Assembly (NCBI GenBank): GCA_964234715.1
Contig: OZ174279.1
Direction: 5' to 3' (one strand)
Source of the DNA: Podarcis melisellensis
Taxonomy: Eukaryota
Length of the DNA stretch: 64,000 bases
Both the position numbers and the translations under genes were made by a program. This document shows positions 1 to 64,000 of this stretch, piece after piece. Under the pieces are notes generated by a model, which worked only from the letters and a program-made list of their open reading frames with translations, was not told where the DNA came from and made no database searches. The first letter of the stretch is position 1. Every line of letters starts with the position of its first letter.

Positions 1-736
1 TTTTGTATTTTTGATATTTTTGTATTTTTGATATTTTTGTATTAATATTGAAAATTCTAATAAATATCTTTTTTTAAAAAACAGAATATGTACTTGTCTG
101 TGCAAACATGTTTACCAATAAAAACCCAGAAAATGTCAGCCGCACAAAACTGATAAAATGGGAACTGAAATGTCAATAAGTGGTTCCTGAAGGTTGCTGA
201 ATGTTTGCTTAACATTTAAATCTCCATCTCCCCCCCCATTTCCCAGTAGCCTGAACAACTTAGCATGATGAACCACTTTAATGAGCAGTAGTGTGCCACA
301 TGCCTAAGTCTTCTTCCATAGTTTGAAAAACTTTAAATCCTGCATGCATAGCATTACACTCTTGCATTCCATGCAAATATTCATCCTGAATAACTATTCC
401 TTCCAGGGTTATTTTGTACAGTAATCACAATCACCAAGGGCTGAACTACACAATCAGCAGACAAGGTCACTATAATGGGCTTCGAATAACATTATTGGCC
501 TGAGAGGCTTTGGAAAGCAGCAGAAACATCTTGGTGCCTTACCGTATCCACGTCCCAGCATTCCAGGTGAGACGGCACTTTCCTTCTGCAAGAGAACCTG
601 GATAAAAAATGCATCATGAAAAAAACAAGCTTCCTCCATTGTTTGTCTTTTCTGTTTTACTGCACAGCTTCCAATTGATGCTTTTTGTTTTTGTAGTACT
701 ATGTAAACTTGTGAGTTCTACCTGAAAAGTAGTATG

Positions 737-960
737 CAGTGGTACCTCGGGTTAAGAACTTAATTCGTTCTGGAGGTCTGTTCTTAACCTGAAACTGTCC
801 TTAAACTGAAGCACCACTTTAGCTAATGGGGCCCCCTGCTGCTACCGCACCGCCAGAGCATGATTTTTGTTCTCATCCTGAATCAAAGTTCTTAACCTGA
901 GGTACTATTTCTGGGTTAGCAGAGTCTGTAACCTGAAGTGTATGTAACCCGAGGTACCAC

Positions 961-962
<2 letters not shown>
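737..962. mobile_element. Tc1/mariner (Tigger-like) MITE, copy 1
   Basis: TIRs cagtggtacctcgggtta...taacccgaggtaccactg, TA at right flank; similar copy at 10685. Confidence 0.85.

Positions 963-964
<2 letters not shown>

Positions 965-1003
<39 letters not shown>
965..1003. repeat. (TG)n microsatellite
   Basis: Direct reading. Confidence 0.95.
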
Positions 1004-1005
<2 letters not shown>

Positions 1006-1409
1006 TACTGGATTAGACACTTTTAAATTGAAACTAGGAAAGTAAATTCTTCCCTTATATGAAACTCATAGCAATCCTTCCTTCAACAATGTTTTTAGAT
1101 TTTGTCATTTTCCTCAATTCTGCTACCATTTGCCTTTTCTCTTTGGATACTTTCTCATAAATCACAGATATTTCGCAAACAAATATTATAGGTTTCCAAT
1201 TTGAAACTGGGAGCAGATGATTTCTATTAATTATAGGGGTGTGTCAAAATTTAAAAAGTATTGAAATTGTATTAATGAAAAGACAACTGACCTTTTGCCA
1301 AAAAGTGATATACAAATAAACAATGATGACAACGGCTATACGGAGTTTCTGTCTGTTTATAAATAATTTATAGATGAAGTTGCACATAATTTTACTTACA
1401 TATTTTTAA

Positions 1410-1608
1410 ATTATTACATTTATAACCCACCTTTTTTCCAAGGAGCTAAAGATGGTGGTGTACACCCTTCTTCCGCTCTCTTGTGAAGTAGGCTAGGCTG
1501 AGAGACAGAGCCTGGCCTAAGGCCACCCAGTGGTTTTCATGGATGAGTGGGGGTTTAAACACTGGTCTCCCGGGTCTAAGACGACTACTACCACACGCTG
1601 GCTCTCAA
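1410..1608 (-). mobile_element. MIR/CORE-like SINE remnant
   Basis: tgtgaagtaggctaggctgagaga...ggccacccag...ctggctctc pattern of amniote SINE2 elements. Confidence 0.55.
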
Positions 1609-2689
1609 ATGGTAAGGAATTATTACTAGAGATGGAATCCAAGGGGATGAACTGTGGAATTAAATAAACTTGAGAATGAGGGAATGGTGAAAAGAATGAT
1701 TACATTTTGATAGATGATCTTATTTTGGGAATAATAATATTAAAAGGCAGCCTGATATTTGGTAACGGAGGCAGAAAATGCAAATGGAAGCCCTATGGTA
1801 ATGTAATTAATACTTGACAACTTGGTAGCTTAAAATCCACTGTGTGAGGAAGACCCACAATTTCATGCATAATGGCAAAGACAACCCTAATAATAATGTT
1901 AATCTGATTTGGTGATCCCAACCCAAATAGCGTGGCAGCAAAGTACAGACTAGGTAAGAGTTTTTGCACGTTCAAGAGACTCCCCATATTTGCAGGAGAG
2001 TGTCACAGTGTTTACAAAAAGCAGACCTCCTGAAGGCAGCATATGCACAAAGCCCACAGAACAGTTGTGTGCATTCACAGAAATAAAGACTTGCCTTTTG
2101 GCTCTTGTGTTTCCTAGCCACTAACAACAGATCCTCTCCAGTGCTATTATTTATGATTTTAAAATAAAAACTGATAACCCCCTTGATCATAAAATATCCG
2201 AGGGGTGAACAAAAGTACATTGAGAATAAAGACCCAGAAGATACATGCCCAGTACAACTTATGGATTTACACTCTTTTGAGATATTAAAATCTAGCTAGG
2301 GTTGGGCAGTTTGTAATAATATTTAGTGTGTGGGTTAAGAACATTATTATGCTATTATTATAATGTCCATCCAGCGTGGTGTACAAGCTTTTTTATTCAA
2401 TAATAATATATTAATGTATAATGGAAGAAAATCCTTAATTACCGTATATTCAGTACAATGCTAGCTACAGATAAAACTAATAACCATTCATTTCACAAAG
2501 TGAATAGTAAAAAGAAATAAAGTTTTGTGTTTAGTGTTTTATTGAAAATAGTCATTGGAAAGCTTTATTACTGTGTTTATTAGAGGGTTTTTTAATGCAT
2601 TGGTTTTAACTGCATAAAATTATTTTAATAAATATAAATGAATAAAAGAGCTGGAAATGCAGAAAAACAAAGTTGCTGAGGAACCATCT

Positions 2690-3590
2690 TGCGCTCGGGG
2701 AGAGACAGAAACAGTCTGGTGAGTTGGGGAAGTATCCAATTCTCCATCTGTCCGGACCTCCCGCCCTCCTCCCTTAAGCATCCAAGAGTCTCCAAAGCTC
2801 CCGAGTCTGCAAGGGGCTGCGCTCAAGAGTTTCCCGCGGGCTCCGGCCTTTGGGAGCCGGGGATGGCCTTGGGGGGCGCAGGGGTTGCGCGCAGATGTCC
2901 TGGCTTGCTCCCGGGCCGGGGAGGGGGCTCGGGCAGCTGGGAGGGGCCAGAGCACCGACCGAGAGAAAGCGGCCGGCAGGCGGGCCGGGGAACGGAAGGG
3001 AGGGCAGGGCGGGGACTGGAAAGGAGGTGAGGCTGTTCTCCTGGGTCCAGCCCCCTCGCTCCACGCCGAGAGAAATCCGCTATGGGCACCGGCGCCCGAC
3101 GGAGCGCCCTCGCTGTAGCCTTTGCTCTCCTTCTCCCGCAGAGGCGGCGCCCCCCAGTGTCCGCGAGGGGGCAGCGGCAGGTGAGGCTAATCTCCCCCCC
3201 TTCCCCAGGCGCGCGTGGGTTGGGCGGCTTTCTGAATCGATCTCTCGCTCTCTCCGGCCTGAGCGCGACCAAGCGTGGGATCTGTCGGAGCGCGCGCGAG
3301 AGAGAGAAGTTGAGACTTTCCTAACTCCCTCCCGGGCGGCGGACAGTGGCGATTGGCGGGTCGCGGGGAGGGCGAGTCTGTGCCTCCCTCCCAGCCGGAG
3401 CTGAGCTCCGTGGCGCCGGTGGCAGTGCCGCTTACTTCCTCCTCCTCCGTGCCGCCTCGTTGGGGCGCCGCAGGTGAGGAGTCTTTTCGGTGAGAAGGAC
3501 TTTCCGGGAGGAAGTGTGCGAGTTGGGCTGCTTGGAGGGTGGCACGGATGGGACGGCCAGTGTGTTTCATCCTTCTGGCAGCGCCTCTTA
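2690..3590 (+). promoter_or_regulatory. CpG island / promoter and first exon(s) of the prominin gene
   Basis: Abrupt GC- and CpG-rich block after AT-rich DNA; GC box (gggcgggg ~3006); candidate donors ag|gtgagg at 3026, 3180 and 3473. Confidence 0.75.
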
Positions 3591-4947
3591 GTTCTGGCTG
3601 GTGTTTCCTGAGTAGGGGGGCTGTTGTCTGGGATGTTAGTTCTTGGAGTGGTAGGGGCTAGAGTTTGGCGCTAAAGAGGCGCTGTTTCTGCCATGTGCTT
3701 CTTAAGGACCTGAGAAATGCTCCTGCCCCGAGTCAGGCCAGAGGCTCATCTTGTCTGGCCACTTGTTTCTGCACCCCCCCCCCTGATGATCCTGGGCCCC
3801 CTTAAAGCTTCCACATCAGCTTTGAATCTGGAAGGGAACCCGAGGGACATCCACTCCAACCCCCTGCCATGCAGGAATCTCAGATAAAGCTTCTGTCCTG
3901 CTTTCCTCCCTCTCCATCCAAGAAATATTCAAAAGGACAGTATTTCCAGCCTTTAGCTAGAATAGTTATCTAGCTTCTAGGGTCATGTGCAGTCCTCTAA
4001 AAACGCAAACGTGCTGTTGAAAAGATTATTTTTCTCCAGCGAACTCTGTAGTTCAGGAAGGCAGAAAATAAGCACATAAAGTTGTCCCCTCCCCGCTGAA
4101 TTCTATGCTGGAAAATGCGTCACCTGTTGAATTTTGGTTTGTCAGGCAGCGATTAAATACATAGAGATCCGGTGGTGATGATAACAAATAACTTGCCACA
4201 TCCCATCTCAGAAGAGGTTTGCTAACCAAACAATTCATTTGGGTGATACAGCTCTGTAGCCCAATGTTATTCAAACCATTTTGAGGGGGATCATAAGGGT
4301 AAGGTGCAAAAATGGCTTTGTTGTGCTTTAATTCTAAAGCAGACTCCCCCAGCCTGGTGCCCTTCAGATGTTTTGGGCTGCAATTCCTATCGGTTCCAGC
4401 CAGCACAGAGGCTAATGGGAATTGTAGTCCAAAGCGTATGAAGGGCCCCAACTTGGGACAAGCTGTTAGAAAATAATGAACTCCTCAACATGACTGCAAT
4501 ACTGGGCCCTGCTGCATCATGGTCAGTGTTTGAACTCCTGAAGTCTTCCTTTCCTTGCAGTCGTTTGCATTTTCTTGCTGTGCTCTTGCCCATATACTGT
4601 TGGCTATGACTGAGGTTGGCAGAGGGGAAGGTGGTAGTATTCAGATAACAGGTAGCGCATAGGCCTCCTAACCTTCTGTGCCAGCCCCCTAAGCTACTGT
4701 TTGAAGGTTATGGGGTGGCATGATTTGGCTAAAATTGGGTGAGGAAGGAGTTAAGGGCATGAGCTTGTGGATTGCATTAAGGGCCTCCTATTTTCACCTC
4801 TGTGTCCTCTGTCCTAACTCTAGAACATCCCTGTTGACTACATTATCCACCCACATTCCAACTTGGACAAGGAAGTTGGTGCTATTTCATGTCTAACCCC
4901 CCCCCCACTGCAGTCTTTTCCTGGTTGACTTCTGAGCTGCACCAACT

Positions 4948-5172
4948 CACTAACACCTTTGCTTTATTGCAGGCAGGCAGTTGAGTTCCCTGGTCTTGTG
5001 GGGCAAAATTCTCAAATCCTTTCCATCCAAGGCAAGGGTGAAAAGAAACCATTGCAGAGGCCAGCTGTCCTTCTAGGGCAGGGATTCTGTGAAGGAAATG
5101 ATCTGAAGCTCCTCAGGATCTTTCTGAGCTTGCCCAGGAACTTTGAAAGGGCCCTGCATTTCTACTACCAAG
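4948..5172 (+). other. Branch point, acceptor and probable 5' UTR part of the first prominin coding exon
   Basis: Consensus branch point cactaac (4948-4954), pyrimidine tract and gcag acceptor at 4972 with tandem gcag alternatives. Confidence 0.6.
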
Positions 5173-5302
5173 ATGGCTCTGCAAAACTTCACACAGCCTC
5201 AATATCACCCACAGCCCACTGGCCCAAGTGGTGGCCTGCTGGGCTTGTACAGTATGGTGCACTCCTTCCTAGGGATGGTACAACCCAACACCTTCCCAGC
5301 AG
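5173..5302 (+). CDS. PROM3: Prominin coding exon 1 ([15 protein letters not shown]...[15 protein letters not shown])
   Basis: ATG in strong Kozak context (aagATGg); donor AG|gtaagt at 5302/5303; N-terminal prominin motif. Start codon choice is less certain than the 3' boundary. Confidence 0.85.
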
Positions 5303-8300
5303 GTAAGTGGTATAGCAAGGCAGGTTTTGCCAGACCAGGTCTTCCCTATTATCAAGGGCTACTGTGGTACAGAATAAAATTGGGTTATGAGCCTGTGAAG
5401 GGAAAACATATCTTCTCCAAAGACCTTGATCAACAGCTTACTTTCTCCATTATGCACACAGGTCCCACTTTCCAAGCACCCACTAGGTGAATATTCACTT
5501 ATTGAACATGAGGAATTAACACCTGAACCTCGCTGTACACATCACAGATTCAGATATCAGAACCGAGAGCATTTTTTCCTTCCTTGTTTGCTTATTGGAG
5601 AGAGGGGAAACTGATGGGACAAATCAGAGTGCATTTTGCAGAGGGATTTCCTGGTTTGATTTTTGCGGGGGTGGGGGGAATCAAAATTCAATGATCAGGA
5701 ATGCGTTATAAATTTCCCCATAGGAATAAATGGAGATCAATGACTTGTTATTCAAATGCTCGCCAAACAAACGATTTCAGGGAACACATTGTGTTTAGAT
5801 AGCAGGACCTGCACATACCGAGAAGTTGCCTTTGGGATAGATGTTGCAGTTGACAACTTTCCCAGGATGAGACAAGAATTGATAACTGATAAGAGGTGTG
5901 GATGGCAAACAACTTTAGAGTTTCCAGTACCTTTCTATGGCACAGTGCAGGGATATACTGTCTACCTAGTGCTGGAGACAAAGGGCTATACCCTGCAAAG
6001 TTGGCCTGTTAGTGTGAGGAGTCCCACCTGTACAGCAGGACTGCCTCTCCCCATGTACACCCACACCCACAATCTGTTCTTTAGGATTGGAAAAAACCCT
6101 GGAACAGATTTGTGGGTGTGTAGACGAGAGGGAGAGGAATTCCCATTACTCTTGTGGAAGTTCTTGTACTAAGGGGATGACTTTGAATACAACCAGAAAA
6201 CTGTATTTTACTATGCTGGCATGAGATATTGTGTTTTTTGCTTTTGGAGTCCATACTTGTGACAGTATGACTAAAAAGTGGGTGGAGGAGATGATGGGGC
6301 ATACCGTAATTTACACATCAGTGAGTCTGGCAGATAGAAGCCACATACCATTAGCTGTTGGGTGCGTTTATTGTGCAATATTCCTTCCTCAAATGTTGAA
6401 AAAATATGAGCCAACCTTTGGAGAGTCTTCATATCTACTGAAAGAACAGCATGCAGTGCAATTCTGTGCATGTCTGTGCAGAAGTAAGCTCCAGTGAGCT
6501 TAATGGGAAATACTCCTCTGTAAGTGGGCACAGGAATGTGGCTTTTATTTCTCTCCTTGCTCCATTTGCCTGCTTGCTTGTTTCAGGCTCCTGTGCCAAT
6601 CGCCAGAACAGGTTTTTTTTTAAGTGTAAAAAAAAAAAACTTCTTAAAAAGAAAAATAAATTGCTGAAGAAATGTTTGATGACTTATTCATGCAGGCACT
6701 TGAGAAAACAACACAAAAAGAAAATGGTGTCTGAAGCACAGGAGACAATAGGCGCCTAGTTTATAACTACTGTGTGTGTCCTTTGAGGAGGGAAGGCAGA
6801 GGGAAGCAGCAGGAACCCTGCAGCAAAACAAAAGTCCACACCCACTCCTGTTTCTGTATATGCCTTTGTGCGGTTTAAGAGGAGCCACATAACTAACTTT
6901 CAGCCTGCCCATATGCATTTTGCAAGATAAACCTCCAAGCTGTGTCATGCTTTCTAATAAATGGCACCAGACTTTCATGTAAAACTCCAGCGGAAGGTCT
7001 TAGAGGTCTCTGGCAAGAAAGAGAGAGGGGTTATCCAGCTCTGAACACGTTGGTTCCGGTGGCAGAAAATACAAATGGCCCCTCACTACCAATGATTTGT
7101 TTAATTGCATCTTTGCCCATTTCACATAGCTGTCAACTTTTCCCTTTTCTTGTGAGGAATCCTATTGGGAATAAGGGAATTTCCCTTTAAAAAAGGGAAA
7201 CGTTGACAGGTATGCATATAATTGCAGTTTACAGGCAGCCTTCAAATGCAGCCCCACATACAGTCCAATGCAGTAGTCAAACCTGGAAGTTACCAGAGCA
7301 TGGATAACTACAGCTAAAGGCTCTTTGAGGTCAGAGCACAGGTCACCTGACACCACTAGCATGGCCTTGTCATTTAAAAATGTCCCTCATTCTCTGTGTT
7401 ATATATGAATAGGAGGGAGACATGATTAAAGAAGCGTGGCAGCCTCTGCTTCATCTAGTTTGGCCTTGAGGTAGGCTGTGTTATCTGGGATAATCACGAA
7501 GAAGGCCCTGAGATTATGATTTCTTATCTTCTTGTGATGCAACTTAAAACGTTGTTGGGTCCTCTTTTTGTAGCAGTGTGTTGCATGCTGACTCATGCTC
7601 TGTTTGTGGTCAGCAACCTTAACTTCATGACCTTCCCAACAGTTACTGACTCCTGCTCCTTTAAAGACCAGACACAGACAGACTCCTAAAATCAATGATA
7701 TAGCTAGTCACAATTTAATGGGTCGCGGTTTTTTTTGAGTAATAGCTAGTGAGAATCGGTGCCCCTTTTGACTTTCAAACCATCAAATTGGTTAGGTATG
7801 AATAAGATCCCTGCCCTTATGGAAAAAAATGACTCACAAATTAAGACTAGCAAGAGGAACAAAGCACAAAGATACGGTACCTTTGCGGGGAAATGCTGGA
7901 GCCTTACTTCATCCACAAATTCTCCAGAAAAGCAAAGACCAGTTCCAACTCATGGATCACTTAATAATTTTTTTAAAAAAGCAGATGTATACTGTTTTAA
8001 GTTTGGGTGTATGTACAGGAATACAGGTTTTCATAATGTATTTTTGGGGCATGTGAAATGTATAAAGGGGGGAGTGAACAAGGTCCAGCCTAAGAACAGC
8101 CATGCTGGATTAGTTTGAAGGTCTAGTTTGAAGGTCCAAGACTGGCCATCTTGGATGCTTCAGGTAAGGGATGAAGCCAAAAGCTTCCTCTTTGTTGTTA
8201 GTCCCCATATATGGTATTCAGAGGTTTATTGTCGGGGGGGGGGACCATTGTCAGTCCTGGGGCCACATTCCCTTCCGGGCAACCTTCCAAGGGTTGCATG

Positions 8301-11300
8301 CCAGTAATGGGTGTGGAAAAAGACACACGTGGGTAGAGCAATTAATGCAAATATTACTTTTCCTAGATAAGGCTATTTTCCTAACACGCACTCACACTCT
8401 CTTTCATCCATCCAGGCAGGCAAGAGGTGTTACTAGAGTTCAGGGGCTCATTCCAGCCAGGCAAAAACATTAGGTCTGCAGAGGAGAGCCAACGAGGGGT
8501 GTGGCCTGAGGAGAGTTCTGACTGTGAGATAGAGAGGCTTGGAGGACAACATTTTGCCCCTGGGCCTGAGGTTCCCTGCTCTGGGATCGTGCCTCTGACA
8601 AGCGAGGTTCTAACATGGCATTTAACATGGCTTCTAACATGGCATTTGCTGCCATTGTTGGTGCTCCCTGCTGGGTTTATATTTGCAATGAATTATCTGC
8701 CACAGCCCCTAAATTTGGCTAATTATGGCCAGTTCAGGAACCCACCAGTCTATCTGTGAAATGTTGGGTTTTATTGTCCAGATCACATATGCTACACAAC
8801 ATAAGAACCAAATATCTGTCATTTTGCTGTCTGTTCACAGTTTTGAGGGATCCTTTTGGAGTACCTTGCAGTCTCCTTAGGATTTACTGTGGTGAATATT
8901 TTGGCGGTCATTTGCAAATCTCATACCTGCCTCCAGATAATTTGTCAACAAGTAAAATATTGCTTCTCACAATAGAAAGTCCTTCAGGGTGGCCTTCATG
9001 GCTTATTTCCCTCATTTGTTTATTCTCTCTGCTTTTGATTGTTTGATCATTTGCCATTCCATAAGCAGACCTGTTCTCTTATCCCATGACTGCTAAGTTT
9101 ACTCAAGAGCTTTTGGTGGGAGACTCTCTCAGACGTTTGCTGGCAGTCCAATTATGTCAACTGGATCAGTCTAATTGATCTCCATGTTTTTGTTGGCAGT
9201 CTCACATAGTTATGCAAAGACTGGTTAGGCAGTACTTCACTGTGCAGCATGTTTGCAACCTGAAGAGCCATTAGCATGGACTTTGCCAAACTGCAGAACC
9301 CAGCCAGAAATAGACACCCCAGTATATTTTTCTGTCCTTCCATCATCAACCCCTGATGCCCTCAGTAGTGATTTTTTAAAATATACCTTTCATCAAGATT
9401 AGATGTAGCCCCTGGTGGCTGGATAAACTAGGCAGAGAATGGATTTCACAGGAAAATTGTACCCTTAAGTCCTTTGTAAGACATGTGGGGCAGAGGGAGT
9501 GAGGAATTGAGCTATTTTATCCTAAGCCTTGGGAGGGCAATGGGATTTAACAGGTCATCAAGGGAAGCTGAAACAGATAGGAATATTCGTTTGATGTCAG
9601 CACTCCACCTACTTTGGCTGGAATGGCACTCTTCATAGAATGCATGGGTACCAATATAACTGGTTGCAGCAAGGAAGCTGTTCCAGCTTCAGTCAATCAT
9701 TAACTTCTCTTTTTTTAAAAAAATCCCAAGTGATCTGATTCCTAGATGCAGAAGAGAGACGTGTGTTTGGGGGGCGGGGAGGAGGAAGGGAAAGAATGGA
9801 GCCAAGAGAGATGGCAAATGGGACCAGGAAGGAGGAACTGGAAGGGGAAGGTGGATGTCTTGGGAGGGAGGAACAATAAGTGCTGTCACCAAGGACTCTG
9901 TGGCCCATTATACATCACACTAAACCAAATAGTGGCTTGGCACAGATGAGCAAACATTCGGGTTGCTGGAAAGAAAAGTGCAAGCTGCTTTGCTCTTTCT
10001 GCCTTCGTGCTGCAAGCTATGGTTTGGCTTAGGGTTACATCTGAACCTCACAGTTTGTCTCAATCCAGAAAAGCCACGAGCTGCAGCCAAGGCTTGTTCT
10101 GTGGCTTACCACTCGTGGCTTGTCTGGGAGGAATAAACCAGGAGCCCGGCTCACAGGTGTGAACTGTGCCACAGAGTCCTGGATGACAGCACCTCTTGTT
10201 GCAATCTTCTCTTCCGAAATCCACATGGGTCCACAGTAAGCATTATAAAGTTTTTAAAAGGCTTGGTTCAGAGCCACGTCCTCAAGTTGTGTGGGGCCAT
10301 TGTCCACTCTGGGCGTTCAAATATCATGAGTCAGGGTTTACACATTTTGACCTTTTATGTTCTTTTATGATGTGGTTTCTTTATTTTTGTGGTTGCATTT
10401 TCCAGCTTCTCTGGCATGAGGGCTAAAAATCGCTGCCTTTGTTGCAATACTGCTAAGAATACTGTGCCATTTATTGATGTTCTGATGATTTAATCACAGT
10501 CATATTTTCTAAGATGGCTACAGCCTGTACTTTCTTGGAGGCAGAGGAACTGGGGTTCAAGCCTAGCAGAGAGCCGTACTGAAAGCCATGCCGATCCCCC
10601 CAGTTTCTCAAGAAGAGTTGCATGCTGAATTTTCTTAGTAGCAGTTTATTTATTTATTTTTACATTTCTTTATTAATTTATATACAGTGGTACCTCGGGT
10701 TAAGTACTTAATTCGTTCTGGATGTCTGTACTTAACCTGAAATTGTTCTTAACCTGAAGCACCACTTTAGCTAATGGGGCCTCCTGCTGCTGCCGTGCCG
10801 CCAGAGCCTGATTTCTGTTCTTATCCTGAAGCAAAGTTCTTAACCTGAAGCACTATTTCTGGCTTAGTGGAGTGTGTAACCTGAAGCGTATGTAACCTGA
10901 AGTGTATGTAACCCGAGGTACCATTGTACTGCCCTTCATCAAATGACCACAGGGTGATTTACAGCGTAGAACATAATACAGTAAGCAATATATGTCAATA
11001 TGTTACTAAATATCCATACAATAAAAAAGCCAGTTTATATAAATACCAATTATTGCGTATTATGAATTGTAGTGGAGAATATATAATAGTACATAATACT
11101 TTGTGAGCAAGACATACTAAGCAGCAATGTCAAATTATACACAATGTCTTCCCAGCAGTGAATATCACAACTCAACGGAGTTATTGCCTACTTATCTCAG
11201 GTGCAACTATAGAACATAGCGCATATCTAAGAACAATAGCCTCTTGATAAATATGGGAGGGGAAAACCTGCTGGATACCTAAAGTGCAGAAATAGTGTAC

Positions 11301-14300
11301 AAACGCACATACCTTTCTGTATGCAAAGCTAGCTCTTAATCCCACCTTCCCTTTCTTCTCTTTTTTCACCCTTTGATATCTTCACTTCCCTGCCTCTCTC
11401 TCAGGGGCCTTTCATCATCTATCTGATACTTTCATGGGGGTGCATACTTTGCTCCCCTAATGTTTCCCCTAAGGAAGAAACCAAAAGCGTTCCTATCCCT
11501 TGAGGTCATCCTTATGGGCACTGGTCCATCACTGGTAGCCTGCAGCCTGCCTGGTTAGTAGAGTTCAGTTTGCTTGCCTCTTTGCAGCAACAGCTCATGC
11601 ACTCAAATGCTGAACGATTAGTATAAAATGTTAAACTTACAAGGCCATTCTATCTAATGAAGAGAAAAGCTTCCTGACCCTCTCTGGTATGAGGTCTGCA
11701 CACACTGGTTTGTATTGGACATGTGGCAGAGACTCTTTCTCCATCCCCTCTCCTGTCTCCATTCCACTCCATACTGTCATCAGAGATTCCAGTTTCCAGT
11801 CAGTCCGCTTGTCCTCAGCCAGACCTGAGCCTTGGCATACTTCTTGCTATATTGAGATAAATATTCAGCATAAAATGGACTCTGACTTGCTTTTTGATGT
11901 TTCTGTGCTTTCCGGTGCTTTTTAACATCTTGTTCTTCTTGAAAACTCCTTGCAACTTTAGAATGAAAGCACCAGAACTAGTCGCTGTGTTTCAGTTGCA
12001 CAGGAAAGTGCTGCTGTTAATCTCCCCCCCACCGCACCCACAACATTGGTTAATGCAGGAACTTCCCGTTCAGTAATGCTTCCCTGCAGACTAATATTTA
12101 GATCATATCCTGGTGTCATAGCCCCATAGTCTTTCACCTCCAGACTTCGAGGTTCAACACTGCTAATTTGTGTTTATGTAATTCTGTGGATCACATCTCA
12201 ATTTACTGCCAGTGCATTTTTCTTTTTCCTGGGTTTTAAATCTGATTGTGTATAATGATGAGTCTTACCTGCTAGGTGGTGATCACCCAACTTCCCTCCT
12301 TGCACAACAAAGAGAGGCATTCAACAAAGTTTTACTCAGGGTAGACCCGTTGAAGTGAATGAACCTGATTTAGTCACATTTGTTCATTTCAGTAGGTAAA
12401 ATTCAGTTGAATACCACCCAAAGTCACTACAGGTGGTTTAGACCACAGCACCACCCACGTCCCTTCAAGCCTGATAGTTTTACCTAAAACCTGGAGAAAC
12501 TGATATTCTCAGTCCCATATGTTTACAGGCTAGAACCAGCTGCTCAGTAGTAGGAGAAGAATACATAGGTGGGCCATTGGCCTGGTTTAGCGAGGCTCAT
12601 CTTAGGTGCTTATGTTTTTACCTGCTAGATCAGAGTGGGCAGAAGGCAGATCTAGCTTTACTGGTAGATCTTTGAGTGATTTGCAGTAGATCAGCAAGGG
12701 TTTCTGACTGCCAATTGTTTTGTGGTAGCGAAACAATCCCTTTTCTCCAAATTATGGTATATTGTGGAAATGAAACAAGCTTGGGATAGCTTGGTGTGAA
12801 TTTTTGTGTGGAAGGATCATAGGCTCAGAATTATTTAATGCTAAGCACATGTATTTTGCATTAGGCTCTGGGTGATGGATCTCAGGGTTCCAGTTAAAAT
12901 CAAGTAAACTTCACAAGCCTGAAGGTCTGGTCTGTTTTCTGCAGTTCCCAGGACACAGCATTTTCTCTTCAGAGCTGTTGAAGCTCAGAGGACATGTTTG
13001 CTAAGCATACAGTATGGCACCCCTTAGTGGTAAAGTGGGGTATTGCTTAACTTGGGCTGCAAAGGGGGGGAAAGTTTCTTTTCTATCAGCATAATGTTTA
13101 TTGAGCACTATAGCCCGTGGCACAAAATAAAAAGAGAGAAAGAAATTCCATATGTGATGTGCATAGAGTCATTCAAACGGGTTATAGCAGGAGAGCTTTA
13201 GAGAAGGACAGCTGGAGAAAATAGGGTCTCATCCTGGTAACATAGGCTACGGGTAGGAATTTCCAAAGAGATCTCAGTGTTTAGTGATGCACAAATGTCC
13301 AATAATGTAGGTGATGGTATATTCCCTCTTCCCCCTCCCCGCCACTGCTGACCCCTCTGTTCTTCTCCTCAGATCTTCTGACTCGCCTGATCCAGCGCCA
13401 GGTTAATTTCACAGATCCAGCAGCGTATAAAGAGGTGATTTATTTATTTATTTTGTATTGGGTCATGGAACTCAGAGGCTAGTGGGTGGCAGTTGGTGAA
13501 CCTGGACAGGGATGAAAAGGAAATGTTGGTGTGGTAGGCTCAGCAAACACCAAAAGGTTGACACTTCACCCAGAAGTCTAATGTGGTTAGATTCTGATAG
13601 GGACTCAGGGATGCATGATGGCCCCTCTTTCAGGAGAATGAAATTAAGATCAGCTGGGGCGTTGGAAGGAGAGTGCTAGGGAAGAAGTCCAGAAAAAACC
13701 CTGGTTTGGAGGATCAGACTAGGCCAAGCTTGCCTAGACAGTGCCATGCCTTCCCAGTACACTTTTGGTGCTAGCATGCGCTGTTTACATTATCCTGGGA
13801 GGCTAAGGAGGAAAGACCTTCTGAGGTCTGAGCTTCCACAGCCACATTGTTCATAGGGATTACTGGACCTGTGATTATGTGTGACTCTGGGTGGGAACTT
13901 TTGAAGCCCGTGTGCAAGACCTCAATGCCCTGTGCAAGCACACATATACCCTGATGACTAACAAGAGCAGCCTGATCCTTGCCAGGAATGCAGAAGCAGG
14001 GGTAGAAGCCTGCAAGCCCTGTACATGCGACTAGGTCACTACCTCTAGATGAGCAAAGTGGACTCCAGAATAAGAAACTTCATGTCCAGTACATGGCCAA
14101 GAAAACATTCTAATAAATCCAGATTGTTTTTGAAGAAGAACCATCAGTGGACACCTGGGGACCACCCTGTGCTGAGCCCTTCACCCTTTTATTTTGGGGC
14201 AGGCAGGTGTCATCGTCTTTGAATGATCATACTAGCTGACTACTGTGTCTGTTTGTTTTCTTCTTTCCTCCCCTCCCCATCTCTAGATGTTTGTATACCA

Positions 14301-17300
14301 AGCAGGTTTCCTCGTTTGCCTTGTCATTGGTCTTCTTTTCATCATCCTTGTGCCCCTAGTGGGTTTGTTCTTCTGCTGCTGCCGCTGCTGTGGGCACTGC
14401 GGTGGCTCCATGTACCAGAAGCAGGTGAAAAACACCAATTGCAAGAGGCGGACATTATTTGCATTCCTGCTAGCTGTCTCTACCGTTCTCGTGTGAGTTG
14501 AGTACTATACTGAGCACCAACAAACAGGGCGGGAGTGGGTTATTGCTGTGACTAGTTCAGCAAGGAGTTTATTCCAATCTGTCTACATTGCCCATTCAGC
14601 AGTAGTGGACAGCATGGTGAGGCTATGCTGCTCACCTGACTTCCCTCTGGCTGAGTCAGTGCAGCATACTGCGACAGAGTGGCTGAGGGATGAGGTTAAA
14701 GGTAAAGGGACCCCTGGCCAACTCTGGGGTTGCGGCGCTCATCTTGCTTTATTGGCCGAGGGAGCTGGCGTACAGCTTCCGAGTCATGACTAAGCCGCTT
14801 CTGGCGAACCAGAGCAGCGCACAGAAACACTGTTTACCTTCCCGCCGGAGCGCTACCTATTTATCTACTTGCACTTTGATATGCTTTCGAACTGCTAGGT
14901 TGGCAGGAGCTGGGACCGAGCAACGAGAGCTCACCCCGTCGTGGGGATTCGAACCGCCGACCTTCTGATCAGCAAGTCCTAGGCTCTGTGGTTTAACCCA
15001 CAGCGCCACCCGCACCCCTTGAGGGATGAGGTTGGTGCAGTGCAAATGCACCAGTGGAGCCAATCTAGTGCTTCTGCCAGCATGCTTGCAACATGCTGAC
15101 CTTACCTCCCACCCTCCATCCTGGTAACTCAGCTGGACAGGAGGTCAGGTGATGGAGCAGCCCCCAACTATACAGCTACTGCCATTCGGACCCAATTTCA
15201 AGCAAGATGCACCTGCTTAGCTGTCTGATATGCATTGGCTTGTCTCACTTGCATGTACAGTTTGTAGGCCAGGTGGGCACTTCTCTTATGTGCTGATGTC
15301 GTACACATAGTGGCTGCAGGTCTAGTTTAAATGAGACAATTTATTTGTCTACTTGGCATCACTTTTAAGTCTGCCCACAGCCTTTTATGATGGTCTTGTG
15401 CAAAGGAATGGCTTCCTGGAGCTGAGGGAGGATGGGATGGTCCCTGCAGGGAAGCCCAACAGGAAATTGCACTGTGCGTGTAAGCTACTTCTATTGTGTG
15501 AAATGAAAAGTTGAGGTTAGTAGCTCTGGCAACAGAGATGGAGTTTCCAAACCTTTGGGGAGCTGGGAGATCAGCCACTAGAGACGTTTAGCAGTGCAGT
15601 ATGATAAAAGTAGGCCTTAATTCTTGCCAGTTCTCAAGCAAGTATATCTCCTCACTGAACAACTACAGAGTTACATTGGAGTTCAGGGGAAATGATGAAT
15701 GACACTATTTCCAGTCAGACTTGACCTCCAGCATCACTGTTCCTATCAATTCAGCACATGGTTCAAGTCTGAGCAGCCGGTCACCAATTTTCTGCCAGAA
15801 CAACTTGAGGCACATGAGCATAAATGTGTGAAGGGAGACGCCCAGGAGCCTTCTGTGGCATGGCTGGCTGCTTAGGAACCAGAGCATGGCTGGCTTTTAC
15901 TCTGGAGCATGCCATCACAGGCACAAGCAACTGCCAGAGCCCTTTCTGCACCATTTGTCCTTGCACTAGTTCTACGGAGGTTCTTGCAGACCCGAGGGAA
16001 CCCAGGGCGCCTATGAAGTGCTGAATTATTTCAGTATCATAAAGTTGGAATGGATCTAAAAGTGACCTGGATTAACCTCTGACCAGGGGCAAGGGGAGTG
16101 CATCCACCAGGCACCCCCAAAATAAACCTATACATTCAAGATTACAATGTGTTGCAAGCACAGAGTGGGTACTACAGAGTAAATAGTTGGAGACGAATCA
16201 CACAGACATGCAAGTCACATGCTGCAGTTTTACTGCTGCCTTTGGGAGGTACTAGTAGGTCTCCATGACCTGCTCACATTGCCTATGCTGTATCCCCCAT
16301 TTGCTCCCCCCCAAAATGGCACAATGTCAATCAAGACACTTCATAGATAAGTCACAACTTTGTTGGTACCCATTGTTATGCTTTTTGACTGGTTGCATGA
16401 TATTACTAGCTTTTCCTCTTTGAGGAGAAGCAACTTCAGTATGAAGAGTTGTCCTCTCAACTCTGCCTGCTTCCTTCACTGCAGGGCTGGAGATATTTGT
16501 GCGTATGTCAGCAACCGTCAGATATCACAAGGAATCAGTGGAGGCTTTGTCACTTTGAACAATACGATGGACAACCTGTTCATGTTCCTGAACTCTATCC
16601 CTAAGGTATATAGTCTATAAGCTGTATTGTGCACCTTCCCCTGCTTCCTTTCTGCAGGCAGGTGTCTTTTGTATTGTCCTCCTATCCTCCATGCATGATC
16701 GCTTCTCCTGCCCTGCCTACATAGTCAGGTGTTCTTCTTCCTCTTGCTCTGCTTGTTTCCTACACCAGCCTCCAAATGCCTTGCCCTGTTTCCCAGAAAT
16801 GCACCTCTGTATCCCTACCTCCAACCTCCAATGATCTACTTCTTATGAGCATCATTGCACTGTTTAGCGGCCATTATCCCACTGACATGCCCTAAATCTG
16901 CACTTTCAACACTTCAGTGGCCATGGCAAACTATTTAGCCACTATCAGTTAGCAAGGGAAACTGGATCAGATGATACCTGAGGAAGAATCCTGTGCCAGG
17001 AATAGAGGTCAATGGCTTTTCAAGCACAGGTACAGGGCTACAGGGGTCATCTTGGTAGTTTTGGACTTCAGTGCCTTCTCAGGCACCGGTTTTCCATATC
17101 TGCTTTGATTAGGATATAAAAATATAGCAGCACAAACTGTTCATAGTACTGGAAGGCACAAACATGCTTTGCTGTTAACACAGAATTATCAAAATGGTGC
17201 TGATCTACATTGTTTACCAAGGTATATTGGTTTAATGGTACAGTGGTGCCTCGCAAGACGAAATTAATCCGTTCCGTGAGGCTCTTTGTATAGCGGTTTT

Positions 17301-20300
17301 TTCGTCTTGTGAAGCAAGCCCATTGACAGCTTAGCGGATTAGTGCTATTAGCGGTTTAGCAGCTTTTAGCGATCAGCTGTTAAGCGGCTTATCAGCGGAT
17401 CAGCTGATAAGCGGCTTAGCGGCTTAGGAAAAGGGGGGGAAAGGGAAAAAAACCTGCAGGAACTCGCAAGACATTTTCGTCTTGCGAAGCAAGCCCATAA
17501 AGAAATTCGTTTTGTGAAGCGCCTCCAAAACGGAAAACCCTTTCGTCTAGCGGGTTTTCTGTCTTGCAAGGCGTTCGTCTTGCGGGGCACCACTGTACCT
17601 CCCACTGAAGGCAGCTCCCACAAGAAACACAGGGACCAATATATCATGCCATGCTAACTTCTTAGAGCTCTTTCTGAATAGTGAATTAAATTGTTCTTTG
17701 GGAAACCATTTGCAAAACCTCCATGTGCCTGAAATATCTTTTTAACCCATGCTTAACCATGGGGATTGGCAGGAGCTGGTCTGGATAGAAACACCCACCA
17801 TACCTGGAGGCAAAATAACTGCAGTTGTGTTCCCAGTCCACAAAATGTTGGGTTGGTTGTGGCTTCAGTGTCTCTTCACCTGCAGATTAGATGGTAGTCA
17901 ATTTTGTATGTTCAGCTCCTCAATTTTTTTGCAAATAGTATTTGCCTCTATGGTGGAAGACACTCGTGACCACTTACTTTTAAGCTGTGATCCATCATGA
18001 AGTTCCACATATATTTTTGCAGGACAAACGTAAGTGTGTTTATGTCAAAATTGGTGCTCAAAGGGGACTGATTTCCCAGTAAGAGTACACAGGATGGTAG
18101 TCTTTAGGGCTTATTTTGTAGACTTTCTACACAATATTTATTTATTTAGGCTATTTATATAATGCTATTTCATAGAAAACAGACATCAATTAAATCAAAC
18201 ATCAATTAAGTATTGTGGAAAGATGTATTCTAAATGGCAGTGATTCAGGAGTTCAAAGAAACCTTTTCAACTGGATTGGTGTAAAACTGGGGAGTGAGAC
18301 AATGCGGAAGCAATGCACTTCAGTACAATGGACACTTTTGAGTCCTCTGTGTTCAAGCAATGCACATCATGCTGTTGTCCTTATAATTTCATATACCTGA
18401 CCATAAATATGTTCAGGATCTTGATCCTGCTTGCTGCCCCCTCCCCTGCAGAGCATACTGTATTTCATCACTTTCCTGGTTCTTCACAGGAGATTAATGA
18501 CATCATTGACTCCAGTTCGGTGCCACTGAAGCAAGCCAATCAGAGCCTGCAAGGTCAGTTTCTGCCACTGGCCACAATCTGTGTTGTCTAAATCTTGAGG
18601 GAGGGAGGCAAAAAAAGCAGGCCTCAAGCTTGTAAATCAACTGAAATTACCCAGTCTCATTGGTGGAGGTGTAGTCAAGGAGCAAGCCAGGAGTCAGGGT
18701 CAAAGAGCAGGCCACAACTGGAGGAGAAACCAAGAGTTTGGGAGTCAGAAATGGAGGACAAACTAGCTGGCATGAACAAAGAAGAATGAAGGATTCAGGG
18801 AACACACCAGTGCTCAGGAAGACTTTGTTGCTCAAGCAAGGCTCAGCTGAAATGGGTAGCCTTTTATATTTCTTCCTGCTCAGGAAGATCCAGTGTCCAG
18901 CCATGGTGGGTAGAGTCAGACCAGTACTGGAAGGGTCTTCACCAAGAAGATGTTCACCTGAAGCTCAGTGCTCTACCACACAAGACAGCTGCATACAGAC
19001 CCAGCATTTCCTGAGAATTAGAAGTCTGCCCCAAAGTTCAGTGGTCATCTGCAGAATTCCTTCCTATACCCTTGTGGCCTGCTTCAGCCACGCAGTCATC
19101 ACTGAGTTCTGATCCTACTGTAGAACGTTGGTTTATACCCAAAGCATTGCCCATTATCCCTTTATCATTCAAGGAGATCTCAATGTCCATAAACCATTTT
19201 TTCTGACATTTGGTATGTGACATAATAGTGGGAAGCATTCTTGTTGATCCTCTTGTTCTGATGTTTTCTCTGCAGAGATTGGGCAGACTTTGGGAGACAA
19301 GATCAAGAATCAAATAGGTGGACGAGTAAACGAAGCACTGGGTGATGCTGAACATCTTCTCAATGGTACTGACCTACTGTGTAATGAAGAGTGTGTTGTG
19401 GGATCTAGTAGTAGAGATGGAGGCCCAGAAAGTGTGTCTCTTTAACTGTGGCACAGGGCGAGGCAAAGGTGCTCAGAGGACAAAGAAGGTTTAGAGCATG
19501 GGTCAGGAATTTTTGGCCCTCCAGATGTTGTTGGGACTCCAACTCCCATCAGCCACAGCCAGCATGGCTAATGATCAGGGCTGATGGGAACTGCAGTCCA
19601 GCAACTTCTGGAGGGTCAAAGGATAGCCAGCCCCTGCTTGGGAGAAAAGTGCTTGTTGCTGTAGTTCATTATCCTGAATTTGATTTGTTTGTTTAAAGCA
19701 TTGTTTTGTTTTGTTTATGTATTTACCCCTCGTTATGTGACTGCTTTAATATGTGGAACTGGCAATATTATAGGTCCTGTATAGTATTTGTTCTGCATTT
19801 GTAAGAAATGGATCTTGTAGTGTGGCAGCCCCCACACTTCAGAACTCCTTGCCTATTGACATCAGGCAGGCACCTACATTGTGCTCTTTTTGGCACCTGC
19901 TTAAAACATTTTTGTTTAGGTAAGCCTATCCAGATATGTTGAATGTTGACAGGGGTTTTACTCTGGTTTTTAGCTTTTTGTGTGTGTGTGTGTGTGCGCG
20001 CATATATATACATACACACACACACACACACACACACATACATACTGATAATTTCAGTGTTTTATATCTTTGTTAACTTTCTTTTTACATTCAAGTGCCA
20101 TATAAATTTTACAAAAGAAATGAATTGCATTTGATTTATTCATTGAGGTCCAGCTCTGAGGGCCTTCTGGTGGTTCCCTCCCTGTAAAGTTACAGGGAAC
20201 CAGGCAGAAAGGGCCTTCTCGGTAGTGGCGCTTGCCCTGTGCAATGCCATCCTGTCAGATGTAAAAGAGATAAATAATTATTTGACCTTCCATAGACATC

Positions 20301-23300
20301 TGAAGGCAGCCCAGGAAGCTTTCAGTGTGTGGTGTTCTGTTGTGTTCTTATTTATTCTGTTGGAAGCCACCCAGAGTGGCTGGGGCAACGAACTCAGATG
20401 GGTGGGGTACACAAATTTATTTAGTTTTATTTTATTTCATAAAACATATGCACCACTTGATTCCCTTGTGCTAAAAACTATCTGTCACCGGGGTGGAGAT
20501 TGCAAAGTTCCTCCTCACTCTTTTTCTCTGCCCATTGCAGTGATTAGCCTTGTGGAAAAAGAGCTCCGGGCAGTCAATGAGTCAACAAATCACTTGCGGG
20601 ACCTTCAGGAACAGCTGAACCAAAACCTGACCGTCTTGAGAACTGATATCAACCAGACTTTGAAAGAGTGTGGTGCACCTTGCAAGGATGTGCGAGTGCC
20701 GAACCTGGAGCCTGGGGCCAATCTCAGTGCGGTAAAATGGGGTTGGAGCACAGAGAACTTTGGGAAAGGGATGGTGGGTTTTTAGAGAACATGGGAAGAA
20801 GACCACTTTCAGGATAAGTGGGCTTAGCTAATTGAGTGATACTACTGAGACAAAGGCTAAAGCCAGTGTCAGGTGGTGCAATAGATGTCAGGGTGGAATC
20901 TCAGCTGAGGGCTGGCTACAGTGTTGGAGCGTGTCTACAAGATGCCCATGGATGTGTTTGTCTGGTCTTGTGAGCATGTAAACATACAAATGTCTTAGTG
21001 GACGCCACGTTGCTCTTACCTGTGTCAGTGTAAACATTTGAGTGAAACACAAAGATTCCTACCCCTCCCAGAACACAATGCATCATCACTTTAATTTCTT
21101 ATACATAGATAAATTGTCCCTTTATCTGTTCCCACAGGTTCCAGATGTCAGCCGCCCACTCCAGCTGTTGACCAATCTGACAGACTCAAACCCTCAGGAC
21201 ACCATTGCAAAGGTAACATCCTTCCCTCCATCCATCTTTTCTCTCTCCTCCGCTATCAGAGTGTGCCACACAGAGCAGGCTTTCTGAGTGCCCATGCCAG
21301 GTGTCAGTGTGCCAGGGACGGCCTGTCTAGGAGAGGCTGTGCAGTAGGAGCAGAGCCACAGACTGAGCCTAGCAGCATAAATCATAGCCTTGGGCCACAG
21401 GGCTCAAACCATCAATGCCTGTATCCCATTCTCAGAAGGTATTGTTAGCCCACTTCCTCTTTGGAATCAGCACGTATTGCAATGCCTTTTTGATTCACAT
21501 TGCTTTGCCCTTTGTTCAACACTATAAGAGCATATGTGATTCTGAGATCTCTGTGTTGTTTGTCTTTTGTTTCCATTTGCATATGTCTTTATTCTGGGTT
21601 CTGGCACTGGCAGGCAAGGCAAGTTCTGGCTGATATTCCAAAGAAGGTGTCTGAACAAACAAAAAAGGTGGTGTCTGGTAAGTGGTTTCAGCAGATAAAT
21701 AAAGTTGTGTGTATTCTCATTTCAAGAACCAGTTGAAAGGCTGTGGTTACACTTATAATGTTCTCAGAAACTAGAGGTCAGCTGCCAAATATCTGTTTGA
21801 TCAGTTCACATTAATATGTGGAATTTATTCAAGTCTTAGCTCTCAGTCATTCAATATAACGGTTTACAGTTATGCAATAGTGCGGCCTTTTCTTTGTTTA
21901 GAAATTGTTATTCTACAAATATACTTTCTACATAGTAACTGGAGTTCACACCCAACAGTCTCTCACATGTGCATGTTTAAGCAACATGGCATTTCCTGTC
22001 CTGAAGCTGCAATTACAGCTACCTAGGTGTGGATGCATGGAGTGACAGGTGTGTGTTAATCATATGTGAACATATGAAGCTCTTGTTCTACAGTCAAATC
22101 AATGGTCTGTCCAGCCCAGCACTGTCGACTCTGATTCACGGTAGTTCTACAAATTCCACTTGAGATCCCTTAATTGGAGATGCTGAGGAATTCAGTCTAG
22201 GACCTTGGTCATGCATTCACTCTTATCACTGAGCTACAAGATGTCCCAAAACATTTAAAAAACATATGTCCTCCTATGGACCAATGCCACATACACACTG
22301 TTGTTTAGAGGACATGGCTAGTCTGCACATTCTTGCTAGCTCCTCCATTTATTAGGCATCAGTGGGGCTCATTCAGGGCTGTCTTAAGCATATGTGGCAC
22401 TCGGGTACAAAGATCTGCCTGGCGCCCCCCCCCAGTTGCCCAGTCCCAGGGGCTCAGGAGGACAGAGCCGGCCACCCACCTCAGCATCTTACTGGCTTGG
22501 TCACCCCCGAACTCGTGGTGCAGAGCCACCTGCAGCAGAAGAGCCTACCGCGGTGCTCCGACCGATGGACGGGCTCTTCCCCGGACTCAGCTCTCGGATC
22601 CCGGACTCTCAGCCTGGTGCCCCTGAGAGCCCGGCACCCATGTGCCCCGCACCCCTAGTGCCTATGGGTAAGACAGCCTTGGGCTTAGTGGAGCTGGATG
22701 TTTCCCTTCTCCCAATCCACAGCTTTCCTTGTCCTTCCTGCTTTGTCTTCCATAACTTGAACTGAATGAAGGATGGGCAGCCAGAAATGAAGGAGGCATG
22801 AGATTTGCTGAGGTGTGTGAATGGTTCTTCCTTGGAGAGCTAATAGGCAATTGGGCATAAAATGCTACATATCCAGAACACATAGCAAGTGGCTGCCCTG
22901 TGGTAAGATGCTCTCTGCCATAGTGAACAAAGTATATTTGTTTATCTGTGTATCTTTTGGTCCTTGCAGAAGGAGAGGCTCGCCTCCGTGATGTCGAGCA
23001 AGCGATTGAAGATAGCCGTAGCAACTTTTCCACACTGAGCAGAATGGAGAATATCTCTCAGTCCATGAAAGATGTTGTCAGTTGGGCAAATACCTATGAG
23101 CTGGATATTGTCACCTATGATAGCTACAGGTATGAATTAAAGTGTTCTTAGAGTATTGTAAGCTCGGGAAATCCCTTAGGTTAGCTTAAGCCACGGTAGG
23201 TCCTGTGTTGGGTGAAATGTTGATCCCCTGTCCCTCCTGACTATGAGTGGTCATATGTTATCAAAATGGCAGCTGTAGGAAATGGGATTAGAATGGCAGC

Positions 23301-26300
23301 CTAAACGAAGGGCTAAAAGCTTTCTGGCCACTATTTTGGAAGCCTCTGATGTGCAGTTTCATGTCACACGGATGGTTTCCCACAGCATTTTTGGACAGGG
23401 CACCACATCTAATCTGCAGTAGTATGAAAATTAAAATCCTTGTCTTCCAATTTGGTTAATTGGCCCAGCTAGCACTTGTTTTTCTTCAGTGCTATACCAC
23501 TGTTCATAACCTAGGCTTGGATGGGATCTCATGTTTTCTAATTTGCTTCTTCTTGTTGCCAGGGCTTTGATGCACATGCCAGCAGAGTACAGTCTTGTTG
23601 ATGCTGGTTTTTAGCAGAGATCAAACCCATTACCAGGTTTTGACTCCTTCCTTCCTTTAGCCATTGTCTTCTGTTGGAGTCTTAACTGTTTTCCTTTTCC
23701 TTACTTTAGGTGGATTGCTGGCCTTTGCCTCTGCTCTCTGGTGCTCGTGATCATTGTATTCAACGTGCTGGGCCTGTTGTTTGGGGCACTTGGGCTAAAC
23801 CCGCGAGAGATGCCTACCAAACGGGGCTGCCTCGCAAACACTGGGGGAGACCTCCTCATGGCGTAAGAGACTTTGCACCTTCTCCCATCTCATGACAGAG
23901 AGTCATCCAATAAGTCAAAGGAATGTAGGAAGCTGCTGCTGCATCCCATGTCAGGCCCTTGGTTCATCTAGCACAGCACCATCAATGCTGACTGGCAGTG
24001 GCTTTCCAGAGCTTCAGCTAGAAGTCCTTCCAAGCCCTACTTGGAGATGCCAGGGATTCATCCTGGAACCTTCTGCATGCAAAACTCATGTTCTGTTACC
24101 TTATTACCCTTCCTGATGATTGCTAAATGTTGCCAAGCTGCGTTATGGCGTAGCAAATGTGAGAGCATGGGTGGCAGGACTCAGGAGGCAGCTGTAGATC
24201 TTTATATGTATTGCTGGTTGCCTGATTCCCCAGCTCTCTGGGAGCTATTCTATGGAGGGTTTCCCCATACACAATCTGTTTTGTGTACAGGCTCCTACTA
24301 GAGAAAGCTAGGGTGGGAATGTCCTTAAGTATCCAGAAATGCAGCGTTACTGGCAGATTGGCACAGTGCAGAGCCATGCCCCCTGAGTATTTTGGCACCC
24401 TGACCTTGTCCTGGACTTTCCCATGGACCTCTGGCTGTTCCTTATGTTTATCTGCTGGATTGTGTGTCAGAATGAATGGAAGGGTTGCCTGGGGCAAATG
24501 TGCAAGGGCTCCGACAGCTGCTCTTCAGCGAAATCCCAGACCTCCAATCATGTTTTCCCTTCTCTGACAGGAGCGTTGGGTTCAGCTTCATATTTTCATG
24601 GCTGCTGATGCTGCTGGTTCTACTGACATTTTTAGTTGGGGGAAGTATGTACACAGTGGTGTGTCGGCCATGGGCCGATGGGCGTCTCCTTCAGGTAAGT
24701 CCCTTGGGCTACCATGAGTATTCTTTGATACTGCTGAGTGCCGTCTGCAGTGGAACAAGGGGGGAAATAATGTGGGCGAGGAGAGAAGTGAGTCACGGTT
24801 TCCCTTAACACCAGACTAGAACCCACACACTGTAACCTTAGATTCTTATCCTGGGATCCCATCTCTCCCCCTTGTCAATCATTATCATTTTGGCATGGAA
24901 ATTGCTGAAGTAGGCATGAGACAGCCAGGCAATCCCACAATCTGCAGAGGAGGAAATCGCAGGGAGAGGGAAATACTGAAGATGTTGTTTTGAGTTGAGA
25001 GGCTAAGAATCTAATGAATGACTATTTTCTTCTAGTTTCTGGACACACCAGGGCTGTTCCCTGAATTCAACCTGACACAGCTCTTGCATTTGAAGAGTTC
25101 TGATGTGAACCTCTCCAGCCTGTACAAGTGAGTGGCTGCCTGGCTAGATTCCTCCATGGCTTCCTGCCTACTGTGACTTTGGTCCTCAGCTTCCCCCAAA
25201 GGGAGAGAGACTCTTGAGAGTAGGGTGGGAACTGCAGGCTGATAGAGTCAGGCATGCAGTGTATGGGAGTAGGGAAAAGTAAGTTCCACCCACTTGCCAA
25301 CATGCAATGTCAGGATACCATGCGCAGCCATGCCAGGGGGCCCTGGTGCAGAGAAGTTTTAATTTATTTATTTTTAGTTTTTTTCAGATTTTGAAATTTG
25401 CAAACAATTATCAAACAACCAACATAGAGAATTCTTTTCCCTTACATTTCCAGCATGTATTTGACCTTGTTTTATACAAGCTAGTTTACTAGGGGTTAAA
25501 TACCAATGATACATCAATTTCATATAATTTTCTTTCAACGTATAACATGTCCAAAGTCCTTGCCCAGCATAGACAGGAAGTTTCATAATACAGTCGTACC
25601 TTGGAAGTCAAACGGAATCCGTTCCAGAAGTCGGTTTGACTTCCAAAACATTCGGAAACCAAAGTGTGGCTTGAAGCCATGGAAGCCCCGTCGGACGTTT
25701 GGGTTCCAAAGAACGTTCGCAAACTGGAATACTTGCTTCCGGGTTTCCAGCATTTGGGAGCCAAAACATCCAAGTACCAAGGTGTTCAGGATCCAATTTG
25801 TCTGTATAATCTTAAATGTAGTGCGGAGAAGTCTTTCCCTGACCCACAACTTCTCCATTCTGCCAAGAGTTTGCTAGAATAACAGCCTGAATCATGCTTT
25901 TCTTTCTCTGAGGTACCTTTCAGCCTGATCACTGTGCTTCTTAGTCCTGCTATTTCCCCTCAGTTCTTGCCCCCATACTGAGCTTATGTCACCAGCAACC
26001 CCATTGCCCCCTGGAATAAGAGTTAAACTACATGATTGGAAAGCTTGATTGCATGGTGATGCTGTTTCCCCAGTTTATGTTTGACATAGCATAGTGTATG
26101 CTGGTCTCTTAGCTCGGTTTTCACTCTTGCAGGAACTGTGAAAACAATGCCCCCTTGTGGAGCACCCTTCACCTGGGTGAGGTCATCCCTCTGGATGAGA
26201 TCCTAAACACCAGCAAGGTCAGTGATGAGTGTCTGTAGGTGAATTGAGACAGCCACAAGAGAAATTAAATGACCAGCAAGATTAGTGTCCTCAGATATGC

Positions 26301-29300
26301 TCTGGGATAGTTAAAAGTCCAGTTCTGGGGCATATCTTCCACCATCTGGAGAACCCCAGAGAAGTGTCCTGGGAGACTGGATTGTTATGTACTCTGCACC
26401 TACTCGCCTTGTTTTTCTTTTGCTCTTACAGTACACCGATAATATTGATGCAGCCTTAAAAAAAATAAATATCAGTTTGGGCTCCACTGACCTCCTGAAG
26501 GATGAGCAGAAGCGTCGCCTGCAGGAACTGGGCTCAAAGGATGGGCTGAACCTGAATTTTTCCAGTGCTCTGAAACAAGTGAGATGAGAGGGTGGAACAG
26601 CTTCTCACAAGATGATTTCTTTTATTGATCTTTAAGGGGTTTGACATTGTCTGGTATCTTGTGAGATATGTCACATCTGAAAAAGAGTCTTTTTTAAAAA
26701 AATAAAAAAGTTAGGCCATTCAAAGTAGCTTAGATTACCTAACAGGACTAGTGACTTGCCTAGAAAATGATATCATTGCCAGTAATAGTAGTGTAGGCTC
26801 CATCCCCACAGAAAAATGAATGCCCTTCATGCTTGCTGGGGTATGAATTGCTGCAGGAAGGAATCCATCAGCTGGGATATTCTGATTAACTGACAATGGA
26901 AGGGTCGTTGGGTTGATGATGTCAGCATAGGTTACTGGCAGCTGCTCAGTCTGTTCAGGAGAAAGGATAGTGTCCGGAAAGGAGTTCCTTTTGGGTGCAG
27001 CCCAAAAGGAAAGCCGTCCCCCAACAAAACTTGTGCAGGTTACTGAGTTTAAGAAAATCTCAAAGACATCTGTATAATGAAATCATGCCATTCCACATAA
27101 ATAAAAGCAGCAGTTAACACGTAAACAGGACAGGATTTGCCTGGTGCCTAAAAGCAAGGACGAAGATGCCAGGCAGATCACCCTTGGGAGGGAGAGCCAT
27201 AATTAGAGCACAGTCACTAAAAAGGTACGCTCTTTGGATGGCACCCACATGTCCTTTTGTAGGTGAGGGCACCCAGAAAAGAGCCTCTGATTGTTGTCTC
27301 ACAGATCATTGGAGGTGGAGGGATGAGGTGAGCTTTCTCTTCCCAGAGGTGTGATGTGAAATAATAATAGCTTACGTATCAATGGGTTCAAAATGAAATA
27401 AAACAAGTTGGAAAGCAGATTCTAGGAAGTGTGCGAACTTAATCTGCCTGGGCCCTGACCTTACTCCCTCCAATGTCTCTTGCTATCCTCGAGGAGCTGA
27501 CCCACAGTGTGCTCTCTGTCCCTTTCTTTGCAGATCAACGAGACTGTGACAAAACAAGACCTGTCTTCATTGGCAGCGAATCTAGATAAATTGGCAGAAA
27601 ACACAGTGAGTGGTGCTTTGATTGGGAAATCCCCATTCTTCTGCAGTGCTTCTCTCCCCCAGCTCCCTTTCTAGGGGGAGGGGCCCTGTAGGTGTCTTTT
27701 TGGGATCACTTCAACCCAGAGCTGGTCCAATACATTTTGGCACCTGAGGCGGACCACAAAATGGCACCCTCCCCGCCAGAGAAGTAGGGGCGAATGAAGA
27801 TCTACATTGGGAACAAGGGGGAGAATTGAATTAATCTTATCCAACAGCTGAAGTGGAAATGAAATGCTGTCATGGCGGGGGGAAAGGGGCCTGTTCTGAA
27901 TCATGCCCCCACCATTTCCTCTCTAAGGGTGATAGGAGACCAGCAGCATCTCCTAATTGCCAAGAGGTCACTGTAGAGGTGGCATGGGGGGCAGGGAACT
28001 GTTGAGGAGAGGCAGATCCAGCCCCCAAGCAGTGTGCCACAGCCGTCAGTGCCACTGCAGCAGCAGCCATGGGCTGAATCAGCTGTCCCTGTGGATCCTG
28101 CTGCCTGAGGTAGTCACCTCATCTTGACTAATAGGTAGGCTGGCCCTGATTTAACCCCAGATCCTCCCTGAAGATGGGAAATAATTGCATCCCACATTGT
28201 CTCCTGGAAATGTGCCCACTTGTATGTGTGAAAGCAGCAGAAAACCTATCAATATCTCTTCACAATGGTGGTGCTTATGAACGTATTTTCAGGCAATTAA
28301 TGAGAAAGCTCGGAGCGATTTTCAACTGGAGGCCAGAAGGCTGAGGAAGCTCCAGGAATGGGTCAATGACATGTTTCCTCCTCAGATGGTGAGTGCTGCT
28401 CTCCCCAAACACCTTTACCTCCTTTTGGCCCAGACCAGGTGCCGTCTTGAACAAGGCCTCTCTGGACGGTTTTGATTCTTGGCCCTACCAGGCCATAAGA
28501 TGGTTGATATCTGTCCCACCTTCTGTCAACTCATTCCATCCAGCTCAGTGGGTGGTGCCCTCTGATGAGCTTTCTCTGTCCTCAGCACATCCTGAGAAGC
28601 AGCATTCAAAAACTGCAGAAGTCTGTTCCTCAGATTCCGGTAAGCAGGACAAGGTTCGAGGAAGGAGTGATCTGGGAGGTGGGGCTTTGATGCCAGGCTT
28701 TCTGAAGGACACCCCATTAGATATTGGATGGGTGGGGAAGTACAATCTCTGCTGATTGTCTGCTGACAATCTCGCCAGGCCTCCTTGCATAACAATGTGA
28801 GAACTCAAGGTAACAGGTGCCAATTGGGAGATACAGAGATTTCCCTTGGCATTGACTCTGTAGGGGTGGAGTTTCAGAACCTGGAAGACTGTGGGAGATT
28901 GACAGAGTTGGTAGGCATCCCAAAGATGGACAGAGGATGTGTTAATGGGGCACTGGCAGAACTATACTTGTGTGCGTTCGGGGTCTGTATGGTGCTGGGT
29001 ATGAAATGCTAAGCTGCAGTCCTTCATATGTTGGACTCGCAGTTCCCATCAGTCCCAACCAGCATGGACAATGGTCAGGATTGATGAGAGTGGTAGTCCA
29101 GCAGCATCTGAAGAGCTGCAGTTGTGCAACTCCTGCTAAAGCATACCAATAAACCTGTCTCAGCCTTATGATAATATACCAGCGCTGCTCCCTTATGCCC
29201 ATTGGATTATGTGATGTTCTGCTCAGTGGTCTGTTCAGATCTGTATGGAAAGTGGTGGTGAGGGCAGCCTATGAGACTGTCTCTGCCAGGGAGTGAACCT

Positions 29301-32300
29301 GACAGTACTGTGTCCTGCCAGGGTACAGCGAACGCCACGTTGTCAAAAATAGAAGATGCTCAGATATTTATGAAGTGGCAGGCGCAGGACGTTGTCAAAA
29401 ACGTGAGTCTTCTTCTCATCATTCAACCTATTTCCTGGTGGGGGTACACAGAGGGCATCATTAAGACTGGATTTGTGCATCGCCACATAATGTAACATGG
29501 AGGCTCATTCCCAGAAGTCCTATAGGCCTCTAACTATGATATTAGACATGCTAGTGAACAACTCTGGGAAATGGGAATACAGGAAATGCAGTGGAGAGGA
29601 GGACAAGCGAAAGCTAGTGCTCCCAAGATAGGGACATGTGACACCCCAGCTGATTTTACCTTTTCCTGTACCCCATACGACAGCCCAATTTCCCTTCCTA
29701 TTCTTGGAACCATTAATTGGAGCCCCATAACTGAACCCCTTTCCTTGCTTGGAAGCTGTTGTCCTATCCTCTAACTTGCACCCACCCATCTTACCTTCTT
29801 ACATCTAGGAGACTTCAGCTTTCGTGAAAACTCTGCTGGGTTTATTTGAATCATATATAGACTGGGCAAAGAGTACCGTAAGTAATGCCAACTGCTGTTG
29901 ATGGAGATTGGGCTTAATCCTGAGTGATGACAAGGTGGGAGCCTGGTTGTCCTTGCTTGTATACTTATGTTATACTCGCATCCAGGCTGGATGCTTGCCT
30001 GTGGCTATGCATGAATTTACTGGACCTTTTAGCCATAGTTTATTTATTATTTACTGGTTTAAAAGATTTATAAACTGCTTAATCAAAGCACTCTCTAGAG
30101 ACGGTGCACATAACAAAGTTATAGTTAAAATGTAGATGAAATCTGCAAAGCAATAAAAAACAAGTATATATAAAACATACCACATTTTTCCATCTATAAG
30201 ATGCCCCCATGCATAAGATGCCCCCTATTTTTGAGGACTCAGATTTAAGAAAATGGGGGGGGGTATAAGACGACCCCTAATTTTTGACATTAATTTTAAG
30301 GAAAAAACCCGAGTCTTATACATGGAAAAATATGGTAATTAAAACATTGATTAAATCAGTAAAACTTTAAGAACAAATATGAGTAACTAAATTATATGTC
30401 TGGGTAAGTTTGCAATAGACGTCAAAAATGATATGGGGCAGGGAACCTTTTCTGCCTGGTGGGCCAGAATTTTATTTCCAAATCTTTGACAGGTTACTTT
30501 TGGCAGGTGGATGGAGTTTTGACACCAGCTGATACTGCAGTTTGAAACCTCAGTTGTCCCCATGCCCTGCTGTCTGAACTTCTGAAAACTGTCAGGAGCA
30601 CTTTTGCAAAGGGCCTTCAAATAGCCACACACTCCTTTTTTAATGTCCAGTTTTTGCAGGTTCAAACAGCAACACCTGGTCCTCCATTTTGGGAAGATGT
30701 CCATGGGAATCATGAAACAGGAAGGAGGAATCCTGCTGAACTTATGGCAGCAGATGAGTGAGGGTTAATTTCTCCTGGCTTGGCTGCACTCGCCTGTTTC
30801 CCTCAAGTGTGAGCAGCCAATGTAACACTGAATCCCATCATCCTGCCCATCAGCAGCCAGTGCAAATATCTGAGGGCAACTCCAATATGCTGACAGAACC
30901 TCACTCCTGGCAGCAGTCCTGCTGCAGCATTCTGTACTTAACAGCAGTTTCCCGATCAGCCACTTGCATTCACATGCCAGTCTTACAGCCTCATGCACAG
31001 GTGGCCCTGGAGGCATATGTAAGCAAAATCAAGTTGATCTCCCGGAAAGTGTACTGCCATTGCCCATCTTACTTCTAGGGTGCAAGCACAGCATGAAGTT
31101 ATAAGGTTGGCAATGCCAGGACAATTCCTACCATGTGCTTAGCTGGACTGGCAGCATTTATGATGACAACACAATGAAGGTGTTTGGCCAGGAAAGGAGT
31201 GCAGGGCTCAGGATTTTTCCTTTGCTGGTCATGATGTTTCCTTGTCTTCTTTGCTGGCAGATCAAAGAGCAGGTGGGCCGCTGTGGCCCTGCAGCCTGGG
31301 CACTGGACAGTGTGAATACCGTGGTCTGCAGCTGCGTTGTCAATTCATTGGTGAGGCAGTCAACATGAGGGATGAGCTGGGGTGTGGCAATGAGGCAGCA
31401 TGGATAAGGGACAGCAGGGTGGCAGTCCGTAGGTTGAGAGATGGAGACTGCAGCCCAGGATGTAGGAGTAACTGGTAGGTGGTGGGGCCACAGAAATTGT
31501 AACTACCTTGGGCAGAGGCTGTGCTGTGGCTCTGGGAATCTTGCCTGGGGTGGGGCATGGAAAGAAGCTGGGGAGACATCTGCACGTGGGACAGATCCCT
31601 GTGCTCTTGAACGGGCATAAGGCTGGGGAAAGTGTATAGATGTATGTGAAGGGAGCTCTAGTGAAACGTTGGGGAAATGGATGGAAAAGACCCAGGTAGG
31701 CTGTAGGCGAGGCTTACCTTGCATGAGCTCAAACAGGGTGGGAGTTAAGTGGAGAGAGACAGCGGGAGGACTGACAGCTGCCTTCCCCTCTTCTCCCCCT
31801 AGAACGCCTTCTGGTTCAGTCTAGGCTGGTGCACCGTCTTTCTGCTGCCGAGCATCATCTTGGCTGTGCGGCTTGCCAAGTTTTACCGCAGAATGCACAT
31901 GGATGACGTCTACACGTGAGGATGGGTCATACTTTTGCCTGTCACCCTGCCTATGGCCATGGATCAGATGCTTTACTTCTCCCACCCCCCACTCCCAGTA
32001 CTGTTCACTGATTATAGGCTTGGACACCCCTTAAGCCCTCTACCTTTCAGTTGGTTCCATTGCCTAGAAGTGCAAGTCCAGGTGTAGGGCTGCTCCTGTG
32101 GTATTCTTGTAAACCAACCATCCCTCTTGTGAAAGTGTCTGCTTTTAAGATACTGATGGAAAAGTGGGTTCTCCAGGGGAAGCCTCTAGGGGAAAGTGCT
32201 AACTGCCTTCCCTAGTAAGTGAAAAAGGGAATGTTTTGACTTCCCACTTGCTTATACTCAGAAACAGCTTTCAACCTTTCTGGCAAAACAGGGTCCTGTG

Positions 32301-33609
32301 GAAGCCACACCCATGCTGTGTTATCTGGGTTTGTTGTCGTTGTTGGCATCTATCCGTCTTGGAGAGACAATGGAGTGTGCCTCCGTGGGTGAAGTCAAAC
32401 TGCTGTGATAGGGACATCAAGGTGACCTCTCCAGAGCACAAGCCTGGGCAGTGTTTCGCAATAACAAAAAATCCCCATGACCCTGGGCATGAACTAGACT
32501 AGAGCCATGACAAGGTCAACAAACTATTGACCTATTAAGGCAGCACTTCAGAGGATGCATAATTCTAACCTTACGGCTAAACTTCTCTGCACCCACTTTG
32601 TCTGTGTGATGCCAGAAGTGGACCCAGAGAAGCCTTACTATATGTAAGAAGCCTTACTATATAAAGGAGCTATGCTAGCTAGCGCTTAGGTGCATTGAGC
32701 TTGGTCAATGGACATGGGTTTTTCTGCCATTCAACAGGCACCCAGGATTGGCAGCACTGCTGAAAGGTTGCATTGTCCTGCCATCTGGTTCCAGAATAAG
32801 CAGTTGGGGGTTATAGTACTCTTCTTTTTAATTCCCTTGCCCACATTGGGGTTAAGGGAGCTTAGCATGCATTCTGGAAAGCCTTTGAGGAAGCTGTCAT
32901 ATATCCCATTGACATTCTCTTTCTTTTACTAGGGATGGTGCCATGGAAAACATGGAACTGTAAGTATCTTTTCCTACCTCCTGTCTATGTTTGGTGTGGA
33001 GTTCAAAAGAAAGCTGCCCTAGATGTAGGAAATGACCGTGCAATTTAAGTAACGGGAAGGAGGTCTAGTACTGGAGAAGGGTGCTGAACAAGACCATTTT
33101 GGGAAAGGAGCTCTGCCAATTCAATTATGAAGCTCTCTTGCTTTGGTGTTGGTGGCTGAGACAGAAGACATTTAATGCTCTGCAGGGTATGCTTTTGGTC
33201 TTCTTTGTGCTAAGCTGAGCTTTCTGTTGCATGCTGGCCCCAGCTGCACAGAGGCAGTCCCTGGGGTGCTGCTAAGAGGAAGTGTGGCTGGCATTGTGCA
33301 CAGAACTCACCAAATCCTATCTGGGCATGAACTGAATCTTAGCTGCAGGGAATGCTTTTACAGTGGGTGGGGGCTAGGAAAGTATTCATCCCCACTTCCA
33401 CTACAGACCAATAAGACTGATATAGACCAGAGAGGTTTCTCCAAGTGCCATTAGGTTTTTAAAAAAATCCATATTAGAAACCCCTTTCTGCTTCATGCCC
33501 TGCCCAACCACCTAGCCTCAAGCTTAGAGCGCTCTTTCTACTTTTCTCCCTTTGCAGATCAAGGCCACCACATATGTTCAAAATGCCCCGAGCAGAGCTG
33601 AGGAACTAG
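5173..33609 (+). CDS. PROM3: Prominin-family pentaspan membrane glycoprotein (probably prominin-3 / prominin-1-A-like), 24 coding exons, 805 aa
   Basis: Exons joined by hand with GT-AG sites and consistent phases: 5173-5302, 13373-13434, 14287-14492, 16485-16605, 18490-18553, 19276-19365, 20541-20731, 21138-21212, 21614-21677, 22970-23129, 23710-23862, 24571-24694, 25036-25127, 26133-26217, 26432-26578, 27534-27605, 28293-28388, 28586-28639, 29322-29402, 29809-29877, 31261-31350, 31803-31915, 32933-32959, 33558-33609 (2418 nt, no internal stop). Prominin motifs: [16 protein letters not shown]1 followed by [82 protein letters not shown]. The family call is secure; the paralogue name is inferred from HPS6/ARMH3 linkage. 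Confidence 0.9.
7125..7214. mobile_element. Short hAT MITE, same family as 45916 (inverted)
   Basis: catagctgtcaac...gttgacaggtatg; internal sequence is the reverse complement of the 45916 copy. Confidence 0.8.
10685..10926. mobile_element. Tc1/mariner (Tigger-like) MITE, copy 2
   Basis: TA|cagtggtacctcgggtta...taacccgaggtaccattg|TA. Confidence 0.85.
12316..12419. repeat. Old ~110-bp palindromic element (g..attcaac...gttgaatac)
   Basis: Related copies at ~37350-37435 and 51411-52139 (the last split by a hAT insertion). Confidence 0.6.
13373..13434 (+). CDS. PROM3: Prominin coding exon 2 ([21 protein letters not shown])
   Basis: Polypyrimidine tract + ag acceptor, gtgatt donor; phase 1->0 links both neighbours. 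Confidence 0.85.
14287..14492 (+). CDS. PROM3: Prominin coding exon 3 (TM1, Cys-rich loop, start of TM2)
   Basis: [34 protein letters not shown]; ctag acceptor, gtgagt donor. Confidence 0.95.
14698..15019 (-). mobile_element. Sauria SINE
   Basis: tRNA-like head (rc of cacagcgccacccg, ttcgaacc), ACCTTT tail (aaaggtaaaggg on +), 14-bp TSD tgagggatgaggtt at 14684-14697 and 15020-15033. Confidence 0.9.
16485..16605 (+). CDS. PROM3: Prominin coding exon 4 ([10 protein letters not shown]...FLNSIPK)
   Basis: gcag acceptor, gtatat donor, phase 2->0. Confidence 0.92.
17241..17595. mobile_element. Tc1/mariner (Tigger-like) MITE
   Basis: TA|cagtggtgcctcgcaagacgaa...ttcgtcttgcggggcaccactg|TA; internal (t)tagcgg repeats. 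Confidence 0.85.
18490..18553 (+). CDS. PROM3: Prominin coding exon 5 ([21 protein letters not shown])
   Basis: cacag acceptor, gtcagt donor. Confidence 0.88.
19276..19365 (+). CDS. PROM3: Prominin coding exon 6 ([15 protein letters not shown]...)
   Basis: tgcag acceptor, gtactg donor; IG..LG..I motif typical of prominins. Confidence 0.88.
19497..19637. mobile_element. Old palindromic MITE (ccagatgttg..ggact..aactcccatc family)
   Basis: Internal inverted structure; related copies at ~4355-4460, ~29020-29135, ~34538-34675 and ~56128-56263. Confidence 0.65.
19979..20044. repeat. Compound (TG)n-(TA)n-(CA)n microsatellite
   Basis: Direct reading. Confidence 0.95.
20140..20420 (+). mobile_element. 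L2 LINE 3' fragment / L2-tailed SINE
   Basis: agggccttctcggtagtggcg...ctgtgcaatgccatcc pattern; further L2-like fragments at ~7230-7320, ~19770-19980 and ~27115-27300. Confidence 0.55.
20541..20731 (+). CDS. PROM3: Prominin coding exon 7 (ISLVEKEL...CGAPC...ANLSA)
   Basis: ttgcag acceptor, gtaaaa donor; helical EC2 segment with Cys pair. Confidence 0.9.
21138..21212 (+). CDS. PROM3: Prominin coding exon 8 (VPDVSRPL...TIAK)
   Basis: cacag acceptor, gtaaca donor. Confidence 0.88.
21614..21677 (+). CDS. PROM3: Prominin coding exon 9 ([21 protein letters not shown])
   Basis: gcag acceptor, gtaagt donor; DIP..V..QT motif. Confidence 0.9.
22075..22245 (-). mobile_element. Degraded tRNA-derived SINE
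   Basis: ccagcccagcactgtcgactctga...cactgagctac resembles rc of the 56319 family. Confidence 0.55.
22374..22681. mobile_element. GC-rich hAT-type MITE
   Basis: TIRs cagggctgtctta / taagacagccttg; degraded 8-bp TSD ggctcatt/ggcttagt. Confidence 0.75.
22970..23129 (+). CDS. PROM3: Prominin coding exon 10 (...TYDSYR)
   Basis: ttgcag acceptor, gtatga donor; YDSYR|W motif. Confidence 0.92.
23408..23546 (+). repeat. 139-bp dispersed direct duplication, copy A
   Basis: 5 mismatches vs 35662-35800. Confidence 0.95.
23710..23862 (+). CDS. PROM3: Prominin coding exon 11 (TM3, [12 protein letters not shown])
   Basis: tttag acceptor, gtaaga donor. Confidence 0.95.
23925..24113 (-). mobile_element. 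tRNA-derived SINE (same family as 56319)
   Basis: Reverse-complement similarity: accttctgcatgcaa, ctgactggcagtggct, catctagcacagc. Confidence 0.7.
24571..24694 (+). CDS. PROM3: Prominin coding exon 12 (TM4)
   Basis: [24 protein letters not shown]...VCRPW; gacag / gtaagt. Confidence 0.95.
25036..25127 (+). CDS. PROM3: Prominin coding exon 13 (FLDTPGL...)
   Basis: tctag / gtgagt. Confidence 0.92.
25591..25783. mobile_element. Tc1/mariner MITE, right end degraded
   Basis: TA|cagtcgtaccttgg left TIR; partial ccaaggt right TIR. Confidence 0.6.
26133..26217 (+). CDS. PROM3: Prominin coding exon 14 ([14 protein letters not shown]...)
   Basis: ttgcag / gtcagt. Confidence 0.92.
26432..26578 (+). 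CDS. PROM3: Prominin coding exon 15 (YTDNIDAAL...SALKQ)
   Basis: ttacag / gtgaga. Confidence 0.9.
27534..27605 (+). CDS. PROM3: Prominin coding exon 16 ([24 protein letters not shown])
   Basis: ttgcag / gtgagt. Confidence 0.9.
27717..28148. mobile_element. Old hAT-type MITE
   Basis: Ends cagagctggtcc / ggctggccctg; degraded TSD cttcaacc/atttaacc. Confidence 0.55.
28293..28388 (+). CDS. PROM3: Prominin coding exon 17 ([21 protein letters not shown]...)
   Basis: tttcag / gtgagt. Confidence 0.88.
28586..28639 (+). CDS. PROM3: Prominin coding exon 18 ([18 protein letters not shown])
   Basis: ctcag / gtaagc. Confidence 0.88.
29322..29402 (+). CDS. PROM3: Prominin coding exon 19 ([14 protein letters not shown]...VVKN)
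   Basis: gccag / gtgagt. Confidence 0.88.
29809..29877 (+). CDS. PROM3: Prominin coding exon 20 ([23 protein letters not shown])
   Basis: tctag / gtaagt. Confidence 0.92.
30180..30335. mobile_element. Tc1/mariner-superfamily MITE
   Basis: TA|ccacatttttccatctataaga...tcttatacatggaaaaatatgg|TA. Confidence 0.7.
31261..31350 (+). CDS. PROM3: Prominin coding exon 21 ([10 protein letters not shown]...CSCVVNSL)
   Basis: ggcag / gtgagg. Confidence 0.92.
31803..31915 (+). CDS. PROM3: Prominin coding exon 22 (TM5, KFYRRM)
   Basis: cctag / gtgagg; NAFWFSLG...AKFYRRM. Confidence 0.95.
32933..32959 (+). CDS. PROM3: Prominin coding exon 23, 27-nt microexon (DGAMENME)
   Basis: Strong polypyrimidine tract + tag, gtaagt donor, phase 2->2. 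Confidence 0.75.
33558..33609 (+). CDS. PROM3: Prominin last coding exon ([16 protein letters not shown])
   Basis: Long pyrimidine tract + gcag; in phase with previous exons; TAG stop. Confidence 0.8.
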
Positions 33610-33842
33610 CAGTTACCTTGCCAATTACCTTGCCACCTATCGTTCTTGAGCATCACTGAGGATGACACATGAATGTCTGCAGAACTGCTTTGCTTCTCTT
33701 CCCAATGCGGAACATAAGGATCACCACTCAGAAGCAAATTCTCCCTGGCCAAGTTGGCTTATCCTGCGAATGACACCATTAGGGGTAACTGCAAGACATG
33801 TTACACAAAAGCAGGCCTAGCTGTGTTCCCAATACATAGCCC

Positions 33843-33845
<3 letters not shown>

Positions 33846-33881
<36 letters not shown>
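33846..33881. repeat. (GT)n microsatellite in the prominin 3' UTR
   Basis: Direct reading. Confidence 0.95.
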
Positions 33882-33883
<2 letters not shown>

Positions 33884-35661
33884 CTACCCTAAAGACTAGG
33901 CTTGCAGTCTCTGCACTATGACATTTCTGCAAAGCCACCATCCTCCCATTGGGACTGTAGCTCCTTATGCCATACGGTGGCATGTATAAGTATTCTGGAG
34001 AGCATGCCTCTTCTTCAGTGCCTTACACAGTTATATGCCATTGAATGATCCTGCTGGCTTGGGTTGATGGCTGACTGTGCTTGCTTTCTGTCCATAATAA
34101 TGACGGTGGCTCCAGCGAATGCAATTAATCCACCCAGAAGCAGCAAAACTCTCCCTGTCCCCATCTCTACTAGGGGTTGAGGAATGCCGTCTGATGCAGC
34201 TGAATCCAGGATTTTGTGTGACAAAGCTAAAATGACTGGCTGGGGAATTTTGGCAATTCAATTATGGGCATTACAAGAAGCATCATGCTGAGCAACATGA
34301 CAATCCTCCAGCAAGGAAGTGGGAGCTGACTTCAGTTTTATTGGGACTACTTTATTTTTTTAACCCTCTGTGGTTTTCTACTGTGTGTTTAAATTTACAA
34401 AGCAAAATCGTGTGCTCTAAATCTCTTAATAATGAAGGTATAACTGAATTTTGTAAAATGCATTGACAATGCACCCTTATTTAAAAATGCTAAATAGTGC
34501 CTTACTGTCTCAGGGCAATTTCTATCTATCCTTTGCAACAGGGATGAGGATCTTGTGGCTTTCCAGATGTTGTCTGACTCCAGCTCCCATTAGCCCTAGT
34601 GATCATGGCAAATGATAAGGACTTATGGACGCTGTAGTCCAGCAACATCTGGAGGGCCTTACATTCTCCATTCCTGCTTAACAAGAATCCCAGCAACCAG
34701 CAAGTGCTAGGTGGTCCCACCATCTCCCCATCCCTACTCTAGACTGGAAAGAAAGGAGCAAGTACTGTATAGCAAAAGGAGCCTTAGCTAAAAAACAGCA
34801 ACCAAACAACCCATACTGTATGGTTCTGCTAATCCACATGTGCCGAAAGCACATGTTGCCTTAGGCCACTCATCAGCAACCTGTCATCCAGATGTTTCAG
34901 AGAGTGATTTCCCAAGGCAGTACCATTGCTGAGGCCGATGGGAAATGGCATTCCTAAACATCCGAAAACCACCAAGTTGGCAAAGGCTAAGTCGGTGGCT
35001 AGAACACTTTTTCACATTTCATGTCGTCCCTTGCTATCTCAGGACATGCATTAGTATGTTGCCCTATCATATGAACTTATTCTACCCCCTCCTTGATTTG
35101 CAGTCTTTGGCATTTTATATTTTCCCAAAACAATGAATTTATACAAATGCATCGTGCCAAGAAAAAGTAGGTCTCACTGCGGACCGAAAACTCTAGTAGA
35201 ACTGGGAATGGCCTCAGCCTAACTTTCATGCCTTCAATCTAAACTGAGGGTGGAATTCAGTATAGCACTAAGGCAAACTTCCATTCGTGGAAGGATTTTT
35301 CCTTGTGCAACAGAGTGTTCTCCCAACTAGATCTGTTTTCGGGGTTCCCACAATCCTTGGGAGAAAATTTGGGGGTGGTGCAGGGCATGCACAGGATAGG
35401 GAGGAGGTCCTGTTTGTGCAAGCGGAGACCGTTCTGCTTGTGAAATAATTTAGTTGAGCATTACCCGTGTGGTAGTAAAGCTTGTCTCTCTTTAATGTGT
35501 TACAAGCTTTCAATAAGAAATCCAAGAAGTAATCAGAAACAGCATGTGCCAGATTCCAAGATACATTGTACTACCTCCTTTAACAACCACCAATGGGTTG
35601 TACATTCCACTAGAAATGCTGGTCTAAATGTACGTAGAATGTTTATTGCCAAGGTTAGGAG

Positions 35662-35800
35662 TCTAATCTGCAGTAGTATGAAAATTAAAATCCTTGCCTT
35701 CCAATTTGGTTAATTGGCCCAGATAGCACTTGTCTTTCTTCAGTGCTATACCATTATTCATAACCTAGGCTTGGATGGGATCTCATGTTTTCTAATTTGC
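35662..35800 (+). repeat. 139-bp dispersed direct duplication, copy B
   Basis: 5 mismatches vs 23408-23546. Confidence 0.95.
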
Positions 35801-35907
35801 AGAAAATTTCTAATTTTCTGTATGTTTTTAAAATTTGGTCTCCGTTATTGTAGTGATGTATTTTCCCAGGTGGAAAGAAGCCTCCCATGCACCCCATTCC
35901 TGTTTCT

Positions 35908-35913
35908 AATAAA
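35908..35913 (+). terminator. Candidate poly(A) signal of the prominin gene
   Basis: First canonical AATAAA I could find after the stop; U/GU-rich sequence downstream. Confidence 0.45.
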
Positions 35914-36084
35914 TTTCAATTTGGTTTCCTACTGTGGGCAGATAAGCATTATTTACACACTTGGCTTCTGATCCAGCGGCGCGTTGATCTTGCTGCATTC
36001 GGCTGCTGTCTGAGAACTTAATCAGGGTTCTGAGGCTGGACAAATTCCCTAGTTAATGAGAAGAGTTCTTCCTGATGATGCATT

Positions 36085-36090
36085 TTTATT
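36085..36090 (-). terminator. Candidate poly(A) signal of HPS6
   Basis: First canonical AATAAA on the - strand I could find after the HPS6 stop (ATTAAA variants occur earlier, ~38370-38620). Confidence 0.4.
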
Positions 36091-39000
36091 CAATATTTTT
36101 AAAGATTGGTACAGAATTACTGTATGAGATCCAGCTGCCTTTTCAGTACATGTGTTATAGGGAGTCTGCAGCATTTTTGTTGCTGGGAAAATGCAATCTC
36201 CTCCAAATTGCTAGCATATCACTGGCTATACTTGCTATTAAGAACGATGTGGTTATGAGGTCACATCAGGCATATAGTGACTATTTCCTACAGCATCACT
36301 GATAAGAGCAGATAGTCCAAATATCATTTTGTAAACTGTAGGAGGCACTGTATGCCCACTATACTTGATTAGTGAGGGAGGTTTCAAAGCCCTATTAAAG
36401 CTAATAAAAGCCAGCTTCTTATTGGTAGCTGAGGGCTGACATTTGTGTACTGATTTGTAAGTGCACATATTCCTGGTAAGTGTTGTGTAGTGAGAAGAGG
36501 TGCCCAGGAGTTACAATCAAGACTTAAGATGGTTAGAAAGATATGCTGAAGCAGGTGGGGAACATTTGGCCTGGAGAGCAAAAGATTCCCATACATATGC
36601 TGCAGTCATGTAAAACACGAGGAACAGGTATGCCATAAGAAACGGGAAGCATTTATCACTGCAACATCAGTCTGCAAAGTATCCCTAACTCTGCTCACTA
36701 GCGTGGCAAAGCAGAGAACATGGGAAAACTCACAAGAAGGTATAGTTAACCTTAGTGGGAAGTAATTCTACATTATTATGTCCAGGATGGGAAATATCTA
36801 CCATACCGATTCTCTGTGGCATTTCCAAAGTGCAAACACAGTGGCACTTCCAATTGCCAAGCCCTACAAGATTTCAAATGAAAATGAAAACAAAAGTCTG
36901 TTTGAGTGGTACTAGATAATCCAGGAATCATGCTGTAAAGCCACAGGATCAGAAGTGGGAAATGATTAGCAATCTGGAGTGAAATATCTACCCCCACTTT
37001 TCCTCCCTTGATCTTGCTGTAGTAATAAGCCGCTTGAATTAAATGCCACAACCCACCCATACCCAGAGTACATATGATACTACAGTTCCCCGTGTGAGTG
37101 AAAGCACTCTTCTAGCATTTTCTATAATTATTGGATGATCCATTTGTCTTTTTATATAACTTCAGTGCAATCAGACTTTCCATTACTTTTGTAAGGTATA
37201 AGCCAGGGCTGAAATATTGGAAAATTAAAGTGGTGGAAGAACTTCTGTAGAGAAACGGCTCCGTGAGAACTAAGGGTCACAAAATCTAGTGCTGCCTTGT
37301 TGGACTGGAAGTTGCTCCTCCTGTGCCCATTGACTGGAAGTGATCCAAGAGTGGCATTCAACTGAACTTTACTCAGAAATTGATGAACAAGTCAGGCCCA
37401 GTAATTTTAATACTCAGCTTTGTTGAATACTGCCCTGCCCATTTTGTGACTCTCTTAAAATGACCTGGTAGCTGCCGCTGCCAAGTACAGTATCAGACGG
37501 TCAGGAAACTGAAGTCTGTCATTGGGTCTTTACAAATACAAAGAGTGTATAGAGAGGAGAGCAAATAACTACGAGGTCTTCTAATAGGTAACTCCTGCAA
37601 ACACTGCTATTAAATATAATCTTGGGATTCTATTGCACTGGATTGGCTAGTGCTCTTTCAGCAGTGGAATACCATCACCCCAATCCATTGTATTCTGGTT
37701 TCCATCAAAGGAACAGATACAAAGCCAGGACATCCTTTAGGAAAAGGCACCCCTGGAAGCATAATAATCAGTATTACATGCTGCTGCTTATAAAATCAAG
37801 AAAAAAATCCAGACCAAGGAGGCTGCTTGTTCTTTATGTATAAAGAGACATCACACGCTACTCCCCTCTTGTTATAAAATGAAATCCTGTTTCAAGCTGG
37901 TTTGCAACCATTTACTTATTGCTTCTCCCTTCCCTCCTGCACTTGTGTAGCTCTTGTCAAATCTCTTTACATCTCCCCCCTCCACTTGAAGGGACACTTT
38001 TAACCTCTCCTTTGTTGGAGGCAACTGTGAGGGAATCTAAAAGGTAGACTATGACCCCCATAACTGCTTTCACAGAAGAAGCTGGGCAGCTGCCAGCACA
38101 GCTCTTGTGCTATGAATAAGCAGACAAAAGGTGCATTGATTGCTAGCAGAACAGCTTGCCCGCTGCAGCTTTCCTTCCCAGCAATGGTTTGCTTTTTAGT
38201 GGAGGGACTTTTTCTGGGTCAGGCTGCAATTTATCTGCTGGGATGATTGTTCCCCATTAACAAGTGAGGCCAAGCCTGAATCAACAGAAAAGGCACACAC
38301 AGCTGGGTGCCCAACAATACATATGCCAGGTACTTCACAGCCACAGATGAGTCCTCTTCAAGGTTGTTTACCTTTTAATACTGCATACAGCACAAAGGAT
38401 TCAAAAACAAGAATCTCATTAAAAACAGAATAAACTTGCCAAGATTAGCATAAAAAAAATTCTCTGCCAAGTTACTCAGGATGGGCAAACACATCCAAGG
38501 ACCATTATGTGGGCAGTTTCTCTTAATCCTCTGCCTAAGAGGCCCCACTGGGCCATCAAAGGGAAGTTTGTGAATCCCAGCACTGTCAAAACCTTTAATA
38601 ATTTTTTAAGGTTTTTAATTTTTAAGAGAGGAGGAAGTTTGTGCAGCACTTGGAAAAAGAAAGCCCACTCCTCTTTACAAGAACCCACACATTCCTCTTA
38701 AGTTTTCAGGTATGAAGGACAAGATGATTCACTTTCGTCTTATCCTTATAGTTACGGTATTTTTTTAAAAAAAATGGCTCCAGGGTGAGGAAGTGTATTA
38801 TGGGTTCCCTGAGAGCCTGAAGAAAACTTGTAAACAGTATTGCAGATGTGGATTAACTAGGTTTGGAACAAGTCCTCCATTTGTGCTGGTTTTGGAAGGC
38901 AACTCCCAGTAACACAATTATACCTCTGCATGCCAAGTATTGACAAACTGGTCACTGGTCAGTATTGGTGTGGTTTTCCTCATTATCTGACAGAAGGGGG

Positions 39001-40579
39001 CAAGATCCAAAGCTGTCCTTGTGTTCTGCTACTTATCCATTTCCCCAGCCCAGGAAAGGCTAATCTGCAGCACAAAAAAGACATATTTGCTCTGCACAGG
39101 AAAAATCCAGATTGCTAAGGCACTGCTGCAGCATCAGGCTTGGGCTGAGGCAGAATACATGTGATCTGCTTGGAATTCAGGCAGCTCAGTCTCAGGGCAG
39201 GGTCCTGTCTTACAAAGGGTCATAAGCCTACAGAAAATTACCCACCCAATTCAACAGGCGTAAATAATCCAGACAACTCTGTGAGTAATAAAGCCTTCCC
39301 CACCCCATTTTTGGCTGGCAAACCCATCCATTGAGTTTGAAAACTGAACTGCATGGTGACTTGCTGCTTACACTCAATAAGCCACCTCTCTCCTTTGTAC
39401 AATATTGGGGAACCTTTGCATTTAAAAAAAAAAGTGATTTCAGCAATTTCATAATTTAAAATGTTTTCTCCCACCTGCAAAAAGAAAAACCCACTCCTGT
39501 CTGGAAATGTTAAAATTTACTCTTCCTGCCCCATCTATGTAAGGCAGCTTCAGTGATGAAAGTCTCATTAGGTGAGAATATTCCTCATCCCCAATGGCAG
39601 CTATTCTTAGGCAGACTGAAGGAAATGCAAGACACCAACAAGCATTACTGTCTTGCTCCAAGTCCCCATCATTCTTCCTCTATAATAGAGATACATTTGA
39701 TTTAAGCCTACAGCCAGCGTGGGGTCCCAAACACGAGGCAAGGGTTACACTACTCTGCAAGTGTACAGGGCATGCCCTACCCCAGGGAACTGCAGAGCTC
39801 CTTCTATTGACAACCTCCACTTTTCTTTTTTTATAAAAAGCAAAAGATAAAACCACTCTAGGGGACAAAGGTGTGCGCACACATTTGCAGTGGGGCTTCC
39901 CCAGTTGCAGGTAAATAATGCATGTTTAAACACATCAGAGGAGTGAGCTGTGGGTTATCAGCCAGAGAAGCAGACAGAGGACATGCTTTCTGTCAGGGAC
40001 TTTCCAAAATGATGGTCTCAGGGGGAAGTAATACTGGTCAGTGAAACTTGGCAACATACAGGATGGCATATTGCCAGGAGCAATCCCTGCACTTTAAAAG
40101 GTAACTACTAAAGCATATTGATGGAAGTCCAAGATGCGCATCCTTAAGGTAGTCAAAGCAAGGCAATTCCCCAGTGACACTAAGCTCGCATGCAAATACG
40201 TCAGATGCATGTAAACTAGCATTTTACCAAAACGTAGAGGAGGTTTAACAAAACCCAAGCCCACCAGCATCATTCACAAATGGAAGGGAACACACCAGCA
40301 GCAGTTCTTCAGCTAGTCTCAACTGTGTGAGCAATAGTGTAGCTCTTATGTGACTTTATCTGCTCTTGTTTAAGGCACCAGAAACACCCAACCCTTGCTA
40401 CAAGCTCTGCACTCTTCCAAAAAACCCATTGGCAATGCAATAAACTTTGGGATTTACCTCCCACTCTGGCAGAGGCAGCTTGCTGATGCAGGGCCTAAGT
40501 GGATACACAGGTTGAAGGCTCCTGACCCCAACGGCCCAATTACTGTGGATGCCCTTTTGCCTGTCCCCACCTCTAAGCT

Positions 40580-43027
40580 TCATACCACCTCACGCAATGA
40601 GTGGTGTGTGTGGTTCTGAAAGGGGGTTAATTCCTCCTGGGCAGCTGCCTTTGGGGTATCTTTCTTTTGCCTGGGTGGGGTTGGTGGTGGGAAAGTTGGA
40701 CTCTGTAAGACAGCATAGATTTCATCCTGGCCAGGTGGGCCCTGGGCCAGTCTGTGCAACAGGGGCTTCAGCAGGCCAACAGTCAGCTGGGATGACCCAC
40801 CTGGGAGAAAGGGAGGAGGATCAAGTTCTGTTGGGGGTAAGTATTGCTGAAGAATGCTCAGGATGTCAGAAGCACTCAGATTTGTAGGGCAGAGTTCCCA
40901 CAGCTTGTCCAAGTAAGGGTCCAGGTCCCTATGCTGGGAGCATTCTCTCAAAAGGATGGTGAAGATCTCTTTGTTCAGCAAAGGGCTTAGCATGGAGAAC
41001 TTTTCTGCAGCCTCCATCACACGCTGCCATCTCCTATGCTGGATAAGGAGGTCCATGGCCTGCAGGATGGCTTTGGGCCGCTGGCTGCATAGCAGGAGCT
41101 CAATTTCCATTTCCCCATCTGCCAGAGAGCCCCTGCTCCTCCTTGGCAGCACAGACAGTGCCCTTTTGTAGAGGGGCACAGCACCCTCGGGGCCCTCCTT
41201 GTTGCCGTAAGTCCAAGAGGCACCCAGGTACTCTTGGGACAGCCCCACAAACTGAGGCAGCCACTTAGGCTTGAACTGGTGCAGCGAGAGACAGACGAGT
41301 TCAAAAAGTGGAACCATCCCATTTAGAGGCCCCTCCTCTTGCTTGCTGAGGCCGGGCACTGATCCCCCCAAGATTTTCTTCCACACATCTGGAGTAGCTC
41401 TGGCTACCAGTACTCCATCCCCATTCTGTTGCAGCTGCAGGTGGTTTTGGATGGCCTTCCAAGAGGCCCAAGGGAAGGAACTGAAGATGGCATTCAGATA
41501 GGCCAGGTTCTCCTTGTTTAAGTCCAAGTGTAGAAGACGACCGAGCTCCTGCTCCACGAGCGCCTCACCATAGCTCTCCACCTCACTTTCCGAGGCCCCG
41601 ACCACACACAATTTAAGGAATTCCAGCTTTTGGTAGCTCTGCAGTTCCAGCTGCATTGTGCCCAGCAGTTTGGCGTAAGGCTCTGGGAGAGCCCTGGGAC
41701 GTTTATCCTTGGAAGCAAGGCTATAGCACAGGATGGAGGAGAGTGCAATGGGAGCCTGGAACATGTCTCCCTTTTTCAGTTTCTCTACGGTGAGCTGAGA
41801 GCTGCTGAGGCTCCGCCGCTGATAGTATTTGCAGGCCTCTTCAAAAACCATCTCCACCAGGGTGGGCTCTTCCCTGTTGGTACCAGAGACGTCAAGGCTG
41901 TAGATGCCATTTGGACCCAGGAGCTGCACTTCCTCCTCCTCGGCATGGGAGTCCAAAAAAAGCACTTCCTCCGTGCTCAGGACTTTCTTTTCTATCAACT
42001 GCCTGCTGCCCAAGTCCACAAGATAAAGAGCCCCTCCAAAGAAGCAGGCATGGGTATCCCCAAAAACCTTCAGCTGGACCTGCTCCCCTGGGGCCAAGGC
42101 ACTTCCCCCAAAGTCAAAGATGGGTCTCCACACTCCGTCAGGCTGTACCAGCTCCACCGCTCCTGCCGTGCTAACCAGGAGGAGCCCCCTGCGCCTAGAG
42201 AGCACACAGCTGTGGATATCCAAAGGGTCCATGTTTGCCAAGAGTCCCACACAGCCCAAGAGCAGCTTCTTGAAGTCCACTTCACTGCCTGGAAGCAAAG
42301 CCTTAGTACAAATGCAACCTTTGGATGGAGCAGCAATGATGATGTCAGCATTTTCGGGACGCCAGATGAGGACAAACTTGGCTACTCCCTGGAAGGTGGC
42401 TGGAGTGGGCAGCAGGAAAACACCAGAGGGTGAGGCGAGCACTCGGTACACAGGGCTGTTGTGCAAGACAATCCTTAAGGGGCTCAGCTGGGCTCCCTGC
42501 TCCCCGATCTGAAGGCGTCTAGTGCAGATGCAGTACCTGAAGGCTTTCCTCTCGGGCGTGAGCTGGGCGTCCAAGGGGGGCCTCTCCTCACACCACACCA
42601 GCTGGGCCCCCCAGCTGCAGATGGAGACAACCCGGGCACGAGCTCCATGGCACAGCTCCAGGCTCTGCAGCAAGTGCCACCCCACTGCGGGCACAAATCG
42701 CCAGAGTTCAGTCTTGCCGTGCTCCCAGATGATGGTCAGCACCCAAGGGACAGTTGTCGCGGGGCTTTCCAGGAAAAGCAGCCCCACCACGGGCGGCTGA
42801 GGAGGCTGCCAACTCCTCTCCAGGTCAGCCCCGTCGGCGCCCAGGCGCTGGAAGGCCACAACCCGAGCCTGCGAGGCCGGCTGGTTCCACAACAGAAGCA
42901 GATGCTGCCTGTCCGGGCTGACTAAGAGGCGGCTGGGAGCCTCGCCCGGGCCGCCCTGCTCCAGCAGCTCTCGCAGGCAGCGGCCGCGGACGAAGTCGCT
43001 CCAGTCCGAGACCTGCCGCAGCTTCAT
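40580..43027 (-). CDS. HPS6: BLOC-2 complex member HPS6 (Hermansky-Pudlak syndrome 6), single exon, ~815 aa
   Basis: Uninterrupted ORF. First ATG gives MKLRQVSDWSDF; motifs SPDRQHLLLL, LERSW, LVWCEER, FEEACKYYQRRSL, ELLLCSQRPKAILQA and PFLP...LTVGLLK...PPPTPPR match HPS6. Intronless as in mammals and adjacent to ARMH3. The ORF track extends to a non-ATG start at 43228. Confidence 0.95.
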   Translation of the reverse strand: MKLRQVSDWSDFVRGRCLRELLEQGGPGEAPSRLLVSPDRQHLLLLWNQPASQARVVAFQRLGADGADLERSWQPPQPPVVGLLFLESPATTVPWVLTIIWEHGKTELWRFVPAVGWHLLQSLELCHGARARVVSICSWGAQLVWCEERPPLDAQLTPERKAFRYCICTRRLQIGEQGAQLSPLRIVLHNSPVYRVLASPSGVFLLPTPATFQGVAKFVLIWRPENADIIIAAPSKGCICTKALLPGSEVDFKKLLLGCVGLLANMDPLDIHSCVLSRRRGLLLVSTAGAVELVQPDGVWRPIFDFGGSALAPGEQVQLKVFGDTHACFFGGALYLVDLGSRQLIEKKVLSTEEVLFLDSHAEEEEVQLLGPNGIYSLDVSGTNREEPTLVEMVFEEACKYYQRRSLSSSQLTVEKLKKGDMFQAPIALSSILCYSLASKDKRPRALPEPYAKLLGTMQLELQSYQKLEFLKLCVVGASESEVESYGEALVEQELGRLLHLDLNKENLAYLNAIFSSFPWASWKAIQNHLQLQQNGDGVLVARATPDVWKKILGGSVPGLSKQEEGPLNGMVPLFELVCLSLHQFKPKWLPQFVGLSQEYLGASWTYGNKEGPEGAVPLYKRALSVLPRRSRGSLADGEMEIELLLCSQRPKAILQAMDLLIQHRRWQRVMEAAEKFSMLSPLLNKEIFTILLRECSQHRDLDPYLDKLWELCPTNLSASDILSILQQYLPPTELDPPPFLPGGSSQLTVGLLKPLLHRLAQGPPGQDEIYAVLQSPTFPPPTPPRQKKDTPKAAAQEELTPFQNHTHHSLREVV

Positions 43028-43800
43028 CTCGGGGCGTCCGCCGCGGCTGCCGACCACATGGGGAAGGAGCTCAGCGGGACGCGCCGCGGCGGGGCAAAGC
43101 TGGCGGCGCCTCCCCAATGCGCCCTGCCTCTTCCAGCCGGGAGCCTCGCTCCGCCCGGTCTCCCCGCCGACTCTGGCGCCACTATATCCCCCCTCGACGC
43201 CCTTCTTGCTCTCGCCGGGCACTTCCACGTCCTCGAGGAGGGCCCCGCTGCCTGCCTCTGGCGCCTCCCGAGTCGCCTTAACTCTAGTCCGCCAGCTCCT
43301 GCGCGCCCTGCTCCTCCGCAGCGGTCAGGTCCTGGCACTCCCGGGCTCCGTCCCTCGTCCCGCTGCCCCGCTTCTTCCCTTTTTCTCCCTTCCTCGCGCG
43401 CTCTCGGGAGTTGACAGCAGCTCTCCCTTAGGCGCCCCGGGGTCCGCCCCGAGGAGGCCGAGCGCAGGCAGGTCGACCCGGGCGTTTCTCTAGCGAAGCT
43501 CTGGGCGCGCGGGCAGCGAGAACCTCGGCGCCTCTCCCCGTCCAGGTCCGAAAGCAACAGCGCCCCGCACAATTACTGCAATCACGAGGCTTCTCGTTTC
43601 CGGGCGCAGTCGCTTCCGCGGCCGGGCCTCGGCGGCAGAGCCCGAGCTGCCTCCGGCTCTCTTACTTCCGTCCCTGCCCGATGAGGTTAAAAATCTCACC
43701 GCCCCGACTGAGCTGCGGCTCCTGAGTGCAGCAGCAGGCAGGGGAGAGCAGGAGCCCCGCCGGGCCTGCTTTACAGCTCCGCCCTGCGTTAAAGAGACAC
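42780..43800 (-). promoter_or_regulatory. CpG island / promoter of HPS6
   Basis: CpG-dense block over the HPS6 5' end; ETS-type cttccg motifs at ~43613 and ~43665. Confidence 0.75.
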
Positions 43801-45152
43801 GTCATTATCATCAATAGTTTTCACTTGTATAGCGCTTCATATTTCGACGGAATCTCTAAGCGGTTTAACTTTTAGAGGAAGATCGCAGAGTATTTACTAC
43901 GAAGGGTGAGAGGACTCAGCAGGCCTTTGGCCCCTCAAAATTAGCCGCTTTGCATTACCTGCAATGCATGTTTACTCCGGTGCAAGTCCCATGGTGCTCA
44001 GCGGCGTTTACTTCGTATAACACTGCAATTTACCGTCGAAGTAAATCACAAGCCCGTGGTTTTTAGGATTGTTGAAAGCAGCAGAAGGCTTCCTCGGGGT
44101 TTTCCGACAGGAGACCAGTCACTGGTTTTATTTAACAGTGCAGTCATAGTTCCCCCTGCTTGAGTGGGCCTCACAGGAAAGTGGCCTTAGGGTAAAGATG
44201 GCAGTCTAAACTTGTAGTAACATGGTGTGCAGTCCACAAACAAATACGTTCATGGCTTGAAGTACACGAAAAGCAGCTTCTAGCCTTGAGAATAAACCCT
44301 ACTGAAATAAACTGAATTTTCTTCCAATAGGATCAGGCTGCTTTCTTAAACTCATTTATAAAACCTCCACCAAAGTTTACTGCAAAAAGGGGTTCAGTCC
44401 TGTGCACCCTTACATTCTAGAACCACTGTGGAACTTACGTTTGAGTAAAGGTGCATAGGATTGGGCTGCATATCTGTCTTGGCTCAGAGAATATTGTGTT
44501 CCAGTTTTTCAGAAAGCAACCTCAGTTTTACCTGCATAGGAGTAGTGGGGAATAGGAAGGATTGGGCCCAGCTTGGTGGTTGCCATAGGCATCAAGTTGG
44601 CCACTATGAAAAGAGGATGCTGGACTAGATCAGCTAATGGCCTGATCCAGCAGGCTGTCCTTATGTTCTTAACGATGATGTGTCTGAACTATACAAATGT
44701 GTGTGTGGGCGGCAGCACTTCTCAGATCAGGTTTCTTGCTTTGCCAAGAGTGGGGCACATTTCCCATCTTTGTATTTATTTCTTCTTCAGAAGCAAACAA
44801 GCAGGGGCAGGAAAAAGTCTGGAATGACAAACACGCCCGGACTATCTGCAGAGCAGGATGAACAGCCATCTAGTTGCAAATTTCTGCAAATCTGCTGACT
44901 GCAAGCAAGCGAATCAAACGTCAACAGTTTGTTCTTATCTAACAGTGAGTATGCGCAGCGATGCATGAAGAGTACACATTTACAGGACGACAAACCAGCT
45001 GATTGATTTGATCTGATTAAATTGCATGGATTAATTTGCAGCTAGGGTTTCTTCATGCTTATGCTGTGTGAGTGTGTAAAAGCACATGGAGGATCCTTCC
45101 TGCCTCGTGGTGGTAACTGCTTCTTTTACACAGGCTACTTCAAGGTCTAAGG

Positions 45153-45484
45153 CAGGGGTCTGCAACCTTTAAGACAAAAAGAGCCACTTGGACCCGTTTC
45201 TGCAGAAAAAAAAAATCGGGAGCCGCAAAACCATTGCGACATTTAAAACAAATATATCTCCGGAGCCGCGATCTGACAGCGGGCGGGAAGGTGACATTGG
45301 GACGGTGTGTGACTAATGCATGCACCGCCCCCATGTGACGTCACAGCCAGTACAGCGCCCGCCACAGTGGGGAGTGTCGGGGCGCACAATGCGCCTCCTC
45401 CCCTCGCTAGTATCCGCCCCGGAGCCGCGGCAAAGGTGTAAAAGAGCCACATGCGGCTCCGGAGCCGCGGGTTGCAGACCCCTG
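45153..45484. mobile_element. hAT MITE
   Basis: TIRs caggggtctgcaacc / ggttgcagacccctg, perfect 8-bp TSD gtctaagg; CpG-rich subterminal ggagccgc repeats. Confidence 0.92.
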
Positions 45485-45490
45485 GTCTAA

Positions 45491-45805
45491 GGGATGCGAG
45501 TGGTGCTGTGGGTTAAACCACAGAGCCTAGGACTTGCCGATCAGAAGGTTGGCGGTTCAAATCCCCATGACGGAGTGAGCTTCCGTTGCTCGGTCCCTGC
45601 TCCTGCCAACCTAGCCAACATCCGGCGGGAAGGTAAATGCCATTTCTGTGCGCTGCTCTGGTTCGCCAGAAGCGGCTTAGTTATGCTGGCCACATGACCC
45701 GGAAGCTGTATGCTGGCTCTCTCGGCCAATAAAGAGAGGAGTGCCGCAACCCCAGAGCTGGTCACTACGGGACCTAACGGTCAGGGGTCCCTTTACCTTT
45801 ACCAT
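45491..45805 (+). mobile_element. Sauria SINE
   Basis: gggatgcgagtggtgctgtgggttaaaccacag head, ggttcaaatcc B-box, (acctt)n tail, TSD tacttcaaggtct on both sides. Confidence 0.9.
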
Positions 45806-45915
45806 TACTTCAAGGTCTTAGGAACGGGGATCAGCTGATTAGAGATCTTGGAGGCAGATTATGTGAATGTGGATCCTTTTACTAGTACAGGAGAAGAGAA
45901 GTTTTCCATTAGGAG

Positions 45916-46006
45916 CATAGCTGTCAACTTTTCCCATTTTTTTAAGGGAAATTCCCTTATCCCGAATAGGATTCCTCACAAGAAAAGGAAAAAGTTGACA
46001 GCTATG
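45916..46006. mobile_element. Short hAT MITE (catagctgtcaac TIR)
   Basis: TIRs catagctgtcaacttttcc / ggaaaaagttgacagctatg; TSD attaggag/ataaggag. Confidence 0.85.
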
Positions 46007-46249
46007 ATAAGGAGGGCTTAAGATTCCCGTACGCAGGACACTGGATCCCTCTAGTACGATTCTTTGCATGTTAACTCTGGAGTAAGCTGCAATAGGTAAA
46101 AAAGCGCGTGGGGTGTAAATACACTGGATCGGGCTGTGACAATTACAACTGCTTACGTACTTTCTAATCCTGGGGTAGATTACAAAACAACTGGCTGCGG
46201 GGAGCCAGTTCTGCTGAAGATTTCCTTTCCCCCCATATATGCCCGTGTA

Positions 46250-46720
46250 AGGCCGGCTCTCGCCTATGCCGTTCGCTTTTCATCCGCACTCAACTCGCAC
46301 TAGTACCCAGCGGAAGCCGTCCTCCGCAAGGTGGTTGGAGGTGGGGCCGGGCAGATAAAGGACGGCGCGCCTGCGTAGTAGGGAGAGGGCGGGGCGAAGT
46401 CTGACTCGGTGGCGCATGCGCGCCGAGAGGCGGTCGCCCCGCTCAGGTAACGGGGGCTGTTTCGCTCCCTTCCTTTTAGGGTCCGGCCTCGGTTGCGCCC
46501 CGCGCTGTGTAGTTAGGCTGCGCCCTTTGAGGCTAGGAGGGAACGGCCAGGGTGCGAAGTTGGGGTGGCGGTGGGAGAGGACCTGGCGGCATTGCCTGGG
46601 GTCGGGTGGCAAAACATGACTGGGAGGGAGGCGTGTTGGGGTGCAGAGGGGGACTTTGGAGGAGGCTGCCTGTGGGGCGCTCTTGGGGGCGTGTTTAGGG
46701 AGAAGAGGGCCTGAGCGCAC
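46250..46720 (+). promoter_or_regulatory. CpG island / promoter and first non-coding exon of ARMH3
   Basis: GC box gggcggggc 46387-46395, NRF1-type palindrome GCGCATGCGC 46412-46421, ETS cggaag ~46311, donor cag|gtaacg at 46446. Confidence 0.75.
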
Positions 46721-49432
46721 CTGTTTTTCTGGGTACGTGGGATAGGGGACCGTACCTGGGATGGGAAGAGGAGAGCCCCGTTTAAAGTGGAGGTGAGTTG
46801 GGGTGGGGCAGGGTGGGGCGGGAGGAAGTAGGTAGGTGCCGCTGCTCAGGAGGCAGTTTTATGCATTTCCTGCTCTAGTCATCTCCCCCCACTCCTCTTT
46901 TCTGTTGTTACGAGCTTTCACCTTCCTGCACCCCTGTTGCAGTAGTATGGAAGAGGGAAGGGCTCTCGTTTGGGGGCAGGTGAAATGTCTTGTTCTGCTG
47001 TTGCCCATACGCTTAAGCTTCCACGTGGTTCCCTGCCCTCATAATTGGGACCAATGTGCTCTTTCTTCTCTGGTTTCCACATATTTTGATAAACGATTGG
47101 CTCCCCTGCCCCAAATCTTGTTTCTAGATCGCGTAATAGAGTCAATTCCCAGCTGCTGGAGATGACTAAATTAATATACTTCAAGGGTGGATTCTCTTCT
47201 TTTCTTAGCCTTCCAGGGTATACCTATGGGCACAGTGAAGACTGTTAATCGGTTCGTAGGAGTTGGCTCCTATGTTTATAGCTTATACCGTCACAGTGCA
47301 TGTACGCGCTTTGTTATGTGTTCACAGGAAAGCTGAGTGATTATAGCAGCTGGGTGCACAAGAAAAGTGTATACATGCATTATAATACATATGTGTTGTC
47401 CACTTTCTTTGATGATCTATGTATGTGTTAATTCCCACAGAAGTAGCTCCATGTTGGGATTTTGTAATGTCTGAAGCAGCTCCAAGTGTGCTTGCACATG
47501 TTAATAAAATCAAACAACTTCTCAGAAGTATTGCAGTCTCCATGTGCCAGTTGTATTCATTTTAAAATATACCTGTGTTTTTATTTCTTCGGTCTATAGT
47601 TTTTTTGGGTGACACATAACCAAGTGAGGGAACCTAAAATTGAAATGGTGAACACTTGCTTAATGGCAAGGCATATGTTTTTAAAAATGACTTATAAAAT
47701 ACCTTATGCATTTCCCCATTTCATAAAGCAAACACTTTGAAGTAAAAGAGAAGCTGCAGAACTTAAAACCACAGTTGATGTGGTATTCATGATGACCCTT
47801 TTCTTTATGTATGAAAGTAGCAATAAGGGAAATAGGAAAATGCACATTGGGTTACAGCTAGGTAACTATGGCTTCCCTCCTCCAGCAAGCCATTCCCTTT
47901 CTACACACACACCATTTCTGCCCTCCTTTTCACAAACAATATTCTGTGGTTACTGAGAATTTTCTGCCCTTATTGGCGGTTTTTGTTTTTAAATTGTTTT
48001 ATATCTGCAACCCTTGGAGTTCCCTTGAATGATCTGATTCTTCTCTCATATTTCTCTGTGTTCTTGTTACTTTTCCTGGCATTCCCCACTTGATTTCACT
48101 ATTAGTAATTTCATCATGATCTTGTGCCTCCACTCGATGCAACCCTTTATATCCCATCATAAGGAGTATCTGTTCACATAATCCCAACACTGTGCTTTGA
48201 AAGTGTATTAGCATTTATTCAAAGGTAACAGATTCCATGGTTTACATTTTGTGATAGCTCTGACACAGATTAGAAGATTTCCTCATGGTTTTTATTTCTG
48301 TAACAACTTCTCATTGAAACTTTGTTTAAATAATTAACATTTGTACATATTGATGGGGAGCTGAAGTTGTAAGAGTACAGTTAACTTAAGAGACAAACTG
48401 CATTTATGCCTAAGTAGGAATTTGGACCCATACCTCTCCAGTTCAAGAGGTAACATTGCCCACCAGCTCACATTCCAATAGCAAAATTTGATTAGAGGTT
48501 TGTGTCCCAGTGTTGATGGTTAGTTTATTATAATTGAGATTGATTGGCCTGGAGAATGGTCTGAAGGTACCTGGCACACTTTTGCTGCAAGTACAAAGCA
48601 GAATTGGCTCTATCAGTAAAGAGTAGACAGACTACAGACCTGGCAAATATACTTTGTTATTTATTAGAGTCCCAAGATCTATTAACCAGAGCCAGGAGCA
48701 AAAGACATAGTTATAATTAAAGAAAAGGGTGTCTCTGAGTACATTCTGAGCCCAGGAATTGGTTTTCAGTACCATAACTAAATTAAGCTCACAACCCTTT
48801 CACAGAAAAGTGCATTCCTGGTTAGCGTTCTTCATTTCTGCAGCCTAATTTAGGTGTAAAAAGTCATCTTGTTGATATTTTTAAACAACTGGGAGTCAGG
48901 AATGCTTCCTAATTTATTGCAAATGGTCTAGAGATCTATCAGTAGATTCCAGTCTACACTCTTCCCACCCCTGCTATAATGGGTGGATTCTTGGGAATCC
49001 TTTGTAAGCTGTTCAGAGGCTCTGATGTAGAGGGACATCTTATATTATGCTTCTAAATATCATAAATAAAACTGCATATTTGTGACTGATATGTCTAACT
49101 CTTAATGGGTGACCATCCGTTTGTCTGCCGTTCTCTAGAAGTAGTTGTGGTTGGTTATGCCAACAGGGTCTAGTTTATTTTTCTGTCTCTAATTCTTCTA
49201 CTTTCTCATTTTGCTTCTGTATTTTCCCTCTGTGTATTAGTAAGATCAGTCGGTTGGGTGTTTTTGTGGTGGAGGGATCTGAAACACGTGAGCTAAAGCT
49301 GCTGGGCAGTGAATCAAGTCATTATCAGGCAGGTTTTAACCTGAGAGTTGGATCATGGCAGGACAGCAGGGGTTCTTGCATTGCAAACTTGATCTTATTG
49401 TATTCTTTTCTCCCTTTCTCTTTGTATTACAG

Positions 49433-49496
49433 AAGTAGTAGCTGCTTCACATGGGGACTTCTTAGACACTGAGCTGTACAAAAGAAGATCAAAATT
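49433..49496 (+). other. Candidate ARMH3 5' UTR exon
   Basis: Long pyrimidine tract + acag acceptor and gtaagt donor, between promoter and first coding exon. Confidence 0.5.
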
Positions 49497-51445
49497 GTAA
49501 GTGCTGAGTCTAAGGAAGGTACTTGTATCACACCTGTAATTAACTTTGGTCAGATGCTTTGCTTTCTCGGGATAAGAAGTTTGAAATTTAAAACTTCATT
49601 ACTTCAGCTGTAGGTTTCAGAATAATAAAATAATGTTACCCCCCACTGGCTGTGGAGTGTTTTTGCAGCTTAATATGAGGCAGTTGGAGTCTATATTGCT
49701 CACACACAAGTGTTTTCCTTAGTTCCAATTAGTTCTAGGTGTGCAAATGTATTCCTGGATGTGGGGTCGCAAGAGGCTTAATTTATAGGCACTGAGGCCA
49801 TTCTGACGTTATTGTGGGCTTAATTTTGTTCCCTTGTAGATCAGTTTTAAACTCTGGCAGTAGAAAGAAATGAGCTTGCCTCTGAATATCATTTGCCGGG
49901 AATGGGAGAGTGCTGTTGCAGGCATGCCTTGCCTAGGGGCTTCCCTTTGGCATCTGGTTGGCTACTGTGAGACCAGAATGGTGGACAAGATAAGCTCAGC
50001 AGAGTTCTTACGTAGCTTCAGTCATGGGATGAGACTGCAAGTTATGATGGGGAAACATTACACTGTAAAATATTATGTTTAGAACAGAAAATTCTATTTC
50101 TAGAAATATTTTAGTTTCACCATATAATTGTATGGTGCCATAGAGTATTTCCTGATTTTAATGTCATCTCTGCAAAAGTCAATGTTTAATCTCACTTCTT
50201 CTTTTTTAGTCTTTCTGCATAATATGAGATAAGGAGAAATTAATGTATCTGGCAGCAGCTGTGTATGTAGCTGCTCTGTGTCATGCCCTGTTGCTCTGTT
50301 GCCTCTTTTCTTCTCTGCCTGTTACAGCAGGCCAAAGTGGCTGGAGAAAGCAGAAGGGTGGTGATGCAGGAACACAGCAGCTGCATACTCTGACATTGCT
50401 TCAGTGGGTTTCAGTCTGTGGTGGCAGACATTACTTTGGGTCTGGCCTCTGGCTGTCAATGGTGACTAAAGAGAGAAGTCAGAGAGGTTCTCAACCAGGG
50501 CATAACAATATCCTTCTCCTGTTTGTTGGTAGCATTTAGGGCATTATTTGAAAATCAGAATCTGTCTGACTATAATTCTCCCTGCCCTGTCCTACCCTTA
50601 GTTGCTCTGGATTGGGATGCTGGAGGAATGCTATAACCAATTCCACCTATTGATCTCTCTTGCTCAGCCCCTTGGTGGACCCTCAGATGTTGAAGACTTT
50701 GGGGATGCATTTCAATCTGCTAGAATTATGATGCTGTTTTTGTTTGGAAACATGGTAATAGTTCTGTTGAAATAAACAGCTACTTTTCTAAAACTGGAGA
50801 AGAATGAAGGTCTGTACCAGTGATTTCTGTAGATCACGAGATCAAAAAAGCCCTTGAAGTTTTAGAATGAGAGGGTATTGTACTTTTTGTTAACAGCTTT
50901 CCACATGTTACTTTGGATTCTCTAATGTAGGCAGCTATGAGATAGAAGAGACAGTCTTAATTGTTGCCTCTAGCAGTTTCCCATATGCATGTGTACTCTG
51001 TCTAGTTTAGGACAGCCTGTGTCCCAGTTCTAGCCTTGTTGAAAGCGTGAACTTATCTGCATGATCGTGTTACCTTCTGTAGCTTCTTTGCTCTCACTTT
51101 ACAAAGGGATGTAGAATATTTTGCTTTCCTGGGCACCCAACACAAGAACTGAAATCTGTTACTCAACTCCTGACTAGGTGTACAAGGATGTTGTTTAACC
51201 CCATGAAATAACTTTGAACCAGAAGTATGGCTTGTTGTTTTAGTAGTGGTGACATGGAGTGATCAGCTGTATTCCAGGTAGACTACTCGGAGTATATGGA
51301 CATAAGTGTGCCCTATTGATCTTGCTCAGACTTTCTGATTTTTGTCGCAAAAATCTTTGAGTCTGACAAACAGAATGTTGTGCTACTGGTATTGCCCCCT
51401 ACAACTTTCTGGGTCGTATTCAACCAACTTGTATTCAGAGTAGAC

Positions 51446-52047
51446 CATAGCTGTCAACTTACAGATTTGAAAATAAGGGACCAGCAGCCTTGAAAATAAG
51501 GGACCAGCAGCCAAAATAAGGGACCTGCAGCCTCACCTGTTCCAGGCACTCCAGTCTTCCTGTCCTCCTGCAGTCTGGTCAAACTCATGCTGGTAGCTTC
51601 GAGAACACTGTCCAACCAACTTTGTAACCAGAGGTTCAACTGAATATAATCTGAATCACATGCACCACAAGGCCTATGCAGCCTCAACTTAAGATGGCTC
51701 CCTGGCCTGGCTTTGCACTGCAAAGTTTGCAGCAGCACGTGCAACAAAATGGCGTCCAGCATTCAAAAAACCCCTCAGCTTGCATTAACTAGCCATACAC
51801 AAGGCATGCAAGCTCCACCCCCCAGTCATTCTTAGACTTCTTATTGGGTGAGCAACACAGCCAAGCAACACAGTTGGAGCCTCCCTCCTCCCTGGCCGGC
51901 AGGGAGGGAGAGGAGCTGCTTCCTTTGAAATTTAAGGAACATCATTTAAGGAACATTTAAGGGACATCCATCAATAAGGGACAGCAGTGGGACATGGCGC
52001 TGGAATAAGGGACTGTCCCTTCAAATAAGGGACACTTGACAGCTATG
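51446..52047. mobile_element. hAT non-autonomous element, 602 bp
   Basis: TIRs catagctgtcaa / ttgacagctatg, perfect TSD gagtagac, repeated subterminal aataagggac. Confidence 0.92.
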
Positions 52048-53524
52048 GAGTAGACCCCTTGAAATTAGTGACCATGGCTAACTTAGGTCCATTAACTTCA
52101 ATGCATCTACTTGGAATAAAAGTTAATTGAATACAACACAGAAAGTTGTAAGAAGGTGATGCCAGTAGTGCATTGCACTACCTGCTAGAGACTGGCATTG
52201 TTTTCCAAAGGTAACAATGGTGAATGTTTCTGCACTTGCTCCTTTAGGCCAGACAAATGCGTGGAAGAAATGTCCTACTATATGACCTGCTTCACATGCC
52301 TGATGTTTGCAGAAAATAAATCTCTGTGTGGTAGGCTGAAGCTAATATATGTCAGTCACTGGAAATGCTCACGAAGGAGAAAGTTGTGGTATTTTCTCTC
52401 TATTGTAAACAGTTGAAATGAGGAGCTCTTTAGGCGTTGCAGATGTGCTACCATGTTTGTGCTGCTCTGTGCATTATTTATTGTGCCTAGATGGAACTGC
52501 CATATGCCCCAGCTTCTGCTTTACCTCTATAAGTCTACGTCAGCACAGATGCTAGTTGCTTTAAATCCAGTAATCCTAGTGTTAGGGTGGGGGCTGGTAG
52601 CTTACCCCAGGAAATGAGACTTTTGCAAAGTGTATGTAGGCTATGGGATTGTAGGGCAGTGTGACACTTTCTTTGTTACTTCTTGCTCACAAGAGGAAAG
52701 CAAACTTTTCAATGATGGTAGAGAATAGTTGTTGAATAGAAAATATTCCATTGGGCCAATTCCTATGTTAAACAAAGGTGTGCTTATCATTTGTACATGT
52801 TTAGAATTTCAGTCAATCCTAACTGCCCGGAGCACATATCTACATAATATATTTCTAAATGTGTATTTGTGGCTTGTGTGCACTGCATTTTTATATTAAC
52901 AGGTACAGATTTTTGTGTGTGTAAGATTGGTGTGAAGTTGTGTTTTAGGATTCCTAATTTAGCAGGACTTCTGGTACAACTATAGTGCTCAGTAGACCAA
53001 TTTCTACTTTCTTAGGTGCTAAATTTATACTTCCTGCTTGGGGTTTCCTGTTTGGGACTCTGGCTTAGCCGGATATTTGTTGGATTACTTTTGACAAGAC
53101 TTTCTCTCTAGTTCCTCACCTTTTTAAATGAATCTGTAATCTTCCATGCTCCACACTTTCCCTTTCTGTCCAGAATACTTGATGTGAAATGATTCCTGCA
53201 GCAGGTATAAGAAGAAAAGAATTGGATATAAAAAAATCATGTGCAAATCTATTTTGCATTATGCATATTTGGACAAATGTACACTTGCATTTTATTAAGC
53301 TTATTTTTTTGTACATTTTTTCTCCTATGTAGAAAAAATATGTGTGAAGCAGCCCAGAGGAAATTAAGATGGCTGTAATGTAGTTAATAGCTATAAAGTG
53401 CCTTGTAAGCTCTAAAAATGTTTTAAAGAGAGCATAACCTGGAAACGTGTGAATGCTATGGAAATTAATCTTGAGAGAGCTTCTCTGAAATGTGGCATGT
53501 CTCTCTATCCATAGATTGTAAGCC

Positions 53525-53626
53525 ATGGCGCAAGCTGAGAAGAAAGGCGGATTGCTTCGGAAATCTTCAGCTAGTAAGAAACCCTTGAAAGAGAAGGTTG
53601 TTCTAATGTATGATGAGATATTTACG
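53525..53626 (+). CDS. ARMH3: ARMH3 coding exon 1
   Basis: Acceptor at 53514/53515, gccATGg, gtaagg donor. Confidence 0.95.
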
Positions 53627-56600
53627 GTAAGGATTGGACTTTGCTCTCCTCATTGTGGCAATTTGTTCAGCTGCAGGATACATTTTACTCTGCTGAAGTA
53701 GTTCCATTGGGAAGTGTAACACAGGTTGCCCTAGAGCTGTGCCTTATTGCATTATCTCTGGTTTCGTCTCTTAGTTTAGTATTAGTAGTATCTAGTATTA
53801 AGAATGAGAAGGGGAATGCAGTGAATTCTGCCTCTGGGTATGCTTTTACTTTCCTGCTTTGAGGTGAGTATATCTGTACAGCAGGAGATTTCCTCATTTA
53901 GAATTACCTCTGCAGGCTCTACCATTGATAAACTGCGGAAGAATATATGGTGTGTCTCAGGGCCCATTTCTGCAAGCTGTTTCCTGTTTTCCTGGACCTA
54001 GAATGGTTATAATATTGCTATAAGGACATCCATATTTTGTATCCACAGTGGCCATTGTAACAGGAATTACGTTCTCTTTCAGACAGAGGATCCCAGTAAA
54101 TGCAGTCCTCGGTTTTGGGAGGAGCTCTTCCTCATGAAGGTAATATACCAAAGATCAAAAACATCCACTGTCTTCTAATCATCTCTTCATGTTTACTCAT
54201 CTGTGTAGCAATTTCCCACCTTTAGCCATGTCCTCAGTGACTCCATGAATTGGCTTTCCCCTCTTCCCTTTGTCTTGACAGGTGAACTTGGAGTACCTGG
54301 AAGGGAAGCTGGAGTCTCTAGATGGTGAAGAGCTGATGAAGATAAAGGATAATATTAACTGTTTGTTCCAGCGCTGCATCCGGGCTTTGGGAGAAGAACA
54401 TCCTATCAGAGTGGTCAATGCATTACAGGTGCTGTACTCTACATTTTGTGTCTTCAGTGGAGCTAAACCCAGGAGCAGGCAGCTAATGACAGTTGTATCA
54501 GTGTTGACGAAGGAAAGAGTCCACTTCCCATTAAGACTGACTAAGATACATGTCAGTTCAGTGTGCTAGACCAAAAATCCCCTCTGTTAGCATTTATATA
54601 ATAATAAAATGGTTTCTCTTCTTTGCCACTTTGTTGGCAGTCAGGAGAGTAATTGAGAATGAATCTATGTAAGCATATTTCAAGTTCCAAAACAGGCAAG
54701 CATACTAAAAATGCAGCCTGCATGGACATGGAAGAGAGTGAAGACTATGTAATATGAATCTGCTGTGTTATACTAAATCAAAGTAAACACCTTCCCAAAA
54801 TACAGCTGTAAGGGTCTAGGGAATATAATAATAGGCTCTTGGTGCACCGAAAGCTTTCTCACACTTCTAGTGTTTTTCTCTTTCTGACACAGACGCTGTG
54901 TGCACTGATCCGTGGAGTTCATCAGAAGAACAAATCCACATCTGGCTTTGACATCATCAACATGTTAATGGGTTTTGACAAGGCTGAACTGTGTATGAAG
55001 GTGAGGGCTAGCTAGAGTGCAGTAAAAGAAAGTGCTGCGGGTGAGGGTTAGGGAGACTGCAGTAAGAGGCAATGGTGTGCTTGTGAAAGAGACATGTTAA
55101 TCTATTGTTGATATATTGGTTACTGTGTCTCCCATAGTATTAAAGGTCCTGGCCAAGGTATGGACAGTCTCATTTCAAATATAGTTGATATCTGCATGCA
55201 ACCTCATGCGTTGCTTATATTTCTGCTAGCTTTCTTTGTCCTCTGAGTATTGGTAACGGAGAAGAAATAACGGCATATAGTGCTTTTTGCACAAATGATG
55301 TGTTGACTTTTAGACACTGTATAAATATCTATAATGAGGCTGTGATTTGCAACTAGAGGGCAAAAATAGAAATCCTTTAAAATGCTTCATAACTAAATGT
55401 ATCACAGCTGGGTTTTCTTTTGTGTGGTGGGAATTAGCTCCATAAGGAAGCAAGGCTAATTACAGTATAATAGCACCTTGCTTGAGAATTACAGCATAAT
55501 CAGATCAGAGCAAGGAAGCCCCACTCAAGATCCTTCATGCGAGCACTGGCACTTCATTCTCAGGCTACTCTGTGCAACCATCTGGGCGTACATTTTTATT
55601 TCCTTTTGTGAAATCGGCTGAGATTCTGAGGGAACAAAATTGTGTGTCACAATCCACACTGTGTGGTTTTGATTTGATGAAGCACAGTTTTAGGCAGAAC
55701 TGTTGCTTTAATTTGTTGTGGTTATCTGCCTTGGGAAATGTATATTTGGTAATATTTATGTTTTAGATGATGGGACAGAATACCTTTTAGAGAATACCTT
55801 CTAGAGATGGAAGTAATTAAACAGATTTATTTATTAAAGACATTTGTACACAAATCCCCCCATAAAAAACTCTAGGCAGCTAACAACAAAATCAAAACAT
55901 GATTTAGCAAAATCAAATATAAGTTATGAAAAGTTAAGAATTTTAAAACACCAGGACCAGCGGCATAGTAGAAATTATTCCAAAGTATCAGATGAAAACA
56001 AATACAGTAAAAGAGCAGTCTACAAACAAAGAACATTTTTTAAATGGAAAGCTTTTATTAGCTTTTGTAAGGCCATTACAGAGGGGACCAGACATAATAG
56101 TATGTATTCAAGACAGCTTCATTTAGACCAGAGATGGAGAACCTGTGGTCCTCCAGATGTTGGACTGCAACTTCCATCATCTCTTACTTTAGCCATGCTG
56201 GCTAAGGCTGATGGGCATTTGAAGTCAACCATATTCAGAGATCCAAAGGTTCCTCATTCCTGACCTAGAATTTTACTGACATAGATCCTTCCCATCAAGG
56301 ATCATGATTAAACTCTGTGGGGAAGGGCCATAGCTCAGTGGCAGAGCATCTGCCTTGCATGCAGAAGGTCCTAAATTCAATCCCTGACATATCCAGGTAG
56401 GGCTAGGAATGTTCCCTGCCTGAAGTCCTGGAGAGCCATTGCTAGTCAGTGTAGACCAGGGGTAGTCAATTGAAGGAGGATTCAGCTTGTGCCGTAGAAC
56501 CCCCTACCGCCCTCCTAGAATCCTGAAATGCCCACTAGTGGGCAGTAGGGACCAGGTTGACAACCCCTGGTGTAGACAAGACTGAGCTAGATTGGCCTAT

Positions 56601-58595
56601 AGTCTCACTCAGGCTAAAGCAGTTCGTAGTACTGTATCGGGTACAGCGTCCGTGTGGGGGCTGTGAGAAGTAATGGATATGCTGTGGTTCATAGTAACTT
56701 TCCCCCCTCTAGAATCTGATGGAGAGTCTGGATGCTCTGCTATGTGCAGAAGGCTCTGAAAGTCTCAAGAATTTGTGCCTGAAGCTATTACTCTGTTTGG
56801 TGACTGTAAGTAATAGACAATAGAGAGTCAACTATAAAAAGCATGCGTTTTCAAAACTTGGAAATTGTTATTTGTGAATTAGCAAGGAATTCTTAATTTC
56901 TAAGGCAGAGGAACTTTCAATTCCAGCTGATCAGTATTCCTGTTACAGAGATGACTGCTGTCTAAATTACAGTCTTGGATATAAGTATTGTGTTAGTACA
57001 TTTAATGTGAAGCCTCTTTTCCTGTCACAGGCAGGAATATACTCTTATGTATAGACCCTGTTTTAAGATTGTTCAGTGTATGCATCTCATGGAGGGAAGT
57101 TTGATACCCTTAATTATTTTAGGGAAGAGTTACTAATTTACAGAGAGTTTTGTATTTGTTGCTGATATTACTTGTGAGGAATTGGTTTCTTTTTTGTTGC
57201 AAGTTTGTATTGTTTTTCTTTCTTTACAAATGTCTGTCTTGTCTATCCTATCCTACAACTTTTCCCAATAGCTAATAATAAACAAGGAAAATCACCCTGA
57301 GGGCAGGGTGAGAGGTAGGCTAACCCATAATTAATGCAAGTATGTTAGCTTCTGTACCTCAAGCACATCCCTAAAGCTCTGCTAAGTAAAGTGTTAAGTT
57401 TCAAGAGTCTCTAGCCGAAGCCATATTTTCTAACAGAGATTTTCAGTTTCCCTCTATCCAGAGCTCAATGGTAGGAATGTAGCAAGAAGCATTGTGATTG
57501 GAAATACTGATTTTATTATTAGCAATATTTAGAAAGCACCCATAAGGATAGAAGATAGCCCAGAACAAAATGGTTCAGGGGAAATTATATAAGTGATAAG
57601 ATAGCATTAATATTGTACTAAGTAAAATCATTAAAGTGTATACCAAAATCAGTAACTTCACTGTAGCCCTAGTACATATGCCTAGAACCCACAAAGAATG
57701 GGCTTCATTACGCAGAATATGGGAGAGTTTTGGTAATTGAGAGCACTGCTTCTTGAAACAGGAGACAACAAAAATACTGTGGAGTGGTGGGTGCAGTTCA
57801 GTAATTTTGCAAGGGTAGTAGTAGATAAGAGCATGTTTTAAGTGTGTTGTCACTTCCAGAAACTTCTTTAAAACAACAACCACCCTTTGATTCTCAATTC
57901 AGGTGACAGATAACATCAGTCAAAACACAATTCTGGAGTATGTGATGATTAACAGCATCTTTGAAGCTATCTTACAGGTAAGTTCCACCCCCCCTAAAAA
58001 AAACACAAATCTCTGGGCAGTTAAATTTTCCATACTGCATAGCTATAAATAGTGCAGTTCCTGTGATGTTGCTTAAATGGAAACTTAAGATGAATGCCAA
58101 TGTTAATGTCTCTGTTGCTTTAGTCTTTCTGTTTTTGTTTTGGTCAGTGTATACATTTTAGAAGATTTCATTCAGATCTTTTATAAATTTGGCACTGTGA
58201 ACCTAATTCTCTAATAAGCTATGACAAGTAATTTTTTGTAGTGCGGTCAGCTTAAGTCCGTACCCAGCTATTCATTCCCTCCAAATGTGCTGATTCTCTT
58301 CAAGGTAAAATGTTCGTTTGAATTTGCTCTATACAAATGGGGATTGTCAAGGCCTTTTAAAACTTGTATAGGTTCATTTTGGAAACAGACTTTGGGTCTG
58401 TTTGCCTGTTGTTTATCTACATCTTTTCAGTTCAGGTGTCTAGAATCACTTTCTTCTTTGCAGCATAGAACTGTAGTTAATCTAAGTTACTCCTTTTCTT
58501 GATTTTAGATCCTCTCCAGTCTCCCCAGTCGCAGGGAACATGGTTATGAAGCTGTTGTCCTGCTTGCCTTATTAGTAAACTACAGAAAATATGAG
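53525..58595 (+). CDS. ARMH3: Armadillo-like helical domain-containing protein 3 (C10orf76), 5' part; gene continues past window
   Basis: Exons 53525-53626, 54083-54139, 54282-54428, 54893-55000, 56713-56805, 57903-57977, 58509-58595 (all phase 0, GT-AG) give [62 protein letters not shown]...[12 protein letters not shown] (223 aa), nearly identical to the vertebrate ARMH3 N-terminus as I recall it. Confidence 0.95.
54083..54139 (+). CDS. ARMH3: ARMH3 coding exon 2
   Basis: [19 protein letters not shown]. Confidence 0.95.
54282..54428 (+). CDS. ARMH3: ARMH3 coding exon 3
   Basis: [18 protein letters not shown]...VVNALQ. Confidence 0.95.
54893..55000 (+). CDS. ARMH3: ARMH3 coding exon 4
   Basis: [36 protein letters not shown]. 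Confidence 0.95.
56319..56628 (+). mobile_element. tRNA-derived squamate SINE (interrupted by hAT MITE)
   Basis: A-box tagctcagtggcagagc, ttgcatgcagaaggtc, degenerate B-box; related copies on - at ~22075 and ~23925. Confidence 0.8.
56457..56569. mobile_element. hAT MITE nested in a SINE
   Basis: caggggtagtcaa / ttgacaacccctg, perfect TSD gtgtagac. Confidence 0.88.
56713..56805 (+). CDS. ARMH3: ARMH3 coding exon 5
   Basis: [31 protein letters not shown]. Confidence 0.95.
57903..57977 (+). CDS. ARMH3: ARMH3 coding exon 6
   Basis: [25 protein letters not shown]. Confidence 0.95.
58509..58595 (+). CDS. ARMH3: ARMH3 coding exon 7
   Basis: [29 protein letters not shown]. Confidence 0.95.
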
Positions 58596-58654
58596 GTGAG
58601 TAATTCATGTGGAAAATGTGTACCTTACCCCAAGGACACGCATGCCCAAAGTCT

Positions 58655-60290
58655 GAATGAATTTTTTTATTTTGGTCACAGACCAGTTCCAGCCCACATA
58701 CAATATCAAGGAAGTCATAAAACACAATAGGAATACATTTGAATTTGCAATTAGGTATAACAGGGACAATACAGATATAGCAACAGTTTAAAAATATATA
58801 AATTAAAACTTAGTTATTAACATATAACCTAAAATTATCATTTAAGGCCTTAATCATTATGATAGCACAGCTTGTTCCCTAAGTTTTATGGCAATTGCAC
58901 AGAATTTGGCTACCCTTAATGTGATCTCAGGATCCTTGTCCTCTACCAGGGATTTTAGCCATTGAAGTTCGGAATCATTTGGAGATTTTTGCATAGCAGG
59001 GGTAATAAATACCGAGCATATGTCCCCGTAGAAACGGCAGCGTAACAAGGCAGGAGAGACAGTTTCTACCTCCATCAAGCCGCAGGGGAAGACTCGTTCC
59101 GCGTATGGTTTACCCTTGAATCTGTCTTGCGATAAGGCAGATGGCAGCACGTTGAATCTTGCGAGGGTAAATGACTGTCTGTATTTAGGCGTTTGTAATT
59201 TTGACAAATAATTTGCTGGGGTAAATCCTCTCCCATTATCTTTTATTGCTGGGTGTTTATTCATCTCGCTCACGTGGCATTGCAGTTCCACATCCCAAAT
59301 TCATTGCCGGATTATTACTTTAGCTTTCTCATAACCTACAGCTATCAGGGCCTGTGGGGAAAACCCCAAGCCTCTTAGCTTTTCATGCAGTGTAGCTTTC
59401 CATTTGGATTGGTAGGAATCCAGTAGGGTTAAGGGTGCCAACCCAACAGGGAAAAAGATAAGTTTTAACCAATAATGGATCTTCAGATTCCATATCTGAG
59501 TGCCAACAGGGATTTGCCCGACCTCCAGGTGGACAGCTATGTTAGACACACAAGAAGGGATCCCTAGCAGGCAGTGATAGAACTTAGTTTGGAATGATTC
59601 TAAGGGTGCAAGGTTTAAGAAGCTGCAGATCTGAGAGCCATATGTCAATTGTGTTAATATTTTTGCAGCAAAGACCTGGGAGGCTGCCGGAATATATTGG
59701 CCCCCTTTTCCATAGAAAAACGTTATAATAGCTTTGGTAGATCTTTGGGCATTTACAATAGTATTTTTAACCTGATAATGCCACGGGCCCTTTTCCTGGA
59801 AGGTTAAACCCAGGTATTTAAAAGATGATACCTGCTCAATAGGTTGATTGTCAATTCTCTATTTGTGTCTCATTCTTTTTTTAGAGAACACCATAACTTT
59901 CAATTTGCTATAGTTCATTGTTAATTGTGAGAGATTTTAGAAGTTTTCTTAGGCCTACACAGGAGAAGGAAATTAGAACTGCATCATCCACATATAAGAG
60001 AACTGGGAGGGGTGTACCAGCCAATTTAGGGGGGTGGGCATTTTCTTTCTCCGTGTTACCTATTAAGGAGTTAATATAGAAGTTGAATAAAGTAGGCGCA
60101 AGGACACAGCCTTGTTTAACACCACGGTAGGTTTGGATTTCCTTGGATAAATGGCCCTGTCAGTCACACCTAACTCGGACCCGAGTGTTTCCATATAAAC
60201 TGCAGATGAGACACAGTAGATGTCTGTCTATGTTTGAGGTGCTTAGTTTTTCCCAAAGCCTATCTCGTGATATTAAATCCGGCCCGATGG
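58655..60290 (-). mobile_element. Decayed non-LTR retrotransposon (LINE, RTE-X-like) ORF2 3' part
   Basis: On -: GVKQGCVLAPTLFNFYIN (~60070-60125), LLYVDDA (~59980-60000), KYLG, C-terminal FTLARFNVLPS...PCG..EVET...LLRC..Y Cys motif; frameshifts and stops; aataaa-type 3' end near 58665. Confidence 0.85.
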
Positions 60291-62560
60291 TCAATTTAAT
60301 CCAGTCCCTGTGGCAGTTTATTTCCTGGGATAAAATCCCCAAAAAAGCTCAACAACTTTGGTCAGCCCTCACGCATGTTTTCTTCATCAAATCTGGCCCT
60401 CTTTGGGCACCCCTGCCATAGGGGTTTACAAAGTTTGTTTGGCTTTAGTTGTCAATTAAAAAATGGTAGTTGCCAGGACTCTGCCCCTTCTCCAAGGGGC
60501 TGATTCCTGCCCTTGAAAGCATCATGCACGGCCAGGAACAATTTCCACTCTCCTAGGGTGGCAGATTGTTTCTGCAATTGTGCTGCATTTCCACTATGCT
60601 CCAAGTGCCTTGAAAGTGCATTGTGAAAAGGAGCCCCATTTGTTTTCTCCAACTTCTTTGTTCCTCGGAAACAGTATAGCTACAGGACAGTCCCCATCTC
60701 TCTCTTGTGGGTTTCAAGCTGGAGTGGAGTTCTGGGACTTGTTCTCCTGAGGAGCCTCAGAAATACAACAACGAAATAAGCAGCAGCCTTTCTCTCAACC
60801 TTGTTGTAAGAGAGGTAGGTAGGGATTGTCGGCACAGTTGCACTCTAGTTACAAGGTTGGGAGGAAAGCTGGTAGTTGTTGCACTCACCAGGTGAGGATA
60901 GTGAGTGGAATTATCGACTCTTGTCCTGGTGTGCTAGAATGTGAGCTAGAGCATGTTGAAAAATTGTGTCCTGCTTACATCCAGATGAAAAGTTTTCTAC
61001 TGTATCTATTTTAGTAGCATCTCTGTGTTTCCAGTGTACTTTGTGTATGTGTTTAGAAATAATCCTACAGTTCTTTGCTTATAAGTACAAGGAAAGCTGT
61101 TCTATAAAGTACATATTTTTAGTATGGGAACAACTGTGGTGTTTGCAAGCTAATGGCCCGTCTTAAAAAAGTGGGAGTTTCTAGTTTAGGTTTCCAGACC
61201 CCATAATGTGTAGGATTTGGCAGCTAACTGGGTAGCCTGTCGGACTATTAACACCCTTGATAGAACTGATGGCCATGTGATCAGTGGATGACCTGGTATG
61301 TTACGTAGCACACAGTTCCTTGAGGGGATAGTGTGCATGTGTTTCTGATCCTTTCCAATTACTTGTTATTTTCTCCAGTTTGCATGAGGCACAGTATTTT
61401 TATTATGGCTTCTCTCATTTTGCCTAGTCTGCAGGATTTGATCTCACTGTTAGCTAATAGATGCTGAAATCCATAATTTCTGGATGTGGAAACAAGATGT
61501 ATCAGGTGGTTTCATATTTCTGTAGTCCCTTTGGGATGTTAGTGCATACTTCAGTCAGAAACACAGAAACAATGCTAGTAGCATTCCCAAATCTAAAAGC
61601 AAACTTAGGTCAGTGGAAATATCCTCAGAGAAAGAAAAGGTTATTGTTTTGCTGCTATTAGATGAGGGTTAACTGGAGTAGTCTGTTTCAGATAAAGTCA
61701 TTTGGAAGTCCCTCCTGGGGAAAATAGGCATGCATAAGGCTTAATTTTTCTCCTAGGGGTTGTCTTGGCTTTGCATTACAGCTGAGAGAATTTATATGTA
61801 TGTGGTGCTGTATAAAGCACTTAGTATGATTTGAGAAAATAGTAGATTTTTCCTGGTCAGTCTGGAGAGACATTAGAATTGCATGTATTTGTGTCATGCC
61901 TCCAACATTGCAAATCTTCTGTTGGAGGGTGTGGGGGATTTTCCTGTTTTTTATGTAAGCTGTGAGAGTCTTTTCATTTCAACCACACTGTTGCTGGTCA
62001 TACTCTTTCCCCCCCCCCCCAGAGCCTCGTGGGCTGCTAAATTGTTCCATTAAGTTAAGGAAATCTAATTGCATTGAGAGCGTATTCGTTGCTTATGACT
62101 TTAATGCTTGTCTATTAAAAAAAAAACCCCTCTAGTGTTGCTTACAAAAACATGGTTTTAAATGTGCTTCAAGATTAGCAGAATATTTGCTGATGTCTTT
62201 ATTTCTTATCCAGGTTCACCTTATTTTTTTTTATTGCAAAATCATTAATCTGATTTATAGACAGTGCTCCTACGAGCATAGAATTTCAGTCCATTGCCCT
62301 GATTACTACCTCCAATGGCTTTCTTTATTCCCAGGTGACTCCATGAACTGCAGCAATTTAGCAGTGGGTGGGGCTTTCCTAAATCTATAGATTCATTTCC
62401 TCTCTAGTTTAGAGCCCTTTGATATCCAGTTACCAACACCTAAGCATAAAGCTTTCTGGAAGCATAAAAACAAGTAATTTCATAATCTTAAACTGAGAGG
62501 TGGGTACTGCTGTCTGTTGAATCCTAAGGCAGAACATGTAAATCTCTATAAATATGTGTA

Positions 62561-63786
62561 CCGTATTTTTCGCACCATAGGACGCACTTTTTCCCCTCCA
62601 AAAATGAAGGGGAAATGTGTGTGCGTCCTATGGTGCGAATGCAGGCTTTCGCTGAAGCTGGAGAGCGAGAGGGGTCGGTGCGCACCGACCCCTCTCGCTC
62701 TCCAGGCTTCAGGAGAGCCCCACCTCTAGCCCCACAAGCCCGGGCGACAGCGGGGAGGCGGAACGCCGCCATCCCGCTGTCCCCCGACTTGGCTAGAAGG
62801 CTGGCGGGGGGGGGAGCCTGCTCCTCCCCGTCGCCAGCCCTGCAAACTCGGGAGACAGCGGGAGAGGCGCAGCGCGCCCTCCCGCTGTCTCCCGACATGG
62901 TTTGGAGGCTGGCGAAGGGCTTCCTCCTCCCCCAGCCCCGCAAGCTCCCAGAGCGATGCCAAAGCTGCGCGCAGCTTCGGCATGGCCCTGGGTCCCGTTC
63001 TGGGGGAGGGGGAAGCTCGGGCTCCCCCCGCCCCAGCCCCGCGTCTCCAGCCGGGAGACGGTCGCGGGGGGCTGCTTTAGCCCCGCGCGCGCTCTCCCAG
63101 CTGGAGTGGTGACGCGCGCCTATGGAGGCTCCTGCCATACGCGCGCGTCACCTCTCCAGCCGGGAGAGGGTCGCGGGGGGCTGCTTTAGCCCCGCGCGCG
63201 CCGTCCCGGCTGGAGAAGTGACGCGCGCCTATGGCAGTAGCCTCCATAGGCGCACGTCACCTCTCCAGCCGGGAGAGCACGCACGGGGCTAAAGCAGCCC
63301 CCCGCGACCCTCTCCCGGCTGGAGAGGTGACACACGCCTATGGCAGGAGCCTCCATAGGCGCGCGTCACCTCTCCAGCCGGGAGAGCAGCCCCCCCGCGA
63401 CCCTCTCCCGGCTGGAGAGGTGATGCGCGCCTATGGCCGCTGCTCCCTGACCTGCTCTTTGGGGCTGGTGGTGGGCTTCCCCGCCAGCCCCAAAGAGCAG
63501 GTCGAAAGGAACCTGAAGCCTGGAGAGTGAGAAGGGTCGGTGCGCACCAACCCCTCTCGCTCTCCAGGCTTCCAAGGTAGCCGCCTGAATGCACCTTAAA
63601 TGGCACCTTGTTTTAGAGCGGGAAAACAAAAGGGGGAAAATTCTCCCACTCTCTGCGCAGCGCTTCCTGCCGCTTCGCTGAAGGGGCGCTGGGCAGAGAG
63701 CGGAAGAATTTTTTTCCCTTGTTCTCCCCCCTCTAAAACAAGGTGCGTCCTATTGTCCGGTGCGTCCTATGGTGCGAAAAATACGG
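62561..63786. mobile_element. Young non-autonomous Tc1/mariner-superfamily (Tc2-like TIR) element, 1.23 kb, GC-rich
   Basis: Perfect 27-bp TIRs ccgtatttttcgcaccataggacgcac / gtgcgtcctatggtgcgaaaaatacgg flanked by TA; no transposase. Confidence 0.9.
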
Positions 63787-64000
63787 TATGTTTAAAGTGA
63801 AAAACAATATAATAGAATGAAACAAACACTTATCTATAATCTGAATATGGCATGTTAAGACTAGGCATGAATCAAATTATCCTCCTTTTGCGATCTCTGA
63901 CACAGCGGTGGAGAACAGGATCTGATTGGGCAGGTGGGGGTTGAGATTGTTTTCTCCCCCACCCTCATGGGCCACGTTTGACAGGTGGCTGGAGCCACCC

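Follow-up and report, generated by a model that had tools for sequence, protein, structure and literature searches.

The prominin-3 gene of the lizard Podarcis melisellensis is translated from an ATG at position 5173, and its product starts without a signal peptide. Taking the start codon, the missing leader, membrane insertion and history together, it is highly probable that lacertid prominin-3 begins at this ATG, carries no cleavable signal peptide, uses its first transmembrane segment (TM1) as an N-exo signal anchor, and owes this arrangement to one loss of the leader on the tetrapod stem. The window, the whole stretch of DNA that we analysed, is 64,000 nucleotides long, and all positions refer to it. 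A first-pass annotation, made from the letters alone, had described a prominin with a leaderless first coding exon and had missed its identity as prominin-3; the missing leader is a trait of the whole tetrapod clade, not a peculiarity of this genome.

Results

The exon that encodes TM1 (14287–14493), used as query against a representative protein library, returned 337 prominin matches at E ≤ 0.001. The best full-length matches, from gecko, newt, platypus and chicken, are 784–804 residues long and place TM1 at about residue 65–70 rather than 100–110; NCBI labels these orthologues "prominin-1-A(-like)". A word search with the gecko protein led to the Podarcis muralis protein P0195 (805 aa) and to snake proteins named "Prominin-3" in UniProt. 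The P. muralis locus and the window DNA are 93–96% identical, and P0195 served as the stand-in for the window protein in the Pfam, topology and hydropathy analyses. By tblastn, P0195 found all 24 coding exons at 75–100% identity, with no stops inside the exon matches, in agreement with the earlier statement that the remaining exons are intact. The coding sequence spans 5173–33609 (Table 1). P0195 matched the Pfam family Prominin (PF05478) over residues 6–771 (714.5 bits, E 2.1e-214), while in the PDB neither exon 1 nor P0195 had a sequence match.

In a 40-protein tree without a mammalian PROM2 sequence, the Podarcis protein grouped with the Crotalus "Prominin-3" (UniProt J3SF22) and with chicken, platypus and amphibian proteins. 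These tetrapod proteins (SH-aLRT 99) are nested in a 28-row clade with fish and coelacanth orthologues, and the PROM1 clade and a "B" clade stand apart from this prominin-3 group (SH-aLRT 99–100). On this phylogeny, the gene is the tetrapod prominin-3 orthologue, a member of the prominin-3 group of Han and Papermaster (2011; PMC3108902). Its neighbour HPS6, intact and in a GC-rich island, lies tail-to-tail with prominin-3, and HPS6 is the downstream neighbour in sturgeon too, which makes it a synteny marker. Elsewhere in the window, at 63044–63386, a GC-rich tandem repeat (109-nt unit, 3.1 copies, 85% matches) carries an inverted repeat in each unit; it is surrounded by a CpG-rich block (62500–63700) with long open frames on both strands.

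Table 1. Coordinates of prominin-3 features and of the neighbouring HPS6 gene in the window.
Feature	Position	Strand	Remarks
Exon-1a ORF, ATG-started, 33 codons, CpG-island exon	3082..3180	+	donor CAG/GTGAGG at 3181
Non-coding 5' exon segment	3254..3473	+	relative's RNA; donor CGCAG/GTGAGG after 3473
Intron, non-coding exon to first coding exon	3474..4972	+	X12 joint
Untranslated leader of first coding exon, 200 nt	4973..5172	+	in-frame stops 5074, 5104, 5125; spanned by RNA contigs of the relative
In-frame Cys codon TGC, six codons 5' of the ATG	5155..5157	+	possible remnant of residue 1 of the mature protein as found in fish
First coding segment, Met1 to first base of codon 44	5173..5302	+	100% identical to P0195 residues 1–43
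Second coding exon	13373..13434	+	ctcag/AT...GAG/gtgatt; second N-tail sequon, NFT
Third coding exon: N-tail end, TM1 and Cys-rich basic flank	14287..14493	+	proposed N-exo signal anchor; 3' boundary approximate
Remaining 21 coding exons: TM2–TM5, two large glycosylated loops, C-terminal tail, stop	16486..33609	+	tblastn with P0001 and P0195
HPS6, single exon	40580..43228	-	PF15702, 4.8e-149; PF20468, 3.9e-177

The first coding exon begins at the acceptor ttgcag/G (4972/4973). Upstream of the ATG at 5173–5175, which stands in the strong context ACCAAGATGG, the prominin frame is closed by TAG 5074, TGA 5104 and TGA 5125, as the first-pass annotation had read it; the sole other ATG in the leader opens a 2-codon micro-ORF (5098–5106, ATG ATC TGA). 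From ATG 5173 the frame stays open to 5302, where GTAAGT follows, and encodes 43 residues plus a (G). This segment holds the sequon N5-F-T (5185–5193) and the motif VQPNTFP. It has no hydrophobic core: within the first 30 residues the Kyte-Doolittle mean of 9-residue stretches peaks at 1.6, and the corresponding median for fish orthologues is 2.64. The claim that a hydrophobic leader is absent is confirmed by hydropathy and alignment, the two measures used to judge it, and the oddity is real rather than an annotation error. DNA contigs of run X20, possibly from the same sample as the assembly, showed 0 differences from the window over 2400–5600, and all sampled sequence words were present in runs under two organism labels.

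RNA evidence came from three studies (X1, X6 and X12) of a close relative whose exon differs by about 3%, in the form of assembled contigs, which drop rare isoforms. In RNA runs of the window's own species the first coding exon was not found. Four runs were aligned to 2400–5600. The 2.8-kb X12 contig is spliced, joining 3254–3469 to 4969–5302 and skipping 1499 nt of GT..AG form with the cut at +4, that is, with the donor after 3473 and the acceptor before 4973; past 5302 it continues into sequence equal to the start of the exon at 13373. Contigs from X1 (4973–5302), X12 (4969–5302) and X6 (4977–5302) cover the exon without interruption, and a 198-nt X1 contig lies on 3284–3465. A search for ATG within the non-coding 5' exon segment found none. 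The first-pass annotation had allowed for a leader exon spliced into AG 5137 or AG 5172; no such joint occurs in the contigs of the three studies, all of which read straight through. Compared with the window, the relative carries indels of +11, +1 and −1 (one run), each frame-breaking by itself, and of −9 (one run) in the leader and substitutions only 3' of ATG 5173, the pattern expected of untranslated sequence followed by coding sequence. In P. muralis a 1-nt deletion opens the leader frame, and there is still no ATG back to a stop in the upstream exon. Hence, ATG 5173 is the translation start, fixed by the upstream stops and by the relative's RNA contigs.

The same arrangement recurs in other tetrapods. 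In a chicken RNA contig for a protein of 798 residues, the 5'UTR contains in-frame stops and the acceptor is only 8 nt away from the ATG, and the cDNA ends of Xenopus prominin-3, obtained by 5'RACE, include an alternatively spliced 5'UTR (PMC3108902).

Several further features of the 5' region deserve mention. The 345 nt of the X12 contig that lie 5' of 3254 match neither the window nor the P. muralis locus, and a search with the 30 nt before 3254 in both lacertid loci (≤6 mismatches) found no match; they could come from an additional 5' exon beyond the stretch or from a strongly diverged CpG island, or the contig could be chimeric. The intron between the non-coding and the first coding exon carries two fragments (~3829–3890 and ~4340–4410) of an interspersed repeat that is very abundant: summed depth over them is extremely high in every run and peaks at ~220,000 in the DNA data. 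Within the leader, a block at ~5030–5072 (GGTGAAAAGAAACCATTGCAGAGGCCAGCTGTCC) aligns well with the gecko leader amid diverged surroundings and may be a UTR regulatory element.

Comparison of orthologue N-termini, which the first-pass annotation had put forward as a way of dating the loss, separated tetrapods from all other vertebrates listed here. Among 110 parsed tetrapod proteins, 105 start at most 46 residues before the VQP motif and lack a hydrophobic core, typically with M-x-L-x-N-x-S/T-x-P-x-Y. Within the first 30 residues, the best 9-residue hydropathy reaches a median of 1.03 in tetrapods, below the 2.64 of fish orthologues. Three bird isoform models (P0236, P0260, P0271) and an Alligator sinensis model (P0022) have N-termini extended by 17–50 residues from upstream in-frame ATGs, and these extensions have no hydrophobic core. 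A classical leader is kept in coelacanth (Latimeria), bichir (Polypterus), sturgeon (Acipenser), paddlefish, gar (Lepisosteus), bowfin (Amia) and teleosts, and in two sharks or rays; in sturgeon the leader and the VQPNPFP motif share one exon. The leaderless tetrapod proteins form one clade (SH-aLRT 99) within the prominin-3 group, and these sequences are most simply explained if the leader was lost once, on the tetrapod stem. No lungfish orthologue was among the matches listed, and the loss is therefore bracketed between the coelacanth on one side and amphibians and amniotes on the other. Outside the prominin-3 group, a bichir "B"-clade paralogue (P0171 / P0094; Polypterus, Erpetoichthys) is modelled to begin, leaderless, with MTQQCPS..., immediately ahead of the conserved Cys. 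The related gar protein has a leader, and the bichir paralogue has either lost its own independently or been given a gene model that is cut short.

In fish and coelacanth the leader is followed by a Cys and, 9–12 residues on, by the same sequon. The in-frame TGC of the lizard leader stands 10 residues from the sequon, and an in-frame Cys codon 4–10 codons 5' of the ATG also occurs in gecko, turtle and the alligator model. The lizard codon may be a remnant of the one for residue 1 of the mature protein as found in fish, a weak indication since a 1-nt deletion destroys it in P. muralis. An alternative open frame across the leader (4929–5303, ...DLKLLRIFLSLPRNF...) was considered as a frameshifted leader relic and rejected, because it has no ATG, its gecko equivalent contains stops, and the two lacertids differ by a 1-nt indel within it.

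A hydropathy scan of P0195 gave exactly five segments (residues 73–91, 121–139, 393–411, 443–461 and 746–767); the sturgeon and coelacanth proteins show these five as well, in addition to the leader. P0195 contains 20 sequons, nine in each of the two large loops, two in the N-tail (N5 and N55) and 0 in the short loops. Five segments, with the loop sequons so confined, would place the N-terminus and the two glycosylated loops on one side of the membrane. TM1, at residues ~70–92, is the most hydrophobic segment of P0195 (19-residue Kyte-Doolittle mean 3.15) and is followed by a basic, Cys-rich flank with 6 K/R within 25 residues, encoded in the same exon. The N-tail ahead of it is ~67 residues long, with a median of 3 K+R versus 7 D+E. 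The mature tails of fish proteins are similar in make-up, which suggests that the N-tail was fit to be translocated without a leader before the leader was lost. Of 105 tetrapod proteins, 91 retain an N-x-S/T sequon at residues 3–10, as do fish proteins, in which this segment is certainly luminal; 13 bird proteins and one turtle protein have lost the N5 sequon, which is hence not indispensable.

These features make TM1 most likely an N-exo (reverse, type III) signal anchor with a luminal N-tail. Among the three alternatives of the first-pass annotation, this was the one in which TM1 acts as a reverse signal-anchor, and the five segments, the 18 loop sequons and the basic cytosolic flank after TM1 favour it. 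The other two fared worse: an altered topology is contradicted by the positions of sequons and charges, and a leader supplied by another exon is opposed by the relative's RNA contigs, the chicken contig, the Xenopus 5'RACE cDNA (PMC3108902) and the frames at both upstream donors.

We infer the following route of insertion. SRP would target the nascent chain once TM1 leaves the ribosome, and TM1 would then insert head-first, probably with the help of the EMC insertase, which inserts N-exo signal anchors lacking signal peptides, proteins whose translocated domains are mostly under ~40 residues (PMC6269167, Chitwood et al. 2018). The acidic, K/R-poor N-tail would be carried into the ER lumen, where N5 and N55 could be glycosylated, and the flank after TM1 would remain cytosolic. 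The charge pattern matches that of the N-exo class, and the tail of ~67 residues is longer than the ≤~40 typical of it (PMC6269167). In evolutionary terms, the ancestral leader would have been lost once on the tetrapod stem, and an internal Met, four residues ahead of the conserved sequon, would have become the new start.

We weighed three other accounts of the missing leader. Under the one that would explain it away, the upstream stops are assembly errors or the gene is a pseudogene that has lost its start. Apart from the unusual start itself nothing speaks for this; the X20 contigs and sampled words reproduce the sequence, none of the 24 coding exons is disrupted, RNA of a close relative shows the gene to be expressed and spliced, and the same start occurs in more than 100 species. 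This account is effectively refuted. A leader hidden in a minor or tissue-specific transcript has more to be said for it and is nevertheless very unlikely. Here the exon-1a ORF (3082–3180) would be spliced to an AAG acceptor at 5172, giving MGTGARRSALAVAFALLLPQRRR...-MALQNFT. The ORF ends exactly at a phase-0 donor, and its ATG, open frame and donor phase are conserved both in P. muralis (L002 ~3909–3998, with an in-frame 9-nt deletion) and in gecko (L003 1304–1399, followed by a gtaagt donor in the same phase). An AG lies directly 5' of the ATG in lacertids and gecko, the lacertid exon-1a peptide has an 11-residue hydrophobic stretch, and rare isoforms are possible beyond what contigs show. 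Against this, the contigs of three studies contain no joint into 5172 or 5137, and none of the relative's RNA contigs uses the donor at 3180/3181. Spliced to the acceptor actually used, 4973, the ORF reads GCA GGC AGT TGA and stops after 3 codons. The gecko peptide (MRSRARRSGPTVASAPPSP...) has no hydrophobic core, and its ORF would extend 44 more codons into exon 2. AAG acceptors are weak, an RRR cluster after the hydrophobic stretch is atypical of a cleaved leader, and the chicken gene, whose acceptor is 8 nt from the ATG, has an upstream exon that contains in-frame stops and no leader. We rejected the exon-1a ORF as a displaced prominin leader on the frame analysis and the non-hydrophobic gecko peptide; from its conservation we read it as an upstream ORF of prominin-3, a real exon feature and not a leader.

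The remaining account accepts the start and disputes the topology: the N-tail would be cytosolic, or residues 21–35 would act as a weak uncleaved signal, and N5 would not be luminal. For a protein translocated without a leader, a tail of 67 residues is indeed long (PMC6269167), some birds do without the N5 sequon, and residues 21–35 are the most hydrophobic part of the N-tail. That segment, however, is mature ectodomain in the leader-bearing fish orthologues. The five segments and the 18 sequons confined to two large loops would fix the N-terminus on the side of those loops, the tail is acidic and the flank after TM1 basic and Cys-rich, and of the non-avian tetrapod proteins examined only one, from a turtle, lacks the sequon. 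An altered or dual topology is accordingly hard to credit, and N-exo insertion through TM1 remains the reading that we prefer.

Discussion

The absence of a leader in tetrapod prominin-3 is largely known. One figure-legend line reports that no signal peptide is predicted for Xenopus laevis prominin-3, in print since 2011 (Han and Papermaster 2011, PMC3108902), and for the family the feature is ordinary. The Xenopus protein belongs to the same orthogroup as the lizard protein, both by the three-way classification of that paper and by our tree of amphibian orthologues, which start at a like position with M-x-x-x-N-x-S/T. The Xenopus paper (PMC3108902) neither models the topology nor dates the loss, and it does not set the frog protein against the leaders of fish. 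The dating itself, with a leader in coelacanth and none in all examined tetrapods, appears not to be spelled out in the papers searched.

Fish and coelacanth prominin-3, labelled "prominin-2" or "prominin-1-A-like" by NCBI, belong to this orthogroup as well, and N-x-S/T-x-P-x-Y and VQPNPFP are common to them. The two checked, sturgeon and coelacanth, share the five membrane segments of the lizard protein. Where the fish genes encode a classical leader and then the Cys, the lizard has an untranslated, stop-rich leader. Prominin-1 (CD133) and prominin-2 resemble the lizard protein in their near full-length match to PF05478, pentaspan layout, Cys-rich flank after TM1 and two large glycosylated loops; they differ in falling into separate clades (in a tree without mammalian PROM2), in having cleavable signal peptides, and in placing TM1 at ~100–110 instead of ~70. 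A Drosophila prominin-like protein likewise has no cleaved N-terminal leader, with an extra transmembrane segment predicted in place of the signal peptide (PMC11776279), whereas the lizard protein retains no N-terminal hydrophobic segment at all.

For the proposed route of insertion, the closest parallel is found in N-exo GPCRs without signal peptides (PMC6269167). They share with lizard prominin-3 a leaderless, unfolded, acidic N-tail with N-terminal sequons and a long, very hydrophobic first transmembrane segment followed by positive charges. The likeness is one of mechanism, not homology; the prominin tail measures ~67 residues against ≤~40, and its dependence on EMC is a prediction. This length gives the missing leader a mild interest of its own.

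A more elaborate history, which we think unlikely as a whole, would date the loss to ~350–400 million years ago, have the ~67-residue tail carried head-first through TM1 ever since, and add a possible minor isoform or dual topology. As part of it, a minor isoform with the exon-1a ORF joined at AG 5172, or partly untranslocated tails, could conceivably regulate the amount of prominin-3 at the surface. If this history were true, prominin-3 would have one of the longest leaderless N-exo tails and would be a stringent EMC client.

The start is real, and annotation pipelines that expect a leader should therefore not "repair" prominin-3 models. Fish and tetrapod prominin-3 form a matched pair, one with a leader and one without, for asking how a long N-terminal ectodomain crosses the ER membrane and whether it needs EMC. 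The relevance of the missing leader would thus be greater for membrane-protein topogenesis than for prominin biology.
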